Shown: one piece after another, positions 1-64,000 of the stretch
How positions within the stretch are numbered: position 1 is the stretch's first letter
How the letters are laid out: every line of letters begins with the position of its first letter
Assembly: GCF_964204645.1 (NCBI RefSeq)
Contig: NC_134027.1
Coordinates: 14,292,485-14,356,484 of the forward strand
Reading direction: 5' to 3'
Origin: Tubulanus polymorphus
Lineage: Eukaryota; Animalia; Nemertea
DNA: 64,000 nt
The notes under the pieces: generated by a model
Told to the model about the DNA's origin: nothing
Database searches by the model: none
The model's input: only the letters and a program-made list of their open reading frames with translations
Made by a program: the position numbers and the translations under genes

Positions 1-360
1 TGTATGATACATGTAACTTTATAATTTTCTTGCAAAAATATCTGTAGGACCCCTGGATGTGGGCAACTTATTTTCATACATCAACAAATGGAAATCCCCA
101 AGCATGGTGAATTTAACACAGGCAATTTTCATTACATTTTCAGTTATAAAAATAAAGAAAATTAACAGAAAAAAAATATTTTGAATACCAAAGAGTTAAG
201 TCTGGCTAACCTTCGTTTAGCAGTTTGACATTAAAACATGATCCCGGCAAACACATAGGAAATACATCTTCATCAACCTCACACTCATCTTTCGTTAATA
301 GAACGAATTCATCTGGACTCAAACCAATCTTATTAGACACTATAAGAGATGAGAACTTCA

Positions 361-400
361 AAAATATAGCTGCAAAGCAGCGATAACGGGTTTTCTGCAC
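361..400 (-). mobile_element. 3' end of non-autonomous Helentron/HINE-like element (sub-terminal IR + short hairpin)
   Basis: Minus strand reads CAGAAAACCC-gttatc-GCTGC-ttt-GCAGC-tatattttt. CAGAAAACCC is complementary to the head hairpin AGGGTTTTCTG at 36940 and 28975. The same tail is at 44466-44496. Confidence 0.6.
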
Positions 401-410
401 AGTCATAGAA

Positions 411-578
411 TCCTGTTCAACGGTGGATTTCGACGAAGCATTTGATAAGGCACAACATCAGCCATTACTAAACAGGCTATTATGAAACAATATCAATGAT
501 AGGTCACCCAAATGGCTCAGCAGTTATCTCTGAACGAAAACTTGTAGCCGAAATCAACGGAACGCCTCATCTTGGAAT
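411..578 (+). pseudogene. Degenerate CR1/L2-type LINE reverse transcriptase fragment
   Basis: Translates TVDFDEAFDKAQHQPLLNRLL*...KWLSSYL*, resembling the RT motif xDFxKAFDxVxHxxLLxKL...WxxSYL. Contains stops. Inverted copy at ~44185-44450. Confidence 0.65.
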
Positions 579-643
579 AAGTCGATAAACACTTCAAGCG
601 ACACAGCGAACGATCTCCTTTCCCCCACAGCGAACGCTTAACG

Positions 644-1727
644 CTACTAGCCTATGTAGGCCTATGTATACGCGTAGGCCTATTATCCGGACAGATTGGT
701 CGTAGGCATATTGAATAACAACCCACCTAATTATCGTAAATTTTGTTTTGAAGTTCAATCCAATGAGTCTGTTAATAAACGCAACAATTGTACTGTGTTT
801 GTTTGATACAGTAAAGCTCAGTACCGGTAGGCCTAAAGCCGCGTCAAACTCGATAAACACTTCAAGCGACACAGCGAACGATCCCTTTCCCCCACAGCGA
901 ACGCTTACTCCGAATGTCAAGTGTGAGTCCAGCATACGGATAGTAGTGTGTTATATACTTGTATTTAGTAAATACCTTGTGCATTTGACAATGATCGGTA
1001 TGTACTGTAGGAAATATAGAGTATTGATGGTAATGATATAGAGGTTGAAGCCCGCGGCCGAATAAAGTAATATATTCTTTTATTTTGATACCTCGTCGAC
1101 ATAACAGCTTTTCTCCGCTATATCTCTTCGGCGTGTTTCGTTTAGGCCTACGATTCCCCGGTACACTAAAGATTTATCTTAGTAAATACACGGTTAATTT
1201 GGTAAAGAAATATAGGTATTGTTATACTAACTCCTTGAAACCCGCAGCCAAATCACTGGTAGTAATATATTAATTTGTACTCGATTTGATTCTCGTGATG
1301 AGGAGAAACTCGCAGCTGATCCCCGGAACGACGATGTAGTAACACACGTCGATTCGTCGATGTTTACGGCTCGACAGTGCTTTTAAAATCTAAAGTAGTA
1401 AATTTCCAGTATATCGGTAATAGGATTTGATGAGGAAAATGGGCTATTGTTAAAATCACTGTTTGAAGACCGCGACTGAATTTGATATCTGCGGCAATAA
1501 ATTAGTTCATTTATACTTGAATTGATAATCGAAGTGACAGTCGGCCTGCGGGTTGATTTCGGGATGACGACTCGAAAAACATGTCGCCCCATTGAATGGG
1601 GCTAAATTTTCGATGTTTACGGCCCGACAGCGCTTTTGTAACGATGATTCGTGAAAAAACACGCGGGCTATTTGTAGATCTCAGTGAGCTGAACGATATT
1701 ATATGGATTGTATATGAAACAGCGGTA
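644..1727 (-). repeat. 1.1-kb segment, inverted copy of 37050-38131 (internal body of HINE-like element)
   Basis: Direct reverse-complement match along the length (e.g. ORF 1383..1592 vs 37186..37395). A 58-bp piece (851-908) is also duplicated at 582-640. Confidence 0.9.
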
Positions 1728-4700
1728 AAAACCAAAATGGTGAATTGTCGCGGGCGACAAAACCAAAATAATGAATTGTCGCTGGCGATAAAACCAAAAT
1801 GGTGAATTATCGCGGGCGACAAAACCAAAATGGTGAATTGTCGCGGGCGACAAAACCAAAATAATGAATTGTCGCGGGCGATAAAACCAAAATAATGAAT
1901 TGTCGCCAGCGATAAAACCAAAATAATGAATTGTCGCGGGTGACAAAACCAAAATGGTGAATTGTCTCGGGCGACAAAACCAAAATGGTGAATTATCGCG
2001 GGCGACAAAACCAAAATGGTGAATTGTCGCGGGCGACAAAACCGAAATGGTGAATTGTCGCGGGCGACAAAACCAAAATAATGAATTGTCGCGGGCGATA
2101 AAACCAAAATAATGAATTGTCGCAAGCGATAAAACTAAAATAATGAATTGTCGCGGGTGACAAAACCAAAATGGTGAATTGTCTCGGGCGACAAAACCAA
2201 AATGGTGAATTATCGCGGGCGACAAAACCAAAATGGCGAATTGTCGCGGGCGACAAAACCAAAATGGTGAATTGTCGCTGGTGATAAAACCAAAGTAGTG
2301 AATTGTCGTGGGCGATAAAACCAAAATATTGAATTGTCGCGGGCGACAAAACCAAAATAATGAATTATCGCGGGCGATAAAACCAAAATATTGAATTGTC
2401 GCGGGCGATTAAACCAAAATAATGAATTGTCGCGGGCGACAAAACCAAAATATTGAATTGTCGCGGGAAACAAAACCAAAAGAAAATTGTCGCGGGCGAC
2501 TAAAACAAAATATAAAACCAAATTAATGAATTGTCGCGGGCGACACAACCAAAAAGAAGAATTATCGCGGGCGACAAAACCAAAATAATGAATTGTCGCT
2601 GGAGATAAAACCAAAGTAATGAATTTTCGCAGGCGACAAAACCAAAATATTGAATTGTCGCGGGCGACAAAACCAGACTAATGAATTGTCGCGGGCGACA
2701 AAACCAAAATAATGAATTGTCGCGGGCGATAAAACCAAAATAATGAATTGTCGCCAGCGATAAAACCAAAATAATGAATTGTCGCGGGTGACAAAACCAA
2801 AATGGTGAATTGTCTCGGGCGACAAAACCAAAATGGTGAATTATCGCGGGCGACAAAACCAAAATGGTGAATTGTCGCGGGCGACAAAACCAAAATAATG
2901 AATTGTCGCGGGCGATAAAACCAATATAATGAATTGTCGCAAGCGATAAAACCAAAATAATGAATTGTCGCGGGTGACAAAACCAAAATGGTGAATTGTA
3001 TCGGGCGACAACACCAAAATGGTGAATTATCGCGGGCGACAAAACCAAAATGGTGAATTGTCGCGGGCGACAAAACAAAAATGGTGAATTGTCGCGGGCG
3101 ACAAAACCAAAATAATGAATTGTCGCTGGCGATAAAACCAAAATGGTGAATTATCGCGGGCGACAAAACCAAAATGGTGAATTGTCGCGGGCGACAAAAC
3201 CAAAATAATGAATTGTCGCGGGCGATAAAACCAAAATAATGAATTGTCGCCAGCGATAAAACCAAAATAATGAATTGTCGCGGGTGACAAAACCAAAATG
3301 GTGAATTGTCTCGGGCGACAAAACCAAAATGGTGAATTATCGCGGGCGACAAAACCAAAATGGTGAATTATCGCGGGCGACAAAACCAAAATGGTGAATT
3401 GTCGCGGGCGACAAAACCAAAATAATGAATTGTCGCGGGCGATAAAACCAATATAATGAATTGTCGCAAGCGATAAAACCAAAATAATGAATTGTCGCGG
3501 GTGACAAAACCAAAATGGTGAATTGTATCGGGCGACAAAACCAAAATGGTGAATTATCGCGGGCGACAAAACCAAAATGGTGAATTGTCGAGGGCGACAA
3601 AACCAAAATGGTGAATTATCGCGGGCGACAAAACCAAAATAATGAATTGTCGCTGGCGATAAAACCAAAATGGTGAATTATCGCGGGCGACAAAACCAAA
3701 ATGGTGAATTGTCGCGGGCGACAAAACCAAAATAATGAATTGTCGCGGGCGAAAAAACCAAAATAATGAATTGTCGCCAGCGATGAAACCAAAATAATGA
3801 ATTGTCGCGGGTGACAAAACCAAAATGGTGAATTATCGCGGGCGACAAAACAAAAATGGTGAATTGTCGCGGGCAACAAAACCAAAATAATGAATTGTCG
3901 CGGGCGACAAAACCAAAAAGAAAAATTGTCGCGGTCGACAAAACCAAAATAATGAATTGTCGCTGGTGATAAAACCAAAGTAGTGAATTGTCGTGGGCGA
4001 TAAAACCAAAATATTGAATTTTCGCGGGCGACAAAAGCAAAATATTGAATTGTCGCGGTCGACAAAACCAAAATAATGAATTGTCGCTGGCGATAAAACC
4101 AAAGTAGTGAATTGTCGTGGGCGATAAAACCAAAATATTGAATTGTTGCGGGCGATCAAACCAAAATAATGATTGTCGCGGGCGACAAAACCAAAATATT
4201 GAATTTTCGCGGGCGACAAAACCAAAATGATAAATTGTCGCTGGCGATTAAACCAAAGTAGTGAATTGTCGTGGGCGATAAAACCAAAATATTGAATTGT
4301 CGCGGGCGATCAAACCAAAATAATGAATTGTCGCGGGCGACAAAACCAAAATATTGAATTTTCGCGGGCGACAAAACCAAAATATTGAATTGTCGCGGTC
4401 GACAAAACCAAAATAATGAATTGTCGCGGGCAATAAAACCAAAATAATGAATTATTGCGGGCGACAAAACCAGACTAATGAATTGTCGCGGGCCACAAAA
4501 CCAAAATATTGAATTGTCGCGGGCGACGAAACCAAAAAAAATTGTTGCGGGCACCTCAAACAAAATATAAAACCAAAATAATGAATTGTCGCTGGCGACA
4601 AAACCAAAAAAAGAATTGTCACGGGCGATAAAACCAAAATAATGAATTGTCGCTGGAGATAAAACCAAAGTAATGAATTGTCGCAGGCGACAAAACCAAA

Positions 4701-7700
4701 ATATTGAATTGTCGCGGGCGATCAAACCAAAATAATGAATTGTCGCGGGCGACAAAACCAAAATAATGAATTGTGGCGGGCGATAAAACCAATATAATGA
4801 ATTGTCGCAAGCGATAAAACCAAAATAATGAATTGTCATGGGTGACAAAACCAAAATGGTGAATTGTATCGGGCGACAAAACCAAAATAATGAATTGTCG
4901 CAAGCGATAAAACTAAAATTATGAAATGTCGCGGGTGACAAAACCAAAATGGTGAATTGTCGCTGGCGATAAAATCAAAGTAGTGAATTGTCGTGGGCGA
5001 TAAAACCAAAATATTGAATTGTCGCGGGCGATCAAACCAAAATAATGAATTGTCGCGGGCGACAAAACCAAAATATTGAATTTTCGCGGGCGACAAAACC
5101 AAAATATTCAATTGTCGCGGTCGACAAAACCAAAATAATGAATTGTCGCGGGCAATAAAACCAAAATAATGAATTATTGCGGGCGACAAAACCAGACTAA
5201 TGAATTGTCGCGGGCGATTAAACCAAAATAATGAATTGTCGCGGGCCACAAAACCAAAATATTGAATTGTCGCGGGCGACGAAACCAAAAAAAATTGTCG
5301 CGGGCGCCTCAAACAAAATATAAAACCAAAATAATGAATTGTCGCTGGCGGCAAAACCAAAAAAAGAATTGTCACGGGCGATAAAACCAAAATAATGAAT
5401 TGTCGCTGGAGATAAAACGAAAGTAATGAATTGTCGCAGGCGACAAAACCAAAATATTGAATTGTCGCGGGCGACAAAACCAGACTAATGAATTGTCGCG
5501 GGCGACAAAACCAAAATAATGAATTGTCGCGGTGAAAAACCAAAATAATGAATTGTCGCCAGCGATAAAACCAAAATAATGAATTGTCGCGGGTGACAAA
5601 ACCAAAATGGTGAATTGTCTCGGGCGACAAAACCAAAATGGTGAATTATCGCGGGCGACAAAACCAAAATGGTGAATTGTCGCGGGCGACAAAACCAAAA
5701 TGGTGAATTGTCGCGGGCGACAAAACCAAAATAATGAATTGTCGCGGGCGACAAAACCAAAATAATGAATTGTCGCTGGCGATAAAACCAAAATGGTGAA
5801 TTATCGCGGGCGACAAAACCAAAATGGTGAATTGTCGCGGGCGACAAAACCAAAAAGAAAAATTGTCGCGGTCGACAAAACCAAAATAATGAATTGTCGC
5901 TGGTGATAAAACCAAAGTAGTGAATTGTCGTGGGCGATAAAACCAAAATATTGAATTTTCGCGGGCGACAAAAGCAAAATATTGAATTGTCGCGGTCGAC
6001 AAAACCAAAATAATGAATTGTCGCTGGCGATAAAACCAAAGTAGTGAATTGTCGTGGGCGATAAAACCAAAATATTGAATTGTCGCGGGCGATCAAACCA
6101 AAATAATGATTGTCGCGGGCGACAAAACCAAAATATTGAATTGTCGCGGGCGACGAAACCAAAAAAAAATTGTCGCGGGCGCCTCAAACAAAATATAAAA
6201 CCAAAATAATGAATTGTCGCTGGCGGCAAAACCAAAAAAAGAATTGTCACGGGCGATAAAACCAAAATAATGAATTGTCGCTGGAGATAAAACGAAAGTA
6301 ATGAATTGTCGCAGGCGACAAAACCAAAATATTGAATTGTCGCGGGCGACAAAACCAGACTAATGAATTGTCGCGGGCGACAAAACCAAAATAATGAATT
6401 GTCGCGGTGAAAAACCAAAATAATGAATTGTCGCCAGCGATAAAACCAAAATAATGAATTGTCGCGGGTGACAAAACCAAAATGGTGAATTGTCTCGGGC
6501 GACAAAACCAAAATGGTGAATTATCGCGGGCGACAAAACCAAAATGGTGAATTGTCGCGGGCGACAAAACCAAAATGGTGAATTGTCGCGGGCGACAAAA
6601 CCAAAATAATGAATTGTCGCGGGCGATAAAACCAATATAATGAATTGTCGCGGGTGACAAAACCAAAATGGTGAATTGTATCGGGCGACAAAACCAAAAT
6701 GGTGAATTATCGCGGGCGACAAAACCAAAATGGTGAATTGTCGCGGGCGACAAAACCAAAATAATGAATTGTCGCGGGCGACAAAACCAAAATAATGAAT
6801 TGTCGCTGGCGATAAAACCAAAATGGTGAATTATCGCGGGCGACAAAACCAAAATGGTGAATTGTCGCGGGCGACAAAACCAAAATAATGAATTGTCGCG
6901 GGCGATAAAACCAAAATAATGAATTGTCGCCAGCGATAATACCAAAATAATGAATTGTCGCGGGTGACAAAACCAAAATGGTGAATTGTATCGGGCGACA
7001 AAACCAAAATGGTGAATTATCGCGGGCGACAAAACAAAAATGGTGAATTGTCGCGGGCAACAAAACCAAAATAATGAATTGTCGCGGGCGACAAAACCAA
7101 AAAGAAAAATTGTCGCGGTCGACAAAACCAAAATAATGAATTGTCGCTGGTGATAAAACCAAAGTAGTGAATTGTCGTGGGCGATAAAACCAAAATATTG
7201 AATTGTCGTGGTCGACAAAACCAAAATAATGAATTGTCGCGGGCAATAAAACCAAAATAATGAATTATTGCGGGCGACAAAACCAGACTAATGAATTGTC
7301 GCGGGCGATTAAACCAAAATAATGAATTGTCGCGGGCCACAAAACCAAAATATTGAATTGTCGCGGGCGACGAAACCAAAAAAAAATTGTCGCGGGCGCC
7401 TCAAACAAAATATAAAACCAAAATAATGAATTGTCGCTGGCGACAAAACCAAAAAAAGAATTGTCACGGGCGATAAAACCAAAATAATGAATTGTCGCGG
7501 TCGACAAAACCAAAATAATGAATTGTCGCTGGCGATAAAACCAAAGTAGTGAATTGTCGTGGGCGATAAAACCAAAATATTGAATTGTCGCGGGCGATCA
7601 AACCAAAATAATGAATTGTCGCGGGCGACAAAACCAAAATAATGAATTGTCGCTGGCGATAAAACCAAAGTAGTGAATTGTCGTGGGCGATAAAACCAAA

Positions 7701-10700
7701 ATATTGAATTGTCGCGGGTGACAAAACCAAAATGGTGAATTGTATCGGGCGACAAAACCAAAATGGTGAATTATCGCGGGCGACAAAACCAAAATGGTGA
7801 ATTGTCGCGGGCGACAAAACCAAAAAAAGAATTGTCGAGGCGACAAAACCAAAATAATGAATTGTCGCGAGCGATAAAACCAAAATAATGAATTGTCGCG
7901 GGTGACAAAACCAAAATGGTGAATTGTATCGGGCGACAAAACCAAAATGGTGAATTATCGCGGGCGACAAAACCAAAATGGTGAATTGTCGCGGGCGACA
8001 AAACCAAAATAATGAATTGTTGCTGGCGATAAAACCAAAATAATGAATTGTCGCGGGCGATAAAACCAAAATGGTGAATTATCGCGGGTGACAAAACCAA
8101 AATGGCGAATTGTCTCGGGCGACAAAACCAAAATGGTGAATTATCGCTGGCGACAAAACCAAAATGGTGAATTGTCGCGGGCGACAAAACCAAAATAATG
8201 AATTGTCGCGGGCGATAAAACCAATATAATGAATTGTCGCAAGCGATAAAACCAAAATAATGAATTGTCGCGGGTGACAAAACCAAAATGGTGAATTGTA
8301 TCGGGCGACAAAACCAAAATGGTGAATTATCGCGGGCGACAAAACCAAAATGGTGAATTGTCGAGGGCGACAAAACCAAAATGGTGAATTATCGCGGGCG
8401 ACAAAACCAAAATAATGAATTGTCGCTGGCGATAAAACCAAAATGGTGAATTATCGCGGGCGACAAAACCAAAATGGTGAATTGTCGCGGGCGACAAAAC
8501 CAAAATAATGAATTGTCGCGGGCGAAAAAACCAAAATAATGAATTGTCGCCAGCGATAAAACCAAAATAATGAATTGTCGCGGGTGACAAAACCAAAATG
8601 GTGAATTATCGCGGGCGACAAAACAAAAATGGTGAATTGTCGCGGGCAACAAAACCAAAATAATGAATTGTCGCGGGCGACAAAACCAAAAAGAAAAATT
8701 GTCGCGGTCGACAAAACCAAAATAATGAATTGTCGCTGGTGATAAAACCAAAGTAGTGAATTGTCGTGGGCGATAAAACCAAAATATTGAATTTTCGCGG
8801 GCGACAAAAGCAAAATATTGAATTGTCGCGGTCGACAAAACCAAAATAATGAATTGTCGCTGGCGATAAAACCAAAGTAGTGAATTGTCGTGGGCGATAA
8901 AACCAAAATATTGAATTGTCGCGGGCGACAAAACCAAAATAATGAATTGTGGCGGGCGATAAAACCAATATAATGAATTGTCGCAAGCGATAAAACCAAA
9001 ATAATGAATTGTCACGGGTGACAAAACCAAAATGGTGAATTGTATCGGGCGACAAAACCAAAATAATGAATTGTCGCAAGCGATAAAACTAAAATTATGA
9101 AATGTCGCGGGTGACAAAACCAAAATGGTGAATTGTCGCTGGCGATAAAATCAAAGTAGTGAATTGTCGTGGGCGATAAAACCAAAATATTGAATTGTCG
9201 CGGGCGATCGAACCAAAATAATGAATTGTCGCGGGCGACAAAACCAAAATATTGAATTTTCGCGGGCGACAAAACCAAAATATTCAATTGTCGCGGTCGA
9301 CAAAACCAAAATAATGAATTGTCGCGGGCAATAAAACCAAAATAATGAATTATTGCGGGCGACAAAACCAGACTAATGAATTGTCGCGGGCGATTAAACC
9401 AAAATAATGAATTGTCGCGGGCCACAAAACCAAAATATTGAATTGTCGCGGGCGACGAAACCAAAAAAAATTGTCGCGGGCGCCTCAAACAAAATATAAA
9501 ACCAAAATAATGAATTGTCGCTGGCGGCAAAACCAAAAAAAGAATTGTCACGGGCGATAAAACCAAAATAATGAATTGTCGCTGGAGATAAAACGAAAGT
9601 AATGAATTGTCGCAGGCGACAAAACCAAAATATTGAATTGTCGCGGGCGACAAAACCAGACTAATGAATTGTCGCGGGCGACAAAACCAAAATAATGAAT
9701 TGTCGCGGTGAAAAACCAAAATAATGAATTGTCGCCAGCGATAAAACCAAAATAATGAATTGTCGCGGGTGACAAAACCAAAATGGTGAATTGTCTCGGG
9801 CGACAAAACCAAAATGGTGAATTATCGCGGGCGACAAAACCAAAATGGTGAATTGTCACGGGCGACAAAACCAAAATGGTGAATTGTCGCGGGCGACAAA
9901 ACCAAAATAATGAATTGTCGCGGGCGATAAAACCAATATAATGAATTGTCGCGGGTGACAAAACCAAAATGGTGAATTGTATCGGGCGACAAAACCAAAA
10001 TGGTGAATTATCGCGGGCGACAAAACCAAAATGGTGAATTGTCGCGGGCGACAAAACCAAAATAATGAATTGTCGCGGGCGACAAAACCAAAATAATGAA
10101 TTGTCGCTGGCGATAAAACCAAAATGGTGAATTATCGCGGGCGACAAAACCAAAATGGTGAATTGTCGCGGGCGACAAAACCAAAATAATGAATTGTCGC
10201 GGGCGATAAAACCAAAATAATGAATTGTCGCCAGCGATAATACCAAAATAATGAATTGTCGCGGGTGACAAAACCAAAATGGTGAATTGTATCGGGCGAC
10301 AAAACCAAAATGGTGAATTATCGCGGGCGACAAAACAAAAATGGTGAATTGTCGCGGGCAACAAAACCAAAATAATGAATTGTCGCGGGCGACAAAACCA
10401 AAAAGAAAAATTGTCGCAGTCGACAAAACCAAAATAATGAATTGTCGCTGGTGATAAAACCAAAGTAGTGAATTGTCGTGGGCGATAAAACCAAAATATT
10501 GAATTGTCGTGGTCGACAAAACCAAAATAATGAATTGTCGCGGGCAATAAAACCAAAATAATGAATTATTGCGGGTGACAAAACCAGACTAATGAATTGT
10601 CGCGGGCGATTAAACCAAAATAATGAATTGTCGCGGGCCACAAAACCAAAATATTGAATTGTCGCGGGCGACGAAACCAAAAAAAATTGTCGCGGGCGCC

Positions 10701-13700
10701 TCAAACAAAATATAAAACCAAAATAATGAATTGTCGCTGGCGACAAAACCAAAAAAAGAATTGTCACGGGCGATAAAACCAAAATAATGAATTGTCGCGG
10801 TCGACAAAACCAAAATAATGAATTGTCGCTGGCGATAAAACCAAAGTAGTGAATTGTCGTGGGCGATAAAACCAAAATATTGAATTGTCGCGGGCGATCA
10901 AACCAAAATAATGAATTGTCGCGGGCGACAAAACCAAAATAATGAATTGTCGCTGGCGATAAAACCAAAGTAGTGAATTGTCGTGGGCGATAAAACCAAA
11001 ATATTGAATTGTCGCGGGTGACAAAACCAAAATGGTGAATTGTATCGGGCGACAAAACCAAAATGGTGAATTATCGCGGGCGACAAAACCAAAATGGTGA
11101 ATTGTCGCGGGCGACAAAACCAAAAAAAGAATTGTCGAGGCGACAAAACCAAAATAATGAATTGTCGCGAGCGATAAAACCAAAATAATGAATTGTCGCG
11201 GGTGACAAAACCAAAATGGTGAATTGTATCGGGCGACAAAACCAAAATGGTGAATTATCGCGGGCGACAAAACCAAAATGGTGAATTGTCGCGGGCGACA
11301 AAACCAAAATAATGAATTGTTGCTGGCGATAAAACCAAAATAATGAATTGTCGCGGGCGATAAAACCAAAATGGTGAATTATCGCGGGCGACAAAACCAA
11401 AATAATGAATTGTCGCTGGCGATAAAACCAAAATGGTGAATTATCGCGGGCGACAAAACCAAAATGGTGAATTGTCGCGGGCGACAAAACCAAAATGGTG
11501 AATTGTCGCGGGCGACAAAACCAAAATAATGAATTGTCGCGGGCGATAAAACCAAAATAATGAATTGTCGCCAGCGATAAAACCAAAATAATGAATTGTC
11601 GCGGGTGACAAAACCAAAATGGTGAATTGTATCGGGTGACAAAACCAAAATGGTGAATTATCGCGGGCGACAAAACAAAAATGGTGAATTGTCGCGGGCA
11701 ACAAAACCAAAATAATGAATTGTCGCGGGCGACAAAACCAAAAAGAAAAATTGTCGCGGTCGACAAAACCAAAATAATGAATTGTCGCTGGTGATAAAAC
11801 CAAAGTAGTGAATTGTCGTGGGCGATAAAACCAAAATATTGAATTTTCGCGGGCGATAAAACCAAAATATTGAATTTTCGCGGTCGACAAAACCAAAATA
11901 ATGAATTGTCGCTGGCGATAAAACCAAAGTAGTGAATTGTCGTGGGCGATAAAACCAAAATATTGAATTGTCGCGGGCGATCAAACCAAAATAATGATTG
12001 TCGCGGGCGACAAAACCAAAATATTGAATTTTCGCGGGCGACAAAACCAAAATAATGAATTGTCGCTGGCGATAAAACCAAAGTAGTGAATTGTCGTGGG
12101 CGATAAAACCAAAATATTGAATTGTCGCGGGCGATCAAACCAAAATAATGAATTGTCGCGGGCGACAAAACCAAAATATTGAATTTTCGCGGGCGACAAA
12201 ACCAAAATATTGAATTGTCGCGGTCGACAAAACCAAAATAATGAATTGTCGCGGGCAATAAAACCAAAATAATGAATTATTGCGGGCGACAAAACCAGAC
12301 TAATGAATTGTCGCGGGCGATTAAACCAAAATAATGAATTGTCGCGGGCCACAAAACCAAAATATTGAATTGTCGCGGGCGACGAAACCAAAAAAAAATT
12401 GTCGCGGGCGCCTCAAACAAAATATAAAACCAAAATAATGAATTGTCGCTGGCGACAAAACCAAAAAAAGAATTGTCACGGGCGATAAAACCAAAATAAT
12501 GAATTGTCGCGGTCGACAAAACCAAAATAATGAATTGTCGCTGGCGATAAAACCAAAATGGTGAATTGTCGCGGGCGACAAAACCAAAATAATGAATTGT
12601 CGCGGGCGATAAGAAAATAATGAATTGTCGCCAGCAATAAAACCAAAATAATGAATTGTCGCGGGTGACAAAACCAAAATGGTGAATTGTATCGGGCGAC
12701 AAAACCAAAATGGTGAATTGTATCGGGCGACAAAACCAAAATGGTGAATTATCGCGGGCGACAAAACAAAAATGGTGAATTGTCGCGGGCAACAAAACCA
12801 AAATAATGAATTGTCGCGGGCGACAAAACCAAAAAGAAAAATTGTCGCGGTCGACAAAACCAAAATAATGAATTGTCGCTGGTGATAAAACCAAAGTAGT
12901 GAATTGTCGTGGGCGATAAAACCAAAATATTGAATTTTCGCGGGCGACAAAACCAAAATATTGAATTGTCGCGGTCGACAAAACCAAAATAATGAATTGT
13001 CGCTGGCGATAAAACCAAAGTAGTGAATTGTCGTGGGCGATAAAACCAAAATATTGAATTTTCGCGGGCTATCAAACCAAAATAATGAATTGTCGCGGGC
13101 GACAAAACCAAAATATTGAATTTTCGCGGGCGACAAAACCAAAATATTGAATTGTCGCGGTCGACAAAACCAAAATAATGAATTGTCGCGGGCAATAAAA
13201 CCAAAATAATTAATTATTGCGGGCGACAAAACCAGACTAATGAATTGTCGCGGGCGATTAAACCAAAATAATTAATTGTCGCGGGCCACAAAACCAAAAT
13301 ATTGAATTGTCGCGGGCGACGAAACCAAAAAAAAATTGTCGCGGGCGCCTCAAACAAAATATAAAACCAAAATAATGAATTGTCGCTGGCGACAAAACCA
13401 AAAGAAGAATTGTCACGGGCGATAAAACCAAAATAATGAATTGTCGCTGGAGATAAAACCAAAGTAATGAATTGTCGCAGGCGACAAAACCAAAATATTG
13501 AATTGTCGCGGGCGACAAAACCAGACTAATGAATTGTGGCGGGCGACAAAACCAAAATAATGAATTGTCGCGGGCGATAAAACCAAAATAATGAATTGTC
13601 GCCAGCGATAAAACCAAAATAATGAATTGTCGCGGGTGACAAAACCAAAATGGTGAATTGTCTCGGGCGACAAAACCAAAATGGTGAATTATCGCGGGCG

Positions 13701-16700
13701 ACAAAACCAAAATGGTGAATTGTCGCGGGCGACAAAACCAAAATGGTGAATTGTCGCGGGCAACAAAACCAAAATAATGAATTGTCGCGGGCGATAAAAC
13801 CAATATAATGAATTGTCGCAAGCGATAAAACCAAAATAATGAATTGTCGCGGGTGACAAAACCAAAATGGTGAATTGTATCGGGCGACAAAACCAAAATG
13901 GTGAATTATCGCGGGCGACAAAACCAAAATGGTGAATTGTCGCGGGCGACAAAACCAAAATAATGAATTGTCGCTGGCGATAAAACCAAAATGGTGAATT
14001 ATCGCGGGCGACAAAACCAAAATGGTGAATTGTCGCGGGCGACAAAACCAAAATAATGAATTGTCGCTGGCGATAAAACCAAAATGGTGAATTATCGCGG
14101 GCGACAAAACCAAAATGGTGAATTGTCGCAGGCGACAAAACCAAATGGTGAATTGTCGCGGGCGACAAAACCAAAATAATGAATTTTCGCGGGCGACAAA
14201 ACCAAAATATTGAATTGTCGCGGTCGACAAAACCAAAATAATGAATTGTCGCGGGCAATAAAACCAAAATAATTAATTATTGCGGGCGACAAAACCAGAC
14301 TAATGAATTGTCGCGGGCGATTAAACCAAAATAATTAATTGTCGCGGGCCACAAAACCAAAATATTGAATTGTCGCGGGCGACGAAACCAAAAAAAAATT
14401 GTCGCGGGCGCCTCAAACAAAATATAAAACCAAAATAATGAATTGTCGCTGGAGATAAAACCAAAGTAATGAATTGTCGCAGGCGACAAAACCAAAATAT
14501 TGAATTGTCGCGGGCGACAAAACCAGACTAATGAATTGTGGCGGGCGACAAAACCAAAATAATGAATTGTCGCGGGCGATAAAACCAAAATAATGAATTG
14601 TCGCCAGCGATAAAACCAAAATAATGAATTGTCGCGGGTGACAAAACCAAAATGGTGAATTGTCTCGGGCGACAAAACCAAAATGGTGAATTATCGCGGG
14701 CGACAAAACCAAAATGGTGAATTGTCGCGGGCGACAAAACCAAAATGGTGAATTGTCGCGGGCAACAAAACCAAAATAATGAATTGTCGCGGGCGATAAA
14801 ACCAATATAATGAATTGTCGCAAGCGATAAAACCAAAATAATGAATTGTCGCGGGTGACAAAACCAAAATGGTGAATTGTATCGGGCGACAAAACCAAAA
14901 TGGTGAATTATCGCGGGCGACAAAACCAAAATGGTGAATTGTCGCGGGCGACAAAACCAAAATAATGAATTGTCGCTGGCGATAAAACCAAAATGGTGAA
15001 TTGTCGCGGGCGACAAAACCAAAATAATGAATTGTCGCTGGCGATAAAACCAAAATGGTGAATTATCGCGGGCGACAAAACCAAAATGGTGAATTGTCGC
15101 GGGCGACAAAACCAAAATAATGAATTGTCGCTGGCGATAAAACCAAAATGGTGAATTATCGCGGGCGACAAAACCAAAATGGTGAATTGTCGCAGGCGAC
15201 AAAACCAAATGGTGAATTGTCGCGGGCGACAAAACCAAAATAATGAATTGTCTCGGGCGATAAAACCAAAATAATGAATTGTCGCAAGCGATAAAACCAA
15301 AATAATGAATTGTCGCGGGTGACAAAACCAAAATGGTGAATTGTATCGGGCGACAAAACCAAAATGGTGAATTATCGCGGGCGACAAAACAAAAATGGTG
15401 AATTGTCGCGGGCAACAAAACCAAAATAATGAATTGTCGCGGGCGACAAAACCAAAAAGAAAAATTGTCGCGGGCAACAAAACCAAAATAATGAATTGTC
15501 GCGGGCGACAAAACCAAAAAGAAAAATTGTCGCGGTCGACAAAACCAAAATAATGAATTGTCGCTGGTGATAAAACCAAAGTAGTGAATTGTCGTGGGCG
15601 ATAAAACCAAAATATTGAATTTTCGCGGGCGACAAAACCAAAATATTGAATTGTCGCGGTCGACAAAACCAAAATAATGAATTGTCGCTGGCGATAAAAC
15701 CAAAGTAGTGAATTGTCGCGGGCGATAAAACCAAAATATTGAATTGTCGCGGGCGATCAAACCAAAATAATGAATTGTCGCGGGCGACAAAACCAAAATA
15801 TTGAATTTTCGCGGGCGACAAAACCAAAATATTGAATTGTCGCGGTCGACAAAACCAAAATAATGAATTGTCGCGGGCAATAAAACCAAAATAATGAATT
15901 ATTGCGGGCGACAAAACCAGACTAATGAATTGTCACGGGCGATTAAACCAAAATAATGAATTGTCGCGGGCCACAAAACCAAAATATTGAATTGTCGCGG
16001 GCGACGAAACCAAAAAAAAATTGTCGCGGGCGCCTCAAACAAAATATAAAACCAAAATAATGAATTGTCGCTGGCGACAAAACCAAAAAAAGAATTGTCA
16101 CGGGCGATAAAACCAAAATAATGAATTGTCGCTGGAGATAAAACCAAAGTAATGAATTGTCGCAGGCGACAAAACCAAAATATTGAATTGTCGCGGGCGA
16201 CAAAACCAAAATAATGAATTGTCGCGGGCGATAAAACAAATATAATGAATTGTCGCAAGCGATAAAACCAAAATAATGAATTGTCGCGGGTGACAAAACC
16301 AAAATGGTGAATTGTATCGGGCGACAAAACCAAAATGGTGAATTATCGCGGGCGACAAAACCAAAATGGTGAATTGTCGCGGGCGACAAAACCAAAATGG
16401 TGAATTGTCGCTGGCGATAAAACCAAAATGGTGAATTATCGCGGGCGACAAAACCAAAATGGTGAATTATCGCGGGCGACAAAACCAGAATAATGAATTG
16501 TCGCTGGCGATAAAACCAAAATGGTGAATTATCGCGGGCGACAAAACCAAAATGGTGAATTGTCGCGGGCGACAAAACCAAAATGGTGAATTGTCGCGGG
16601 CGACAAATCCAAAATAATGATTCGTCGCGGGCGATAAAACCAAAATAATGAATTGTCGCAAGCGATAAAACCAAAATAATGAATTGTCGCGGGTGACAAA

Positions 16701-16815
16701 ACCAAAATGGTGAATTGTATCGGGCGACAAAACCAAAATGGTGAATTGTATCGGGCGACAAAACCAAAATGGTGAATTGTATCGGGCGACAAAACCAAAA
16801 TGGTGAATTATCGCG
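1728..16815 (+). repeat. 31-bp tandem satellite (~15 kb), consensus AAACCAAAATAATGAATTGTCGCGGGCGACA
   Basis: Continuous tandem units with recurring variants (TGGTGAAT, TATTGAAT, GTAGTGAAT). Internal palindrome TTGTCGC-gg-GCGACAA. Confidence 0.98.
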
Positions 16816-17213
16816 AATGCTTTGGTTTTTCGAACGCGTTTTCCGGTTGTTATACGTCTACTTCGTTTACGACCTTTTATTGATTTTGGGTTTGAGGTAG
16901 ATGGTCTTTTTAAGCTTCGTTTGATAATGCGACCCATTGTTTCGATGCCACGATCTTTGATGGCTGTCGCGATATTCTTACCGCCTACCACATCGCTGGC
17001 TACGTGTAAACCAGTTCTCAGTAAATGAGGAACCGCTTGCTTGGCCATATTTTTTAGTAGTGGAATAGCTGGACGAGCCAACCCGCCCAAGACTGATGCA
17101 AATCCAGCACCGCCTTGTACGGGGGATGCCGTGTACACGTCAATACCCGAACCGCATTGGTTCATGTAATATTTACAACAAGCATCCCGATCGATTTCGC
17201 AGAGAGCCCTCAT
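16816..17213 (-). CDS. Polinton basic core-like protein (PW-like), C-terminus truncated by satellite
   Basis: YYMNQCGSG...QGGAGFASVLGGLARPAIPLL motif followed by an Arg/Lys-rich tail. Runs into satellite at 16815. Confidence 0.7.
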
Positions 17214-18124
17214 AGCAATAAATTCTTCTTTTTGAAATGCAGAACCAGGTTAACTTTGCCCTTTCTGAAAACGGGGATTCTTCCGGATTCGGTCCTAATA
17301 AAGACTTCTATAGTTTGAAAATTCCGTCTTTGTAGCGGAAAATATTGTAACTTGGTAAATTCTCGACCAACAATTTTACCAAAATTTCTCGGATTCAAAT
17401 CGATCAGACGTAAGAGATTTGCGCTTTGATGTCCGACCAGCTGTGGTTCGATAACATCTGTATATACCATCAAATTATGATAATCGACGTTCTGCGGGTT
17501 GCAGTGACCTCGATGTATTTGTAAACTGTTTTACTATCGGATGAATCTGACAGTACAGGACCGTGTATTTTAGAACCTTGACGACGAACTGCGGGTTGCA
17601 GTGACCTCGATGTATTTGTAAACTGTTTTACTATCGGATGAATCTGACAGTACAGGACCGTGTATTTTAGAACCTTGACGACGATCTGATATATCTTCGT
17701 TAATCGGTATATTTTCTTTAAAACCCAAGATCCACGCAATATCGTTCGTAAAAGTTATTGAACAGTCGTCATAAAATCGGATACTAACTTTATGACTTAG
17801 TTCATCGAATGCAAGAACTATCTTATCGTCGTACCATTTGTTTAACTCTGCCTGTATAGCGACAATTAATTGGTTAATTGTCAAATAGCGACCCGTGGGT
17901 ATATCGAGATAATGAGTTCCGTGCTCAGACGACGTACATTGAAATCTTCCATTGTTCACGTTATTGAAATCAGCCATAAAGTTTATTTGATGTAAAGCGC
18001 AAAACCATTTGCCTTGAAGTGAAATCGGTGTTCGTAATCGGACTTTAAAACTATGTCGCGTATTATCGGGATAAATATCAGTGCTAGCATCGCTTTTGAG
18101 ATACACGTAAAAATCCTGACTCAT
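17210..18124 (-). pseudogene. Minor capsid protein (penton), interrupted by tandem duplication
   Basis: N-terminal DFYVYLKSDAS..YPDNT..SFKVRL..W.CAL and C-terminal MVYTDVIEPQLVG...LLR...QYFPL...IEV.I...LHF. The two halves are in the same frame, separated by a duplicated segment carrying stops. Confidence 0.8.
17492..17684. repeat. Perfect ~96-bp tandem duplication (period 97) within penton gene
   Basis: 17492-17587 = 17589-17684. Confidence 0.9.
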
Positions 18125-19203
18125 GGTAATTTCTTGATATCTCGAGCGTTCACCCAAGAATTGAATTTATCGGGATAGTTATACCACTTTACCAAGTATT
18201 GTTTTCGAGCGCCTTTACCTCGAGTTTTAATTATCGACTCGATCTTATACGTTTCATCCTTTTTATTGAATTTTATCAACTCGTAACCATAAAACACGCC
18301 ATCTATTGTTACGTCTTGTAAATCTTTAATCTTGTATACAGGTGGTTCACGCATAATTCTTTTCGTAACGACAAACAACTCAGTACTCCAACCGGGTAAA
18401 TAGCCTTTTTGGAATTGACCTTTGAGTTCGCTTATTCGAACAGTGTCGCCAACGCGAAACTTAAAATTCACGCGTTTTTTACTTCGGATTGTACCGTATA
18501 GATTCTTGAAAACTTTGTGCGCGTTTAACTCGTTGACATCGTTTGGAGCCATTTTTATACTACGATGAAACGATTTATTGTATGACGCTACTATATCTTT
18601 AAGCAAATCGATATATCTGTATGAATTTCTATGCGAAAATATCTTATACATTTTCGATTTTAAAGTACGTATCCATCTTTCGATTAAAGCGCATTTCACT
18701 TCGTTTTTACTTTGGAAAAAACGTACGCCCTCGTTTTTCAGATACGCCTGCGTTTTTGAACCGACAAATTCTGTGCCTGAATCCGATTGAATAACGCTAG
18801 GTTTCCTAATCTTGAAAATCTTTTTAAAACCATCCACAACGGTAGAATTAAATTTATTTTTTAACGGTATAGCGAACGCGTATCTAGACAATACATCGAT
18901 AGCCGTCAATAGAAATTTGTAACCGTCGTTGTGTTTCGAAATATTCGAAACGTCGCACAAGTCGACCTGAAATTGCTCGTTCACTCGATAGGCTATAGTT
19001 TTGTTTCTCGGAAATCTCTTTCGCACTTTGGCGTGTAAAGTGTGAACTTCTTGTTCGGTTAACCAGTCTCGTATCTCACGTAAAGAGATATTTTTGTTTT
19101 CTTTTTTACAAATCCGTAGTAATGTATTTGCGTTTGAAAAACTTCCTTCTTTGTCGACGCCATAATATTGATTCGCCAGGAACCTTTTCTGTTCGGCTTT
19201 CAT
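18121..19203 (-). CDS. Retroviral-like (rve, DDE) integrase with C-terminal chromodomain
   Basis: FQVDL...LLTAIDVLSRYA...IQSDSGTEF...IERWIRTLK; chromodomain YKIESII...QYLVKWYNYPDKFNSWV. ORF intact. Confidence 0.95.
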   Translation of the reverse strand: MKAEQKRFLANQYYGVDKEGSFSNANTLLRICKKENKNISLREIRDWLTEQEVHTLHAKVRKRFPRNKTIAYRVNEQFQVDLCDVSNISKHNDGYKFLLTAIDVLSRYAFAIPLKNKFNSTVVDGFKKIFKIRKPSVIQSDSGTEFVGSKTQAYLKNEGVRFFQSKNEVKCALIERWIRTLKSKMYKIFSHRNSYRYIDLLKDIVASYNKSFHRSIKMAPNDVNELNAHKVFKNLYGTIRSKKRVNFKFRVGDTVRISELKGQFQKGYLPGWSTELFVVTKRIMREPPVYKIKDLQDVTIDGVFYGYELIKFNKKDETYKIESIIKTRGKGARKQYLVKWYNYPDKFNSWVNARDIKKLP

Positions 19204-19321
19204 CAATTACAGTTTTACTACCACAACACGTACTTAATACGCAATTAACTCTATTGAAACGACACTCGAAATTCGGCTCCTCCTGCTTTAAACAACAACA
19301 AAACAACTTTCGCCAATTCAT
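19106..19321 (-). CDS. Small Cys-rich hypothetical protein
   Basis: ATG ORF on the same strand as its neighbours (MNWRKLFCCCL...). Overlaps the integrase start; no recognised family. Confidence 0.3.
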   Translation of the reverse strand: MNWRKLFCCCLKQEEPNFECRFNRVNCVLSTCCGSKTVIDESRTEKVPGESILWRRQRRKFFKRKYITTDL

Positions 19322-19376
19322 CTTTTCTCATAATTTTATTTACACTTAAAAAAACAATATGCTTTTAATGACTTTT

Positions 19377-19901
19377 TTATTTGGAACAAAGAATGGTATA
19401 GAATAGAACTTCTTCATAGGCTTCCCGTAGATCGTAGAGTTTTCTGGCACCCGACAATATTAAAGTACCGCCGTTATGTACTATACATTTTATCCCGTTT
19501 TCGCACTTGTAAACAAAACCGGGAAATATTTCGGGATTGTAGTCACCGGGAACTGTTTTGGAAAGTTCTATTAATTCCACACGTCGATCAGTTTTTACAA
19601 CTCCAGTCATAGTTTGTATTTTGAAATTAGTCAAGCTCACAATATAACCCATCTTTTGCAACAAACGAGCGAATTGTCTTGTACTACGCCGACTGTTAAA
19701 TTCGCTTTTACATCCGGTCACGACCATTTTACCATTTACGAACAATAGACAATTACCCTGTATACTTCTGTGTTTCCATATTAATCCACTAAACTTTCGG
19801 GGGTCATAGACGACATTACACAATTTTCCTGCAATATCGGCTAGATTTAGACGGCAATTCAGATTACCCGTAGACGCAACGTTTACAACTTCAATCATCA
19901 T
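19377..19901 (-). CDS. TATA-box-binding protein (TBP)-like, intronless, 174 aa
   Basis: Both TBP core repeats are recognisable. VNVASTGNLNCRLNL..YDPRKFSGLI..LLFVNGKMVVTGCKSE..SR...RQFARLLQKMGY..NFKIQ..YNPEIFPGFVY..G.LILSGAR..EAYE aligns by eye to TBP NIVSTVNLGCKLDL..YNPKRF..IFSSGKMVCTGAKSE..RKYARVVQKLGF..DFKIQ..YEPELFPGLIY. Confidence 0.92.
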   Translation of the reverse strand: MMIEVVNVASTGNLNCRLNLADIAGKLCNVVYDPRKFSGLIWKHRSIQGNCLLFVNGKMVVTGCKSEFNSRRSTRQFARLLQKMGYIVSLTNFKIQTMTGVVKTDRRVELIELSKTVPGDYNPEIFPGFVYKCENGIKCIVHNGGTLILSGARKLYDLREAYEEVLFYTILCSK

Positions 19902-19921
19902 TAATGTACCAACTCGATCGC

Positions 19922-20188
19922 AAATGAGACCCACATATCCAATCGACAATTAATATCGATTTATCTTGACCCAAAAATGAAACCCGTACATCCAATTAAC
20001 TATTAGTGTTACGTCAACTCGGTCACAGCACGCCGCGATTAACTCTTAATATCGCGTCACAAAATGAAACTGCTATATCCATTCCACTAATGATATCATT
20101 GCAAAACCCACTGACCGTTGACATGCCAAACACGAATAATGAAGCCCGCATATATCATATCAATCCGCCACAAATGAAGCCAGGTCAT
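19922..20188. promoter_or_regulatory. Five dispersed copies of an AAATGARRCC...ATATCCA-like motif upstream of the TBP-like gene
   Basis: Copies start at 19922, 19973, 20061, 20138 and 20172 (the last two are partial). Function is inferred only. Confidence 0.45.
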
Positions 20189-20231
20189 TGGTCAAAGCTT
20201 TTTGACAGTCGCGATTAGGTTTTTCTAGTCG

Positions 20232-20912
20232 TTAAAAGGATAACCAGTTTGTGAAATTCACATTGCCATCACGCACTTCACGCAGTCCGGATCCGCTCTG
20301 ATCATACTTTGGTTTCTTCCTCTTTGGAGACAACGACGTATCTAAATCTACGGTAAGTTCACCTTTGATACTTCTCTTTAACGTTTTATTCGAAATAAAA
20401 CTCAATGGTACGTTCAACTCGTTAAATGCAGATATATATTTATCTAGGCCGATATATTCTTGATCCATTTTAGTTTGTACTAACGACATGTGTAAAATAT
20501 CGTCAATGTTGCTTCCACGAATTAGATTGTCCTTGTAAATCAGTTCGCCTTTATCATTCCATTTCAAAATTCCTGGATTATCTTAAAAAAATGCTAATAG
20601 GGATTTACATTTTTTCCTAAATCTTAACGGTAACCGATCAATAATTTTCTGCGTAGTATATTTGCCCGAGATTTCTTTAATATCTTGTGTCGTTTGGTTA
20701 ATGTCCTTTTCTGTAGACGATTTATGTATTTCTTGCTGCAATAACTGATTATACTTTAAGTATTTGAGATCGTCGGGTATTTTGTTATCCGTTAGAGGGT
20801 TGTAGGTAGCGGGTGTTTCTTTTTCTTGTCCACGTTCTTGACTCGCGATAAAAGCTTGTATCGAGGGTAACATGGAATCGGGTAAAATGATTAACTTTTC
20901 AACGTTCTTCAT
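20232..20912 (-). pseudogene. Conserved Polinton protein with an in-frame premature stop
   Basis: ORFs 20583..20912 and 20232..20567 are in the same frame: LPLRFRKKCKSLLAFF*DNPGILKWNDKGELIYKDNLIRGSNIDD. C-terminal QSGSG motif. Confidence 0.65.
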
Positions 20913-21292
20913 GCTATTGCCTTATCTACTATTCGGTTTGCGGCGTTCGTTAAAACAGACGTCAGTATAGGTTTCAAAAGTGGTAGTAAAATGAATGGCA
21001 GAAATCCACCTTTTTGCGAAATTATTCCTCGTTTATGTTTAATGGCTATCGAATTGTTGGCCAACATGCGTATGTAACGCTTATGTTGTTTCAACACGCG
21101 TTTATCTTTGTCGCTATGTTTTATATTCCCGCCTAAACTGTTTTTGGATATCTCGCATACGCACTTGATTAAGTCTGACGGAGCCGATTCTATCAACGCT
21201 CGACGTTGTTTCTTATTACATTTACCCAACACGTGTAAATGATGTATATATTTTTTCACTCTTTGTAACGAGTTGTTTTTACGCGGCGCCAT
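20909..21292 (-). CDS. Polinton virion protein with adenovirus pX-like QKGG/FLP motif
   Basis: ...LIKCVCEISKN.L.GN...QKGGFLPFILLPLL: putative adenain cleavage site followed by a hydrophobic helix. Confidence 0.7.
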   Translation of the reverse strand: MAPRKNNSLQRVKKYIHHLHVLGKCNKKQRRALIESAPSDLIKCVCEISKNSLGGNIKHSDKDKRVLKQHKRYIRMLANNSIAIKHKRGIISQKGGFLPFILLPLLKPILTSVLTNAANRIVDKAIA

Positions 21293-21330
21293 GGTCTTCT
21301 TTTATTAGTTATTAGTCGAAAATTATACTT

Positions 21331-21981
21331 TTAATGAATTTTCTTTGTTTTGTATATTATATGGTATTTATCGCTAGGAAAAATTCTAGTTCTCAAACGC
21401 CATCTATCATCAGTTTTTGGTTTAAAATCCAGTAAAAGATAACCGTGGGGTTCCATGGTAGCGTCTCTAAAGGCCGCTTCAATTTCGTTTTTCAAACCGG
21501 CTTGTTGAGCGAGAACGCGAACTTGATTTCTATCTCGCGCATTTTTAAAAACGACAATATAATGCGAGTTTAAACTAATCGTTCTAAACTCTTTGCCTTT
21601 CGGGAAAATATTTTGTACAATCGTAATAACGCTGATGTTGCGATGATGGGATCCTCGTGTATACAAAGAAGCTAACGCGTTATTACCCCCTACTTCATTC
21701 ATCAGATCGTCGACTATAATTAATGTACGTTTACTGCCATCTATTTTGTCGTAGAGTTCTCCGGAAAAACCCTCTACAAACAGCACTCCAAACTTTTCCA
21801 ATTCATTGAACATTTCGGGTTGCGCCTCCGCGTAACACCAATATATCTTATCGGGATTTTTTTCGACAAGATTCTCCGTTATAACTTTTTTGACAAACAC
21901 ACTTTTACCGGAACCCGTCGGTCCTGCGACTATCATCGTGAATGGGTGGGATAAGTATCTCGGGCCATTATACTCTGCCAT
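21331..21981 (-). CDS. A32/FtsK-like DNA packaging ATPase
   Basis: Walker A GPTGSGKS, Walker B LIIVDD, RGSHHRNISV..QN motif. Confidence 0.93.
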   Translation of the reverse strand: MAEYNGPRYLSHPFTMIVAGPTGSGKSVFVKKVITENLVEKNPDKIYWCYAEAQPEMFNELEKFGVLFVEGFSGELYDKIDGSKRTLIIVDDLMNEVGGNNALASLYTRGSHHRNISVITIVQNIFPKGKEFRTISLNSHYIVVFKNARDRNQVRVLAQQAGLKNEIEAAFRDATMEPHGYLLLDFKPKTDDRWRLRTRIFPSDKYHIIYKTKKIH

Positions 21982-22080
21982 CTTAGTGTTTTAGTGTTTT
22001 AAGTGTTTTAGCTACGAATGAAAAACACTTTTAATAGAAACAAGGGGGTTGTCAATATTTTAAAAATACAGTACACGCAT

Positions 22081-22355
22081 TTTATAGTTTACTAAATTCT
22101 TTATTTTCACTAAACGAGGTTCTAACAATTTTCAATTTTGAAAAAATGAGGTTTGAACTTTTTTAATAGGAAAATACTATACGGTTTTGACAAAAAATCA
22201 TAAGTTATATTTGAGGTTTAGATTTTTGCGATTTACGCAATTTATAGTTTACTAAATTCTTTATTTTCACTAAACGAGGTTCTAACAATTTTCAATTTTG
22301 AAGAAATGAGGTTTGAACTTTTTTAATGGGAAAATACTATACGGTTTTGACAAAA
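22081..22355. repeat. ~115-bp direct duplication (period 160) in the divergent intergenic region
   Basis: 22081-22195 matches 22241-22355. Confidence 0.85.
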
Positions 22356-22444
22356 TAACATTAGTTAAAAATACGGTTTGACTATTTTTCGATTTTAGAT
22401 ATTCGAGGTTTGAATATGTTTTCATAAACGCTATTTGACTTTTT

Positions 22445-22720
22445 TCACACGTCGATATACGGTCTTTGAATGAGATATTTACGTTCCGGTTGAAGATCAA
22501 TCACGTCTAAACAAAATATAGCGCCAACAATTTTATAAAGGAATCGCTCCGTCATATTTAATTCTTTCAAAACTAGGCATAATCCATCTGGTTCGTCGCA
22601 ATTTACAAAATCTTTGGCTAAACGTTGAATATCTGTTAAATGCTTTTGACCGAGTAACACTTGGTGTATTCGCGTGTAATCCAAAATCGTGAATAATAGC
22701 CTTCGTAATAGTCCGTCCAT
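22445..22720 (-). CDS. Hypothetical protein
   Basis: ATG ORF MDGLLRRLLF... between the ATPase and pPolB genes; no motif recognised. Confidence 0.25.
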   Translation of the reverse strand: MDGLLRRLLFTILDYTRIHQVLLGQKHLTDIQRLAKDFVNCDEPDGLCLVLKELNMTERFLYKIVGAIFCLDVIDLQPERKYLIQRPYIDV

Positions 22721-22812
22721 TGTACTTGATAGTCGACCCATAATTGACTTGTAGACACAGATTAGTCTCTTTTAAAAAATAACACATATTCAATCTTTTT
22801 TTCTCACAGAAA

Positions 22813-25800
22813 ATGTATTCATGCCAATACTGCCCGTTGACCTTTGTCAATGAACTGGGTTTGGAACAACACCAACAACTTCACGTTGGTAAGAAGGGGT
22901 TCAAGTGCTTGAGCTGTTGCAAAGCATTTGCGTGTGCGCGCGATTTAACGCAGCACACGTTTATATGTATGACACCCCAACCGGTTCAACAACAGATGCC
23001 TGTAGCTTCGGTCAATCCGGTAAGTAGCTTACAATCGCTCATTTCATTAATTAATTATTTTAATGTATTCTTAAATACCCGGTTTATTTATTTATTTTTT
23101 TTTTTCAGCAAATATGGGACTGCATAATATGTGGTCTTAACTTTGCTGACCAGCAAACACTGACACGTCATCTGAGTTCCCACTTTGGAACTACCGATGG
23201 TTGGCAATGCGTCACATGTGGTAAGGTGTTTGCGCGCAAAGATAATTTGAAGCGGCACGCTAAAACATGTAAGGGACACGCTGTACAACACGTCGTATCG
23301 CGGTCTGTAGTACCGGATACATCGGAGGCTAAACCGGTAAGTTTTGAAATTATGAGTTACAAAAGAAAGAAAAACAAACAAACAAACAAAAAGACCCGTT
23401 ATTTATATTCTATATATTTGTCTATTGAAGGGGTCCGAGTGCATCAAATGTGGCAAGGTGTTTGGACGCGTAGACAACATGCGCCGACACGTCAAAACGT
23501 GTAAAGGATCCGTTGAACCACCGCGTGTAAACCCTCTACCGCGCGTAAACCCTCCGCGTGTGAACCCACCGCCACATCCTGATTGTCACCCCATTCACCC
23601 CGGGACGTCTAACTCTGTAAGTAATCGAACTCATGAATTGCTAAAAAACTCATTCATCTTTAATATAATCCAGGTATTTTTTCTATTTTCTAGCATTCTT
23701 GCGACATATGCGGTAAAACGCTATCTCGTAAAGATAGCTTGGTAAGGCATATGAGGACGTGTCAGCCTAACAAGTCATCGACCTTACCACGACTGCCACC
23801 ACCACCACCAGCCGTACGGGAGTTTACATGCTCGCGATGTTCGGATTCGTTCCATTCGATCGCCGAGTTAAAACGTCACGGCGAGGTATGCGCTCCACGG
23901 CCCTCAACATCGAAACGCCCTATTGACGATATTGATGATGAGGAAGAAGAAACGTGTTCGAAGCGCCCTCACTTTGAAAACCCCGACGAAATAATACGGG
24001 GCAATATTAAACTGGTCAGGGTAAGTAATCGAATACATCAAAATCGTTTAACATAATGACGAACAAAATGACAAAAAAGAATGTTTCCATTATTTTACAG
24101 AACGGCGTACAACACAGCAAAAAATTCAACATGAAAACTGAGTTGTACAAGGTTACCGTGATACCACATGACGACCCGAATAACGACCAACTCGATGCGC
24201 AGGATACACAAGCCACCGTCCGAAATTACCTAACCGACGTTTTAGCGGCAATTAGTGAAATGCTGGACGCTCGTTCGAGTGACATGATTCGTATATCTAT
24301 CGAGCACGCAGAACTCAATGGAAACATTGAATTTCCATTCGTACCGTTGGACGAACTAACGGTCGAATATATACTCGATAGGTTAATACGTGTTCTACAG
24401 TCGAATGAGGATTTGTCTTTGGATGGATTAATTTTCCATTGTACATTCATTCGAATGCCGCTAGGTGGTGTCCGTCGTAAACGCGTCGAGGTAAATTTTG
24501 AGTCGTTTAGACAAAACAAACGCTGTATTGTCTCGATCGATAATGACGATGATTTGTGTCTCGCTAGGTCGTTGGTGGTGGCAAAGGCGCGTGCGGATAA
24601 TGACCCCCGTTATGATACCATACGTAAATGCGACCGACCGACGCAGAAGGATGCGGCGATTGCCCTACACACGAATGCCGGTGTGCCCCAAGGCAAGTGT
24701 GGATTGCGCGAGTTGGACGTATTTTCGAAACAATTATCCGAATACTACATAATTGTTGTAACGGGGGATCATATCGCGTATCACATTTTATACGAGAACA
24801 ATCGCAATGTGTTAGACGCTCAGGGTGTAAATGCCAAAAAACTTATATTATTATATACAGATGGCCATTTCGATGTAATTACATCGATGGCTTCATTTAC
24901 CTGTCGCGTATACTATTGCTATAATTGTAAAAAGGGGTATACGAATACAGAACGACATCGCTGTACCGATAAATGTAGACTTTGCTTTGGGGATTGCGTA
25001 GAACAACGGGGAAATTATTTGTGTATAAAATGCAATATCTATTTTAAATCGGAAGCGTGTTTAGCTAGACACTGCAGACCAAGAGCAGACGGGGTAAGCG
25101 TATGCGATTCGAGAGCGCGATGTTTACAATGCGGGTCTATTGTATCTAGAAAGAAACTTGATCCTAAATCTCACGACTGCGGTCAAAAATACTGCAGTTC
25201 TTGTAAAGAGCAAAAGCCTAGCGGCCATCTTTGCTACATCGGGGTCGCCAAAAGTCAGGATCACGTGGTTTCTGAGGAACAGGGTAACCCTCATACACTA
25301 ATTAACGCGTATTTGGATGCCGATAAGGCTGGCGATGAGCTAAAATATAGAAAGTTCATCGCATTCGATTTCGAAACAACGACTGTGGAATCGAACCACG
25401 TTGTAGTATTGGGCATAGCGCATAGAATATGTCAAATGTGTAAATGGTCGAAACGGACCCCTGACTCGGTTTGCGATTATTGCGGTAAGCATGAACACGT
25501 GTTTAAAACGGACTCTGAATTCTGCGAGTGGTTGTTTACGGAAGAGAATAGGGGCGCCATTGTTTTCGCGCATAATTTTCAATCCTTTGACGGTTACTTT
25601 ATTCTTCAATATTTGGTGTCACAAGGTATATTACCAGATATTGTACCAAACGGCGGGAAAATAATGACTATGACCGTCACACATTTGGACATAAAGTTTT
25701 TGGACACGTTGAATTTTCTACCAATGAAACTCGCTAAATTACCCGAAACACTAGGTATTCCCGAGTTGAAAAAGGGCTATTTTCCGTATAAATTCTGCAC

Positions 25801-27898
25801 TCGCGAGAATATTGATTACGTCGGACCTATTCCCGATGTAGAATATTACAATCCCGACGGTCTAAGTTCGAGCGAAAGGTCTGATTTAATAAAGTGGCAT
25901 AGCGATCGGCAGTCGGAACATTTCATTTTTGATATGCAACGCGAGTTGGTCGAATACTGTCGTTCAGATGTGGATATTCTGATGCAATCGGTCGTAAATT
26001 TTCAACATCAATTCTTTGCTCTTTCGGCTGTTGATCCATTTCGTAATAGCATCACTATAGCATCGGCGTGCAATGTGGCGTTACGAACAAACTTTTTGAA
26101 ACCGACAACAATAGGGCTAATCCCTCCGGGCGGTTATAAACCTAATGCAAAATTTTCCAAGATGGCAATTAACTGGTTGAAATGGGTATCCACAACGAAT
26201 GACATACGAGTCCAACACGCGTTGAACGGCGGCGAAGTATCGATTGACCGCTTTAAAGTAGACGGTTATCACGCCGAATCCAATACCGTGTACGAATTTC
26301 ACGGTTGTTTATATCACGGATGCCCTAAGTGTTTCAAAAATCCGGATTTGATATCTCCGGTACGACCCGATCGTAAATTCGGTGAATTATATCAGGCCAC
26401 ATTAGAAAAAACATCTAAAATTAGAGCTTTGGGTTACAATTTGGTAGAATTTTGGGAACACGAATATCGTGACTTGGTTAAAGAAAACCACGCGTTTGCA
26501 GATTTTGTCAAGAAATCTGATATTCTCGATCCATTGCAACCACGTGACGCATTTTTTGGAGGTCGTACGAACGCGATAAAAATTTATCGCAAAGCCGAGG
26601 GTGAAGAAAAAATCAAATACATCGACATATGCTCGTTATACCCGTACGTCAACAGTCGTTGCAGTTATCCAATCGGTCATCCGACTATTGTGACTGAAAA
26701 TTTCCGCGATATTGAAAATTATTACGGGTTGATAAAGTGTAAGGTTTTACCGCCTCGGGGTTTATATCTACCAGTGCTCCCATATAGATCGGGTGGGAAA
26801 TTGACTTTCCCATTGTGTCGAACGTGCGCTAATGAAAGCAATCAGCGCGAAAAGTGTTATCACTCGGATGATGAACGTTCGATAACGGGTACCTGGGTAA
26901 CTTTAGAGGTACAAAAAGCAGTGAAACTTGGTTATAAGTTATTAGATATATATGAAATTTGGGATTGGGAAACTAACGAAACGGGTTTATTCGAGGATTA
27001 TATAGGAAAATTCCTCAAAGTTAAAACTGAAGCTAGTGGCTGGCCGGCTAAAGATATGTCTCGCGAACAGAAGGATAAATTCATTTCCGATTATTTAGAA
27101 AGAGAGGGTATCCAACTCGAAGAAGATAAGATTAAGAAAGCCAAGGGGATGCGAACAGTCGCGAAATTATGTTTAAATTCGATGTGGGGTAAACTCGGTC
27201 AAAACGAAAATAAGACGACGGCCAAATATATTTCGGACCCCGGGGAATTATACAGAATGCTTTTGGATGAAACTTTAGAGATAAGCGATCTGTTGTTGTG
27301 TAATGACGAGGTGCTAAGAGTGCATTACAAAAAACGCGAAGAATTTGTTGAATCGACAAACAAAACCAGCGTCGCTTTAGCAGCTTTCACAACGGCTCAT
27401 GCGCGGCTTATTCTTTATAGTTATATGGAGAAATTAGGGGAACGAACCCTATACACGGATACCGACTCTATCATTTATAGCGTGAAACCTGGTGAATGGG
27501 ATCCGCCAACCGGCAATTTTTTGGGTGATATGACCGATGAATTGGTTGATAAATACGGGGAGGGGTCGTTTATTTCAGAATTTGTTTCGGCTGGACCCAA
27601 AAATTATGCATATCGGGTATTCAGTCCTAGAGATAATGAATTCTCGACTGAATGTAAGGTTAAAGGGATCAATTTGAATTTTCGAAACAAGCAAATTGTA
27701 AACTTTGGTTCCATGGTGGATATAATTGTCGAAGAAAAGTACGACCATCTTTACATATTAAATCCCGACAAAATCAATAGAAAGATCAAGGACTGCTCTA
27801 TTTACAATAGAGACGAACGTAAAATATATCGCGCAGTTTATACTAAACGAGCTTTCGACCCCGCAGATCGGTATAACACGCTTCCGTACGGATATTAA
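22813..27898 (+). CDS. Spliced zinc-finger + protein-primed DNA polymerase B (~1581 aa). Exons 22813-23019, 23109-23336, 23431-23616, 23694-24020, 24101-27898
   Basis: Four GTAAGT...AG introns, all phase 0, join seven C2H2/C2HC fingers in frame to pPolB. pPolB motifs: OTU-like CLAR...GHFD, exonuclease AFDFET/HNFQSFDG, VSR-like VDGY..YEFHGC.YHGC, polymerase DICSLYP, KLCLNSMWGK, YTDTDS. Confidence 0.88.
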
Positions 27899-28235
27899 TG
27901 TAACAAATAGTGAAAAGACAAAAATATAGTTACCTATTTATTTATTTATTCTATTTATTGCGTATTTATTGTTAATAAATGTTTTTTAATTGTTGACATT
28001 AATTTGTTTTACATTTGTTTTTTTGTGGTTTACTTCGTTTCACCCGTCCTCGGGATTTCTTGGAAAAGCGCCATCTAGGATTTACTTTTCCCCCTCCTCA
28101 CACACACACACGCATAGGATCTCGTAATAGTGGCGCCATCTAGGGAATTCATCAGACTACTAAATCGTTTTGGAATTTACATAGTCAATGATTTGAATTT
28201 TGCCGCCAAAAAGAAAATTCGTAAAGGAAAAAAGA

Positions 28236-28403
28236 AAAAAATCTTAAGGAAAATATCTTAAGGAAAAAAAAAAATCTTAAGGAAAAAAAAAAAAAATCTT
28301 AAGAAAAATATCTCGAAGAAAAAAATCTTAAGAAAAAAATCTTGAGAAAAAAATCTTAAGAAAAAAATCATAAGAAAAAAATCTTAAGAAAAATATCTTA
28401 AGA
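28236..28403. repeat. ~15-bp minisatellite (AAAAAAATCTTAAG)n
   Basis: About ten tandem units with a variable A-run. Confidence 0.9.
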
Positions 28404-28406
28404 AAT

Positions 28407-28492
28407 CCCGCCATCTTGGATGACGTCACTTCCGGCCGCCATCTTGGATGACGTCACTTCCGGTATGACGTCACTTCCGGTGTGACGTCATC
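28407..28492. promoter_or_regulatory. Tandem CRE/ATF-ETS-YY1 motif cluster
   Basis: 4x TGACGTCA, 3x CACTTCCGG, 2x CGCCATCTT. Confidence 0.7.
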
Positions 28493-28759
28493 CTCCTCAC
28501 TCCTCCTCCCTCACTCCACTGTGGCCCCATAGTGACATCATGTAACTACTGGGCGAGTCGCGATTGCTACTATCATCCGGTGTTATCTTTCAGTAAGTAA
28601 TTTTAAGTTTAAAATAGGACGGAGAGTGCATAGGTATAATCTACGCGGAGCGAATGCGTGTTATATTGCTATCAGAATTCTACATTTCAATTAGAAGCAG
28701 TTAGATGTCGAATCTGATAGAAGATGAATTTTATGTGCGAAAAAAAAGTGGAAAATATG

Positions 28760-29005
28760 TAAATAATAATAATAACAATCAACAGAATTACAAAAGGGTT
28801 TTCGACGAAAGTCAGAAAACCCTAATTATAATAATAATAATAATAATAATCAACAGAATTACAATAGGGTTTCTGCGAAAGCAGCAGAAACCCTAATAAT
28901 AATAATAATCAGCAGGAATACAATTGGGTTTCTGCGAAGGCAGCAGACACCCTAATAATCACGCGGATATCAATAGGGTTTTCTGTGAAATAACAGAAAA
29001 CCCTA
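28760..29005 (-). mobile_element. Four stacked HINE-like 5' heads (hairpin + (ATT)n)
   Basis: Repeated AGGGTTT(T)C...GAAA(A)CCCTAA hairpins separated by AAT microsatellite. The outermost (28954-29005) is the reverse complement of 36938-36990. Confidence 0.6.
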
Positions 29006-29520
29006 ATTAACCCCTTCATTTAAATAGCACAATACGAACAAAGTGAATAAATAAATAAACGGTCGCAGTGCATCCATATCACTTCCAAGAAGAACATGCA
29101 CCTTGACATCAAGTCAAAGTTGAACAGGTAAATATATTTTAGTCTATGAACAACTAGATCAGGGATGAGATGCAAGATTCTGAAATTTTCACATTTTTAC
29201 ACAAAAATGTAATTTTTAGAAATTTTCACATTTTTCACATGCATCTTAGTAAAAAATGAAAAACAATTCTCGCACGCTCGTTTTTATTTCTCATTTTTTA
29301 TGAGTTTCACTCCTAATTGAAATAGAAATTATAGTTATTTTCATATTTTTTCATTTTTTACTCACTCGCCCTTTCAACCTTTAATCTGAAAGCCTATTAC
29401 CCCTATTACTCTTAAAATATTCATATACATGAATAAAATATATATGAATAACATATAAATGAATAAAATATAAATGAATAAAATGTGTCATATCAATTTT
29501 TTTAAAAATTTAGTATTAAA

Positions 29521-32500
29521 ATGGAAGCAAATAAGTACTACTGTCCAACATGTAATATAAATATAGATAAATCCCAAAAATCAAGACACAATAAAACTAA
29601 AACACATTTAGAGAATAAATTGAAATTAGAATATGAAGATGATATATTAGAAACTTAATTAGATGAATTAAAGAATGAAAAAGAAACATACAAACGTGAT
29701 ACATGTAATCAATCATTCAGTGATAAAAGATATTATAATGAACATTTAAAATCTAAAAGCCATATTAGAAATAAGAATAATGATATTTTAGGTGAAGATT
29801 ATTTTGATAATGACAATGATATAAAACATAAGACAATTAAAAGAATAAGAAATAAATTAAACAATAAAAGACCATACATGGAAGATGTAAGAAATTATAT
29901 TAATTCATTAGATAATAAAAAAGATATAGAGATAACCGAAGCATTTAAAAGTGATATTGGTCCAGCAGCTATCGAGTTTAAATTTCATAAAGGAAAAACA
30001 TTAGAAGAAAATAAAAAACATTTAGAAAATATGAAAAATATTATAAAAATAATTACCGATGTTGAATACCCTAAAATTAGTAAAATTGTATCTTCTAAAG
30101 TAAAGTTTATAAAATCTGAAGATAAACCAATATATAATATAAATTCTCATTCACAACATATTATATCTAAAAAACATATAGATGAAAAATTAGATAAATG
30201 TTATAATGAAGTAAAAACTAAAATAGAAGAGAAATATTTTGAAGGATCTGGTTTAATATTTGATGAAATAATATTTATGACTTAACATGTTTATAACACA
30301 AAATATAATAAGTTAACTAAATCGAAACCAATAGATGAAAATAATGTATCATATTATAAAGAACCAGATATTGAAGCATCGAGTTATATCAAATTACCAT
30401 TTAAAACTAATGCTGTTATAAATGTACAAAATTTTGATGATAAATGTTTTCTATGGTCTATAATTAGTTGCTTACATCCTGCAACTTATAATATTTGTAG
30501 ATTAACTCATTATAAACCATTTGAAAATAATTATAAGATAGATAAGTATCCTGTTAGAATTAAAAACATCCCATAAATAGAAAGAGATAATAATATAAAG
30601 ATAAATGTATTTGATTTACTCAAATTACCAAATACAAAAGGTAACAATATCAAACATTATACATTAGAACCTTTATACCTATCAAAAGATTATGATTCAA
30701 ACGATGTTATAGATATATTATATTTTGAGAATCATTATATGTGGATTAAACAAATATATTTATTCTTTAGAACAGAAAGTGATCACCATAATAAAATATA
30801 TCTATGTAGAAAATGTTTACATAAATTCAGTAATGAAAGTACATTATTAGATCATAAACAATTATGTGAAAATCATGATTATTGTAAATTAGTTTTACCA
30901 AATGAAAAAGATAAAATATTAGAATTCAAAAAATATTATTACAAAAACAAAGTACCATTTGTAATATATGGAGATTTTGAATCATTAAATAAAGAATTAA
31001 CTGATCAAGATAGAAAAGAAATATATTATAACAGAAAGAAATTAAATTCTAATGAAAATGATTTTTCAGATGAACCACCAAAAACAAATACTATTAAAAA
31101 GATTCATCAATCAGCTGCTGCTTTCGGGTTATATATTAAATCTGATTATCCAGAACTAATTGAAAGTGAATATTATCATTACAGAAATGAAAATGTTATC
31201 AATCATTTTTGTGACTTATTAAATGAATATGAAATAAGATTTAGTAAATTATTGAATACAAATAAAGAAATTATAATGACAGAAGATAAAGAAGAATTTG
31301 TGTTTGCAGGTAAATGTTATTATTGTGAAAAGATATTTAATTATAAAGATAAAAAAGTAAGAGATCATGACCATTTGAATGGTAAATTTAGAGGTGCAGC
31401 GCATGAGGCTTGCAATTTACAAGCCAAAAAAGTAAATTTTGTCCCCATTATATTTCACAATTTATCGGGGTATGACGCGCATTTATTCATTAAGCAACTG
31501 TGTCATAAAATAGAAGAAATTAATAATGAAATAGAAAGATTAAATTCAAATAGATCAAAAGATAAAATACCAACTTATAAATTTAAAATGTTAGCTAGAA
31601 CAACTGAGAATTATATATCATTTCAATTTGGTTGCCTAAGATTTATAGATTCATATAGATTTTTAAATAGTTCATTAGATTACTTATCAAAATCATTAGT
31701 TGATGATGAATTAAAAATATTGAAACAACACTATCCAAATAATGATGATTTTAAATTAATGAGATATAAAGGCGCAATTCCATATTCTTTCTATAAAAAT
31801 CATAATGATTTTAACATAACTGAATTATTAAAAGAACAATTCTATGATGAATTAAAAAATGAATATGTTAAAGATGAAGTATATAATAGAACATTGAATA
31901 TTTGGAATCATTTCAAAATAGAAAATCATGGGCAATTAGTAGATTCATATCTAAAATCAGATGTATTATTATTAACTGATATATTCGAAAGGTTTAGATA
32001 TGTAAACCTAAAATATTTCAATATTGATCCTTGTCATTGTTATTCTAGCCCAGGTTTAACAGGGGATTGTGGATTAAAATTTACAAATACAAAAATGGAT
32101 TTGTTAACAAATACAGATCAATTATTATTATTTGAAAAATCTATAAGAGGAGGAGTTTCAGGTGTATTAGGTGATAGATATTTCAATGTAAATGATAACC
32201 CTGGATATAAGTTATTATAGATAGATGCAAATAATTTGTATGGTTGGGCAATGATGGAACCAAAACCTTATGGAGTATTTGAAATAAGTGAAGTTTTACA
32301 ACATGAAAATAATGATAAATTTGATTGGAAGAAAAGAATTCTAGATATTGCAGATGATTCAGATACTGGTTACTTCTTTGTTGTAGATTTAGAATATCCT
32401 GAACATATTAAATTTAAATCAAGAAATCTAGCTTACTGCCCCGAACATAAAACTGTAACTCATGAAGAATTATAAAATTATCAAAAAAGAATTAAACCCG

Positions 32501-33554
32501 AAAATCATATTCATACAGAAAAGTTAATGGTAACTCAAGAAGATAAATATAATAATGTAGTTCATTATAGAATGTTGAAGTTTTATCTAAAACAAGGAAT
32601 GATCCTAAAAAAGTACATAGATATATTTCATTTAGTCAATCTAAATGGTTAGAAAAATATATAGATTTTAACACCAAACAGAGAACTGAAGCTAAAACTG
32701 ATTTCGAGAAAGATTTCTTCAAGTTAATGAATAATGCATTCTATGGTAAGACTTGTGAAAACATTAGAAATAGAAATGATTTTGAGTTAGTAAGTAATGG
32801 TAAAAGAATTAGACATTTACAAACATACCCTAAATTTATTGGTAACAGAATATATGATGAAAATTTAGCCGCAGTTAAAATGAGAACAAGTATGAAGTTC
32901 AATAAACCTATTTATAATGGTGCTTCAGTTTTTGAATTATCAAAATTACTAATGTATAAATTTTACTATAACGTATTACAACCTCATTTTGGGGAAAAAC
33001 ATATAGAAATATTATATTTTGATACAGATTCTTACATATTAAAGATAAAAACTAATGACATAACTGATGGTTTAAAAACATTAAAACATCATTTTGATTT
33101 CAGTAATTATCCTAAAGATCATGAATTGTTTAGCAATGATAATAAAAAAGTTCCTGGTAAATTCAAAGATGAATTAGGTGGTGAAGAAATGATTGAATTC
33201 ATCGGTATTAGATCTAAAATGTATTCATATAAAACTAAAACTCATGAATCAAAGAAATTGAAAGGAATTACTAAAAGTGTAGTAGAAAAGAATATTCATT
33301 TCAAAGATTACATCAATTGTAACATCAATGAAGAAGTTAGAAAACATAAGATGAGATGTTTAAGATCTGAAAATCATGAAATGTTTATTGAAGAGATAGA
33401 GAAGATAAGTTTGAATCCTTTCGATGATAAAAGATATATTTTAGATGATGGAATTGATACAGTTGCTTATGGTTGTAATTTAGATGAATACTTACAATTT
33501 AAAAGAGAAGAAACAAAAGAGAACGAGATAATGAAAAGAATTCTAACGTGTTAA
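29521..33554 (+). pseudogene. pPolB with N-terminal Zn fingers, OTU-like and endonuclease VII domains; several stops/frameshifts
   Basis: YYCPTC...RHNKTKTH; NVQN.DDKCFLW; YGDFES; KVRDHDHLNGKFRGAAHEACN (EndoVII); HNLSGYD; *IDANNLYGWAM; KLMNNAFYGK; YFDTDS. Confidence 0.9.
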
Positions 33555-33583
33555 TCAAATTTTAATAAAAATATGTATTATAA

Positions 33584-33946
33584 ATGGAGAGTAAACAAAC
33601 ACACAGTGAGAACAACAAATTATTTCTAGATAGAATAAAAGATACTTCAAATGTCAAATCAGTAGATTATAAATTTAAGAAGTTAAAAGAATTAATAATC
33701 AATAAGAAATATCTAATTACAAATATTGATACAGTTACTAACAAATATGGAGATAAATTAGTTATACACTTAGAATATGAAGGATTAAAAGGAAATACAT
33801 ATAAATTCAGAACATATTTACCAGACAGATTTCATAGATTATCAAGTGAAGATTTAGAAGAATTATGTTCTGGAGATTTCTATTTCGTATATAAGGGTAA
33901 GAATGAGAAAGGGCACCATGAAATAGATTTCGAATTAGAAATGTAA
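33584..33946 (+). CDS. Conserved small Polinton protein (possible OB-fold ssDNA-binding)
   Basis: Intact TAAATG ORF after pPolB; homologue at 56366..56716. The fold is inferred from the FKKL..L...Y.I...V.NKYG...YLP.RF pattern. Confidence 0.6.
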   Translation: MESKQTHSENNKLFLDRIKDTSNVKSVDYKFKKLKELIINKKYLITNIDTVTNKYGDKLVIHLEYEGLKGNTYKFRTYLPDRFHRLSSEDLEELCSGDFYFVYKGKNEKGHHEIDFELEM

Positions 33947-33951
33947 AATAA

Positions 33952-34707
33952 ATGGTAGAATTAAAAGAATACAGAATATTTGTTGATTCAAGAAAACTTA
34001 CAAATTATAAATCACATAATTTACTAGTACAATTAGATAGAGAATTTAAGAATTGTGTAGATTTAAAATTAGTAAATATAAGTTTATGTAATTCTTTTCA
34101 TAATATATCGGATAAAAGTCTTGATCATTTAGCTTTTAAAATTTATGTTAGAAATTTGAATAAATGGTTTCATCTTTATCTAAAACCAGGATTATATAAT
34201 TTAGAAACATTAGCGCAAGAAATTAATAAAAGAGCTCGTTTAGAAATGGGCTCAGCTGCTCGATTTGAAATTAAATTTATCAAAAGTGATAGTTCGAATA
34301 AAATAAGAATAAAGTTAACTAATGAACAACATAGATTTCTAGTAAGAAAACCTTTAGCTAAACTGTTTGGAATTCTTCCGGATAGACATTATTCAAGTAT
34401 TGAAACTTATACAAATATAATGACTTTTACACACTTTTATATTTATTGCAAATTAATTAATCCTACAAAAACATTTGAAGCAACTAAAGATATAACTTGT
34501 AATTCTAGTATATTAAATATTTTACCATTGAAGAATGTTAAACAATTTGGAACGCAAATAAATTATAATTCAGCTGAGTGTGATTTTAAACCTTGTATTC
34601 CTCAATTTAATAATTTTAAATTAGAAATAAGAAATCATAATGGATATTTAATTGATTTGAATAACTTTCCTGTAATTTATGAATTAATTATAAGATGTAA
34701 AGAGTAA
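33952..34707 (+). CDS. Minor capsid protein (penton)
   Basis: IFVDSR...NSFHNIS...PGLYN...FYIYCKLI...ILNILP...IRNHNG.LIDLNN. Confidence 0.75.
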   Translation: MVELKEYRIFVDSRKLTNYKSHNLLVQLDREFKNCVDLKLVNISLCNSFHNISDKSLDHLAFKIYVRNLNKWFHLYLKPGLYNLETLAQEINKRARLEMGSAARFEIKFIKSDSSNKIRIKLTNEQHRFLVRKPLAKLFGILPDRHYSSIETYTNIMTFTHFYIYCKLINPTKTFEATKDITCNSSILNILPLKNVKQFGTQINYNSAECDFKPCIPQFNNFKLEIRNHNGYLIDLNNFPVIYELIIRCKE

Positions 34708-34723
34708 TTTTTTCACTATATAA

Positions 34724-35080
34724 ATGAATATAACTGTTGGACCGAGTATATGTTTTGGGTTTGATTTTAAACGTGAGTAAGAAATGAAATTTAACATTAC
34801 TGATGTAATTATACATATTAGAAATATTGCATTTTCTAATGAAACAACATTTGAGTATGAAAAAACAATAGATAAAGAAACTTTAAATGTAGAAAAGATT
34901 ACTAATTTAATTAGAGAATCTTTAAGATTTTATGAATTAGATGAAGATTTTATCATCGATGATATTAAAAAAATAATAATTGAAATATATACAAATGAAA
35001 CTAGTAATGAAATAAATGTTGATTTAATCATAAATAAGTTAACTAAATATTTTGAAGAAAGTAATTTTTTTGATAAATAA
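34724..35080 (+). pseudogene. Hypothetical acidic protein with in-frame stop
   Basis: Intact homologue at 55282..55638. Confidence 0.65.
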
Positions 35081-35302
35081 ATGAGTGATAATAAGTGGAT
35101 AATAACTGGATTATATAATGGCGCATTACTATCAGTTGGAACTGTTGGTTATTCAATGGTATTAAAAAAAGTATTCAAAATGGGAAGTGTTAATGTTGAT
35201 AGATTTGATATAAATGATATTTTAAAATTAACATTAGCAGTTACTTTATCTAATTTAACTATTGATTATTTGGAAAAACAAAAATATATTCCTCCCATAT
35301 AA
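35081..35302 (+). CDS. Small hydrophobic protein, 73 aa
   Basis: Nearly identical to 55060..55281; TAAATG start. Confidence 0.7.
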   Translation: MSDNKWIITGLYNGALLSVGTVGYSMVLKKVFKMGSVNVDRFDINDILKLTLAVTLSNLTIDYLEKQKYIPPI

Positions 35303-35326
35303 ATGCGTAATTATTTTACTAAATAA

Positions 35327-35750
35327 ATGGCTTCTGCAGTTATAACTATTATAGGATCGGCAATTGTTAACGCTTTAGCATTTACTGGTGGCGGTTATTT
35401 ATTTAAGCATATTGATAAAAAATGGATCATTAACAGAACAAAAAAGGCATAACTTAGCATTAGAGAAATATAATAAAGCAGCAGAAGAATACAGAGAAAA
35501 GAGGCAAAACTATATGGATTACATCAATAAAGAATTATATGATCAGAAGATTTCACATAGAGATTTTCAATCAGTCGATGATGCAATGAGTTTATATAAC
35601 GCGGTAACAAATAAAGAAAAATTACATCTATACAAACCTAAATTATCAGATTATTATACCCCAAGTAAAGAACAACAGAAATATGAAATAATTTGCATTT
35701 TAGGTGGAACAGTTATTGTTATATTTGTTGCTTATAAGTTTACTAATTAG
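35327..35750 (+). pseudogene. Membrane/coiled-coil protein (NALAFTGG...KRHNLALE), frameshifted
   Basis: Intact homologue at 54613..55035. Confidence 0.7.
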
Positions 35751-35770
35751 TAATTTTTTTTGCTAAATAA

Positions 35771-36205
35771 ACGGAAGATAAAGTTGATAATATTGATATT
35801 ATTCCTCATGATATAAATAAAACTAAATTAAAAATATATTTAGAAAAACAAATATTAGAATTTGAAAGTGACTTAAAGATAAAAAAGAAAAAATATTTAA
35901 AAAGTAAAATTATATATTATTTGATTATAAGTGGTTCAGTTACAATTAGTTCTGTAATAACATTTTTAGCAATATTCATTCCATTAACACCTTTAGCTAT
36001 ATCAATTGGTGTGTTAGGATTATCATCAAGTGTATTAACTGGTATAAGTTCAAAATTAAATATAAAAAGTAATAAAGAAAAAATTAAAACTAATATAAAA
36101 GAAATTGATAAATTAAAGAACACACTACATTATATAATAAGTTTAAATGGTCATATAACAGTTGAAGAACAAGATAAATTATTAAAAGAATTAGTTAATT
36201 ATTGA
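35771..36205 (+). pseudogene. Two-TM protein; start mutated (TAAACG)
   Basis: In frame with ORF 35921..36205; homologue at 54158-54592. Confidence 0.6.
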
Positions 36206-36221
36206 TTTTTTAATTATATAA

Positions 36222-36938
36222 ATGGGGTTTCCAAAAGCTTTCCAATATAATAAATCAATTAAATATAATATTCCTGCAATAGATTTAAAAAAAAATATTA
36301 CATATAAAAATGTAGTTTTAAATTCATTAACTAATTTAGAAATTTATGTTACTGAATCACAGTTTTTTATTTCTAAAATGGAAAATATATTTAATAGATA
36401 TGAAGTTACTTTTACTCGAGATGAATATCATACATATAAAGTAAAATCTAATATGAAATATTGGCAGAATCAATTAAATTTTGCAGTTTATTGTGCAACA
36501 ACTGGTTGTGGTATAAGTTGGAATGATCATTTAAATAACTTAGATAAAAATTTGAAGTATTCTGATTTAAAATTAATTCACACAATATTTAGATTTCACA
36601 CATATTTTCAAATCAGAATAATATTAAATGAATTAGAATGTCCTTTACTCGGATCTAAATATTTTAAAGAATTGGATAATAATATTAATCTATCTAAGTT
36701 TTATAAAATATGTAATGAATTTAACATAAATATTAATTCCGATTTTAGAGCGCATGGTAAATTGCAAGGTGATGGTGAAGAGTATGAAATCAAAAGAATT
36801 GATTATATGCATAGAATTGGAGCTTATCATAATTATAAAATTGATAATAATAATGGTTGGGTTTATTTCATTTTAGAAAATGGTGAAGGTTTTACTAAAG
36901 CTGGTATACAAAGAATAAATCAATCTATTAGAACTTAT
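36222..36938 (+). pseudogene. 5' half of conserved protein (WQNQLNFAVYCATTGCG), interrupted at ...QSIRTY
   Basis: The homologue at 52777..53985 continues LICILGAQVETRSP, which here resumes at ~59013. Confidence 0.85.
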
Positions 36939-38370
36939 TAGGGTTTTCTGTTATTTCACAGAAAACCCTATTGATATCCGCGTGATTATTATTATTATTA
37001 TTATTTTCTTCCACACTATTTTTACCAAAAGAACATAGGCTTTGTTACCTTACCGCTGTTTCATATACAATCCATATAATATCGTTCAGCTCACTGAGAT
37101 CTACAAATAGCCCGCGTGTTTTTTCACGAATCATCGTTACAAAAGCGCTGTCGGGCCGTAAACATCGAAAATTTAGCCCCATTCAATGGGGCGACATGTC
37201 TTTCGAGTCGTCATCCCGAAATCAACCCGCAGGCCGACTGTCACTTCGATTATCAATTCAAGTATAAATGAACTAATTTATTGCCGCAGACTTCACATTC
37301 AGTCGCGGTCTTCAAACAGTGATTTTAACAATAGCCCATTTTCCTCATCTGATCATATTACCGATACACTGGAAATTTACTACTTTAGATTTTAAAAGTG
37401 TACTGTCGAGCCGTAAACATCGACGAATCGACGTGTGTTACTACATCGTCGTTCTGGGGATCAGCTGCGAGTTTCTCCTCATCATGAGAATCAAATCGAG
37501 TACAAATTAATTTATTACTACCAGTGATTTGGCTGCGGGTTTCAAGGAGTTAGTTTAACAATACCTATTTTTCTTTACCGAATTAACCGTGTATTTACTA
37601 AGATAAATCTTTAGTGTACCGAGGAATCGTAGGCCTAAACTAAACACGTCGAAGAGATATAGCGGAGAAAAGCTGTTATGTCGACGAAGAATCAAAATAA
37701 AAGAATATATTACTTTATTCGGCCGCGGGCTTCAAACTCTATATCAATACCATCAATACTCTATATTTCCTACAGTACATACCGATCATTGTCAAATGCA
37801 CAAGGTATTTACTGAAAACAAGTATATAACACTCCTTTCCGTATGCTGGACTCACACTTGACATTCGGAGTAAGCGTTCGCTGTGGGGGAAAGGAGATCG
37901 TTCGCTGTGTCGCTTGAAGTGTTTATCGAGTTTTACGCGGCTTTAGGCCTACCGGTACTGAGCTTTACTTAACAAACACAGTATAATTGTTGCGTTTAGT
38001 AACGGACTCATTGGATTGAACTTCAAAACAAAATTTACGATATTTAGGTGGGTTGTTATTCAATAGGCCTACGACCAATCTGTCCAGATTTTAGGCCTAC
38101 GCATATACGTAGGCCTACATAGGCTAGTAGCCTCTACTAGGTTAAAGCTAAGTTCACTGTAAAGGAGGAATCATGATTTATTAAAATGCGTGTTAATTAG
38201 TGATTAACTGGTTGTGACTTGCAACGATCAATCACAATTATCAATTTTATTGCCAAAAATGAAGATTTTTTTGAAAATTTCGTCTGAGCAGACAGCTTTA
38301 TAAGCCAGACTTTTCATTTGAGTTTTTTCATCATAAATGAAACTGGTATTTCATTAATTTCTTATGATTT

Positions 38371-38692
38371 AAGCAGGGCGTAGGTCGGCCTTGCGACGGC
38401 TTTTGATTCACTGCGACGCCTATCACTGCGACCGCCAGCGACGATTGTGTCGCAACGACTCATCGACCTACGCTCCCTTGCGACGGGTTGCGACTTTCAG
38501 CAACGCCAGTCACAAGGGAGTCGCACGTGTTCTACTTTCTGCGACGCGACACAACCAACCGACGTGCTTTTGCGACTGGCAGAAACTAGTCGCACACAGT
38601 CGCTGACAATCGTATCGCAACCGACTTGCACCGAAACTTGCGATGCAATGCGAGGATTGCATCGCGTCACAAGGCTGACCTACGTCCGGCTT
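38371..38692. mobile_element. MITE with ~28-bp imperfect TIRs
   Basis: AAGCAGGGCGTAGGTCGGCCTTGCGACG ... CGTCACAAGGCTGACCTACGTCCGGCTT, flanked by TTAA-like sequence. Confidence 0.65.
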
Positions 38693-39207
38693 TAAAGTTA
38701 CTGCGGAGCCCCAGAAATATCTTTTTTTTCGTTCAAAAGACCTTTCGCTTGAAAATTCTTTTGTCGGAACAAAATTTATTTCGTTCCAACCAATAATATT
38801 CTGTTCGATTGAACCAATTCGAAAAAAACGTTAGAACAAAGTTGAACAAACTTTTTTTTGTCCAAACGAAAGGTTTTTTGTTCGAACAATTGTTCGATTG
38901 AACAGAATCCTTTGAATTTGATCAGAATTTTCTTTTCAGAACATTAAGTTTTTCGTTCGAACAAGTATATTGTAAAAAGTTTTTTCTCCGAACCAAAAGT
39001 ATTAAGTATTTCGTTCAACCGAACAGAATTGTTTTCATTCAAACATTCGTTCGAAAAAATTGTTTTCGCTCAACCAAATTTTTTTGCCGGAACAAAATGT
39101 TTTTCATTTCAACAATAACAAAGCTTTCAGAACGAAGAAAAGTTTTGGTTCAAACAAAAAGCGTACAAGATTTTCTTGTCGGATCATTAAGTTTTTTGGT
39201 CGAACAG

Positions 39208-42200
39208 CAATTCACCATTTTGGTTTTGTCGCCCGCGACAATTCACCATTTTGGTTTTGTCACCCGCGACAATTCATTATTTTGGTTTTATCGCCCGCGA
39301 CAATTCATTATTTTGGTCTTATCGCCCGCGACAATTCATTATTTTGGTTTTGTTGCCCCGACAATTCTTTTTTTGGTTTTTTCGCCCGCGACAATTCATT
39401 AGTCTGGTTTTGTCGCCCGCGACAATTCAATATTTTGGTTTTGTCGCCTGCGACAATTCATTACTTTGGTTTTATCTCCAGCGACAATTCATTACTTTGG
39501 TTTTGTCGCCCGCGACAATTCTTCTTTTTGGTTTTGTCGCCCGCGACAATTCAATATTTTGGTTTTGTGGCCCGCAACAATTCATTATTTCGGTTTAATC
39601 GCCCGCGACAATTCAATATTTTGGTTTTATCGCCCGCGATAATTCATTATTTTGGTTTTATCGCCCGCGACAATTCATTATTTTGGTTTTGTCGCCCGAA
39701 ACAATTCATCATTTTGGTTTTATCGCCCGCGACAATTCATTATTTTGGTTTTGTCGCCCGCGACAATTCACCATTTTGGTTTTGTCGCCCGCGACAATTC
39801 ACCATTTTGGTTTTGTCGCCCGCGACAATTCATTATTTCGATTTTGTTGCCCCCACAATTCTTTTTTTGGTTTTGTCGCCCGCGACAATTCATTAGTTTG
39901 GTTTTGTCGCCCGCGACAATTCAATATTTTGGTTTTGTCGACCGCGACAATTCATTATTTTGGTTTTGTCGACCGCGACAATTCAATATTTTGGTTTTGT
40001 CGCCCGCGAAAATTCAATATTTTGGTTTTATCGCCCACGACAATTCACAACTTTGGTTTTATCGCCAGCGACAATTCATTATTTTGGTTTTGTCGACCGC
40101 GACAATTCAATATTTTGGTTTTGTCGCCCGCGAAAATTCAATATTTTGGTTTTATCGCCCGCGAAAATTCAATATTTTGGTTTTATCGCCCACGACAATT
40201 CACTACTTTGGTTTTATCACCAGCGACAATTCATTATTTTGGTTTTGTCGACCGCGACAATTTTTCTTTTTGGTTTTGTCGCCCGCGACAATTCATTATT
40301 TTGGTTTTGTTGCCCGCGACAATTCACCATTTTTGTTTTGTCGCCCGCGATAATTCACCATTTCGGTTTTGTCACCCGATACAATTCACCATTTTGGTTT
40401 TGTCACCCGCGACAATTCATTATTTTGGTTTTATCGCTGGCGACAATTCATTATTTTGGTTTTGTCGCCTGCGACAATTCATTACTTTGGTTTTATCTCC
40501 AGCGACAATTCATTACTTTGGTTTTGTCGCCCGCGACAATTCTTCTTTTTGGTTTTGTCGCCCGCGACAATTCAATATTTTGGTTTTGTGGCCCGCAACA
40601 ATTCATTATTTCGGTTTAATCGCCCGCGACAATTCAATATTTTGGTTTTATCGCCCGCGATAATTCATTATTTTGGTTTTATCGCCCGCGACAATTCATT
40701 ATTTTGGTTTTGTCGCCCGAAACAATTCATCATTTTGGTTTTATCGCCCGCGACAATTCATTATTTTGGTTTTGTCGCCCGCGACAATTCACCATTTTGG
40801 TTTTGTCGCCCGCGACAATTCACCATTTTGGTTTTGTCGCCCGCGACAATTCATTATTTCGATTTTGTTGCCCCCACAATTCTTTTTTTGGTTTTGTCGC
40901 CCGCGACAATTCATTAGTTTGGTTTTGTCGCCCGCGACAATTCAATATTTTGGTTTTGTCGACCGCGACAATTCATTATTTTGGTTTTGTCGACCGCGAC
41001 AATTCAATATTTTGGTTTTGTCGCCCGCGAAAATTCAATATTTTGGTTTTATCGCCCACGACAATTCACAACTTTGGTTTTATCGCCAGCGACAATTCAT
41101 TATTTTGGTTTTGTCGACCGCGACAATTTTTCTTTTTGGTTTCGTCGCCCGCGACAATTCATTATTTTGGTTTTGTCGCCCGACCATTCTTTTTTTGGTT
41201 TTTTCGCCCGCGACAATTCATTAGTCTGGTTTTGTCGCCCGCGACAATTCAATATTTTGGATTTGTCGCCCGCGACAATTCAATATTTTGGTTTTGTCGC
41301 CTGCGACAATTCATTACTTTGGTTTTATCTCCAGCGACAATTCATCATTTTGGTTTTGTCGCCCCGACAATTCTTTTTTTGGTTTTGTTGCCCGCGACAA
41401 TTCAATAGTCTGGTTTTATCGCCCGCGACAATTCATTATTTTGGTTTTGTCGCCCCGACAATTCTTTTTTTGGTTTTGTTGCCCGCGACAATTCAATAGT
41501 CTGGTTTTGTCGCCCGCGACAATTCAATATTTTGGATTTGTCGCCCGCGACAATTCTTTTTTTGGTTTTGTTGCCCGCGACAATTCAATAGTCTGGTTTT
41601 ATCGCCCGTGACAATTCATTATTTTGGTTTTGTCGCCCCGACAATTCTTTTTTTGGTTTTGTTGCCCGCGACAATTCGATAGTCTGGTTTTGTCGCCCGC
41701 GACAATTCAATATTTTGGATTTGTCGCCCGCGACAATTCAATATTTTGGTTTTGTCGCCTGCGACAATTCATCACCTTGGTTTTATCTCCAGCGACAATT
41801 CATTATTTTGGTTTTGTCGCCCGCGGCAATTCTTCTTTTTGGTTTTGTCGCCCGCGACAATTCATTATTTTGGTTTTATATTTTGTTTTAGTCGCCTGCG
41901 ACAATTTTTTTTGGTTTTGTCGCCCGCGCCAATTCAATATTTTGGTTTTGTCGCCCGCCACAATTCATTATTTTGGTTTAATCGCCCGCGACAATTCAAT
42001 ATTTTGGTTTTATCGCCCACGATAATTCATTATTTTGGTTTTATCGCCCGCGACAATTCATTATTTTGGTTTTGTCGCCCGAGACAATTCATCATTTTGG
42101 TTTTATCACCCGCGACAATTCATTATTTTGGTTTTGTCGCCCTCGACAATTCACCATTTTGGTTTTGTCGCCTGGACAATTCACCATTTTGGTTTTGTCG

Positions 42201-42680
42201 CCCGCGACAATTCATTATTTCGGTTTTGTTGCCCCCACGATTCTTTTTATGGTTTTGTCGCCCGCGACAATTCATTAGTTTGGTTTCGTCGCCCGCGACA
42301 ATTCAATATTTTGGTTTTATCGCCCACGACAATTCATTACTTTGGTTTTATCTCCAGCGACAATTCATTAGTTTGGTTTTGTCGCCCGCGACAATTCTTC
42401 TTTTGGTTTTGACGCCCGCGACAATTCATTATTTTCGTTTTATATTTTGTTTTTGTCGTCCGCGACAATTTTGTTTTTTTGGTTTTGTCGCCCGCGACAA
42501 TTCATTATTTTGGTTTTATCGCCCGCGACAATTCAATATTTTGGTTTTATCGCCCGCGATAATTCATTATTTTGGTTTTATTGCCCGCGACAATTCATTA
42601 TTTTGGTTTTGTCGCACGAGACAATTCATTATTTTGGTTTTATCGCCCGCGACAATTCATTATTTTGGTTTTGTCGCCCG
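39208..42680 (-). repeat. 31-bp satellite, inverted relative to 1728-16815
   Basis: Same unit and variants; contains a ~1021-bp internal duplication. Confidence 0.97.
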
Positions 42681-43019
42681 AAGAAAATTTTGAAGACGCT
42701 TTTATCAATTACCTTGATCTTTCGTTTATATTTGAATCTACCAAAGGCCCATCAGCATAAGAAAATTGGGTCGATCTGACTCAACATGGCCGTCCTATGA
42801 CCTTTTTAGTGCCCAAAAATGTCAATTTTGGCCAGAATTCTAGGTCCTGTAGCTTCCTACTGGTTTGCCATTTCTCATTGCAATTGCTGATGGATATTCT
42901 TTAGAGAGGGATGTTTTATACCTGGGACAGGTATTTTTGATCAGCCAATTATGACGCAATTGGCGGCCATCTTGATGTCATCAGTACTCATTCGTAGGTG
43001 GGAAAAAGTTTTTCCACAA

Positions 43020-43770
43020 TTAATTGATACCTAAGCATATTGTGCTACTATATTCAATTGGAAAGTTGTAGCCCATAACGTGTTCTATGATTTTGGTGAG
43101 TTTCGAGGTCATTGGTTTTTGTATGTGGCCATCAGGGGGCGTTGAATAATACAATAACTTAGTATCGCTAAATTATATTTGTACCAAGGCATATTTTGTT
43201 ACCATGATCAATGGCAAAGTTGTAGTTCATGACATCGTCTATGATTGTGGTGAGTTTGTAAGGACATTAGTTATTCCATATAGTCACCAGGAGGCGTTGA
43301 ATAGTAGAAAAGCTTAGTATTTCCTTATTAGATTGGTACCTAGGCATAGTTTGTTACCATGATCCATTGCAAAGTTGTAGTTCATGACATCGTCTATGAT
43401 TGTGGTGAGTTTTTAAGGACATTAGTTATTCCATATAGTCACCAGGGGGCGCTGAATAGTTGAATGGCTTAGTATTTCCTTATTAGATTGGTACCTAGGC
43501 ATATTTTGTTACTATGATCAATTGCAAAGTTGTATTTCATGACATGTACTACGATTGTGGTGAGTTTTAAGGTCATTGGGTTTTGCATATGGTCACCAGG
43601 GGTCGTTGAATAGTAGAATAACTTAGTATTTCCATATTAAATTGGTAACGAGGCATATTTTGTGATCACAATCAATTACAAAATCATAGCTGCTCACATG
43701 TTCTATGATTGTGGTGGGTTTCAAGGTCATTGGTTTTTGTATATGGTCACTAGAGGGCGTTATGTATTGA
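43020..43770 (+). repeat. ~155-bp tandem repeat (5 units) in a nested element (~42681-43836) ending in hairpins + CTAGT
   Basis: AAAGTTGTA at 43062, 43216, 43371, 43526. Each unit has a CACCAGGGGGCG-like motif. 3' end TGCTCAagTGAGCA...GTCCctGGAC..CTAGT. Confidence 0.8.
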
Positions 43771-43836
43771 AATTGTTAGATTGTTGAGCATTTGAAACCA
43801 CTGCTCAAGTGAGCATGGTGTCCCTGGACCCCTAGT

Positions 43837-44128
43837 TTGGTTTTGTCGCCCGCGATTATTCATTATTTTGGTTTTGTCGCACGCAACAATTCAATAGTTT
43901 GTTTTTGTCGTATGCGACAATTCATTATTTTGGTTTTATCGCCCGCAACAATTCAATATTTTGGTTTTAACGCCCGCGACAATTCATTATTGTGGTTTTA
44001 TCGCCCGCGACAATTCATTATTTTGGTTTTATCGCCCGCGACAATTCATTATTTTTGTTTTGTCGCCCGTGACAATTCATTATTTTGGTTTTGTCACCCG
44101 CGACAATTCATAATTTTGGTTTTGTCGG
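43837..44128 (-). repeat. 31-bp satellite, short diverged continuation
   Basis: Same unit, about 9 copies. Confidence 0.93.
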
Positions 44129-44184
44129 AACATTAAGTTTTTGGTCGAATAGTGTGTTAAGGTTGTTTTGGAAATTTACTCGGT

Positions 44185-44450
44185 CTGGTATATTTTGGAT
44201 TACTGTGTATGTCATTTGTCAGGACATTAACCAGAAGACGACTTAGGATACTACCTTGCGTGACTCCACTAGTTAGACCGTCCCATTCCAAGATGAGGCG
44301 TTCCGTTGATTTCGGTAACAAGTTTCCGTTCAGAGATAACTGCTGTGCCATTTGGGCGACCTATCATTGACACTGTTTCCTAATAGCCTGTTCAGTAATG
44401 GCTGATGTTGAGCCTTATCAAATGCTTTGTTGAAATCCACCGTTGAACAG
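44185..44450 (-). pseudogene. CR1/L2-type RT fragment
   Basis: VDFNKAFDKAQHQPLLNRL and LTSGVTQGSILSRLLVNVLTNDI (resembles GVPQGSVLGPLLF..IND). Confidence 0.7.
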
Positions 44451-44496
44451 GATTCTAAGACTGTGCAGAAAACCCGTTATCGCTGCTTTGCAGCCA

Positions 44497-44964
44497 AGTA
44501 ATAGGGGTAATGGGCTTTCAGATCAAAGGTCGAACGGTCGAGCTCATTAAAAAACAAATATTAAAAGTAATTTAAAACTATAATATATTTTCATAACCGT
44601 GTGCATTTTATATTATAACTAAATATTTATTCTAAGATATTAATAATTTGAATTTTAAAAGCATATTGTATTAAATCAATTGGTCGCTCCACTTCGCTAC
44701 CGCTCCGCTCCGCGACCAATTGATTTATTTATAATACACAAATTCATATAATCAAATATATTCAAATAATAATAATTATTCTATTATTCAACTGAAATAC
44801 ACACGGTTATGAAAATATATTATAGTTTTAAATTACTTTTAATATTTGTTTTTAATGAACTCGACCATTCAACCTTTAACCTGAAAGCCCATTACCCCTA
44901 TTACTCTTAAAATATTCATATACATGAATAACATTTAAATTGACAGATTATTCAATATAAAAGT
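44497..44964. repeat. Left TIR containing a 409-bp fold-back palindrome (44497-44905)
   Basis: Reverse complement of 58534-59002; central 16-bp perfect stem 44672-44687/44712-44727. Confidence 0.93.
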
Positions 44965-44995
44965 GTAAGCTCTTATAGAATAGATTTATAAATAG

Positions 44996-45514
44996 TTATT
45001 TTATAAATTTATATTCATATGGAAATTGTAGTCTCAGTAATAATTTTGAACCTTTATTGTAGAATAAAACTAGAAATCTTATATTCTCCCTAAAGTCTTT
45101 AACAATTGAATTATATTTTTGATTTAAAACCCATGTTGTTATCCCAAAATGTCTTCCAGAGAAAGCTAGATAACATAACTCACTTTCTCTCACTTTTGAA
45201 TCATGTACATTTGCGCAATCATCTACAATGAATAATGTATTTGATCCTTTATAAGTATCAATTGCTATTTTAATACAACTATCTAAATTTTCTTTTACTG
45301 TTTTAGAATTTAATATAATAAACTTTTTTATCTTAACTATATCTCTATTATATGTTTTATTCATTTCATAAGTAGGACAGAATATTATTATATTATCAAA
45401 ATGATTCTTATAAATAGTTTCTAACAAATCTAATATGAAATGTGTTTTACCACAATTGGTTACTCCAGTAACTAACATATTATGCGGTTCAAATATAAAT
45501 AAATCTTTATTCAT
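44996..45514 (-). CDS. A32/FtsK-like packaging ATPase (possibly shortened)
   Basis: GVTNCGKT, LFIVDD, SGRHFGI. Confidence 0.85.
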   Translation of the reverse strand: MNKDLFIFEPHNMLVTGVTNCGKTHFILDLLETIYKNHFDNIIIFCPTYEMNKTYNRDIVKIKKFIILNSKTVKENLDSCIKIAIDTYKGSNTLFIVDDCANVHDSKVRESELCYLAFSGRHFGITTWVLNQKYNSIVKDFRENIRFLVLFYNKGSKLLLRLQFPYEYKFIK

Positions 45515-46617
45515 TTATTCTTTTAATTTTACTAGATAAAATCCATTCATTAAATTTATCATCATACCCTTTATATTTCACCAAAGAATACTTTTTTCCT
45601 TTTGTTTTTGTTTTCAATACTTTTTCTATTTTGTATTCTATTTCCTCTGGATTTGGTACAAGTGACAATTCTTGTTCATAGAAATAACCTAATATTTCTT
45701 CATCTTTTAAATCTTCTAATTTATAAACAAATGGTTTAGTTAATATTATCTTTTTAATCTTGAATATTTCTTCTGTGAAATTTGGGGTATAACCTTTATA
45801 AAATGTTTTTCTATATTTAGATATTCTTACGTGTTGTCCATTTTTAAATTTAGGTTCTCCGAAATCATGTGTAACAAATGCTCCATATAAATTATTCCAA
45901 ACTATTTCCGAATTATCTTCTTTTCTAGCTTGTATAGGTTTCATATTTATAGAACTATGTTTAGAATTATTATAACCTTTCACTAAATCATCTAATACAT
46001 CGATATATTTATATGTTTCATTAGCAGTAAAATATTTCCACATTCTAGTTTTCAATGTTTTATTAAATCTTTCTATAATAGATGCTTTTTTATCTGAGTG
46101 TGTTGAAAAATAGTCTTCATCGTTATCAGATAATAGTTTTTTTTAAATGTTTATTATAAAATTCCTTACCTTCATCAAATTGTATCTTATCTGGAATAGC
46201 TTCTTCAAATATATTCTTAAAAGCATTTGTCACTTCTATACCAGTTTTATTTCTGATTGGAATAGACCATGCGTATCTACTGAATATATCTATAACATTC
46301 AGTATCCAGAAATATCCTTTGTTGTATTCTTCTAAGTTCTTCATGTCAATTAAATCTGCTTGCCATTGTTGATCAATATATGAAACCATAACTTTTCTTG
46401 TTAAATAAGTTTTATCCATTTTCTTGTGGATTTGATATGTGGGTTGATTTTGTAACCATGATTTCAATTCACTATATTTTATATCACCATGTGGGTGCCG
46501 TACGGCACCATTTTCCTTATCAGATTTAATTTTATTCCATAATTCTGAAACGTTAGAATATGATACTTCACTTTCTGGGTTATAATATAACTCTCTTAAA
46601 TATTGTTCTTTTTTCAT
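45507..46617 (-). pseudogene. rve integrase + chromodomain, frameshifted
   Basis: WQADLIDM...IDIFSRYAW...IQFDEGKEF / ...YSLVKYKGYDDKFNEW. Confidence 0.9.
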
Positions 46618-46623
46618 CTTATT

Positions 46624-46992
46624 TTAATCCATTAATAATAATTTAGACTTAGTTTCAATGACTTTATGATTTGACTTATCTTCTGGTATAATAGGTTTAT
46701 TGTCATTGGAATCATCTTTATCATCAGATTTGAATTTTGATTTATATATTACACCGGATAATATAATAACTGTTACTAATCCAATTGTAATATATAATTT
46801 ATAATTACTTCCAGCATTAGAAGAACCAGATGGATTATCATTCGAATCAATATCAGATAAAGTCTGTGATTCATTTATATCAGTTAATTTCTTTTTCTTA
46901 GCTCTTTTTAATTCTGAAGATCTTTTACCTAATTCTCTTGCCCATTTAATTTGTTTCTCGGATCTAGCCTTTTTCTTAACTCCATCACTCAT
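46624..46992 (-). CDS. Basic N-terminus, single-TM hypothetical protein
   Basis: TAAATG start, intact ORF, TM segment LYITIGLVTVIILSGVIY. Confidence 0.6.
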   Translation of the reverse strand: MSDGVKKKARSEKQIKWARELGKRSSELKRAKKKKLTDINESQTLSDIDSNDNPSGSSNAGSNYKLYITIGLVTVIILSGVIYKSKFKSDDKDDSNDNKPIIPEDKSNHKVIETKSKLLLMD

Positions 46993-47587
46993 TTATTTTA
47001 GTTAATTTTTGTTCTGATTCATTTTCTGTTTCGCCGTTTGGTTGCAGTACATCTGTTTCGTTCTTACCTGATTTATATTCCATAGGTTTGATGTTCGAAA
47101 ATGTTATGACGCCAGTAGAAATTAATGTCATAACCGATCCTAATTGAAATGAAGCATAACCAACCCATTTTTGTAATTCAGTCATAACTAAGTAGTCATT
47201 TTTCAAATCACTATATAATTTATTTTCATCATTAATTGGTATTAACTGGTTACATAACTTAGAAAAACATTTGACAATACCATCTGAAATAGAATCATTT
47301 ATTCTAGCTAATCTAGCTTCTTCATAAATCTTAAAATATTTTATTACTTTATCGGGTTTCATAGCATCTAGTTCTTGATAAGTTAAAATTTTTCCTAAGA
47401 AATCCTTAGATTTCCCGCCAGCAATTAATAATTGAAGATGATACTTACAATATAAATAGTATTCATAATCAATATTGTTATTAACTTGAATAGAATTAGA
47501 AACAACTGTATCTTTATTATCACTTATACCCAAATCATCTAATGTTTTTTCAATATCAATACTATTCTTATTAGATTTCTTTGACAT
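46985..47587 (-). CDS. Hypothetical Polinton protein, 200 aa
   Basis: TAAATG start, intact ORF in an operon-like run. Confidence 0.65.
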   Translation of the reverse strand: MSKKSNKNSIDIEKTLDDLGISDNKDTVVSNSIQVNNNIDYEYYLYCKYHLQLLIAGGKSKDFLGKILTYQELDAMKPDKVIKYFKIYEEARLARINDSISDGIVKCFSKLCNQLIPINDENKLYSDLKNDYLVMTELQKWVGYASFQLGSVMTLISTGVITFSNIKPMEYKSGKNETDVLQPNGETENESEQKLTKINE

Positions 47588-48199
47588 TTATATTAGAGAA
47601 ATTTAATAAGAAAAATATTATAAGTATTCTGATACTAGATAGTTAAAGTTAAAGAATTCTAGTATTGACTTCTGATACTATCTATTTGAATTTAAAGAAT
47701 TTCTATTTTAATCTATTCAAAATATAAAGTATTCTCTTTTGAAAAGAAAGTATTAAAAATATAATGGAATTCACTAGCTAGTTGAAGTTATTGTTTTTTA
47801 AATACTTTTTATTTAAATTAGGATTTAGATTATCTCACTACTATTGTTTATCTATAGGAGCAGTAACTATAACTGTCCAGATAAGTCATTTCGGATTCTT
47901 GATAATAAATCCTAAAACTGAAAATAAATTCAAAGAAACGACTGGTGGAAATACTATTTCATAAACACACATATATTTTATTCTACAATCATTATCGATT
48001 TCCACATTCCAAGCCGCTCCTGAGAGGAGCGGTAAGGTATGCGTGGAATGCAGGAATCAATAAAGTACAATACAACATCTGTCAATGTGTGTCATTAACA
48101 ACAGCTTAATGACGCAATTGAAATTCCGACAAACGTAATGCATTGGAAGCCTATACAGTATGGCTAAACTGCTACAGTCTCATGAGTTGAAATATCCAT

Positions 48200-48825
48200 T
48201 ATTTCTGATTCCACATCCATCTATCTTCACTTCTAACGATCTAAATATAATTTCATATCTAGTTTGTTAGATTTAAATATATTTTCTTTCTTTTCAAGAG
48301 GCCTTTAATTTCTCCAGTTCCATATTAGCTTCTTATTATAATCATCATTCATGTTAAATTTAGAAATCGGCAACACATGATCAATATGAAAGTATTCACC
48401 ATAATTATCTATATTCATTTTATCATCGAATTGATATATTATCCATGATATGAAAAATTCATCTGAACAACCCAATAAATTAGATAGTGTTTCGAATGTG
48501 TTTCTTTGTTGAATAATTGTGTTAATCTAGATCTTAAGCATTGTTTTAATCTAAAATCAAGATCTGTTTGATATCTTTCTCTCATATATTCTGTCATATA
48601 ATCATTATAAGCTTCTCTATTATCTTCTCTGTATTGTTTGGTATATAGTACAATGTATATACAAGTTTTACAGCAATATTGAAAACCATCTTTGCTAATC
48701 TTACGCTTACTAAATTCTGTTAAAGCTAATTTATCTAATTCACACTTAGAACACTTCTTGTAGTATATGTTTATGACACCAGTGTTATTTGTAATATTGA
48801 TAGTTTGTGGTTGTTCTGGTTCCAT
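48200..48825 (-). pseudogene. Zn-ribbon + HNH endonuclease, frameshifted with a stop
   Basis: KKCSKC...CKTC, then in a second frame LLGCSDEFFISW..QFDDKM..DNYGEYFHIDHVLP...NWRN*RPL...ENIFKSNK. Confidence 0.75.
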
Positions 48826-49357
48826 TTATTATACATATTTTTTTTTCTAAATTGATTTTAGAAGTTATTCATTTATATGTGATTCATGAATATATATGAA
48901 TTATTTCAATAAAACTTTACTAACATTTTAATGTTTAAAAATCTACCTCATACAAATATAAATATTGAAATATGTTTAAAATATACCTATTTATTAGATA
49001 CCCTATTAGATACCCTAATACCTGATACCCTATTAGATACCTTAAATACTTAAAACCCCCTTTTTAAAAATAAATATTATTTATACAATTTTCAACCAAT
49101 TTATTTTTATTTTTTCAACTAATATATGAATAAGTTTGAAAATGATAAAGGTTATTTATTATTACTGAGGTTTCAATTTCCATATGAATATCAGTTTATA
49201 AAATAAGATATTTTATGTATTAGATTGTATTAGATTGTATTAGATATGTATTAGATACCTTAAATACCTTAAATACTTAAAACCCCCTTTTTTATTCACT
49301 ATTATTTTATACAATTTTCAACCAATATTATTATTTGTGTTAAATATAATTAATATC

Positions 49358-50188
49358 TTAATCACTTTCATCATCAGACCCTAACAATTTATTCAAATTC
49401 TCTACCGAATTTTCTTCTTCAAATTCTCTATTATTTTTATACTTATTTTTCACCTTTTTTACCGCATCATCAATAGTTGTTTCATTGTTATGCTTATTCA
49501 TCCGATCAAATTTATCATTATATTCTACTTTATGTTTCATAGAATCTTTATAAGTGTTTGCTCCTAATATTTCATTAACAGTGTTTGATCCTAATATTTC
49601 ATTAGCATCGGTTAGATCTAATTCATCTTTATTAGGTGTTGCTAATAATAAATCTTCATATATTTTTTCACCATTTACTTTTTGATTTGAAACAAACTTT
49701 GTAACATATCTAAATGGGTGTTCTATCAATTCTTTTAAACCAACTCGTTCTATAACATTATTTATATGTACCCTTGTATTCATATGTTTATTCCAATTTG
49801 ATGTAGCGTTTGAAAATTCACTTTTACAATATCCACAATAATTTCTATTTTCACTAACATTTAATATTATTTCATTATTTGATGTAGAAGTTATTACATT
49901 ATTAGATGTAGAAGGTATTACATTATTAGATGTAGAAGGTATTACATTATTAGATGTAGAAGGTATTACATAATTAGATGTAGAAGGTATTACATTATTA
50001 TCAATTACATTACTTAAATTATCAACAACACCACTTTTATTATCGATTTCTATTAGTTTAGTTTTATAAATTTTGAAAATAGGATCAAATATCAAAGCTA
50101 TATTACAAGGTATAACATAATATAAACCATCATTATTTTCATGTGTATCGATGTATGGAATATGTTTATATACTTTACCTCCTTCCAT
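49358..50188 (-). CDS. Protein with (NNVIPSTS)n repeats and a C2H2-like finger
   Basis: 24-bp tandem repeat; YCGYC...KHMNTRVH; homologue at 61999. Confidence 0.7.
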   Translation of the reverse strand: MEGGKVYKHIPYIDTHENNDGLYYVIPCNIALIFDPIFKIYKTKLIEIDNKSGVVDNLSNVIDNNVIPSTSNYVIPSTSNNVIPSTSNNVIPSTSNNVITSTSNNEIILNVSENRNYCGYCKSEFSNATSNWNKHMNTRVHINNVIERVGLKELIEHPFRYVTKFVSNQKVNGEKIYEDLLLATPNKDELDLTDANEILGSNTVNEILGANTYKDSMKHKVEYNDKFDRMNKHNNETTIDDAVKKVKNKYKNNREFEEENSVENLNKLLGSDDESD

Positions 50189-50238
50189 TTATATAATAAA
50201 TATTTATTAAAGTTAAAATTTTAATACATAACACTATC

Positions 50239-51468
50239 TTATTGTGAATTTACAATATTTAATTGCGCGTCAGATATAATATAAATGTGCATTTTAAAAT
50301 TTTTGATTCCTTTATTCTTTGTCATGAATAATTGTATTCCATCTTTAGTGTTCTGTAGTTTTTTTCCAGAACCATGTAATGAATTATCCTCTGTTGTTCT
50401 AAAATCTAACCATAATGCATATTTATTACCGGTATAATAATCAATCTGATTAATGTTACAATTTTCAGATGATTTCACTTTTTCATTCATAAAATGTTTT
50501 CTAATTTCTGGCCATTGATCAATCATTCTCATTCCTTGACAAAATATTTTATTTGCTATTCCTTCGATAGTTATTTCTACTTTTGTTATTTCAGGATTAT
50601 AATAATTATCAACATTTATTGCGCCATTAGTATATGTTGCAATGGTAAAAAATATTAATATACCTTTAATAGATCTTCTTGGGAAGTTAATATTCTCATT
50701 AATAATTTCATCATTTGCATTAATAGTTACAGTTTTAAATTTATCAATATAATCAAATAATAATGAAAATCCTTGATTGTATTGAGTTTGAATTATACTT
50801 AAAATATTTTCATCAGTTACTGTGTCATATTCTAAACATATATTCGATGATTTATAACTCATATCTTTATTAACGCTAGATATTACAATTTCATTTACAG
50901 GAGCAAATGTTATTTCGAATATAACATCTTCTTGAATTGCGTATTTATATAAAGGTGCATCGTTATTTATCAATTCAAAGTCTAATGGAATTTTATATTT
51001 GATTCCATATATACTTTTTATCAAACTATCTGCGGTGCGAGTTACTATTGCGTCATTAGCTCCTGATCTTAATTTATTATGGTTTTCTGATTGGATGCCT
51101 TGAAATATCATATTATTTCTATTTTCTTTAGTTAACCATAAATCTTTATAATGCATGAATAAATTATAATCATCTAATGAGAAAACTGTTTCTGGACCAA
51201 TCTTTATAGTTAATTTTTTAATCAAATATCTCCCAACATTATCAACAACATAATTATTATTATTACCGATTACTTTTATATCGGCAGATAAATAAATACT
51301 ATTTGGAACATAAAAAGTATTTTGTGTTAATCGAGGAATTCTAACATATAAAGTTTCATCGGGATTAATATTAGAAGGGTTATGAGTAATTATATGATGT
51401 GATCTTTCTGCTTTAATAGCATTAGATATTCTATGATTCTTAGAAGGATTGATATAACTCCCACTCAT
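50239..51468 (-). CDS. Major capsid protein (double jelly-roll, inferred)
   Basis: 409 aa, ITHNPSNINP.E.LYVRIP...VPNS..L...N.GR.LIKKL.I..G pattern. Stops 6 codons earlier than the D copy. Confidence 0.75.
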   Translation of the reverse strand: MSGSYINPSKNHRISNAIKAERSHHIITHNPSNINPDETLYVRIPRLTQNTFYVPNSIYLSADIKVIGNNNNYVVDNVGRYLIKKLTIKIGPETVFSLDDYNLFMHYKDLWLTKENRNNMIFQGIQSENHNKLRSGANDAIVTRTADSLIKSIYGIKYKIPLDFELINNDAPLYKYAIQEDVIFEITFAPVNEIVISSVNKDMSYKSSNICLEYDTVTDENILSIIQTQYNQGFSLLFDYIDKFKTVTINANDEIINENINFPRRSIKGILIFFTIATYTNGAINVDNYYNPEITKVEITIEGIANKIFCQGMRMIDQWPEIRKHFMNEKVKSSENCNINQIDYYTGNKYALWLDFRTTEDNSLHGSGKKLQNTKDGIQLFMTKNKGIKNFKMHIYIISDAQLNIVNSQ

Positions 51469-51488
51469 TTATTTAACAAAAAAATTAA

Positions 51489-52807
51489 TTATTTATTTTT
51501 TATCATGTTTACTAGCCCAAAAATAATAGCACTTACAACTGTAAATAAAATAACATGTTCAGCAGCAAAGTTAATAATGTTTCCTGCAGATTTCAATATA
51601 AAACCAACAATTGATGCAATAACTCCTGGTAAAGCTGCGGCAGATTTTTTAGATAGTTCCCATAAATATTTTGCTAATTTCTTTAAACCATCCTTAACTT
51701 TATCTTGTATAGAATTATTATCTGGGGGTTTATCCGGTTTATTGGGAGTAGGAGTAGATTTTAAAGCATTTGATATTGCTAAACCAATTGTTGTAAATAC
51801 CATAGTTACAGCTGTTAGAATTGAAAGAATTGTTATTCCTTCTAATTTAAATAATAATTTTATTCTATCTTTCAATGATATTTTAGAATCTGGTTTTATC
51901 AACAAATCTTTAAAAACATCTTTTAATCTTTTAAAATTATTACCAAATTCTTTTAATAATATATCTCTTTCACCTTTCAGTACTTCTAAATTATCTTTTA
52001 AATTATTAATTTCTTTTTCTAAACCTAATTCTTTTTGCCTATATTCTATTTCATCAATTGCTTGATGGTCTAAATCAGACTTTAATTTTTCTATTTCTTT
52101 ATTTTTATCAGTTAATTCTTTTTCTAAATTGTTAATTTTAATATCTCTTTTACTTTTTTCATGCGCAATTTTATCAGCTGATTCTTGCATACCTTTAATT
52201 TCTCTACGTGTTTGTTCAGGATATAATTCTAATTCATCATCAGTTAAATCAAGTAATCCCTTCGGTAAAAGTTTTTCAGTTTGAACTTCAGTGTTTGATT
52301 TAAGTTTACTAGTTTTGGAATTATCAGCTTCTTTAGGAATTTTTTTTTGTCTTAAATTTTCATTAATTATCTTAAAAAATTTAGCATTTCTTTGTTTAAA
52401 TTCTTTTATATTATCATCTCTTTCTTTTTGTGTAACATCAGTTATAACATCATTAATGATTTTCTTAATTCTATCTGGTTTAAATAAATTAAAAGTTGAT
52501 TGTGTTATTATTTTATCGTTACTTTTAAGATTTGAAATCTTAAAATAATAGTTGCCTTTCAATTTCCAATAATAATCGCCATTTACATATTTCAAATCTT
52601 CTACTAAATAATCCATACCTTTATTTGTTATATTGAAACCAGATCTTTTTAACATTGGTTTAAAATCACTAGCAATTTCATTATATTTAAATTTTTTTTT
52701 CTAATTCTGGTACTTCATTTTGAATATCTATTCTCGATTTAGCTCCTCTAATATATTCATCTGTTGATGGGTTCATTTAAAGGATCCAATGGAATTTCTT
52801 CATCCAT
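51489..52807 (-). pseudogene. Coiled-coil protein with C-terminal hydrophobic helices; N-terminus frameshifted
   Basis: ORF 51489..52655; TAAATG at 52807; homologue at 59610-61068. Confidence 0.65.
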
Positions 52808-54141
52808 TTATATAATAAAAAATAAAATTTAAAATATAATATTCCTCCGATTACAATTCCTATACAAGTTAAAGCTAATTTAGTATTTTCATGGGATTTA
52901 TTATCATCATTTAGTTTAATTATTTCATGTGGAATAATATCAGTTTTTATATTTTCCGATGTATTGTAATCTTTTATTTTAGAATCATTATCTAATTTAA
53001 TATTATTAGTTTTAGTTTCAGTTGATTGAATATGTTTTTTATTTTTTTCACCTTCCATTAATTTTGGAGCAGTAATAATCTTTTTATTTATATCATTTAA
53101 TCCAAATGAATTATTTATTGTTGCAGTTTTAATTAGATTATTATAACTAATTATGTTTCCCATCTTTAATACTAAATGATTAGAAATAATAAATAGATTA
53201 GGGCCTATATAATAATTTAATCTAATATGTGGTTTATCTAAATAATTTTGATATCTTACAATGTTTTCTGGAATAGATCTATTTTTATCATTATGAATTG
53301 AATCTTCAAATAATACTTTAAACTGTTTCTGCGCATCGAATGAAGTGTTATCATTTCCAATTATTGGGGATCTTGTTTCAACTTGTGCACCTAAAATACA
53401 TATCAAATAAGTTCTAATAGATTGATTTATTCTTTGTATACCAGCTTTAGTAAAACCTTCACCATTTTCTAAAATGAAATTAACCCAACCATTATTGTTT
53501 TGTTGTTGTATATTATTATAATATTTTGGTAATTCATTCCAATTCAGTGTTCTTATATCTGAATTTGTCATTATTTTTCCAAATTCTTTAGTATACAATA
53601 TTCCTAATCCACCCATTGTTCCAATTTTTGCTCTAAAATCTTTATTTGAATTAATATTAAATTCATTACATATTTTATAAAACTTAGAAAAATTAATATT
53701 ATTATTCAATTCTTTAAAATATTTTGAACCTGGTAAAGGACATTCTAATTCATCTAATATTAATTCTATTTGAAAATATGTATGAAATCTAAAAAGTGAT
53801 AACATCAATGGTAAACTTGGTTTGTTTAAATGATCATTCCAACTAATTCCACATCCTGTTGTTGCACAATAAACAGCAAAATTTATTTGGTTCGGCCAAT
53901 ACTTCATATTAGATTTTAATAACCATTGTTTTGCCTCATTTAAATTTTTGAAATTAATTGTATACACATGAAATATATTTTCCATCTTTACATGAAAATT
54001 ATTACTTTCAGTAACATAAATATATAAATCAATTAATGAATTTAAAACTTCATTTCTATATGTAATATCTTTATTAAAATCTATTGCTGGAATATTATAT
54101 TTAATTGATTTATTATATTAGAAAGCTTTTGGAAACCCCAT
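52777..54141 (-). pseudogene. Conserved protein (QINFAVYCATTGCG) with C-terminal TM; early stop
   Basis: TAAATG at 54141; main ORF 52777..53985; homologue of the split gene at 36222/59013. Confidence 0.7.
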
Positions 54142-54157
54142 TTATATAATAAAAAAA

Positions 54158-54592
54158 TTAATAATTTATTAATTCTTTTAATAATTTATCTTGTTCTTCA
54201 ACTGTTATATGACCATTTAAACTTATTATATAATCTAGTGTATTCTTCAATTTATTGATTTCTTTTATATTAGTTTTAATTTTTTCTTTATTACTTTTTA
54301 TATTTAATTTTGAACTTATACCGGTTAAAACACTTGAACTTAATCCTAATACACCAATTGATATAGCTAAAGGTGTTAATGGACTGAATATTGCTAGAAA
54401 TGTTATTACAGAACTAATTGTAACCGAACCACTTATAATCAAATAATATATAATTTTAGATTTTAAATATTTTTTCTTTTTAACTTTTAAGTCACTTTCA
54501 AATTCTAATATTTGTTTTTCTAAATATGTTTTTAATTTAGTTTTATTTATATCATGAGGAATAATATCAATATTATCAACTTAATCATCCAT
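54158..54592 (-). pseudogene. Two-TM protein, early stop
   Basis: Homologue of 35771-36205. Confidence 0.6.
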
Positions 54593-54612
54593 TTATTTAG
54601 CAAAAAAAATTA

Positions 54613-55035
54613 CTAATTAGTAAACTTATATGCTACAAATATAACAATAACAGTTCCACCTAAAATCCAAATTATTTCATATTTCTGTTGTTCTTTACTT
54701 GGGGTATAATAATCTGATAATTTAGGTTTGTATAGATGTAATTTTTCTTTATTTGTTATCGCGTTATATAAACTCATTGCATCATCAACTGATTGAAAAT
54801 CTCCATGTGAAATCTTCTGATCATATAATTCTTTGTTAATATAATCCATATAGTTTTGTCGTTTTTCTCTATATTCTTCCGCTGCTTTATTATATTTCTC
54901 TAATGCTAAGTTATGTCTTTTGTGTTCTGTTAATGAACCATTTTTATCAATATGCTTGAATAAATAACCACCTCCAGTAAATGCTAAAGCGTTAACAATT
55001 GCTGATCCTATAATAGTTATAATTGCAGAAGCCAT
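54613..55035 (-). CDS. Membrane/coiled-coil protein, 140 aa
   Basis: Intact, TAAATG start. Confidence 0.75.
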   Translation of the reverse strand: MASAIITIIGSAIVNALAFTGGGYLFKHIDKNGSLTEHKRHNLALEKYNKAAEEYREKRQNYMDYINKELYDQKISHGDFQSVDDAMSLYNAITNKEKLHLYKPKLSDYYTPSKEQQKYEIIWILGGTVIVIFVAYKFTN

Positions 55036-55059
55036 TTATTTAGTAAAATAATTATGCAT

Positions 55060-55281
55060 TTATATGGGAGGAATATATTTTTGTTTTTCCAAATAATCAA
55101 TAGTTAAATTAGATAAAGTAACTGCTAATGTTAATTTTAAAATATCATTGATATCAAATCTATCAACATAAACACTTCCCATTTTGAATACTTTTTTTAA
55201 TACCATTGAATAACCAACAGTTCCAACTGATAGTAATGCGCCATTATATAATCCAGTTATTATCCACTTATTATCACTCAT
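55060..55281 (-). CDS. Small hydrophobic protein, 73 aa
   Basis: Conserved with 35081..35302. Confidence 0.7.
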   Translation of the reverse strand: MSDNKWIITGLYNGALLSVGTVGYSMVLKKVFKMGSVYVDRFDINDILKLTLAVTLSNLTIDYLEKQKYIPPI

Positions 55282-55638
55282 TTATTTATCAAAAAAATTA
55301 CTATCATCAAAATATTTAGTTATCTTATTTATGATTAATTCAACATTTATTTCATTACTAGTTTCATTTGTATATATTTCAATTATTATTTTTTTAATAT
55401 CATCTATAATAAAATGTTCATCTAATTCATAAAATCTTAAAGATTCTCTAATTAAATTAGTAATCTTTTCTACATTTAAAGTTTCTTTATCTATTGTTGT
55501 TTCATACTCAAATGTTGTTTCATTAGAAAATGCAATATTTTTGATATGTGTAATTACATCATTAACGTTAAATTTCATTTCTTTCTCACGTTTAAAATCA
55601 AATCCAAAACATATACTCGGCCCAACAGTTATATTCAT
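55282..55638 (-). CDS. Hypothetical acidic protein, 118 aa
   Basis: Conserved with 34724-35080. Confidence 0.7.
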   Translation of the reverse strand: MNITVGPSICFGFDFKREKEMKFNVNDVITHIKNIAFSNETTFEYETTIDKETLNVEKITNLIRESLRFYELDEHFIIDDIKKIIIEIYTNETSNEINVELIINKITKYFDDSNFFDK

Positions 55639-55654
55639 TTATATAATGAAAAAA

Positions 55655-56348
55655 TTACTCTCTACATCTTATAACTAATTCATAAATTACAGGAAAGTTA
55701 TTCAAATCAATTAAATGTCCATTATGATTTCTTATTTCTAATTTAAAATTATTAAATTTAGGAATGCAAGGTTTAAAATCACATTCATTTAAATTATAAT
55801 TTATTTGAGTTCCAAATTGTTTAACATTTTTCAGCGGTAAAATATTTAGTATACTAGAACTACAAATTGTTTCTTTAGTTGCTTCGAAAGTTTTTGTAGG
55901 CTCGATTAAATTGCAATAAATATAAAAGTGTGTAAAAGGTATTATATTTGAATTACCATCTACGTTTCCTGTAACAGTATCTGGTACAATTCCTAACAGT
56001 TTAGCTATAGGTTTTCTCACTATAGATGCATGTTGACTTTCATCATATACCTTTATTTTAATTTTATTTGTGCTATCACTTTTTATAAATCTAATTAAAA
56101 ATTTATCTTCACTTCTAATTTTCAAGGTGAAACCATTTATTTACATTTCTAATATGAATCATAAAAGCATTATGATCAATAGTTTTATTCGATATATTAT
56201 AAAAAGAATTACATAAACTTATATTAACTAATTTTAAATCTACACAATTCTTGAATTCTCTATCTAATTGAACTAGTAAATTATGAGATTTATAATTTGT
56301 AAGTCTTCTAGAATCAACAAATATTTTGTATTCTTTTAATTCCGCCAT
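55655..56348 (-). pseudogene. Minor capsid protein, frameshift/deletion
   Basis: Two ORFs matching the halves of 33952..34707. Confidence 0.75.
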
Positions 56349-56365
56349 TTATTTTACATATTTTC

Positions 56366-56716
56366 TTATTCGAAATCTATTTCACGGTGCCCTTTTTCAT
56401 TACCTTTGTATACGAAATAGAAATCTCCAGAACATAATTCTTCTAAGTCTTCACTTGATAATCTATGAAATCTATCCGGTAAATATGTTCTGAATTTATA
56501 TGTATTTCCTTTTAATCCTTCATATTCTAAGTGTATAACTAATTTATCTCCATAGTTATTAGTAACTGTAACAATATATGTAATTAGATTTTTCTTATGG
56601 ATTGTTAATTCTGTTAACTTTTTGAATTTATAATCTACAGATTTTACATTTGTTATATCTTTAATTCTATCTAGAAATAATTTGTTGTTCTCACTGTGCG
56701 CTTGTTTACTCTCCAT
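56366..56716 (-). CDS. Conserved small protein (possible ssDNA-binding)
   Basis: Homologue of 33584..33946. Confidence 0.6.
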   Translation of the reverse strand: MESKQAHSENNKLFLDRIKDITNVKSVDYKFKKLTELTIHKKNLITYIVTVTNNYGDKLVIHLEYEGLKGNTYKFRTYLPDRFHRLSSEDLEELCSGDFYFVYKGNEKGHREIDFE

Positions 56717-56744
56717 TTTAATAACATATTTTTATTAAAATTTG

Positions 56745-58386
56745 ATTAACACGTTAGAATTCTTTTCAATTAGTTCTGGATAATCAGATTTAATATATAA
56801 CCCGAAAGCTGCAGCTGATTGATGAATCTTTTTAATAGTATTTGTTATTGGTGGTTCTTCTGAAAAATCATTTTCATTAGAATTTAATTTCTTTCTTTTA
56901 TAATATATTTCTTTTCTATCTTGATCAGTTAGTTCTTTATTTAATGATTCAAAATCTCCATATATAACAAATGGAACTTTATTTTTGTAATCATATTTTT
57001 TTAATTCTAATATTTTATCCTTTTTATTTGGTAAAACTAATTTACAATAATCATGATTTTCACATAATTGTTTATGATTTAATAATGTACTTTCATTACT
57101 GAATCTATGAAACATTTTCTACAAAGATATATTTTATGGTGATCATTTTCTGATTTAAAAAATAAATCGATTTGTTTAATCCACATATAATGATTATCAT
57201 AATATAGTATATCTATAACATCGTTTGAATCAGAATCTTTTGATAGGTATAAAGGTTCTAATGTATAATGTTTTATATTGTTACCTTTTGTATTTGGTAA
57301 TTTGATTAAATCAAATACATTTATCTTTATATTATTATCTCTTTCTATTTTTGGGATGTTTTTAATTATAACAGGATACTTATCTATCTTATAATTATTT
57401 TCAAATGGTTTTGTAATGAGTTAATCTACAAATATTATAAGTTGCAGGATGTAAACAACTAATTATTGCCCATAGAAAACATTTATCATCTTCATTTTGT
57501 ACATTTATAACAGCATTAGTTTTAAATGGTAGTTTAATATAACTCGATGCTTCAATATCTGGTTCTTTATAATATGATACATTATTTTCATCAATTGGTT
57601 TTGATTTAGTTAACTTATTATATTTTGTGTTATAAACATGTAAAGTCATAAATATTATTTCATCAAATATTAAACCAGATCCTTCAAAATATTTCTCTTC
57701 TTATTTTAGTTTTTACTACATTATAACATTTATCTAATTTTTCATCTATCTGTTGTTTTGAAATAATATGTTGTGAATGGGAATTTATATTATGTATTGG
57801 TTTATCTTCAGATTTTATAAATTTAACTTTAGAAGATATACTAATTTTAGGGTATTCAACATCTGTAATTATTCTTTATTTCTTTCATATTTTCTAAATG
57901 TTTTTTATTTTCTTCTAATGTTTTTCCTTTATGAAATTTAAACTCGATAGCTGCTGGACCAATATCACTTTTAAATGCTTCGGTTATCTCTATATCTTTT
58001 TTATTATCTAATGAATTAATATAATTTCTTACATCTTCCATGTATGGCCTTTTATCGTTTAATTTATTTTTTAATTGTCTTCTGTTTCTTATCATTATCT
58101 TTATCAAAATAATCTTCACCTAAAATATCATTATTCTTATTTCTAATATGACTTTTAGATTTGAAATGTTCATTATAATATCTTTTATCACTGAATGATT
58201 GATTACATGTATCACATTTGTTTCTTTTTCATTCTTTAATTCATCTAATTTAGTTTCTAATATATCATCTTTATATTCTAATTATAATTTATTCTCTAAA
58301 TGTGTTTTAGTTTTATTGTGTCTTGCTTTTTGGGATTTATCTATATTGATATTACATGTTGGACAGTAGTACTTATTTGCTTCCAT
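56745..58386 (-). pseudogene. pPolB remnant, core deleted
   Basis: Matches 29521-31165 joined directly to 33537 onward. Confidence 0.9.
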
Positions 58387-58533
58387 TTTAATACTAATAT
58401 TTTTATTAAAATTGATTTTAGAAGTTCAATGATTTATATCATGTATTATTTCAATCACACTTTACTAACACTTTTAATGTTTAAAAATCTAACTCACACA
58501 AATATGAATATTGAAATAATGTTGTAAATATAT

Positions 58534-59002
58534 ACTTTTATATTGAATAATCTGTCAATTTAAATGTTATTCATGTATATGAATATTTTAAGAGCAATAG
58601 GGGTAATGGGCTTTCAGGTTAAAGGTTGAATGGTCGAGTTCATTAAAAACGAATATCAAAAGTAATTTAAAACTATAACATATTTTCATAACCGTGTGTA
58701 TTTCAGTTGAATAATAGAGTAATAATTATTATTTGAATATATTTGATTATATGAATTTGTGTATTATAAATAAATCAATTGGTCGCGGAGCGGAGCGGTA
58801 GCGAAGTGGAGCGACCAATTGATTTAATACAATATGCTTTTAAAATTTAAATCATTAATATCTTAGAATAAATATTTAGTTATAATATAAAATACACACG
58901 GTTATGAAAATATATTATAGTTCTAAATTACTTTTAATGTTTTGTTTTTTAATGAGCTCGACCGTTCGACCTTTGATCTGAAAGCCCATTACCCCTATTA
59001 CT
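58534..59002. repeat. Right TIR with fold-back palindrome (58593-59002)
   Basis: Reverse complement of the left TIR. Confidence 0.93.
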
Positions 59003-59011
59003 CAGCTATAG

Positions 59012-59593
59012 TTTAATTTGTATTTTAGGTGCGCAAGTTGAAACAAGATCACCAATAGTTGGAAATAATAACACTTCATTCGATGCGCAGAAACAATTCA
59101 AAGTATTATTTGAAGATTCCATTCATAATGATAAAAATAGATCTATTCCAGAAAACATTGTAAGATATCAAAATTATTTAGATAAATCTCATGTAAGAGT
59201 AAATTATTGTATAGGCCCTAATCTATTAATTATTTCTAATGATTTAGTATTAAAGATGGGAAACATAATTGGTTATAATAATCTGATTAAAACTGCAACA
59301 ATAAATAATTCATTTGGATTAAATGATATAAAAAGATTATCACTGCTTCAAAATTAATGGAAGGTGAAAAAAATAAAAAACATATTCAATCAACAGAAAC
59401 TAAAACTAATAATATTAAATTAAATAATTATTCTAAAATAAAAGATTACAATACTACAGAAAATATTAAAACTGATAATATTCCACATGAAATAATTAAA
59501 CTAAATGATGATAATAAATCCCATGAAAATACTAAATTAGCTATAACTTTTATAGGAATTGTTATAGGTGGAATATTATATTTTAAATTTTAA
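59012..59593 (+). pseudogene. 3' half of the gene begun at 36222
   Basis: Matches the C-terminal half of 52777..53985. Confidence 0.85.
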
Positions 59594-59609
59594 TTTTTTT
59601 ATTATGTAA

Positions 59610-61068
59610 ATGGCAGAAGGTGGAGAAGATTATGAAATGGAAAACATGGGAAATAATGATGATGTCAATACTAACAATGATGATTATATGACTGCTGATA
59701 CTAATATTGATAATGATAATGATACAACATATAATACTAATTTAGCAGATGTGGTTCTAAAGCCCCATCAACAGAGGAATATATTAGAAGAACTAGATCG
59801 AGAATAAAACCTGAAAATGAAAATCAAGGTTTATCAAGACAAGATTTAGAAAATAATGAATTTATGTATAAATTCAAACCTGTATTTAAAGATTCTGGAT
59901 ATAATATAAATGCCAGAGGTGCCAGACTTTTAGTACAAGAATTAAAACTTTTAGATAATGGTGAATATTATTATCATTTGAAAGATGATTATTATATAAC
60001 TATCACTTATAAAAATCAAAATATAATATTAGCAGAATCAACTTTGAGAAAATTAGAAACATTTAGAATTAAAAGAATAAGTAAAAGTAATGAAATAGAA
60101 AATGTTACACAAGAAGAAATAAATCAAAATAAAAGAGTATTCAAACAAAGAATTGAAAAACTATTTGAAACAATTGATAATAATTTAGAAAAAGAAACAA
60201 CTTCTGAACAGAATAAAACTTCCAAAACTAGTAAACTTAAATCAAACAAAGTTCAAACTGAAAAACTTTTACCGAATGGATTACTTGATGCAACAGATCA
60301 AGAAATAGAAGCTTTAAGTATGTTTTCCAAAAAAAACAATTAGAGAATTTATTAGTATACGAAATGAAGCTGATAAAATTGCGCGCGATAAAAATATTAG
60401 ATATAATAAAATTAAACCTTTAGAAAATAAATTATTTGACACCAGAAAAGAATTAGAACAATTAAAATTAGATAGAGAATTTAAAGTTATTGATGAAATT
60501 GAATTTAAAAAAAGAAATGCATATTTAGAAAAAGAAATTGATGATTTAGAATATAACATAGAATTTCAGAAAGAAAAAATGAAATTATTATTAAAATCAT
60601 ATGATTATTGTATTAATAGATTAAAATTTGTTGTTAAAGAGTTAATACTAAAACCAAATTCTGACATATCACTAAAAGATAGAATAAAATCATTATTAAA
60701 GTTTGAAGGAATAACAATTCTTTCACAATTCTAACAGCTGTAACTATGGTATTCACAACAATCGGTTTAGCTATATCAAATGCTTTAAAATCTACACCTA
60801 CTCCCAAAAAACCAGATAAACCCCCGAATGATAATAATTCTATACAAGATAAAGTTAAAGATGGTTTAAAGAAATTAGCAAAATATTTATGGGAACTATC
60901 TAAAAAAATCCTCTGCAGCATTGCCCGGAGTTATTGCGTCAATTGTTGGTTTTATATTGAAATCTGCAGGAAACATTATTAACTTTGCTGCTGAACATAT
61001 TATTTTATTTTTAATTACAGTTGTAAGTGCTATTATTTTTGGGTTTAGTAAACATAATCAAAAATAAA
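59610..61068 (+). pseudogene. Coiled-coil/hydrophobic protein, multiple frameshifts
   Basis: Fragments 59610, 59864 and 60746 are homologous to 51489..52655. Confidence 0.7.
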
Positions 61069-61091
61069 TAATTAATTTCTTTGTTAAATAA

Positions 61092-61966
61092 ATGAGTGGG
61101 AGTTATATCAATCCTTCTAAGAATCATAGAATATCTAATGCTATTAAAGCAGAAAGATCACATCATATAATTACTCATAACCCTTCAAATATTAATCCTG
61201 ATGAGACTTTGAATTGATAAATAATAATGCGCCTTCATATAAATACGCAATTCAAGAAGACGTTATATTCGAAATAACATTTGCTCCTGTTAATAAAATT
61301 GTAATATCTGGCGTTAATAAAGATATGAGTTATAAATTATCGAATATATGTTTAGAATATAAAACAGTAACTGATGAAAATATTTCAAGTATAATTCAAA
61401 CTAAATACAATCAAGGATTTTCATTATTATATGATTATATTGATAAATTTAAAACTGTAACTATTAATGCAAATGATGAAATAATTAATGAGAATATTAA
61501 CTTCCCAAGAAGATCCATTAAAGGTATATTAATATTTTTTACCATTGCAACATATACTAATGGAGCAATAAATGTTGATAATTATTATAATCCTGAAATA
61601 ACAAAAGTAGAAATAACTATCGAAGGAATGGCAAATAAAATATTTTGTCAAGGAATGAGAATGATTGATCAATGGCCAGAAATTAGAAAACATTTTATGA
61701 ATGAAAAGGTGAAATCATCTGAAAATTGTAATATTAATCAAATTGATTATTATACCGGGAATAAATACGCACTATGGTTAGATTTTAGAACAACAGAGGA
61801 TAATTCATTACATGGTTCTGGAAAAAAACTACAGAACACTAAAGATGGAATGCAATTATTCATGACAAAGAATAAAGGAATCAAAAATTTCAAAATGCAC
61901 ATTTATATTATATCTGACGCGCAATTAAATATTGTAAATTCTCAATTAAATAGTGTTATGTATTAG
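61092..61966 (+). pseudogene. Major capsid protein with ~370-bp internal deletion
   Basis: PDETL joined to ELINN at ACTTT microhomology, relative to 50239..51468. Confidence 0.75.
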
Positions 61967-61998
61967 AATTTTAATTTTAATAAAAAATTTTATAATAA

Positions 61999-62775
61999 AT
62001 GGAAGGAGGTAAAGTATATAAACATATTCCATACATCTATACACATGAAAATAATGATGGCTTATATTATGTAATACCTTGTAATATAGCTTTGATATTT
62101 GATCCTATTTTCAAAATTTATAAAACTAAACTAATAGAAATCGATAATAATAAAAGTGGTGTTGTTGATAATTTAAGTAATGTAATTGATAATAATGTAA
62201 TACCTTCTACATCTAATAATGTAATACCTTCTACATCTAATAATGCAATACCTTCTACATCTAATAATGTAATACCTTCTACATCAAATAATGAAATAAT
62301 ATTAAATATTAGTGAAAATAGAAATTATTGTGATTATTGTAAAGGTGAATTTTCAAACGCTCCATCAAATTGGTATAAACATATGAATACAAAGGTACAT
62401 ATTACTAATGTTATAGAACGTGTTGGTTTAAGAGAATTTATAGAACACCCATTTAGATATGTTACGAAGTTTGTTTCAAATAAAAAAGTAAATGGTAAAG
62501 AATTATATGAAGATTTATTATTAGCAACACCTAATAAAGATGAATTAGATTTAACCGATGCTAATAAAATATTAGGATCAAACATTGTAAATGAAATATT
62601 AGAAGCAAATACTAATAAAGATGATAATGAAAATATAGTTACAGATAAGCATATTGATAATAAAGATTCTATGAAACATAAAGTAGAATATAATTATAAA
62701 TTTGATTGGATGAATAAGCATGACAATGAAACAACTATTGATGATGCGGTAAAAAGGATGAACAGGGAAGTGTGA
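61999..62775 (+). CDS. NNVIPSTS-repeat/Zn-finger protein, C-terminus truncated
   Basis: Homologue of 49358..50188. Confidence 0.65.
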   Translation: MEGGKVYKHIPYIYTHENNDGLYYVIPCNIALIFDPIFKIYKTKLIEIDNNKSGVVDNLSNVIDNNVIPSTSNNVIPSTSNNAIPSTSNNVIPSTSNNEIILNISENRNYCDYCKGEFSNAPSNWYKHMNTKVHITNVIERVGLREFIEHPFRYVTKFVSNKKVNGKELYEDLLLATPNKDELDLTDANKILGSNIVNEILEANTNKDDNENIVTDKHIDNKDSMKHKVEYNYKFDWMNKHDNETTIDDAVKRMNREV

Positions 62776-63227
62776 TGAGATGGAATACGGACGCTATTGT
62801 GCAGCTCTTGTCGAATGTGCGTTGTAATTGCCCTAAAGCCGATAACGGTTCGTCGGCGAGCGCTTTGTTACGTAACGCGCCGATAAGCGATAACCAGCGA
62901 GATCGGGAATCTCCGTAATAATTCAGTTGTTTCCGAATATCGGTTTTTCATCCCTTTAATAAACTTATATAAAAATTCCTCTGTAAACTGGTTAAACTCA
63001 ACACCTGATTTCCCCTCATCAATTTTAGTCGATCAACTTGTATTCACAATTGTCTTAAATTTAAGTGCCCCCTAGTTTGTCTCTTAACTGCTTCTCTTTA
63101 ATCTGTTTTAGCGTGTAACTGTTTCTACGTTAATTTTCCTTTAGTTAGTATCATCTCTGATTTCTTGAATTAGTCTCTTTGTCTCTGGATTGTATATATC
63201 TCTCATAATTTCTGTAGTATTCATTAT

Positions 63228-63278
63228 TTCTGAAGATGACTATTAGGACATAGACGAAACGTTGAATAAACTACTAAC
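63228..63278 (+). ncRNA. Penelope-type minimal hammerhead ribozyme-like motif
   Basis: CTGAAGA-TGACTA-ttaggaca-TAGAC-GAAAC-GTT: CUGANGA and GAAA cores around an imperfect stem II. Confidence 0.45.
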
Positions 63279-63447
63279 ATTTTTAATTGGACTTTTTCGT
63301 TATCATTGTGGGATTCTCTCTACATCGCTTCAGACGGATATAGTGTTTTATCAATCGTGATATCGGTTCTTTCCGCTGTATTAAAATGGCAACGGTTGTC
63401 AACGAAATTATAAATGATGACGATTTTGACGATCTATTCTTTGATAG

Positions 63448-64000
63448 TGACGAATTGGTTCAGATCGATACGGAAATATTACGGGAATCCTCTGGATCAG
63501 GATCAACTAATTCGGCCGATTCTAGTGAGTGTTATTCCTTTTGAATCAATGAAATATCGGAATAGTTTCCACCTAATTGCAGGCACTTTATTCTTTCCTT
63601 TTCTTTTTCATATAGGTACTACTCAGGCTCAGCTGACCAGAGACTGCGATCTGAACACGAGAAAACACACATACAGGTATTTTTTACATTTATTTTTATA
63701 ATCAATACAATCCTTTTAGGTTATAAAATAATAAACGAATACAGAAAATAATATATAAACATAATATAAAAAATCCAGATAAGTACATGTAAAAATAATA
63801 ATAATTATTATTATTTTCGCAGGAACACTATATATTTGGAAAAGGCTATGACTGAAGTGATTAACCATCGAGTATTTAAATTCAGTTCAAATGGAATGGC
63901 AGCAGTACATTATGGAAAATCGATCGATAAAATTTTGACTACAAATACGTCGCCGTCCAGACTTGGAATTAACCAGTGGTTTACATGTCCATTGTTTTAA
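63448..64000 (+). CDS. Possible 3' exons of an unidentified spliced gene (63448-63524, 63616-63676, 63823-64000)
   Basis: AG/GT boundaries with compatible phases give one open frame to TAA at 63998; no recognised domain. Confidence 0.3.

Follow-up and report, generated by a model that had tools for sequence, protein, structure and literature searches.

Does an animal Polinton encode a TATA-binding protein (TBP) of its own, and what would such a protein do? To our knowledge, the working assumption is that Polintons rely solely on host transcription factors. Canonical TBP bends the TATA box on binding it and recruits TFIIB; it has four intercalating Phe residues and both minor-groove Asn residues (N69 and N159). 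The question is raised by a stretch of 64,000 nucleotides of the Tubulanus polymorphus genome, referred to here as the window. A sequence-only reading of it had pointed out a TBP-like open reading frame (ORF) embedded among Polinton genes and had proposed that its product either retargets host RNA polymerase II (Pol II) to the promoters of the element or acts as a decoy.

The TBP gene and its product

The ORF is as first described: intronless, 174 aa long, intact from ATG to TAA, and with both TBP repeats (two PF00352 matches, E=2.1e-32). It reads on the minus strand only, as the plus frame at 19377-19901 contains stops. The best sequence match in the PDB is the human TBP core (1cdw, E=3e-31), with the yeast core also at about 1e-30. 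An AlphaFold model obtained with a 29-row alignment (pLDDT 97.9) has an intact saddle and superimposes on 1cdw with a TM score of 0.97 and an rmsd of 1.1 Å. Profile and structure thus agree on the TBP fold.

Residues are given here in yeast numbering, transferred by a colinear alignment through a fungal sequence (P0027). Three intercalating Phe residues are retained, namely, F99, F116, and F190 (F37, F54, and F126 in the protein's own numbering), and the fourth, F207, is His (H142), exactly as had been read from the sequence. With Thr (T97) at N159, the canonical Phe/Asn set is incomplete, and so is the pair of TFIIB-contacting glutamates, of which E188 (E124) is present and E186 is replaced by Asn (N122). 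V71 is Ala. Like the cellular TBPs (human 1cdw and yeast 1ytb), the window TBP has the two-repeat saddle, three of the four Phe residues, N69, L114, E188, and a basic helix 2. It differs from them in having no N-terminal extension and in the residues at positions 207 and 186, and its identity to them is 35%. Further differences from cellular TBP, at N159, V161, V203, L205, and M104/I106/P109/A113, run through the family described below.

The element that carries the gene

The TBP gene lies in a defective, left-truncated Polinton/adintovirus copy (Table 1), in which three hallmarks of these elements are found: a protein-primed PolB (pPolB), an rve integrase, and a packaging ATPase. In the order of transcription, the minus-strand block consists of the ATPase, the 127-aa basic ORF, the interrupted ORF, TBP, the integrase, the penton-like gene, and the small basic gene; the integrase is the next gene downstream of TBP, 173 nt away. 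The view that TBP sits among Polinton genes of the same strand therefore stands as far as the integrase downstream and the ATPase upstream are concerned, but no major capsid protein or cysteine protease gene is in view in this copy, because its left arm is replaced from 16815 by a 31-bp satellite. The penton-like gene, a putative penton by its position and style of sequence, has no Pfam match; its look-alikes belong to Mollusca and Preplasmiviricota clusters at 0.97-0.98. The truncated gene next to it presumably resembles the cupiennin-like class of Starrett et al. (2021). Searches of PHROGs gave nothing useful for the 8 neighbor proteins. A Pfam profile search of the remaining part of the element reveals neither a TFIIB nor an RNA polymerase gene; a viral TFIIB-like partner may have been encoded in the missing left arm. 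In the available part of the work of Starrett et al. (2021), adintoviruses, Polintons, Mavericks, and MELD viruses likewise have a pfam03175-type pPolB, an rve integrase, an FtsK/A32 ATPase, and penton-like and small basic virion genes (PMC8502044).

Table 1. Features of the TBP-bearing element (positions in the window)
Feature	Position	Strand	Remarks
Small basic virion-module gene, 5' part only	16816..17213	-	Cut by satellite
Penton (minor capsid)-like gene, two pieces	17210..18124	-	Broken at 97-bp tandem duplication (17485-17688)
rve integrase with C-terminal chromodomain, intact	18121..19203	-	PF00665 2.5e-10, PF00385 1.7e-8
TBP-family gene, core-only, 174 aa, both repeats	19377..19901	-	Intact frame, ATG to TAA
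Five spaced copies of degenerate motif, core RGYYTCATTW	19922..20181	-	Candidate enhancer/promoter array
Conserved-looking ORF, pieces of 109 aa and 85 aa	20232..20912	-	In-frame stop at 20583-20585
127-aa basic ORF	20909..21292	-	Homolog directly after family TBP in record P0352
A32/FtsK-type packaging ATPase, intact	21331..21981	-	PF04665 1.1e-6, Walker motifs
160-bp tandem duplication, TATAAA in each unit (22086, 22246)	22075..22395	-	Candidate promoter of minus-strand block
Four predicted zinc-finger exons	22813-23019, 23109-23336, 23431-23616, 23694-24020	+	All phase 0, GTAAGT donors
pPolB	24056..27898	+	PF03175 E=9.4e-50, polymerase motifs
Right terminal region, ends in ACTACT at 28550	28408..28550	.	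Repeated words

Predicted splicing joins the zinc-finger exons in frame to pPolB at 24101, which would give the polymerase a 316-aa N terminus with about seven C2H2/C2HC fingers (the start of exon 3 was taken from the printed sequence). At the right end, many reads have other sequence before 28551, indicating that a different repeat begins there. Within the 64-kb window, this terminus, ending in ACTACT, has no partner, either as an inverted repeat or as a 6-bp target duplication. Positions 28408-28493 contain dense repeats of TGACGTCA, CACTTCCGG, and CCGCCATCTT, which are CRE-, ETS-, and YY1-like words; the number of units differs between reads.

Long arrays of the 31-bp satellite, in both orientations, occupy positions 1728-16815, 39208-42680, and 43836-44127, and it is the first of these that truncates the TBP-bearing element on its left side. 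The flanks at 643-1727 and 37051-38131 are 96% identical and inverted. A second, very AT-rich element of about 8 kb (28760-37005; about 23% GC) has inverted repeats at 28953-29007 and 36937-36991 (55/55 identical) and a fragmented divergent pPolB with an endonuclease VII-like stretch. At 44996-63000 there is more AT-rich Polinton-like DNA, with an A32 ATPase at 44996-45514 and an integrase that occupies two frames at 45516-46617; parts of the neighboring elements recur there in inverted orientation. No TBP is found in the second element or in the other AT-rich Polinton-like elements of the window.

A family of core-only TBPs

A phmmer search with the window TBP ranks many proteins of roughly 170 aa higher than cellular TBP (best 150 of 3573 matches); the nearest relative among the matches listed is P0002, with 46-47% identity. 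The 29-row family profile finds further members (best 120 of 2463 matches). The family includes Crassostrea virginica proteins annotated as "TBP 2-like" (a cluster of 34 members), 3 Pinctada proteins, and, on large contigs, further clusters with 198, 84, and 66 members, many of them truncated, as is expected of a repeated element. Accessions of family matches include XP_022316630-34 (C. virginica), KAJ8307840 (Tegillarca), and KAK3105251 (Pinctada). A word-index protein search with a single TBP sequence yielded 31 candidates and no family member.

In trees built from a 170-column alignment with long branches, where the clade rests on signature residues and the family rows were picked partly with a profile built from the family itself, the family comprises 35 of 71 chosen rows (support 100/98) and 21 of 50 rows under LG+C20 (SH-aLRT 99; 21 rows were dropped for speed). 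An unselected set of 151 rows, including the top 150 matches, splits 35 versus 116 at 96 in FastTree. Outside the family clade are the rows of cellular and archaeal TBPs, two TRF2-like rows, and four that are viral or virus-like. The phylogenetic comparison that the sequence-only reading had called for, with cellular TBP, TRF2-like proteins, and giant-virus TBPs, thus puts the window TBP in a family of its own. As judged from their sequences, the core-only TBPs of about 170 aa are a widespread family distinct from cellular, TRF2-like, giant-virus, and archaeal TBPs. Raw identities of the window TBP to the family (26 to 46%) and to cellular TBP (23 to 38%) overlap.

These results bear on the simplest explanation, that the gene is a one-off retrocopy of host TBP or TRF2 inside the window copy. 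The gene is intronless, and the contigs that cover it in three read runs are within 0 to 2 letters of the window and may represent the same locus, both of which would suit a retrocopy. However, cellular TBPs are on average 71% identical to each other, far from the 23 to 38% seen here, and the GC3 of 0.34 and CpG o/e of 1.45 of the gene match those of other genes of the element. Because the window TBP groups with the core-only family, apart from cellular TBP and the TRF2-like rows, it is not a host retrocopy; this reading is largely refuted and deserves hardly any credence.

Other divergent TBPs differ from the family in specific ways. TRF2 (TBPL1) is another TBP paralog of animals that has diverged and whose DNA face is altered; the two rows identified as TRF2-like by their residues (P0008 and P0033) branch separately and carry Trp at F116, where the family has Phe in 107/107 representatives. 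Another candidate for TRF2, P0236, was rejected, as it keeps all four Phe residues. The TBPs of giant viruses (Nucleocytoviricota) and mirusviruses also represent a viral TBP fold, with BFVD matches at TM scores of up to 0.80; they are only 7 to 19% identical, and the 4 rows tested fall outside the family clade. In the available parts of the sources, giant-virus and mirusvirus TBPs are described as having lost the host-adapter surfaces, often in the presence of a viral TFIIB (PMC7221094, PMC11410667).

Several single proteins are of separate interest. The "TBP-like" protein of Sparus aurata (P0089), which is outside the family, has Thr at both N159 and V161, so that either the change arose in parallel or this is one more element-borne TBP. 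A member of the family from a bacterial metagenome-assembled genome (P0213; Sedimenticola sp., 9.8-kb contig) is probably misbinned host or element DNA. The sole match in the phage collection is the annotated TATA-box-binding protein of the archaeal virus HRTV-9 (MZ334505.1:31343-31849).

Polinton genes next to other family members

Synteny with Polinton genes in other genomes, another of the suggested checks, is seen in 2 of the 10 extended records that were compared with the window proteins. In P0078, from Tegillarca granosa, the family TBP is fused to the N terminus of a Polinton integrase, in the gene order of the window; its integrase part matches the window integrase with E=1e-20. P0078 belongs to a distant subclade, so the tie between TBP and these genes extends beyond the window copy. 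In P0352, a homolog of the 127-aa ORF comes after the family TBP (score 90, z 16.7, 0/300 shuffles), a homology that BLASTP of the whole record missed. We infer that most family members reside in Polintons, and among the mollusc paralogs labeled "TBP2-like" some are probably genes of such elements.

Searches of other collections gave no further neighborhoods of this kind. Among viral contigs there were 0 family TBP loci, and one search gave three more distant viral TBPs. One of these three, L002, adjoins an NCLDV capsid gene. A metagenome match, L001, was rejected as a family TBP, being a chance match in a bacterial gene. Genome contigs yielded 54 loci, nearly all of them archaeal TBPs, and no family TBP locus with context; the 34 matches to longer TBP fusions are cellular TBPs by name and score.

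Viral TBPs as such are established in herpesviruses and several families of large DNA viruses, according to the available part of PMC11410667. The available part of Starrett et al. (2021) has a "TBP" label in the legend of a MELD-virus figure, undiscussed, in the section on non-animal datasets; there TBP is only a map label, with no analysis of a family or of residues, unlike in the present work (PMC8502044). The readable text of Supplementary Fig. S2 of that paper, on animal adintoviruses, contains no TBP label. The word TATA does not occur in a coral polintovirus paper (PMC11131425) or in bioRxiv 10.64898/2026.06.19.733378, nor does Polinton occur in PMC7221094. No description of a Polinton TBP family was found in the literature searched, a scope that leaves out most subscription papers and the Repbase reports.

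Residue pattern of the family

Residues were counted in 107 family representatives of at least 160 aa, leaving out cluster members and shorter rows. On the DNA side, N69 (103), V71 (100), and T215 (98) are mostly kept. The intercalating residue F116 is invariant; F99 is Phe in 90 and Tyr in 15 representatives, F190 is kept in 87, and F207 is kept in 80 and His in 18. Other DNA-face positions have changed uniformly: N159 is Thr in 103, V161 is Ser or Thr in 103, L205 is Thr, Ser, Cys, or Asn in 91, and V203 is His or Asn in 88 and Val in just 1. Asn is found at V122 in 46/107 and at T124 in 51/107. The surfaces that face host proteins are better preserved, with E186 in 89, E188 in 101, R137 in 103, R141 in 104, and Lys or Arg at K145 in 92 representatives; E93 is seen in just 6.

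Against this background, the two motif changes singled out in the sequence-only reading have different meanings. The change of QN to QT is real, with Thr at N159, and is no quirk of one copy, since it is the state of nearly the whole family. The change of YEPE to YNPE, Asn at E186, is equally real and represents a minority state, found in 4/107. Both N122 and H142 of the window TBP are common to P0002; as this full-length relative is only 46% identical, they do not reflect decay of the window copy. By these residues, the subclade of the window TBP has drifted further from the canonical state than the rest of the family.

Among known viral TBPs, a parallel on the DNA face is ORF24 of KSHV, a beta/gammaherpesvirus vTBP that acts on late genes with host Pol II and reads a TATT box. 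It has Asn at V122, T124, and V161 and Ser at L205 (PMC12529657 Table 1), so the family and ORF24 share the same polar shift of the DNA face, as far as the available part of that source goes. There, ORF24 is described as large, with its own Pol II-binding domain and a six-protein viral complex and with the TFIIB glutamates absent (PMC12529657); the family is core-only and mostly keeps these glutamates. In what remains of the element, the 174-aa core is all there is of the TBP, and both the herpesvirus-type Pol II-binding extension and the partner vPIC genes are absent. According to the available part of Ravarani et al., it is through the two glutamates that TFIIB/Brf is contacted, and the described viral TBPs have lost both them and the N-lobe basic patch (PMC7221094). 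The pattern seen here appears to be new: the DNA face is changed in the same way across 107 representatives, while the TFIIB glutamates and helix-2 arginines are kept, unlike in the described viral TBPs.

Candidate promoters and the motif array

The RGYYTCATTW array lies within a 330-nt noncoding stretch upstream of the TBP start, which holds 5 of the 6 motif matches in the 11.7-kb element. The best 10-mer count of 5 in this region, which was chosen after inspection, was reached in 0/100 region shuffles, as compared with 0/100 for the 11-mer and 3/100 for the 12-mer. In the tandem duplication, the nearer TATAAA is 105 nt upstream of the ATPase start and the second copy is 160 nt further up; this word is a canonical box and could be read by host TBP. 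No word is shared above chance upstream of the 8 minus-strand starts in this one decayed copy: for shared 5-, 6-, and 7-mers, 1551, 687, and 1803 of 2000 random draws, respectively, did equally well. Several genes overlap the stop of their neighbor, so a few promoters may serve the whole minus-strand block.

Copies in the host reads

Read data came from 4 runs, representing at most 3 samples and 2 studies, none recorded as RNA. All 30 bins are covered in all 4 runs, and most reads are 90 to 99% alike, which indicates that related element copies exist. Bin 19616-20013 has the lowest depth in 3/4 runs, namely, X4 (8 versus 24-88), X1 (105 versus 154-409), and X3 (12.8 versus 14-212), and not in X2, although such dips may stem from read filtering. 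One X3 contig skips 19204-20197, that is, the TBP gene and the motif array, at a depth of 38.8. The low depth and this contig suggest that some element copies in the host are without the TBP gene. The same depth, 38.8, is seen for a contig whose integrase has an internal deletion, so the TBP-less contig probably derives from a decayed copy.

Possible functions

A changed DNA face combined with preserved host-facing surfaces is the expected look of a specificity factor that borrows host TFIIB. We lean toward the view, suggested by the residue pattern, that the window TBP is an altered-specificity promoter factor that uses host TFIIB and Pol II on the promoters of the element. The protein would bind an AT-rich, noncanonical element on the viral genome and recruit host TFIIB and Pol II, and this recruitment would turn on the block of packaging, capsid, and integrase genes, presumably late. 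Since the window copy is defective, the gene was most likely at work in an active parent element, and the window TBP, which lacks one of the intercalating Phe residues, one of the TFIIB glutamates, and V71, may be a weak binder of DNA or TFIIB. The initial proposal that a core-only TBP retargets host Pol II is thus favored by the element-borne core-only gene, the family-wide DNA-face changes, and the retained TFIIB glutamates, whereas the lack of a shared upstream word does not fit it.

The main rival is a decoy, in which the TBP would read no promoter and, through its kept convex and stirrup surfaces, would titrate host partners (TFIIB, Mot1/BTAF1, TAF1, TFIIA, and Brf1), so that host transcription is damped or viral promoters are protected against the eviction of TBP. 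The partner-facing residues R137, R141, and E188 are indeed the best kept, many DNA-face and backbone residues differ, and the minus-strand genes share no upstream late box. We consider the decoy unlikely, as the DNA-face changes are fixed rather than scattered (T159 above all), and F99, F116, N69, and V71 are conserved; such fixation suits a change of ligand more than the loss of one. The protein might also bind viral DNA to other ends, such as Pol III-type initiation via Brf, autoregulation at the five-copy motif, or, during replication or packaging, bending of the terminal repeats. According to the available part of PMC7221094, Brf1/Brf2 make use of the TFIIB glutamates and of the basic patch as well. 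The nonrandom motif array adjoins TBP upstream and is lost along with the gene in one variant. Yet the downstream genes are protein coding, with AATAAA words after TBP and after pPolB, and the motif is nearly confined to one spot of the element, which makes such roles quite improbable.

A still weaker case is that of dispensable cargo, an old captured TBP with little effect in some Polinton lineages and on its way out here. It would account for the low depth and the TBP-less variant in the reads, the absence of TBP from the other elements of the window, the extra losses of canonical residues in the subclade of the window TBP, and the three broken features next to the gene. Against it, the frame is intact and of full length across more than 1 substitution per site to the nearest relative, the length of the family is tightly kept (median, 172 aa), and the TBP-less contig points to a decayed copy, not to a fit lineage without TBP; we regard this as very unlikely.

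An extension of the altered-specificity reading would add a trigger. Speculatively, the spliced zinc-finger region of pPolB would bind the five-copy motif and turn TBP on, producing an early-to-late cascade. This would describe a widespread animal Polinton family with a one-protein late switch, an altered-specificity TBP working with unmodified host TFIIB and Pol II and triggered by polymerase-encoded zinc fingers, a possibility that we regard as doubtful. If it is true, no smaller viral pre-initiation system would be known, and nature would have supplied an orthogonal TBP.

Implications

That some mollusc genes annotated as "TBP2-like" are likely element-borne affects studies of TBP evolution. 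For the elements themselves, the TBP is one small soluble protein that offers a direct handle on the timing of Polinton capsid and packaging genes. If the altered-specificity reading is true, the viral-TBP strategy would reach midsize integrating viruses, and the family would supply natural altered-specificity TBPs.

Follow-up and report, generated by a model that had tools for sequence, protein, structure and literature searches.

A predicted spliced zinc-finger leader on the protein-primed polymerase of a Polinton in the ribbon worm Tubulanus polymorphus

In the window analysed here, a stretch of 64,000 nucleotides from the ribbon worm Tubulanus polymorphus, we found that the protein-primed polymerase gene (pPolB) of a Polinton/Maverick element of the Alpha-adintovirus type carries seven zinc fingers and four introns ahead of its terminal-protein and polymerase domains. 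This layout is apparently new within a family described as intronless. We propose, with a probability of roughly 45%, that the terminal protein retains the fingers, which recognize the replication origin at a GAG-rich box near the end of the element, which is their candidate target. The features on which this proposal rests are listed in Table 1.

Table 1. Features of the pPolB gene and of the surrounding element, in window positions
Feature	Positions	Strand	Description
rve integrase with chromodomain	18121..19203	-	PF00665, PF00385
TBP-like gene	19377..19901	-	PF00352, E 2.1e-32
A32/FtsK-type packaging ATPase	21331..21981	-	PF04665
Putative 5'-UTR intron acceptor	22786..22809	+	Polypyrimidine tract and CAG before the start codon; donor not located
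Exon 1	22813..23019	+	Start codon, finger 1 (C2H2), finger 2 (C2HC); aligns to P0003 residues 2-49
Intron 1	23020..23108	+	89 nt, phase 0; RefSeq model P0001 (sister copy) implies the same joint
Exon 2	23109..23336	+	Finger 3 (C2H2), finger 4 (C2HC, helix RKDNLKR); PF00096, E 1.5e-10
Intron 2	23337..23430	+	94 nt, phase 0, weakest acceptor; acceptor implied by model P0001
Exon 3	23431..23616	+	Finger 5 (C2HC, helix RVDNMRR), proline-rich linker
Intron 3	23617..23693	+	77 nt, phase 0; its AG is the sole frame-keeper among 6 nearby
Exon 4	23694..24020	+	Finger 6 (helix RKDSLVR), finger 7, bipartite-NLS-like basic pair, predicted first half of the first terminal-protein strand
Intron 4	24021..24100	+	80 nt, phase 0; overlapping stop/start at 24054-24058 in the unspliced reading; insertions in sister copies
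Exon 5	24101..27898	+	Terminal-protein domain, OTU-like domain (motifs at 24548 and 24860), Cys-rich region, Exo I-III, Pol A-C; PF03175, E 1e-49
Terminal-region motifs	28408..28490	.	Four TGACGTCA, three ACTTCCGG, two CCGCCATCTT
GAG/GTG-rich box, candidate finger target	28493..28522	-	29-58 nt inside the element end
Element end, 5'-AGTAGT	28545..28550	-	Read breakpoint at 28551, leading into a high-copy repeat

The pPolB gene encodes a protein-primed family B polymerase in which all Exo and Pol motifs were located. The predicted fold of P0003, a Tubulanus polymorphus relative from a RefSeq gene model, matches phi29 polymerase and OTU domains (OTU folds, E 0.003), and the OTU catalytic residues Cys153 and His256 (exon 5 numbering) are invariant in all seven aligned proteins. 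The original prediction had placed a finger array at the terminal-protein end of such a polymerase, and the exon anatomy, the seven fingers and the polymerase motifs all point the same way. Near 16800 a 31-bp satellite repeat interrupts the element, and genes for major capsid, penton and protease were not identified in 16800-28550. One AGTAGT end is present; the window does not contain the left end of the element, and no second arm of a terminal inverted repeat was found in it. In addition, positions 1-1720 gave no match to the fetched Polinton loci.

The coordinates, lengths (77-94 nt), GTAAGT donors and phase 0 predicted for the four introns were matched exactly on recomputation, and all four introns end in AG. 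The five exons (207, 228, 186, 327 and 3798 nt) are each stop-free at offset 0 only and total 4746 nt, that is 1581 aa and a stop, in agreement with the predicted continuous frame of about 1581 aa. The acceptors had been described as T-rich; three of the four have a strong polypyrimidine tract, but that of intron 2 is weaker.

The splice signals of the gene are far above chance. GTAAGT occurs five times on the plus strand and not at all on the minus strand of 17000-28550, and four of the five are the pPolB donors; at least four copies were found in a fraction of only 0.0003 of 20,000 shuffles of 22813-24100. There are only eight strong polypyrimidine acceptors on the plus strand of the element, and three of them belong to introns 1, 3 and 4. 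Another of the eight, counted as the fifth strong acceptor at this gene, ends at 22809, three bases 5' of the ATG, and thus a 5'-UTR intron is likely. Furthermore, GC content is 0.21-0.26 in the four introns versus 0.42-0.56 in the exons. Frame retention is a weak filter when taken alone, the frame being kept by 2 of 2, 3 of 5, 1 of 6 and 4 of 5 nearby AGs for introns 1 to 4. The fifth GTAAGT, at 20353, falls within a coding frame of the antisense strand and was set aside as a probable chance occurrence. Judged from the sequence, the gene is very probably transcribed in the nucleus and spliced there. One possible RNA run gave no reads over the gene, a result that counts neither for nor against splicing.

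Junction 4, which joins the leader to the polymerase, was compared with P0003 at the protein level (both P0001 and P0003 are predicted gene models). P0003 is colinear with the spliced pPolB over this junction. The joint is gap-free, as the last residue of exon 4 corresponds to P0003 residue 151 and residue 4 of exon 5 to residue 155. Exon 4 scores 28 against P0003, versus -6 for the intron frame. In the AlphaFold model of P0003, a strand at residues 147-157 spans the junction point with pLDDT 81-90; on this model, junction 4 would fall within a terminal-protein strand, part of which exon 4 would supply. In one sister lineage, 6 of 32-34 reads carry five additional bases after the 24056 ATG and before exon 5, and this insertion would shift the unspliced frame and leave the spliced frame unaffected. 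Twelve of the 14 exon variants listed are third-position synonymous, including three of four in the finger exons. Among the indels listed there is also a 1-base insertion within exon 4 (7 of 36 reads), which would shift the frame unless compensated.

All seven fingers fit the spacing C-x2-C-x12-H-x3-H/C. Only fingers 1 and 3 are C2H2, and fingers 2, 4, 5, 6 and 7 are C2HC. The Pfam finger matches are above the cut-off for exons 2 and 4 and below it for exons 1 and 3. Long, non-canonical linkers predominate and, together with the five C2HC fingers, argue against a classical tandem DNA reader. The closest solved relatives of the fingers are DNA-binding fingers. A helix of the RxDNLxR type is conserved in the fingers of relatives, whose middle finger has Asn+3 in 32 of 32 cases and Arg-1 in 29 of 32, and this helix is tripled in the T. 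polymorphus element. RSDNLVR and RRDNLNR are tabulated as GAG readers (PMC5260015), and by such design tables the RxDNLxR-type helix is predicted to read GAG. The likeness of these helices suggests that fingers 4-6 probably bind DNA. In addition, 38 of 42 proteins have a basic bipartite motif in the stretch that separates the fingers from the terminal protein, as counted by a loose pattern without a control.

The candidate target contains seven GAG in 30 nt, the maximum in the element, and this count was equalled in none of 200 single-base shuffles, a control to be read with the fact that the box was spotted post hoc and is a low-complexity purine run. Next to it lie repeats of TGACGTCA, ACTTCCGG and CCGCCATCTT, which we take to be CRE-, ETS- and YY1-like, respectively. 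As for relatives, the finger-bearing L016 lacks a terminal GAG box, although its end may be missing, and the finger-less L012 has six GAG near an AGTAGT. The motifs at 19922-20188, named earlier together with the TIR as sites against which to check finger binding, lie upstream of the TBP-like gene and are not GAG-dense; they were dropped in favour of the terminal box, which is the better candidate.

The array was likely enlarged from three fingers to seven by exon copying. Fingers 4 and 5 share 73% DNA identity, with pS of 0.56 versus pN of 0.19, and exons 1 and 2 both align to the same two fingers of P0003. These results support the exon duplication that had been suggested. The sequence shared by introns 3 and 4, from which that suggestion had been drawn, is real over 13 nt, but outside it the two introns resemble each other only marginally (six pairs were compared; 8 of 500 shuffles). 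No introner-like repeats were found beyond these 13 nt, either among intron pairs or in a self-search of the window. Symmetric phase-0 exons would allow such expansion, and exon skipping could vary the number of fingers.

The fusion of fingers to pPolB had been treated as special to this element, but it is a recurrent lineage trait. In a finger-baited search, 43 of 69 relatives, named bivalves included, had one to three fingers, mostly three; with a finger-free query, a leader was present in 10 of 45 judgeable matches. Many relatives carry fingers and polymerase in a single continuous predicted frame. On a FastTree phylogeny of 91 proteins with at least 60 upstream residues (shorter ones were left out), the finger leader requires seven changes. 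Scans for the DNA of relatives gave nothing in viral contigs and one internal fragment in metagenome contigs. The finger-exon layout was found in none of 16 relative loci in genome contigs, and only L016 has an upstream finger, which is degraded. When the N-terminus of P0003 was the query, it returned, besides itself, only host finger proteins (28 of 29).

Taken as a mechanism, the host spliceosome would remove the four introns to give one 1581-residue protein, with the probable order fingers, NLS, terminal protein, OTU and polymerase. In the published model, cleavage takes place between terminal protein and OTU (10.1101/2024.03.18.585575), and a cut at this point would keep the fingers with the DNA-linked terminal protein. 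In the reading proposed here the OTU domain makes this cut, as hypothesized, and the retained fingers would bind the GAG-rich box close to the end of their own element and position the priming reaction. The array would thereby do within the element what host factors do when they bind adenovirus ends. The original suggestion that the OTU-like domain sets the fingers free is not favoured: the catalytic Cys and His are present, but a cut at the published position would leave them attached to the terminal protein.

Other readings of the leader were weighed against this one. It is highly improbable that there is no fusion at all, in which case the finger exons would be a captured gene that is separate or in decay, and the polymerase would start unspliced at 24056. 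The frame from that ATG is indeed intact over 1280 codons, and a junction-4 comparison with 76 distant homologs, in which exon 4 scored above the intron frame in 33, did not discriminate between the two N-termini. However, the gap-free P0003 match, the part of the first terminal-protein strand that exon 4 would give, the dozens of relatives with fused leaders and the frame-shifting insertions 3' of the ATG in sister copies speak against it. If the gene is spliced as modelled, the fingers might still be a transcription regulator of the element, a role that had also been suggested originally. The regulator would act at the terminal promoter, which is rich in motifs, possibly together with the TBP-like protein. 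It would be either a 327-residue intron-4-retention protein, which has all seven fingers as well as the NLS-like motif, or an N-terminal piece released by cleavage. Unspliced read-through into intron 4 meets a stop after 11 codons, and this stop overlaps the 24056 ATG; the CRE-, ETS- and YY1-like repeats adjoin the GAG box; the same element encodes the TBP-like protein; and stand-alone finger genes (Ziftr) are reported for some adintoviruses (10.1101/2024.03.25.586562). We nevertheless regard this reading as unlikely. The continuous predicted finger-polymerase frames of many relatives allow no retention switch there, insertions in the sister lineage disrupt the stop/start overlap, and after the published cut the fingers remain attached to the terminal protein.

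Alternatively, fingers that stay attached to the terminal protein might bind host DNA or chromatin, and either tether the capped linear genome in the nucleus or steer integration. GAG-type helices would have many sites in the host, the basic NLS-like motif adjoins the fingers, the integrase has a chromodomain, and seven leader changes on the tree are what a helpful but optional tether would lead one to expect. However, the conservation of a single helix over a large clade suggests one fixed target, and we give this role only a small chance. It is very unlikely that the C2HC fingers bind proteins rather than DNA, for example ubiquitin chains that are passed to the OTU domain. Five of the seven fingers are C2HC, finger 7 has a weak UBZ match below the cut-off (E 0.032), and an OTU domain lies in the same protein; against this, the fingers have the classical spacing of 12 residues, their closest solved relatives bind DNA, and the C2H2 fingers of relatives keep their base-contact positions.

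The finding bears on several questions. A readable finger code beside a matching terminal box offers a direct binding experiment on how Polintons recognize their ends and start replication. Introns in a core replication gene imply that transcription and splicing of the element take place in the nucleus of the host, unlike in virophage-like lifestyles, which are cytoplasmic. It also follows from them that annotation based on ORFs truncates such polymerases, and N-terminal modules may be missed family-wide. In addition, the leader is a small-scale example of a virus-like genome that has gained introns and multiplied exons. More speculatively, several Polinton lineages may have independently joined a sequence-reading finger array to the terminal protein, which as the primer protein would locate its own origin without host factors; the ribbon-worm leader would be modular through host-type introns, its finger number and specificity tuned by exon copying or alternative splicing, and much of this would be hidden since standard viral gene callers miss spliced exons.

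Core genes are described as intronless in intact vertebrate and nematode elements (PMC8097293; 10.1101/2022.07.12.499685), and from this descriptive Polinton trait the T. polymorphus pPolB departs with its four GT-AG introns. No description of a C2H2 leader or of introns in a Polinton pPolB was found in the literature searched; Repbase reports and supplements, which lay outside the search, may bear on this. Likewise, no paper describing the bivalve-associated three-finger pPolBs was found. These proteins (P0004, P0143-P0149 and P0176; Mya, Ruditapes and Mytilus labels) also have a finger leader, an RxDNLxR-type helix, a basic motif and a terminal protein. However, they carry three C2H2 fingers with short linkers in apparently continuous frames, whereas the T. 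polymorphus protein has seven mostly C2HC fingers in four exons, and they form a separate clade on the tree.

The PolB of Alpha-class adintoviruses (PMC8502044; 10.1101/2024.03.18.585575) has the same order of terminal protein, OTU, exonuclease and polymerase, and a chromodomain rve integrase, a packaging ATPase and the AGTAGT end are common to both. Unlike it, the T. polymorphus pPolB has seven classical fingers at its N-terminus and four spliceosomal introns. Spliceosomal introns inside Polinton-like elements are known from dinoflagellate proviruses, which carry introners (10.1101/2025.03.18.643946), and from nematode Maverick-like elements with intron-bearing cargo genes (10.1101/2022.07.12.499685). 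However, those introns are mobile insertions or belong to host-derived cargo, whereas ordinary short introns partition the modules of a core replication gene in T. polymorphus. Adenovirus likewise replicates by protein priming from a terminal repeat with host-factor sites, namely those for NFI, NFIII/Oct-1, Sp1 and ATF (PMC5717082). Adenovirus borrows these factors from its host and encodes pTP separately, whereas in T. polymorphus the predicted sequence reader would be fused to the terminal protein itself.

The feature is real: a Polinton polymerase (pPolB) with an expanded, intron-split zinc-finger leader, whose splicing and function are predicted. All four introns were found as originally described, and the claimed frame of ~1581 aa also held, since the five exons, translated separately, were open in phase 0 only and totalled 1581 codons. 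Four of the five GTAAGT hexamers on both strands of 17000-28550 are the donors of these introns, and four or more GTAAGT occurred in the finger-exon region in a fraction of 0.0003 of 20,000 shuffles. In addition, the GC content of the introns is 21-26%, whereas that of the exons is 42-56%. Among the AGs near introns 1-4, those keeping the frame were 2/2, 3/5, 1/6, and 4/5, and frame-keeping by itself is weak evidence for acceptors; for each intron, the frame-keeping AG with the best pyrimidine tract is the one chosen as acceptor. We put the probability that the four introns are spliced at about 0.88. Furthermore, an additional strong acceptor ends 3 bases 5' of the pPolB start codon, and thus a 5'-UTR intron is likely. 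Meanwhile, reading through intron 4 meets a stop overlapping the 24056 start codon, a pattern used in termination-reinitiation, which may be a chance product of AT-rich DNA.

Features of the Polinton and its surroundings in the window
Feature	Position	Strand	Remark
Second repeat, two copies	~900-16800; ~37050-43000		opposite orientation, 96% over 830 nt
Polinton/Maverick, right-hand 11.7 kb	~16800 to 28550
rve-chromodomain integrase		-	inside Polinton
A32-type ATPase		-	inside Polinton
pPolB gene with predicted leader	22813-27898	+	inside Polinton
Tandem duplication	17485-17688		107 nt, 97%; within Polinton
TBP-like gene, intact	19377-19901	-	inside Polinton
AAATGA-x-CC motif, several copies	19922-20188		immediately 5' of TBP-like gene; likely promoter elements
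Conserved-looking Polinton gene	20232-20912	-	in-frame stop at 20583-20585
Tandem duplication	22075-22395		~160 nt, 91%; within Polinton
Introns 1-4 (predicted)	23020-23108; 23337-23430; 23617-23693; 24021-24100	+
Stop/start overlap	24054-24058	+	intron 4
Repeated-motif region	28408-28490		terminal, dense, housekeeping-promoter-like
Candidate GAG box	28493-28522	-
Second-family Polintons	29521-36941; 44996-63000		degraded, AT-rich

The Polinton ends at 28550 with 5'-AGTAGT, and DNA reads break at 28551 into a high-copy repeat. Its left side is truncated by the 31-bp satellite of the second repeat; the satellite has grown to 15 kb, and the repeat breaks the Polinton gene that starts at 17213. 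Because one conserved-looking gene carries an in-frame stop, the copy is partly decayed; pPolB, the integrase, and the ATPase are still intact. Sister copies are many and diverged (7750/12,632 mapped reads of DNA run X5 were <95% identical), and the best database matches were RefSeq models labelled Tubulanus polymorphus, a ribbon worm (88%, 65%, and 52% identity). TBP-like genes of similar kind were also seen in two other Polinton loci (L005 and L010), and the accessible text of PMC8502044 refers to genes of this type in connection with MELD viruses. The second-family polymerase region that starts at 29521 opens with finger-like Cys/His motifs of a different type, which suggests a separate finger leader. 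Sixteen Polinton polymerase loci (L002-L017) came from MAGs labelled prokaryote and are probably host DNA binned together with symbionts.

An unlikely rival reading is that the fingers and the polymerase are not fused. An unexplained 1-base insertion in exon 4 (7/36 reads) counts against the fusion, and a junction-4 test on 76 distant homologs favoured exon 4 in 33/76, no better than chance. For the fusion, exon 4 reaches residue 151 of P0003, a relative's protein, and residue 4 of exon 5 pairs with residue 155, and thus junction 4 (24020/24101) is gapless; P0001, from a degraded sister copy, implies the identical intron-1 joint and intron-2 acceptor, both proteins being predicted gene models only. 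Residues 147-157 of P0003 form a single confident strand in an AlphaFold model (46 sequences), and we take this strand to open the terminal-protein domain that the accessible text of 10.1101/2024.03.18.585575 describes. Furthermore, one sister lineage has 1- and 4-base insertions between the 24056 ATG and exon 5 (6/32-34 reads); an unspliced frame from that ATG would be broken by them unless other changes compensate.

The leader is common to many database relatives and not unique to this element. With a finger-containing bait, fingers preceded the OTU motif in 43/69 proteins (three fingers in 34, two in 4, one in 5), including Mya, Ruditapes, and Mytilus; judging from their sources, many of the unnamed entries from ENA, Logan, and JGI appear to be single continuous frames. 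A finger-free bait gave 10/45, the 45 being those of 147 matches with enough upstream sequence, and a first search gave 3/120 among the matches listed. When 91 proteins were placed in a FastTree phylogeny, the window protein paired with P0003 alone (support 100) and stood outside a large clade in which 43/44 proteins are fingered. The finger label requires 7 changes on this tree, at least 5 of them forced by well-supported branches, and the leader was likely gained or lost repeatedly; some proteins labelled finger-less may be mislabelled because their finger exons are spliced.

Fingers 1-2 of P0003 are matched by exon 1 and again by exon 2, and its fingers 2-3 by exon 4. At the DNA level, fingers 4 and 5 are 73% identical (pS 0.56, pN 0.19), and pS exceeded pN in all 21 finger pairs. 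Between copies, silent third-position changes made up 12/14 exon variants and 3/4 finger-exon variants among the best-supported variants listed, with 1834 others outside this set. Introns 3 and 4 begin alike, which was once taken to hint at exon duplication and is suggestive but marginal (8/500 shuffles, six pairs); the exon ends preceding the two introns are unrelated, and intron 4 is therefore not accounted for by simple copying of an exon.

As for function, origin recognition is favoured from the helices, the GAG box, a basic motif, and the predicted retention of the fingers on the primer protein. In the middle finger of 32 three-finger relatives, Asn+3 is present in 32/32, Arg-1 in 29/32, and Arg+6 in 23/32, and the copied finger in the window is this conserved one (helices RKDNLKR, RVDNMRR, and RKDSLVR in fingers 4, 5, and 6). 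GAG is listed for RSDNLVR and RRDNLNR in the accessible text of PMC5260015. Within the element, GAG is most concentrated 29-58 nt inside the end, with 7 in 30 nt (at most 3 elsewhere), a density attained by 0/200 shuffles; it is there that the fingers would recognise the origin. The adjoining repeated motifs are CRE-, ETS-, and YY1-like. A bipartite basic motif lies between fingers and terminal protein in 38/42 relatives. The OTU domain retains its Cys and His, and release of the fingers by this domain, originally raised as a possibility, disagrees with a hypothesis in the accessible text of 10.1101/2024.03.18.585575, where the cut falls between terminal protein and OTU, so that the primer protein, linked to DNA, would keep its fingers. 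The weak points of origin recognition are the C2HC ligands, the long linkers, a GAG box chosen after the fact, and ambiguous control comparisons in other elements; rival readings make the fingers a transcription regulator, a chromatin tether, or a protein-binding module.

We found no description of this layout in the openly readable literature, outside Repbase and supplements, and term searches of the accessible text of PMC10748475, PMC11131425, and PMC3671162 returned nothing on it. In their accessible parts, PMC8502044 and 10.1101/697771 give a definition of Alpha PolB and refer to TBP-like genes but describe no finger leader, 10.1101/2024.03.25.586562 notes stand-alone Ziftr genes, and 10.1101/2025.03.18.643946 places introners in dinoflagellate proviruses. 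The intron-split leader gives a testable origin-binding model, and the analogue of the proposed finger-read origin is adenovirus, whose ends carry NFI and Oct-1 sites (PMC5717082, accessible text). In the accessible texts, no introns are reported for intact vertebrate Mavericks (PMC8097293), and Polinton core genes are called intronless, with introns confined to cargo (10.1101/2022.07.12.499685); however, the four predicted introns of this pPolB contradict intronless core genes.

Follow-up and report, generated by a model that had tools for sequence, protein, structure and literature searches.

A decayed 14.5-kb Polinton at positions 44497-59002 of the window (the whole 64,000-nucleotide stretch of DNA that was analysed) begins and ends in long imperfect palindromes that are inherited, spread through its family and fixed in orientation. 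It is proposed here that each palindrome acts as a local fold-back origin for a terminal-protein-primed polymerase, a reading to which we assign a probability of about 0.45; no extrachromosomal molecule was seen, and we infer the steps from integrated copies.

Architecture of the element and its ends

The element combines a Beta-type pPolB, an RVE integrase, an ATPase and a double-jelly-roll capsid with a 6-bp TSD, CAGCCA on the left (44491..44496), one mismatch away from CAGCTA on the right (59003..59008). Its termini read AGTA...TACT, in agreement with the AG(T)...(A)CT ends and 6-bp TSD of Polintons, and its TIRs (left, 44497..44967, plus strand, 471 bp; right, 58531..59002, minus strand, 472 bp), 97% alike over 472 columns, are within the 100-1500 bp expected of Polintons/Mavericks. 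All genes recognized lie on the minus strand: a packaging ATPase (44996..45514; Pox_A32, Pfam E 4.4e-11), an RVE integrase with a C-terminal chromodomain, split over two frames (45507..46617; rve E 1.6e-7, Chromo E 0.002), a stand-alone HNH-type nuclease gene, also split over two frames, whose HNH motif was found by eye (48305..48825) and which has an unbroken relative in locus L011 (5129-5833), the major capsid gene (50239..51468), a candidate minor capsid gene of inferred identity, again in two frames (55655..56348), and a pPolB remnant with its N-terminal part in several frames, missing the polymerase core and the EndoVII-like finger (56735..58386). Judged by its structural model (pLDDT 80.6; Foldseek E 1e-15 to the iridovirus/PBCV-1 major capsid protein), the product of 50239..51468 is a major capsid protein with a double jelly roll, as in other Polintons/Mavericks. 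Among the ORFs scanned against Pfam in this decayed element, there was no protease match that could represent an adenain-like maturation protease, and no HUH/SF3 Rep, the parvovirus-type nickase. A truncated sister copy (29248..36939, plus strand, 88-94% alike) retains only the inner inverted arm, to 29410, in another arm variant, followed by a broken but undeleted pPolB (29659-33554); the candidate minor capsid ORF is open there (33952-34707), with no Pfam match. A third, internal fragment of the same family, without a terminus, lies in opposite orientation at 59012..62762 (plus strand).

The palindromes occupy the outer 409 nt of the left TIR (44497-44905) and the outer 410 nt of the right TIR (58593-59002), and both ends share one orientation. 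Their predicted DNA folds reach -118 kcal/mol on the left (shuffle mean -28, z -22.2) and -107 kcal/mol on the right (shuffle mean -32, z -18.5), with 0 of 100 shuffles equal in each case. The left outer arm (44497..44608, plus strand) begins AGTA and carries the CG form of a tandem GGTCGA motif. It is followed by the outer half of an AT-rich unpaired bubble (44609..44671), a stem-loop region (44672..44727) made of a perfect 16-bp stem (44672-87/44712-27) and a 24-nt GC-rich loop (44688-44711), the inner half of the bubble (44728..44794), and the inner arm (44795..44905, minus strand), an inverted copy of the end in the GGTTGA form. On the right, the inner arm spans 58593-58703, the stem 58771-86/58811-26, the loop 58787-58810 and the outer arm 58890-59002. 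The arms pair at 105/111 positions on the left and 99/111 on the right, perfect pairing being tightest at the extreme end (first 25, 10 and 19 nt), and in the predicted fold pairing includes the last base of the 3' end, which is directed into the genome.

These results bear out the sequence-only reading in its description of the palindromes, with arms of ~110 bp, a perfect stem, a 24-nt loop and an end motif found twice per end, once with a substitution in the right inner copy (58595). Some details needed correction. The bubble is AT-rich and unpaired as described, but its halves are no more complementary than shuffled sequence (625 of 2000 shuffles score as well), and the TIR, which had been equated with the palindrome, runs 62 nt further inward (44906..44967; 58531-58592). 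This inner part is placed like the D sequence of AAV.

Inheritance of the palindrome

Outer and inner arms differ at five positions, identically at the left and right ends, and these shared differences had been taken to predate insertion. Short raw reads under the same species label (set X6) were mapped to the window element. Read depth was 1117-1290 over the palindrome centre and 1117 in the inner TIR bin, twice the depth over the ATPase (636-719), which indicates that each element carries about two palindromes. Before 44497 and 44496 there were 1718 + 464 = 2182 loose read ends, at an agreement of only 0.34-0.36, pointing to many insertions that end at the outer AGT. Variants mirror each other between the arms at similar frequencies (44512 G>A in 877/2682 reads, 44890 C>T in 544/1552), as do one-base insertions (behind 44573 in 226/1625 reads, behind 44825 in 143/1078); 44895 C>T (413/1574) had no mirror variant among the 40 of 151 variants listed. 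Outer-arm depth (1503-1941) was 1.3-1.6 times that of the centre, so some ends lack this centre or derive from other variants. The six loose-end positions listed (smallest 370) include none behind 44905, which puts flipped or inner-ended copies below about 15%, provided that these short reads map to their best match.

Altogether, the palindrome is inherited and family-wide. It is scarcely credible that this 409-bp unit is a MITE in its own right or a fold-back made in assembly. Such things do occur among the look-alikes, one of which (L029) is a TTAA-flanked fold-back element while another (L070), which overlaps pPolB, has the look of an artefact. The palindromes of the window, however, each bear their own mutations, reads cover their centre evenly and twice as deep as the ATPase, the positions listed include no large class of loose ends at the inner ACT, and the TSD encloses the whole element rather than the 409-bp unit. 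Neither copies ending at the inner ACT without a palindrome nor a dispersed MITE, the two observations named beforehand as refuting the hairpin reading, was found in this host.

Fold-back ends also occur in relatives. Locus L011, whose pPolB is intact (1363 aa), has one of 257 nt (190-446; z -10.6/-15.9), and L097, from a distant clade, one of 129 nt (5614-5742), both of other sequence; CCACTTCG, in the stem-loop region of the window element, is also found at the L011 apex. These were the only AGTA-started fold-backs among 101 loci, most of which stop short of an end, in a strict scan that gave 0-1 matches in shuffles. A BLAST search with the palindrome sequence gave 0 matches in 87 loci: structure was kept while sequence turned over between relatives beyond BLAST detection. 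L008, again of other sequence, holds only the inner half (inner arm and 16-bp stem); because short-read assemblies break at such ends, as here, the trait may be commoner than counted. Not every relative has the hairpin: in L012, the sister of the clade, the outer end is homologous but there is no inner arm, and this counts against a fold-back origin. L012 also carries the EndoVII-like motif.

The palindrome could also be a neutral by-product, in which replication template switching inverted and duplicated the end once or twice, and copying and gene conversion spread it. Its patchy distribution (absent from L012, present in L097 far from the clade) would fit, as would the centre deletions present in host copies (6-10 reads each), the accidental annealing named as an alternative in part of a preprint (bioRxiv 10.64898/2026.07.28.741278) and the hairpin-forming deletion of a protein-primed plasmid cited in PMC11161782. 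Nevertheless, arms that are 87-95% paired beside a bubble at chance level, a fold outlasting its sequence (0/87 loci), mirror variants in both arms and the strand-biased wobbles described below make a neutral origin quite improbable.

The polymerase and its EndoVII-like finger

The polymerase is a protein-primed family B polymerase, as seen from the remnant, the broken sister copy and the intact L011 relative, which is 75% identical. Its best structural match is phi29 polymerase (Z 14.2, rmsd 3.0, 191 aligned); PF03175 had no match in the pPolB pieces of the window, and some homologues do carry it. Such polymerases are laid out as TP-vOTU-Exo-Palm (PMC11161782). In the vOTU region a Cys motif (DKCF) and a His motif (HY) are conserved, and these, with an upstream region of the right size for a TP, suggest that the polymerase keeps an N-terminal TP/vOTU-type region. 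Because of this, the earlier proposal of hairpin ends rather than protein-capped ones appears to be a false choice.

That proposal also relied on an endonuclease VII domain in pPolB. An EndoVII-like His-Me finger (CxxC..DHDH..HxxCN; 31315..31416, plus strand) does lie inside the exonuclease domain of the sister pPolB, with a Pfam match at E 6e-5 and 23.3 bits, just under the cut-off of 23.6, but it is deleted from the 14.5-kb copy, which misses about 2.4 kb relative to the sister (31165-33532). The finger has Zn-binding Cys and catalytic-type DH/N residues, of which DH and CN are conserved, and aligns only to residues 10-60 of the 157 of T4 endo VII (E 0.6), with exonuclease sequence flanking the insert. 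Cruciform or junction cleavage, described as established for the domain, has been demonstrated for the 157-aa T4 enzyme, a domain-swapped dimer with two active sites, and not for the 34-residue core seen here; that enzyme nicks mismatches and branched DNA, and needs its dimer to cut junctions (PMC10956419). PF02945 also includes the restriction enzyme Hpy99I. The motif is present in 109 of 120 homologues, which makes it near-universal in this polymerase group, with a visible hairpin end or without one, and inserts of this kind have been interpreted as homing-nuclease/intein relics (PMC11161782).

Orientation, strand bias and a proposed mode of initiation

Nick-and-extend resolution of the AAV or poxvirus type predicts flip/flop isomers. 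None were seen at the two window ends or in L011, L008 and the sister copy, and the read bound of about 15% applies to them as well. Integrated ends are full open palindromes reaching the outer AGT, not hairpins closed at the loop. Both observations speak against the suggestion that hairpin ends are resolved by nicking and extension.

Transition mismatches between the arms fall as G.T on the 3'-end strand in 5/5 cases shared by the two ends here, 3/3 in L011 and 2/2 in L097, small counts from alignments that are gapped in L011 and L097, with 5 transversions in L011 as well. In the relatives alone the bias is 5/5 (p about 0.03), its direction having first been noticed in the window. Changes private to the right end follow it in 2/6, and the two strands there fold at -107 and -102, the plus strand (the 3'-end strand) at -107.2, a small bias. 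The tandem motif is CG in the outer and TG in the inner arm in the window, L011, L008 (inner), L012 (outer) and the sister copy (1 of 2 sites), and CpG decay could add to the wobble bias. The palindrome looks selected for single-strand folding, and fixed orientation together with 3'-strand G.T wobbles argues more for protein priming at a 3' fold-back origin than for nick-and-flip resolution.

In the fold-back-origin model, a single strand that has been displaced or excised would fold its 3' end back onto the inner arm; the resulting duplex end would be the likely starting point of the terminal-protein-primed polymerase. The single-stranded intermediates would be those of the racket model, reportedly the account of Polinton excision and replication since 2006; we know of no test of it since then. 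The fold-back would replace a 14-17-kb panhandle and shield the 3' end. Priming opposite the terminal T would copy the outer arm first, so that no nick is required and no flip/flop arises. Protein recognition would constrain the outer arm, whereas pairing alone would be required of the inner arm, which could therefore drift through C-to-T and A-to-G changes, these leaving G.T pairs in place. The inner copy may also be a template from which an eroded 3' end is rebuilt, so that the arms would stay alike. Now and then the paired 3'-OH would itself prime synthesis, a side reaction whose products the polymerase-borne His-Me finger might or might not remove. What is shown is the structure, its spread through the family and in relatives, insertion with a 6-bp TSD at the outer AGT, the constant orientation, the bias of the wobbles to the 3'-end strand and a phi29-like polymerase fold. 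Priming by a TP on a folded 3' end has a precedent in Streptomyces telomeres, according to parts of PMC4513846.

A paired 3'-OH beside single-stranded template should nevertheless self-prime readily, which fits a rolling-hairpin hybrid instead. There, the 3' fold-back would self-prime to yield hairpin-closed monomers and dimers, and the EndoVII-like finger would nick one arm, told from the other by the G.T mismatches, with one orientation kept or one isomer integrating. The inward-pointing 3' end, paired to its last base in the predicted fold, suits such a scheme, as do the 62 nt placed like AAV D and the conserved arm asymmetry, which resembles the bubble of the MVM left end. Some bocaparvovirus ends are known in one form only (part of PMC8242256), T4 endo VII nicks mismatches (PMC10956419), the catalytic-type residues of the finger are conserved, and the same model has been put forward for protist virophages/PLVs in part of the preprint (bioRxiv 10.64898/2026.07.28.741278). 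On the other hand, flip/flop was not seen in window, relatives or reads, the finger aligns only to residues 10-60 of a nuclease that needs a dimer, its motif occurs in hairpin-less L012 and may be a homing relic, and the palindromes of the preprint, in the part available, go with non-pPolB elements. The hybrid is possible, though doubtful.

The hairpin might instead be a signal for packaging or maturation, for integrase or excision targeting via a cruciform, or simply a protection of single-stranded ends, with no part in priming. The capsid and ATPase genes, the fold kept through sequence turnover and the apex motif common to L011 are compatible with this, and hairpin mismatches in vaccinia matter for maturation and not for DNA synthesis, as stated in part of PMC8956199. 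Yet perfect pairing is tightest at the extreme end, where an origin would lie, and a cruciform is strand-symmetric, so one-strand wobbles are not predicted by it; we regard such a signal as unlikely.

Known systems and significance

The element resembles Betadintovirus sensu Starrett 2021 (binned with Polinton group 1 in the part of PMC8502044 concerned) in its Beta-type PolB. With Beta-PolB Polintons it shares TIRs, 6-bp TSD, AGT...ACT ends, RVE integrase, ATPase, double-jelly-roll capsid and a divergent, apparently OTU-type pPolB, and differs from them in TIRs that start in a long palindrome. Neither 'hairpin' nor 'palindrom' is used anywhere in the main text of PMC8097293 or of Jeong 2023 (10.1101/2023.08.22.554363), and the available text of PMC8502044 contains no 'hairpin'. 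Small nuclease domains fused into pPolB are also known from the HNH and VSR inserts of Polinton pPolB2, but in the relevant part of Jeong 2023 (10.1101/2023.08.22.554363) pPolB1/2 lie in Group 2, whereas the pPolB here is of the other polymerase class with a PF02945-like finger.

Parvovirus termini (AAV ITR, MVM left end) likewise have a terminal palindrome with a bubble, an inner non-palindromic part and a paired 3' end; the element here shows no HUH-SF3 Rep/NS1 among the ORFs scanned and no flip/flop, and comes with a pPolB and integrase of its own. Poxvirus flip-flop telomeres, as treated in part of PMC8956199, are AT-rich, incompletely paired hairpins in a double-jelly-roll virus, but are closed at the loop and exist as two isomers, whereas the integrated copies seen here have open, full palindromes in one orientation. 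Streptomyces telomeres (Tpg/Tap) share a 5' terminal protein and a 3' single strand folding on an inner complementary copy, the folded 3' end also extending itself to give a by-product, and differ in an internal origin, several short palindromes, unrelated proteins and lack of integration (parts of PMC4513846).

Endogenous virophages/PLVs of Halocafeteria seosinensis are also alike in layout, with an RVE integrase and palindromes within the TIRs adjoining the TSD, for which hairpin priming has been proposed (bioRxiv 10.64898/2026.07.28.741278, in part). As far as that part extends, they are protist elements with mostly non-pPolB replication genes and a palindrome of 52 nt in the figured subtype; the element here and its relatives are animal pPolB Polintons with 129-410 nt, a bubble, fixed orientation and strand-biased mismatches. 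Terminal palindromes, reported until now for protist virophages/PLVs that are mostly non-pPolB, are hereby extended to animal Polintons that bear a pPolB.

It is conceivable, if rather unlikely, that Beta-type-pPolB animal Polintons combine protein-capped 5' ends with self-priming 3' hairpins whose G.T asymmetry directs an EndoVII-like nick of one arm. If this hybrid mode were true, the nuclease inserts of pPolB (EndoVII-like and VSR, kin to mismatch nickers) would be terminal-processing domains, and there would be a link between protein-primed Preplasmiviricota and the replication by hairpin priming that parvoviruses and large DNA viruses use. The conserved, strand-biased fold-back offers a small, concrete substrate for separating protein priming, self-priming and pPolB-insert nicking in vitro.

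Gene content and class of the element

By the features tested, the element at 44497-59002 is a Polinton. Pfam recognizes an ATPase of the A32 type and an RVE integrase with a chromodomain, encoded by a split gene, and the ORF at 50239-51468 is predicted to form a double jelly roll (pLDDT 80.6) matching iridovirus and PBCV-1 capsids (Foldseek E 1e-15). Its pPolB is broken, with about 2.4 kb missing compared with the truncated sister copy at 29355-36939; for the exonuclease region of the latter, phi29 polymerase is the best match (Z 14.2, rmsd 3.0, 191 aligned). This family's pPolB pieces in the window gave no PF03175 match, which fits the Beta class as outlined in Starrett 2021 (PMC8502044). 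No maturation protease was recognized in the window element or in its relative L057, though most other genes are common to both, and their clade may be without this gene. The copy is decayed, and its hairpin is a family trait, not a sign of present activity. At 48817-48995 and 58378-58544, and at 44996-45057 and 49145-49206, a duplicate of the pPolB 5' region stands ahead of a stand-alone HNH gene, and many ATGs are preceded by recurrent A-rich short motifs, likely promoter or translation signals.

An unrelated Alpha-type Polinton (16467-27898) encodes a 1289-aa pPolB (PF03175, E 9e-50) with a VSR-like insert read by eye, an intact integrase and ATPase, and a TATA-binding protein (19377-19949; Pfam TBP, E 3e-32). 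No TIR was found in it, making it unusable as a control. On either side of the sister copy stands a small hairpin repeat, its two copies inverted relative to each other (28770-29010 and 36940-37000), as if the sister copy had been captured or cut by another element, and a 31-bp satellite (about 450 copies, both orientations; 1573-16400 and 39000-44154) lies around the three Polinton pieces.

Palindromic termini

The element is flanked by CAGCCA on the left and CAGCTA on the right, and its TIRs (44497-44967 and 58531-59002) are 97% identical. As the sequence-only reading had described, the outer 409/410 nt of each TIR form an imperfect palindrome. A further 62 nt of the TIR lie on its inner side. 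The arms pair at 105 of 111 positions at the left end and 99 of 111 at the right, around a bubble of 12% GC whose halves are complementary only at shuffle level (625 of 2000 shuffles score as well) and a core in which a 16-bp stem without mismatches closes a 24-nt loop; on folding, the two palindromes reach z-scores of -22.2 and -18.5. Palindrome orientation is identical at left and right, and five arm differences are common to both ends, again in agreement with that reading, the remaining ones being private to one end. Being palindromic, the two ends (44497-44905 and 58593-59002) also match each other as direct repeats, between which recombination could release a circle, with a solo palindrome staying behind; read depth gives no excess of such solos.

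Termini across the host's copies

Raw reads under the same species label from a different study (12% of run X6), plus contigs X2-X4, were mapped to 44440-45240. X6 depth was 1117-1290 at the palindrome centre, 1117 in the inner TIR bin and 636-719 over the ATPase; comparing centre with ATPase indicates about two palindromes per element and solo units not in excess. With these host reads, the idea that the 409-bp unit is an independent MITE, or an artefact, becomes very improbable. Loose read ends (1718 before 44497, 464 before 44496; agreement 0.34-0.36) indicate that many insertions terminate at the outer AGT, and none of the six X6 loose-end rows listed (smallest 370, with 339 further rows beyond the listing) lies behind 44905. 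The flip/flop isomers sought for a parvovirus- or poxvirus-like hairpin form resolved by nicking, as earlier proposed, did not appear: from the rows listed, flipped, solo or inner-ended copies are bounded at less than about 15%, provided that each read maps where it matches best.

Variants are mirrored in both arms at 44512/44890 (33%/35%) and as insertions behind 44573/44825 (14%/13%); 44895 C>T (26%) had no mirror variant among the 40 of 151 rows listed. Depth over the outer arm is higher than at the centre by a factor of 1.3-1.6, and past 44553 the sequence of 478 reads departs from the window; there must therefore be other arm variants, or ends that lack the centre of the window palindrome. 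Deletions of the centre occur in few reads (6-10 each).

Fold-back ends in relatives

Relatives were collected by pPolB-alignment search (7 viral loci, the best 80 of 525 metagenomic loci and 14 genome-collection loci). BLAST of the TIR against 87 loci gave no DNA-level match, the exact end motif was absent from the viral contigs, and capsid searches of these contigs returned no relatives. L011 (intact 1363-aa pPolB, 75% identical) has a 257-nt fold-back end (190-446) whose apex carries CCACTTCG, as does the window palindrome, in equal orientation. L008 (76%) begins in a 16-bp stem-loop, after which comes an inner arm in inverted form, the truncated start expected if assembly broke inside the palindrome. 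L097 (31-33%; intact, 1248 aa), whose clade is set apart from the window clade by starred branches, carries a fold-back of 129 nt, running from AGTAGT to ACTACT and lying 150 nt ahead of its ATG. When the 101 loci were all scanned under strict settings, 14 matches fell in 6 of them (shuffles 0-1), with an AGTA start only in L011 and L097, and the same two stood out on folding of 30 upstream regions (z -19.7 and -5.8); L081, L071, L074 and L038 (z -4 to -6) lacked the terminal pattern on inspection. For the regions upstream of pPolB in 56 loci, a hairpin scan under relaxed settings was discarded as too noisy (3-9 loci matched in shuffles).

In L012 (63%), sister of the clade of the window family, L011 and L008, the outer end is homologous and the inner arm is lacking, and L019 (5-230) has an AGTAGT end-like motif in two direct copies 212 nt apart, not inverted. 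Altogether, the hairpin trait is patchy, through two origins or a single origin with losses; most of the loci stop short of an end.

Several repeats were not counted: a TTAA-flanked fold-back element (L029), a likely artefact overlapping pPolB (L070), host tandem repeats (L007, L091) and inverted repeats whose true end is not visible (L004, L006, L042). A 365-nt inverted repeat in L013 (653-1025), with end-like arms but internal, between divergent element genes, was set aside as ambiguous; it may mark the junction of a circle or of a head-to-tail array, or else be a promoter duplicate. Fourteen eukaryote-like Polinton contigs (L088-L101) lie within bacterial and archaeal MAG records, probably through binning contamination.

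Strand asymmetry and the EndoVII-like finger

All five mismatches shared by the element's two ends are transitions that leave G.T pairs on the strand with its 3' end at the terminus, as are 3/3 transitions in L011 (which also has five transversions) and 2/2 in L097, against 2/6 of the transitions found at the right end alone. The numbers are small, and it was in the window that the direction was first noticed (relatives alone, p ~0.03). This bias points to selection acting on how the single strand of the 3' end folds; that the hairpin is a neutral by-product seems improbable. In a tandem motif, outer arms have CG where inner arms have TG; this holds for the window element and L011, for the inner arm of L008, for the outer end of L012 and for one of two sites of the sister copy. 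With the G.T bias, it points to arms that keep their places, with no swapping.

The His-Me finger in the sister copy's pPolB (31315-31416) reaches 23.3 bits against PF02945, for which the cut-off is 23.6, has Atlas neighbours named EndoVII-like, and aligns to residues 10-60 of the 157 of T4 endo VII (E 0.6). Of 120 homologues, 109 have it, arthropod and coral records among them, and so does L012. Foldseek with the pPolB piece gave no match under E 0.001 and VIA no endo VII row, neither of which excludes the fold. T4 endo VII is active in dimeric form and nicks mismatched DNA as well (PMC10956419), PF02945 includes Hpy99I (PMC5714182), and such pPolB inserts have been interpreted as homing-nuclease relics (PMC11161782). 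Of the suggested hairpin nuclease, an EndoVII-like finger in the pPolB family stands; it may or may not be tied to the hairpin.

Possible roles of the hairpin

The most likely reading, at roughly 45%, is a fold-back origin for TP-primed synthesis, in which we infer every step past the sequence pattern. Folding back would rebuild a duplex origin locally on a displaced or excised strand, replacing the racket/panhandle of the standard Polinton model (summarized in PMC4196379), and TP-primed synthesis on the folded end would preserve orientation; Streptomyces telomeres (PMC4513846) are a precedent for TP priming with fold-back. An asymmetric rolling hairpin with nicking is a weaker candidate. Of the marks of parvovirus-type replicons, flip/flop isomers did not appear within the rows listed, and no Rep was recognized among the ORFs scanned. 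A hybrid mode, in which protein-capped 5' ends are combined with self-priming 3' hairpins and the pPolB finger nicks one arm, is unlikely, as is a packaging, excision or protection signal.

Terminal palindromes have been reported, along with a hairpin-priming model, for protist virophages and PLVs, mostly non-pPolB, in a July 2026 preprint (bioRxiv 10.64898/2026.07.28.741278); another (10.1101/2022.05.25.493380) concerns protein beta-hairpins. The literature covered holds no account of palindromic ends in animal pPolB Polintons; RepBase, Kapitonov and Jurka 2006, subscription papers and bioRxiv supplements, outside this scope, could hold one. The terminal palindrome is real and, within that literature, new for animal pPolB Polintons, and the element may work partly like a parvovirus-type replicon.

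Follow-up and report, generated by a model that had tools for sequence, protein, structure and literature searches.

The window, the whole 64,000-nucleotide stretch of the Tubulanus polymorphus genome analysed here, contains a Polinton-like provirus (element C), two further copies of its family (B and D) and a neighbouring canonical Polinton (element A). The features of C, B and D are as follows, with the sequence at each start given where it was scored.

29350..36939, plus strand: copy B, a second member of the family represented by its first part, from pPolB as far as the 440-aa gene, with the same promoters
44491..44496, plus strand: left copy of the 6-bp TSD, matching 59003-59008 at five of six positions
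44497..59002, minus strand: element C, full-length but decayed, about 14.5 kb, about 23% GC, every gene on the minus strand
44497..44967: left TIR, 472 nt, sharing 97% identity with the right TIR
44996..45514, minus strand: A32-like packaging ATPase (PF04665, E=4e-11); TAAATG within the integrase 3' end
45507..46617, minus strand: rve integrase with chromodomain (PF00665), in two pieces; TAAGATG in C, TAAATG in the relative L002
46624..46992, minus strand: 122-aa TM ORF; TAAATG, lying within the upstream ORF
46985..47587, minus strand: 200-aa ORF conserved family-wide; TAAATG
48439..48825, minus strand: HNH-like accessory gene, first piece; TAAATG
49358..50188, minus strand: 276-aa ORF with a weak zinc-finger match; TAAATG
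50239..51468, minus strand: major capsid protein (MCP), double jelly roll (DJR), 409 aa; T-run plus TAAATG as promoter
51489..52807, minus strand: coiled-coil/TM gene, broken; TAAATG
52777..54141, minus strand: gene of about 440 aa conserved family-wide, with a C-terminal hydrophobic segment, broken; TAAATG
54161..54592, minus strand: two-TM gene of about 144 codons, broken; TAAATG
54613..55035, minus strand: conserved ORF of 140 aa that includes two hydrophobic segments; TAAATG
55060..55281, minus strand: 73-aa conserved ORF; TAAATG, the sole stop-start overlap in C
55282..55638, minus strand: 118-aa ORF; TAAATG
55656..56348, minus strand: broken gene, intact in copy B (33952-34707) as 251 aa; TAAATG
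56366..56716, minus strand: 116-aa ORF adjoining pPolB; TAAAATG in C, TAAATG in copy B (33584)
56764..58386, minus strand: pPolB, broken and with an internal deletion when compared with copy B; TAAAATG, with a T nine bases before TAAA
58531..59002: right TIR of element C
59012..62762, plus strand: copy D, which picks up the 440-aa gene where B leaves off

The tightly packed core gene set of C comprises pPolB, the rve integrase, the A32 ATPase and the double-jelly-roll capsid. The polymerase of copy B matches PF03175 and PF02945, and pPolB shares about 35% identity with the polymerases of animal Polintons. The capsid prediction (AF2 pLDDT 84.8) matches the SGIV and PBCV-1 capsids in Foldseek at E~1e-15; the conserved protein of about 440 aa gave a poor predicted fold (pLDDT 46.8) and no fold match. 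The broken gene at 55656..56348, which has no Pfam match, is likely to encode the minor capsid protein, judging by its size and place, and the 116-aa ORF is possibly an SSB, a weak lead from a Phi29 SSB cluster at just 0.84. Neither an RNA polymerase nor a capping gene was found in C, and no protease was matched among the C and B ORFs or the 49 ORFs of relatives that were scanned, a scan that covered part of the small ORFs. The outer 410 nt or so of the left TIR are themselves palindromic (hairpin −118 kcal/mol, z=−22.8). Behind position 59002, the end of the right TIR, 1246 read ends are loose, with low agreement (0.34). Since D takes up the 440-aa gene exactly where B breaks off, the two are likely to be one split element.

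The functional hallmarks of a Polinton/Maverick are all present in C: pPolB with rve, long TIRs, a 6-bp TSD (5/6), a DJR capsid and an A32 ATPase. The TIRs, 6-bp TSD, rve with chromodomain, A32 ATPase and a pPolB with an endonuclease-VII-like insert are shared with animal Mavericks/Polintons (Polintoviricetes, groups 1 and 2); unlike them, the C family lacks the maturation protease and has viral-type promoters fused to its start codons. The canonical Maverick-Polinton capsid groups were rejected as its home, with no match to PF21738, which we take to be the Mavpol-type MCP, or, among the ORFs scanned, to the adenovirus-type cysteine protease: none of 55 family members matches PF21738 at E<=1, and the NCLDV-type Capsid_N matches weakly in 33. 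A virophage assignment (Virophaviricetes) was rejected as well, as Foldseek places the mavirus MCP 47th, behind NCLDV capsids, and no protease was found. An NCLDV-like MCP with no protease found is consistent with a possible place in Aquintoviricetes/PLV (PgVV-like). No capsid or pPolB relatives were found in IMG/VR or GTDB.

The first-pass annotation had reported TAAATG at the start of nearly every gene of this family and had read it as a poxvirus-like expression signal. All 22 sites that it listed are real, each with its ATG in place, 13 on the minus strand in C and nine on the plus strand in B/D; the B/D sites are not independent of C because they belong to orthologous copies of C genes (79-94% DNA identity). 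Within C, TAAATG stands at 13/16 annotated starts, which were picked with the motif already known, versus 23/317 other coding-strand ATGs (Fisher p=1e-11). A blind first-ATG rule placed it at 10/19 ORFs, the misses being mostly internal ATGs of broken genes. The three exceptions are pPolB (58386) and the adjoining ORF (56716), both TAAAATG, and the integrase (46617), TAAGATG. The run of T before the starts, also remarked on earlier, is not only real but fixed in position: T occurs at −12 in 13/13 cases versus 9/23 non-start TAAATG (p=2.5e-4). A at −4 is strongly preferred, in 13/13 starts of C and 44/53 of its relatives.

One explanation of this pattern, in which the motif arises as a by-product of high AT content, of genes packed stop to start or of a translation context rich in A, draws on the low GC content (about 23%) and tight packing of C and on a Kozak-like G at +4 in 38/53 starts of the relatives. 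Nevertheless, enrichment over an AT-matched background, a check that the first-pass annotation had named, holds; among AAATG sites, the starts of C remain enriched in T at −3 (13/15 versus 23/56, p=0.003). Stop-start coupling accounts for only one of 13 starts in C (55281), and TAA is the upstream stop in only 1/58 in relatives, with the fixed −12 T left unexplained. In a blind test of 14 related metagenome loci, TAAATG was found at 49/58 starts versus 35/1081 internal ATGs. T at −12 occurs in 50/53 starts of the relatives versus 30% of 76 non-start TAAATG. Relatives at 36-44% GC retain TAAATG, with T at −12 in 8/9, whereas sister loci at 29-31% GC have it at 0/12. The sister-locus, GC and stop-overlap tests refute the by-product explanation, to which we assign a very small probability. 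The signal is conserved over the capsid clade whatever the gene order or GC content, rearranged members included, on a quick tree from which 12 short loci were omitted.

A second alternative is that the element is an autonomous nuclear one, in which host Pol II, perhaps with an element-encoded factor, uses the T-run and TAAATG, the pox likeness being convergent or inherited. It would suit an integrase with a chromodomain, which implies a nuclear step, and the many insertion sites and high copy number of the family in reads. Read depth of the C family is about ten times that of Polinton A, which we count against our own preferred reading; dependence on a helper must be squared with these many germline insertions. 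A factor could be sought among the ORFs of 118, 120, 122, 200 and 276 aa without assigned function, and a sister lineage carries a weak VLTF3-like gene (E=6e-4), but no TBP, VLTF or RNA polymerase was matched among the clade ORFs scanned. Polinton A in the same genome argues against host transcription from this signal: the contrast with A drawn earlier, which invoked introns, TBP and CRE/ETS sites in A, stands for its TBP gene (PF00352) and for TAAATG at none of its 14 ORFs. In six divergent gene pairs both initiators fit inside 25-36 nt, a spacing that leaves no intergenic space for Pol II promoters and leaders; in all six, each strand has its T at −12. By the Kozak rule, templated leaders with a T at −3 would be translated poorly, which likewise counts against Pol II. 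Nor is the dense sense-strand AATAAA depleted in clade ORFs (162 versus 168 expected, six in the capsid ORF alone), whereas it is depleted in the sister group (12 versus 21). We consider Pol II transcription improbable.

The layout of the signal bears on which viral machinery might read it. Vaccinia late promoters consist of TAAAT followed by G, with a conserved T ten bases upstream (PMC11980589), and in the P11 promoter the T-run ends 8 nt before TAAATG, i.e. at −12 (PMC7117657, Table 1). As described in these sources and in PMC5294985, and for entomopoxviruses in PMC3061580, the poxvirus late promoter shares with the C family a TAAAT overlapping the ATG, an upstream T-run, a conserved T at matching spacing and a compact back-to-back layout; the pox reference for our comparison is one review passage and one promoter. 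Unlike the late promoter of these accounts, the C-family signal is present on nearly all genes, including the integrase (in a relative) and pPolB (as TAAAATG). No early-class promoter was identified in the family; a TGAAA early-promoter core upstream of pPolB was dismissed, its placement being inconsistent between B and C. The early terminator TTTTTNT is scarce in clade ORFs (9 versus 22, conditional p=0.023), a result that we grade as weak; it shows no depletion in the genes of the window itself, is just as low in the TATA sister group and, considered as a gene-end terminator, was not located at convergent gene ends.

TAAATG alone does not point to poxviruses because iridovirus-like IMG/VR contigs, recognised by MSV199, WIV and VLTF3 domains, start 113/321 unique genes (35%) with it, versus 199/7099 internal ATGs. 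The earlier reading of TAAATG as a pox signal is thus supported in part, since the full layout, T at −12 plus TAAATG, fits poxviruses and the hexamer by itself does not single them out. These counts raise the alternative of the same satellite lifestyle with a helper whose late genes likewise start at TAAATG, either an iridovirus of invertebrates or a large DNA virus of some other non-pox group. Invertebrates are hosts of iridoviruses (PMC5294985, section 9), and one lineage of the same capsid family (L021/L022) shows AATAAATG at 4/4 scored starts. The detailed signatures differ, however: the iridovirus-like genes have AATAAATG in 107/113 and T at −12 in only 40/113, whereas the clade has them in 22/53 and 50/53, respectively (p=5e-14). 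The loci profiled are close relatives of one another and cover the iridovirus-like group. An iridovirus or other non-pox helper for this clade appears unlikely to us.

We infer that the proposal of the first-pass annotation, dependence of the family on a cytoplasmic large DNA virus for transcription, is the best reading of the sequence, having come through the AT-background and stop-start tests. The C family is quite probably a mavirus-like satellite of some such virus, and a poxvirus or pox relative is a somewhat favoured helper. Likewise, we lean towards the view that the T-run (T at −12) plus TAAATG serves as a late promoter for the RNA polymerase of a large DNA virus, probably pox-like, that infects the same cell. 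In the mechanism that we propose, the provirus or incoming genome would not be read by host Pol II. In a helper-infected cell the element would enter the cytoplasmic factory, where the late machinery of the helper would initiate at the AAA of TAAAT and yield near-leaderless mRNAs with a 5' poly(A) leader made by slippage, as in vaccinia. The linear genome would then be copied by pPolB and packaged by the capsid and ATPase, and the integrase would insert new copies with 6-bp TSDs, as in mavirus with CroV. A search for the helper genome gave 59 IMG/VR loci from a one-promoter pattern, none with a TAAATG majority (best 3/6), and no IMG/VR match to a back-to-back promoter pattern. Two clade members carry a deoxynucleoside kinase (dNK), and a search with it returned one unrelated giant-virus contig without the motif, plus homologs, and no helper virus.

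There are precedents for such an arrangement. The late motif of CroV is common to mavirus-type EMALEs of Cafeteria burkhardae, which, as described in PMC8547959, share with the C family pPolB and rve, TIRs, integration into the host genome and one helper-type late motif before genes; there too, motifs differ between lineages and are read as different helpers. The C family differs from them in a capsid that is not of virophage type by its top fold hits, in having no protease found, in a likely animal host and in a motif, T(−12)..TAAATG, that runs into the start codon, unlike their TCTA. A second precedent is the PLVs found in entomopoxvirus occlusion bodies (AHEV_PLV1/2, CBEV_PLV1 and Ca_PLV1; PMC11296320), proposed as hyperparasites of poxviruses in invertebrates and, like the C family, small, AT-rich and DJR-encoding. 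By the same account these encode a protease and a mu-like core protein (a lipase in three) and lack rve, whereas the C family encodes rve, along with several membrane proteins, and no protease, mu-like or lipase genes. A motif search for five conserved C-family capsid motifs gave no match in the supplement of that paper, and the words 'promoter', 'TAAAT' and 'transcription' do not occur in its accessible text. With no capsid-motif match there and differing gene sets, membership in this group of Barth et al. 2024 was rejected. The yeast pGKL elements are also linear and pPolB-type, with a TAAAN initiator that gives 5' poly(A) leaders, but they encode their own RNA polymerase and capping enzyme and no capsid (PMC6211774), whereas C has a capsid and no polymerase. 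No earlier report of this was found in the literature searched.

It has not been settled whether animal Polintons live as autonomous viruses of the nucleus or as parasites of larger viruses, and for one clade the present analysis offers a sequence-level, testable answer in which a short promoter is the fingerprint of a missing helper. Two other lineages of the capsid family, each of few loci, bear an iridovirus-like signature (L021/L022) and an asfarvirus-like one (T-run..TATA in L015-L024). More tentatively, and with rather less confidence than we attach to a pox-like helper, we suggest that animals may harbour a large family of satellite viruses, unrecognised until now, that integrate and whose lineages switched helpers and recorded this in their promoters, pox-type late in this clade, AATAAATG and T-run..TATA in the others, so that the present clade would parasitise poxviruses in the manner of an endogenous virophage. 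If this is true, undiscovered pox-like viruses are predicted in the hosts of the clade, and the elements are possibly a heritable anti-pox defence. The mavirus–CroV model would then reach likely animal genomes and poxviruses, and promoter signatures could assign helpers to uncultured Polinton-like viruses.

Element C is a Polinton by function, sharing with that group the set of pPolB, rve integrase, terminal inverted repeats (TIRs) and target-site duplication (TSD). Its TIRs are 472 nt long with 97% identity, the 6 bp TSD contains one mismatch, and its GC content is ~23% compared with ~40% in the flanks.

Features of element C and related copies
44497-59002, minus strand: element C, 16 genes, all on this strand; TIRs, TSD and GC drop
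50239-51468, minus strand: capsid ORF of element C, 409 aa; pLDDT 84.8, double-jelly-roll matches at E~1e-15
29350-36939: copy B, first portion of a second family member
59012-62762: copy D, continuing copy B within the same gene

Pfam matches comprise an A32 ATPase and an rve integrase with a chromodomain in element C, and, in copy B, a protein-primed polymerase that contains an endonuclease-VII-like insert. The 409-aa product is, on its predicted structure, a double-jelly-roll capsid protein; none of the 55 members of its family matched DJR_capsid, and 33 of 55 gave weak matches to NCLDV Capsid_N. A protease, RNA polymerase or capping gene turned up in none of the scanned ORFs of element C, copy B and relatives; PLVs likewise have no protease (accessible text of PMC4642659). 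Several genes of element C are broken, and its pPolB is internally deleted relative to copy B. Copies B and D meet at one shared point of a 440-aa gene and probably represent a single copy that has been split, so that ~22 kb (repeats, satellite and element C) would be nested in a single older copy. A short hairpin repeat occurs as inverted copies at 28830-29007 and 36935-37005, and long arrays of a 31-bp satellite run in opposite orientations at 1570-16815 and 39200-44130. Each TIR (44497-44905, 58594-59002) is an imperfect ~410-nt palindrome (hairpin energy of −118 kcal/mol as DNA, z=−22.8), which suggests hairpin ends or hairpin-based replication, and membrane segments predicted in at least five genes (46624-55281) hint at a membrane-containing virion. 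Intein domains occur in the family pPolB P0175.

The start motif of element C consists of a T-run with a fixed T at −12, an A at −4 and then TAAATG. The hexamer is found at 13 of its 16 gene starts, picked with the motif already known, compared with 23/317 other ATGs (p=1e-11). The first-pass annotation had listed TAAATG at 22 starts, all of which were verified in the sequence, and its report of T-runs before starts also held: T occupies −12 in 13/13 TAAATG starts of element C against 9/23 non-start TAAATG, and A occupies −4 in all 13. Since the choice of starts was motif-aware and the sites in B and D are copies rather than independent cases, independent loci were sought.

From 926 capsid homologs, 41 metagenome loci were taken for analysis, with starts assigned mechanically (first ATG, non-nested ORFs of at least 100 aa, closed upstream). 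In the 14 nearest loci, TAAATG stands at 49/58 starts versus 35/1081 internal ATGs; this set excludes the near-duplicates L003 and L017, keeps L014 at 0/2 and still includes the close pairs L009/L010 and L012/L013. A single branch (SH-aLRT 97) holds element C and these loci in a capsid tree built by a quick method, with a midpoint root and 12 short loci omitted. Capsid identities are 51-76% on this branch, with differing gene orders. T is present at −12 in 50/53 distinct clade starts, compared with 30% of 76 non-start TAAATG, and in 8/9 starts of members with 36-44% GC. In six divergent gene pairs both initiators fall within 25-36 nt and T occupies −12 on both strands in 6/6; thus, the T-run there cannot be the 3' signal of the upstream gene. 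Composition and stop–start coupling had been raised earlier as sources of the motif, and its enrichment survives both checks. AT composition was rejected on sister loci at 29-31% GC (0/12 TAAATG starts), 18 more distant loci, many of them degraded (2/48), and element A (0/14), the neighbouring canonical Polinton with a TBP-like gene that had been held up as a contrast; stop–start packing was rejected because the TAA also serves as stop codon of the preceding gene at 1/58 starts. The T(−12)..TAAATG start signal is a real, clade-wide feature.

As described in the accessible portions of the cited sources, in vaccinia late promoters TAAAT plus a following G overlies the start codon, and the tenth base upstream is a conserved T amid weaker Ts (PMC11980589). 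In the P11 promoter the T-run ends 8 nt ahead of TAAATG (PMC7117657 Table 1), that is, at −12 in the present numbering, like the fixed T of the clade. Slippage at the TAAAT initiator yields the 5' poly(A) leader (PMC6211774), and late genes of an entomopoxvirus and a fish poxvirus are likewise marked by TAAATG (PMC3061580, PMC4542343). A helper that is iridovirus-like, or other than pox-like, must also be weighed, as iridovirus-like IMG/VR contigs (MSV199, WIV and VLTF3 domains) have TAAATG at 113/321 distinct gene starts (~35%). However, these starts are mostly AATAAATG (107/113 versus 22/53 in the clade) and have T at −12 in 40/113 versus 50/53 (p=5e-14), and we consider such a helper unlikely. 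Strict AATAAATG occurs at ~35% of gene starts in these contigs (L102-L155), a motif without mention in the accessible iridovirus section of a promoter review (PMC5294985). The hexamer would thus favour a large cytoplasmic virus and the T at −12 a poxvirus; the first-pass reading of a poxvirus-like signal stands for the full layout, but not for the hexamer alone.

Clade ORFs show no avoidance of AATAAA (162 versus 168 expected), as would be expected if Pol II processing were never encountered; it is avoided in the sister group (12 versus 21), and element A (4 versus 6.6) is uninformative. TTTTTNT falls below expectation in clade ORFs (9 versus 22; mirror control 21 versus 29; conditional p=0.023), but is given little weight since the window's own genes show no depletion and it has no placement at convergent gene ends. 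Deoxynucleoside kinase cargo occurs in two clade loci (L001:10340-10981 and L008:2895-3377, both minus strand), for which a homology search gave no named viral source.

The element C family is probably a mavirus-like integrating satellite, whose T(−12)..TAAATG starts would be read by the late machinery of a co-infecting cytoplasmic large DNA virus; for the helper itself, we lean slightly towards a pox-like virus. The dependence proposed earlier stands as the best reading of motif, spacing and controls, although a promoter-pattern search of IMG/VR found no helper genome. The best argument for nuclear autonomy, through a putative element-encoded factor, is high copy number. In one DNA run, summed depth is 300-1050x in most element C bins (lowest 30x) versus 20-77x in element A, and 1246 reads exit the TIR end into unlike flanks, which indicates that the family is present in high copy number and inserted at many sites. 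Mavirus integrates from virions independently of its helper, and integration of this kind would reconcile a satellite with high copy number; we regard autonomy as improbable. Polinton A (16800-28520) has an intact 1280-aa pPolB, ~tenfold lower read depth and repeated GATGACGTCACTTCCGG motifs near 28420-28490.

Other lineages of the capsid family offer a lead towards lineage-specific, possibly iridovirus-like and ASFV-like, start signatures. L021/L022, loci outside the clade on the capsid tree, have AATAAATG at 4/4 scored starts (T at −12 in 2), resembling the iridovirus-like contigs. TT..TATA lies shortly ahead of 8/16 starts versus 2/178 internal ATGs in locus L016 (49% GC), and TATA precedes 9/12 starts in L015/18/23/24; this pattern was fitted post hoc on few loci and is also somewhat enriched in other groups (13/55; 4/32). 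This TATA pattern resembles the ASFV late layout of TATTT at −15 to −11 plus TATATA (PMC5294985, in part). The differing signatures parallel EMALE types, whose different motifs imply different giant viruses (PMC8547959, in part). L016, of a GC-rich sister lineage, also encodes, within 2448-2858 and 6543-7052, a Bcl-2 gene (E=2e-18) as well as a gene weakly resembling VLTF3 (E=6e-4). An animal host is suggested by the canonical Maverick next to element C, by named homologs of the polymerase and by the Bcl-2 gene of a relative. Capsid homologs of the P0046 cluster that carry the names of Bartonella isolates and sit on short contigs are probably host-DNA contamination.

PLVs from entomopoxvirus occlusion bodies have already been published, with a gene set unlike that of the element C family and no mention of promoters in the searched text (PMC11296320). 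A 2026 preprint mentions, in its accessible text, a few animal elements outside the Maverick groups (10.64898/2026.06.19.733378); the word 'promoter' is absent from the available text of that preprint and of 10.64898/2026.10.13.758929, 10.1101/2024.03.23.586382 and PMC11131425. Within the openly readable papers searched, no earlier report of TAAATG promoters in Polintons or PLVs was found.
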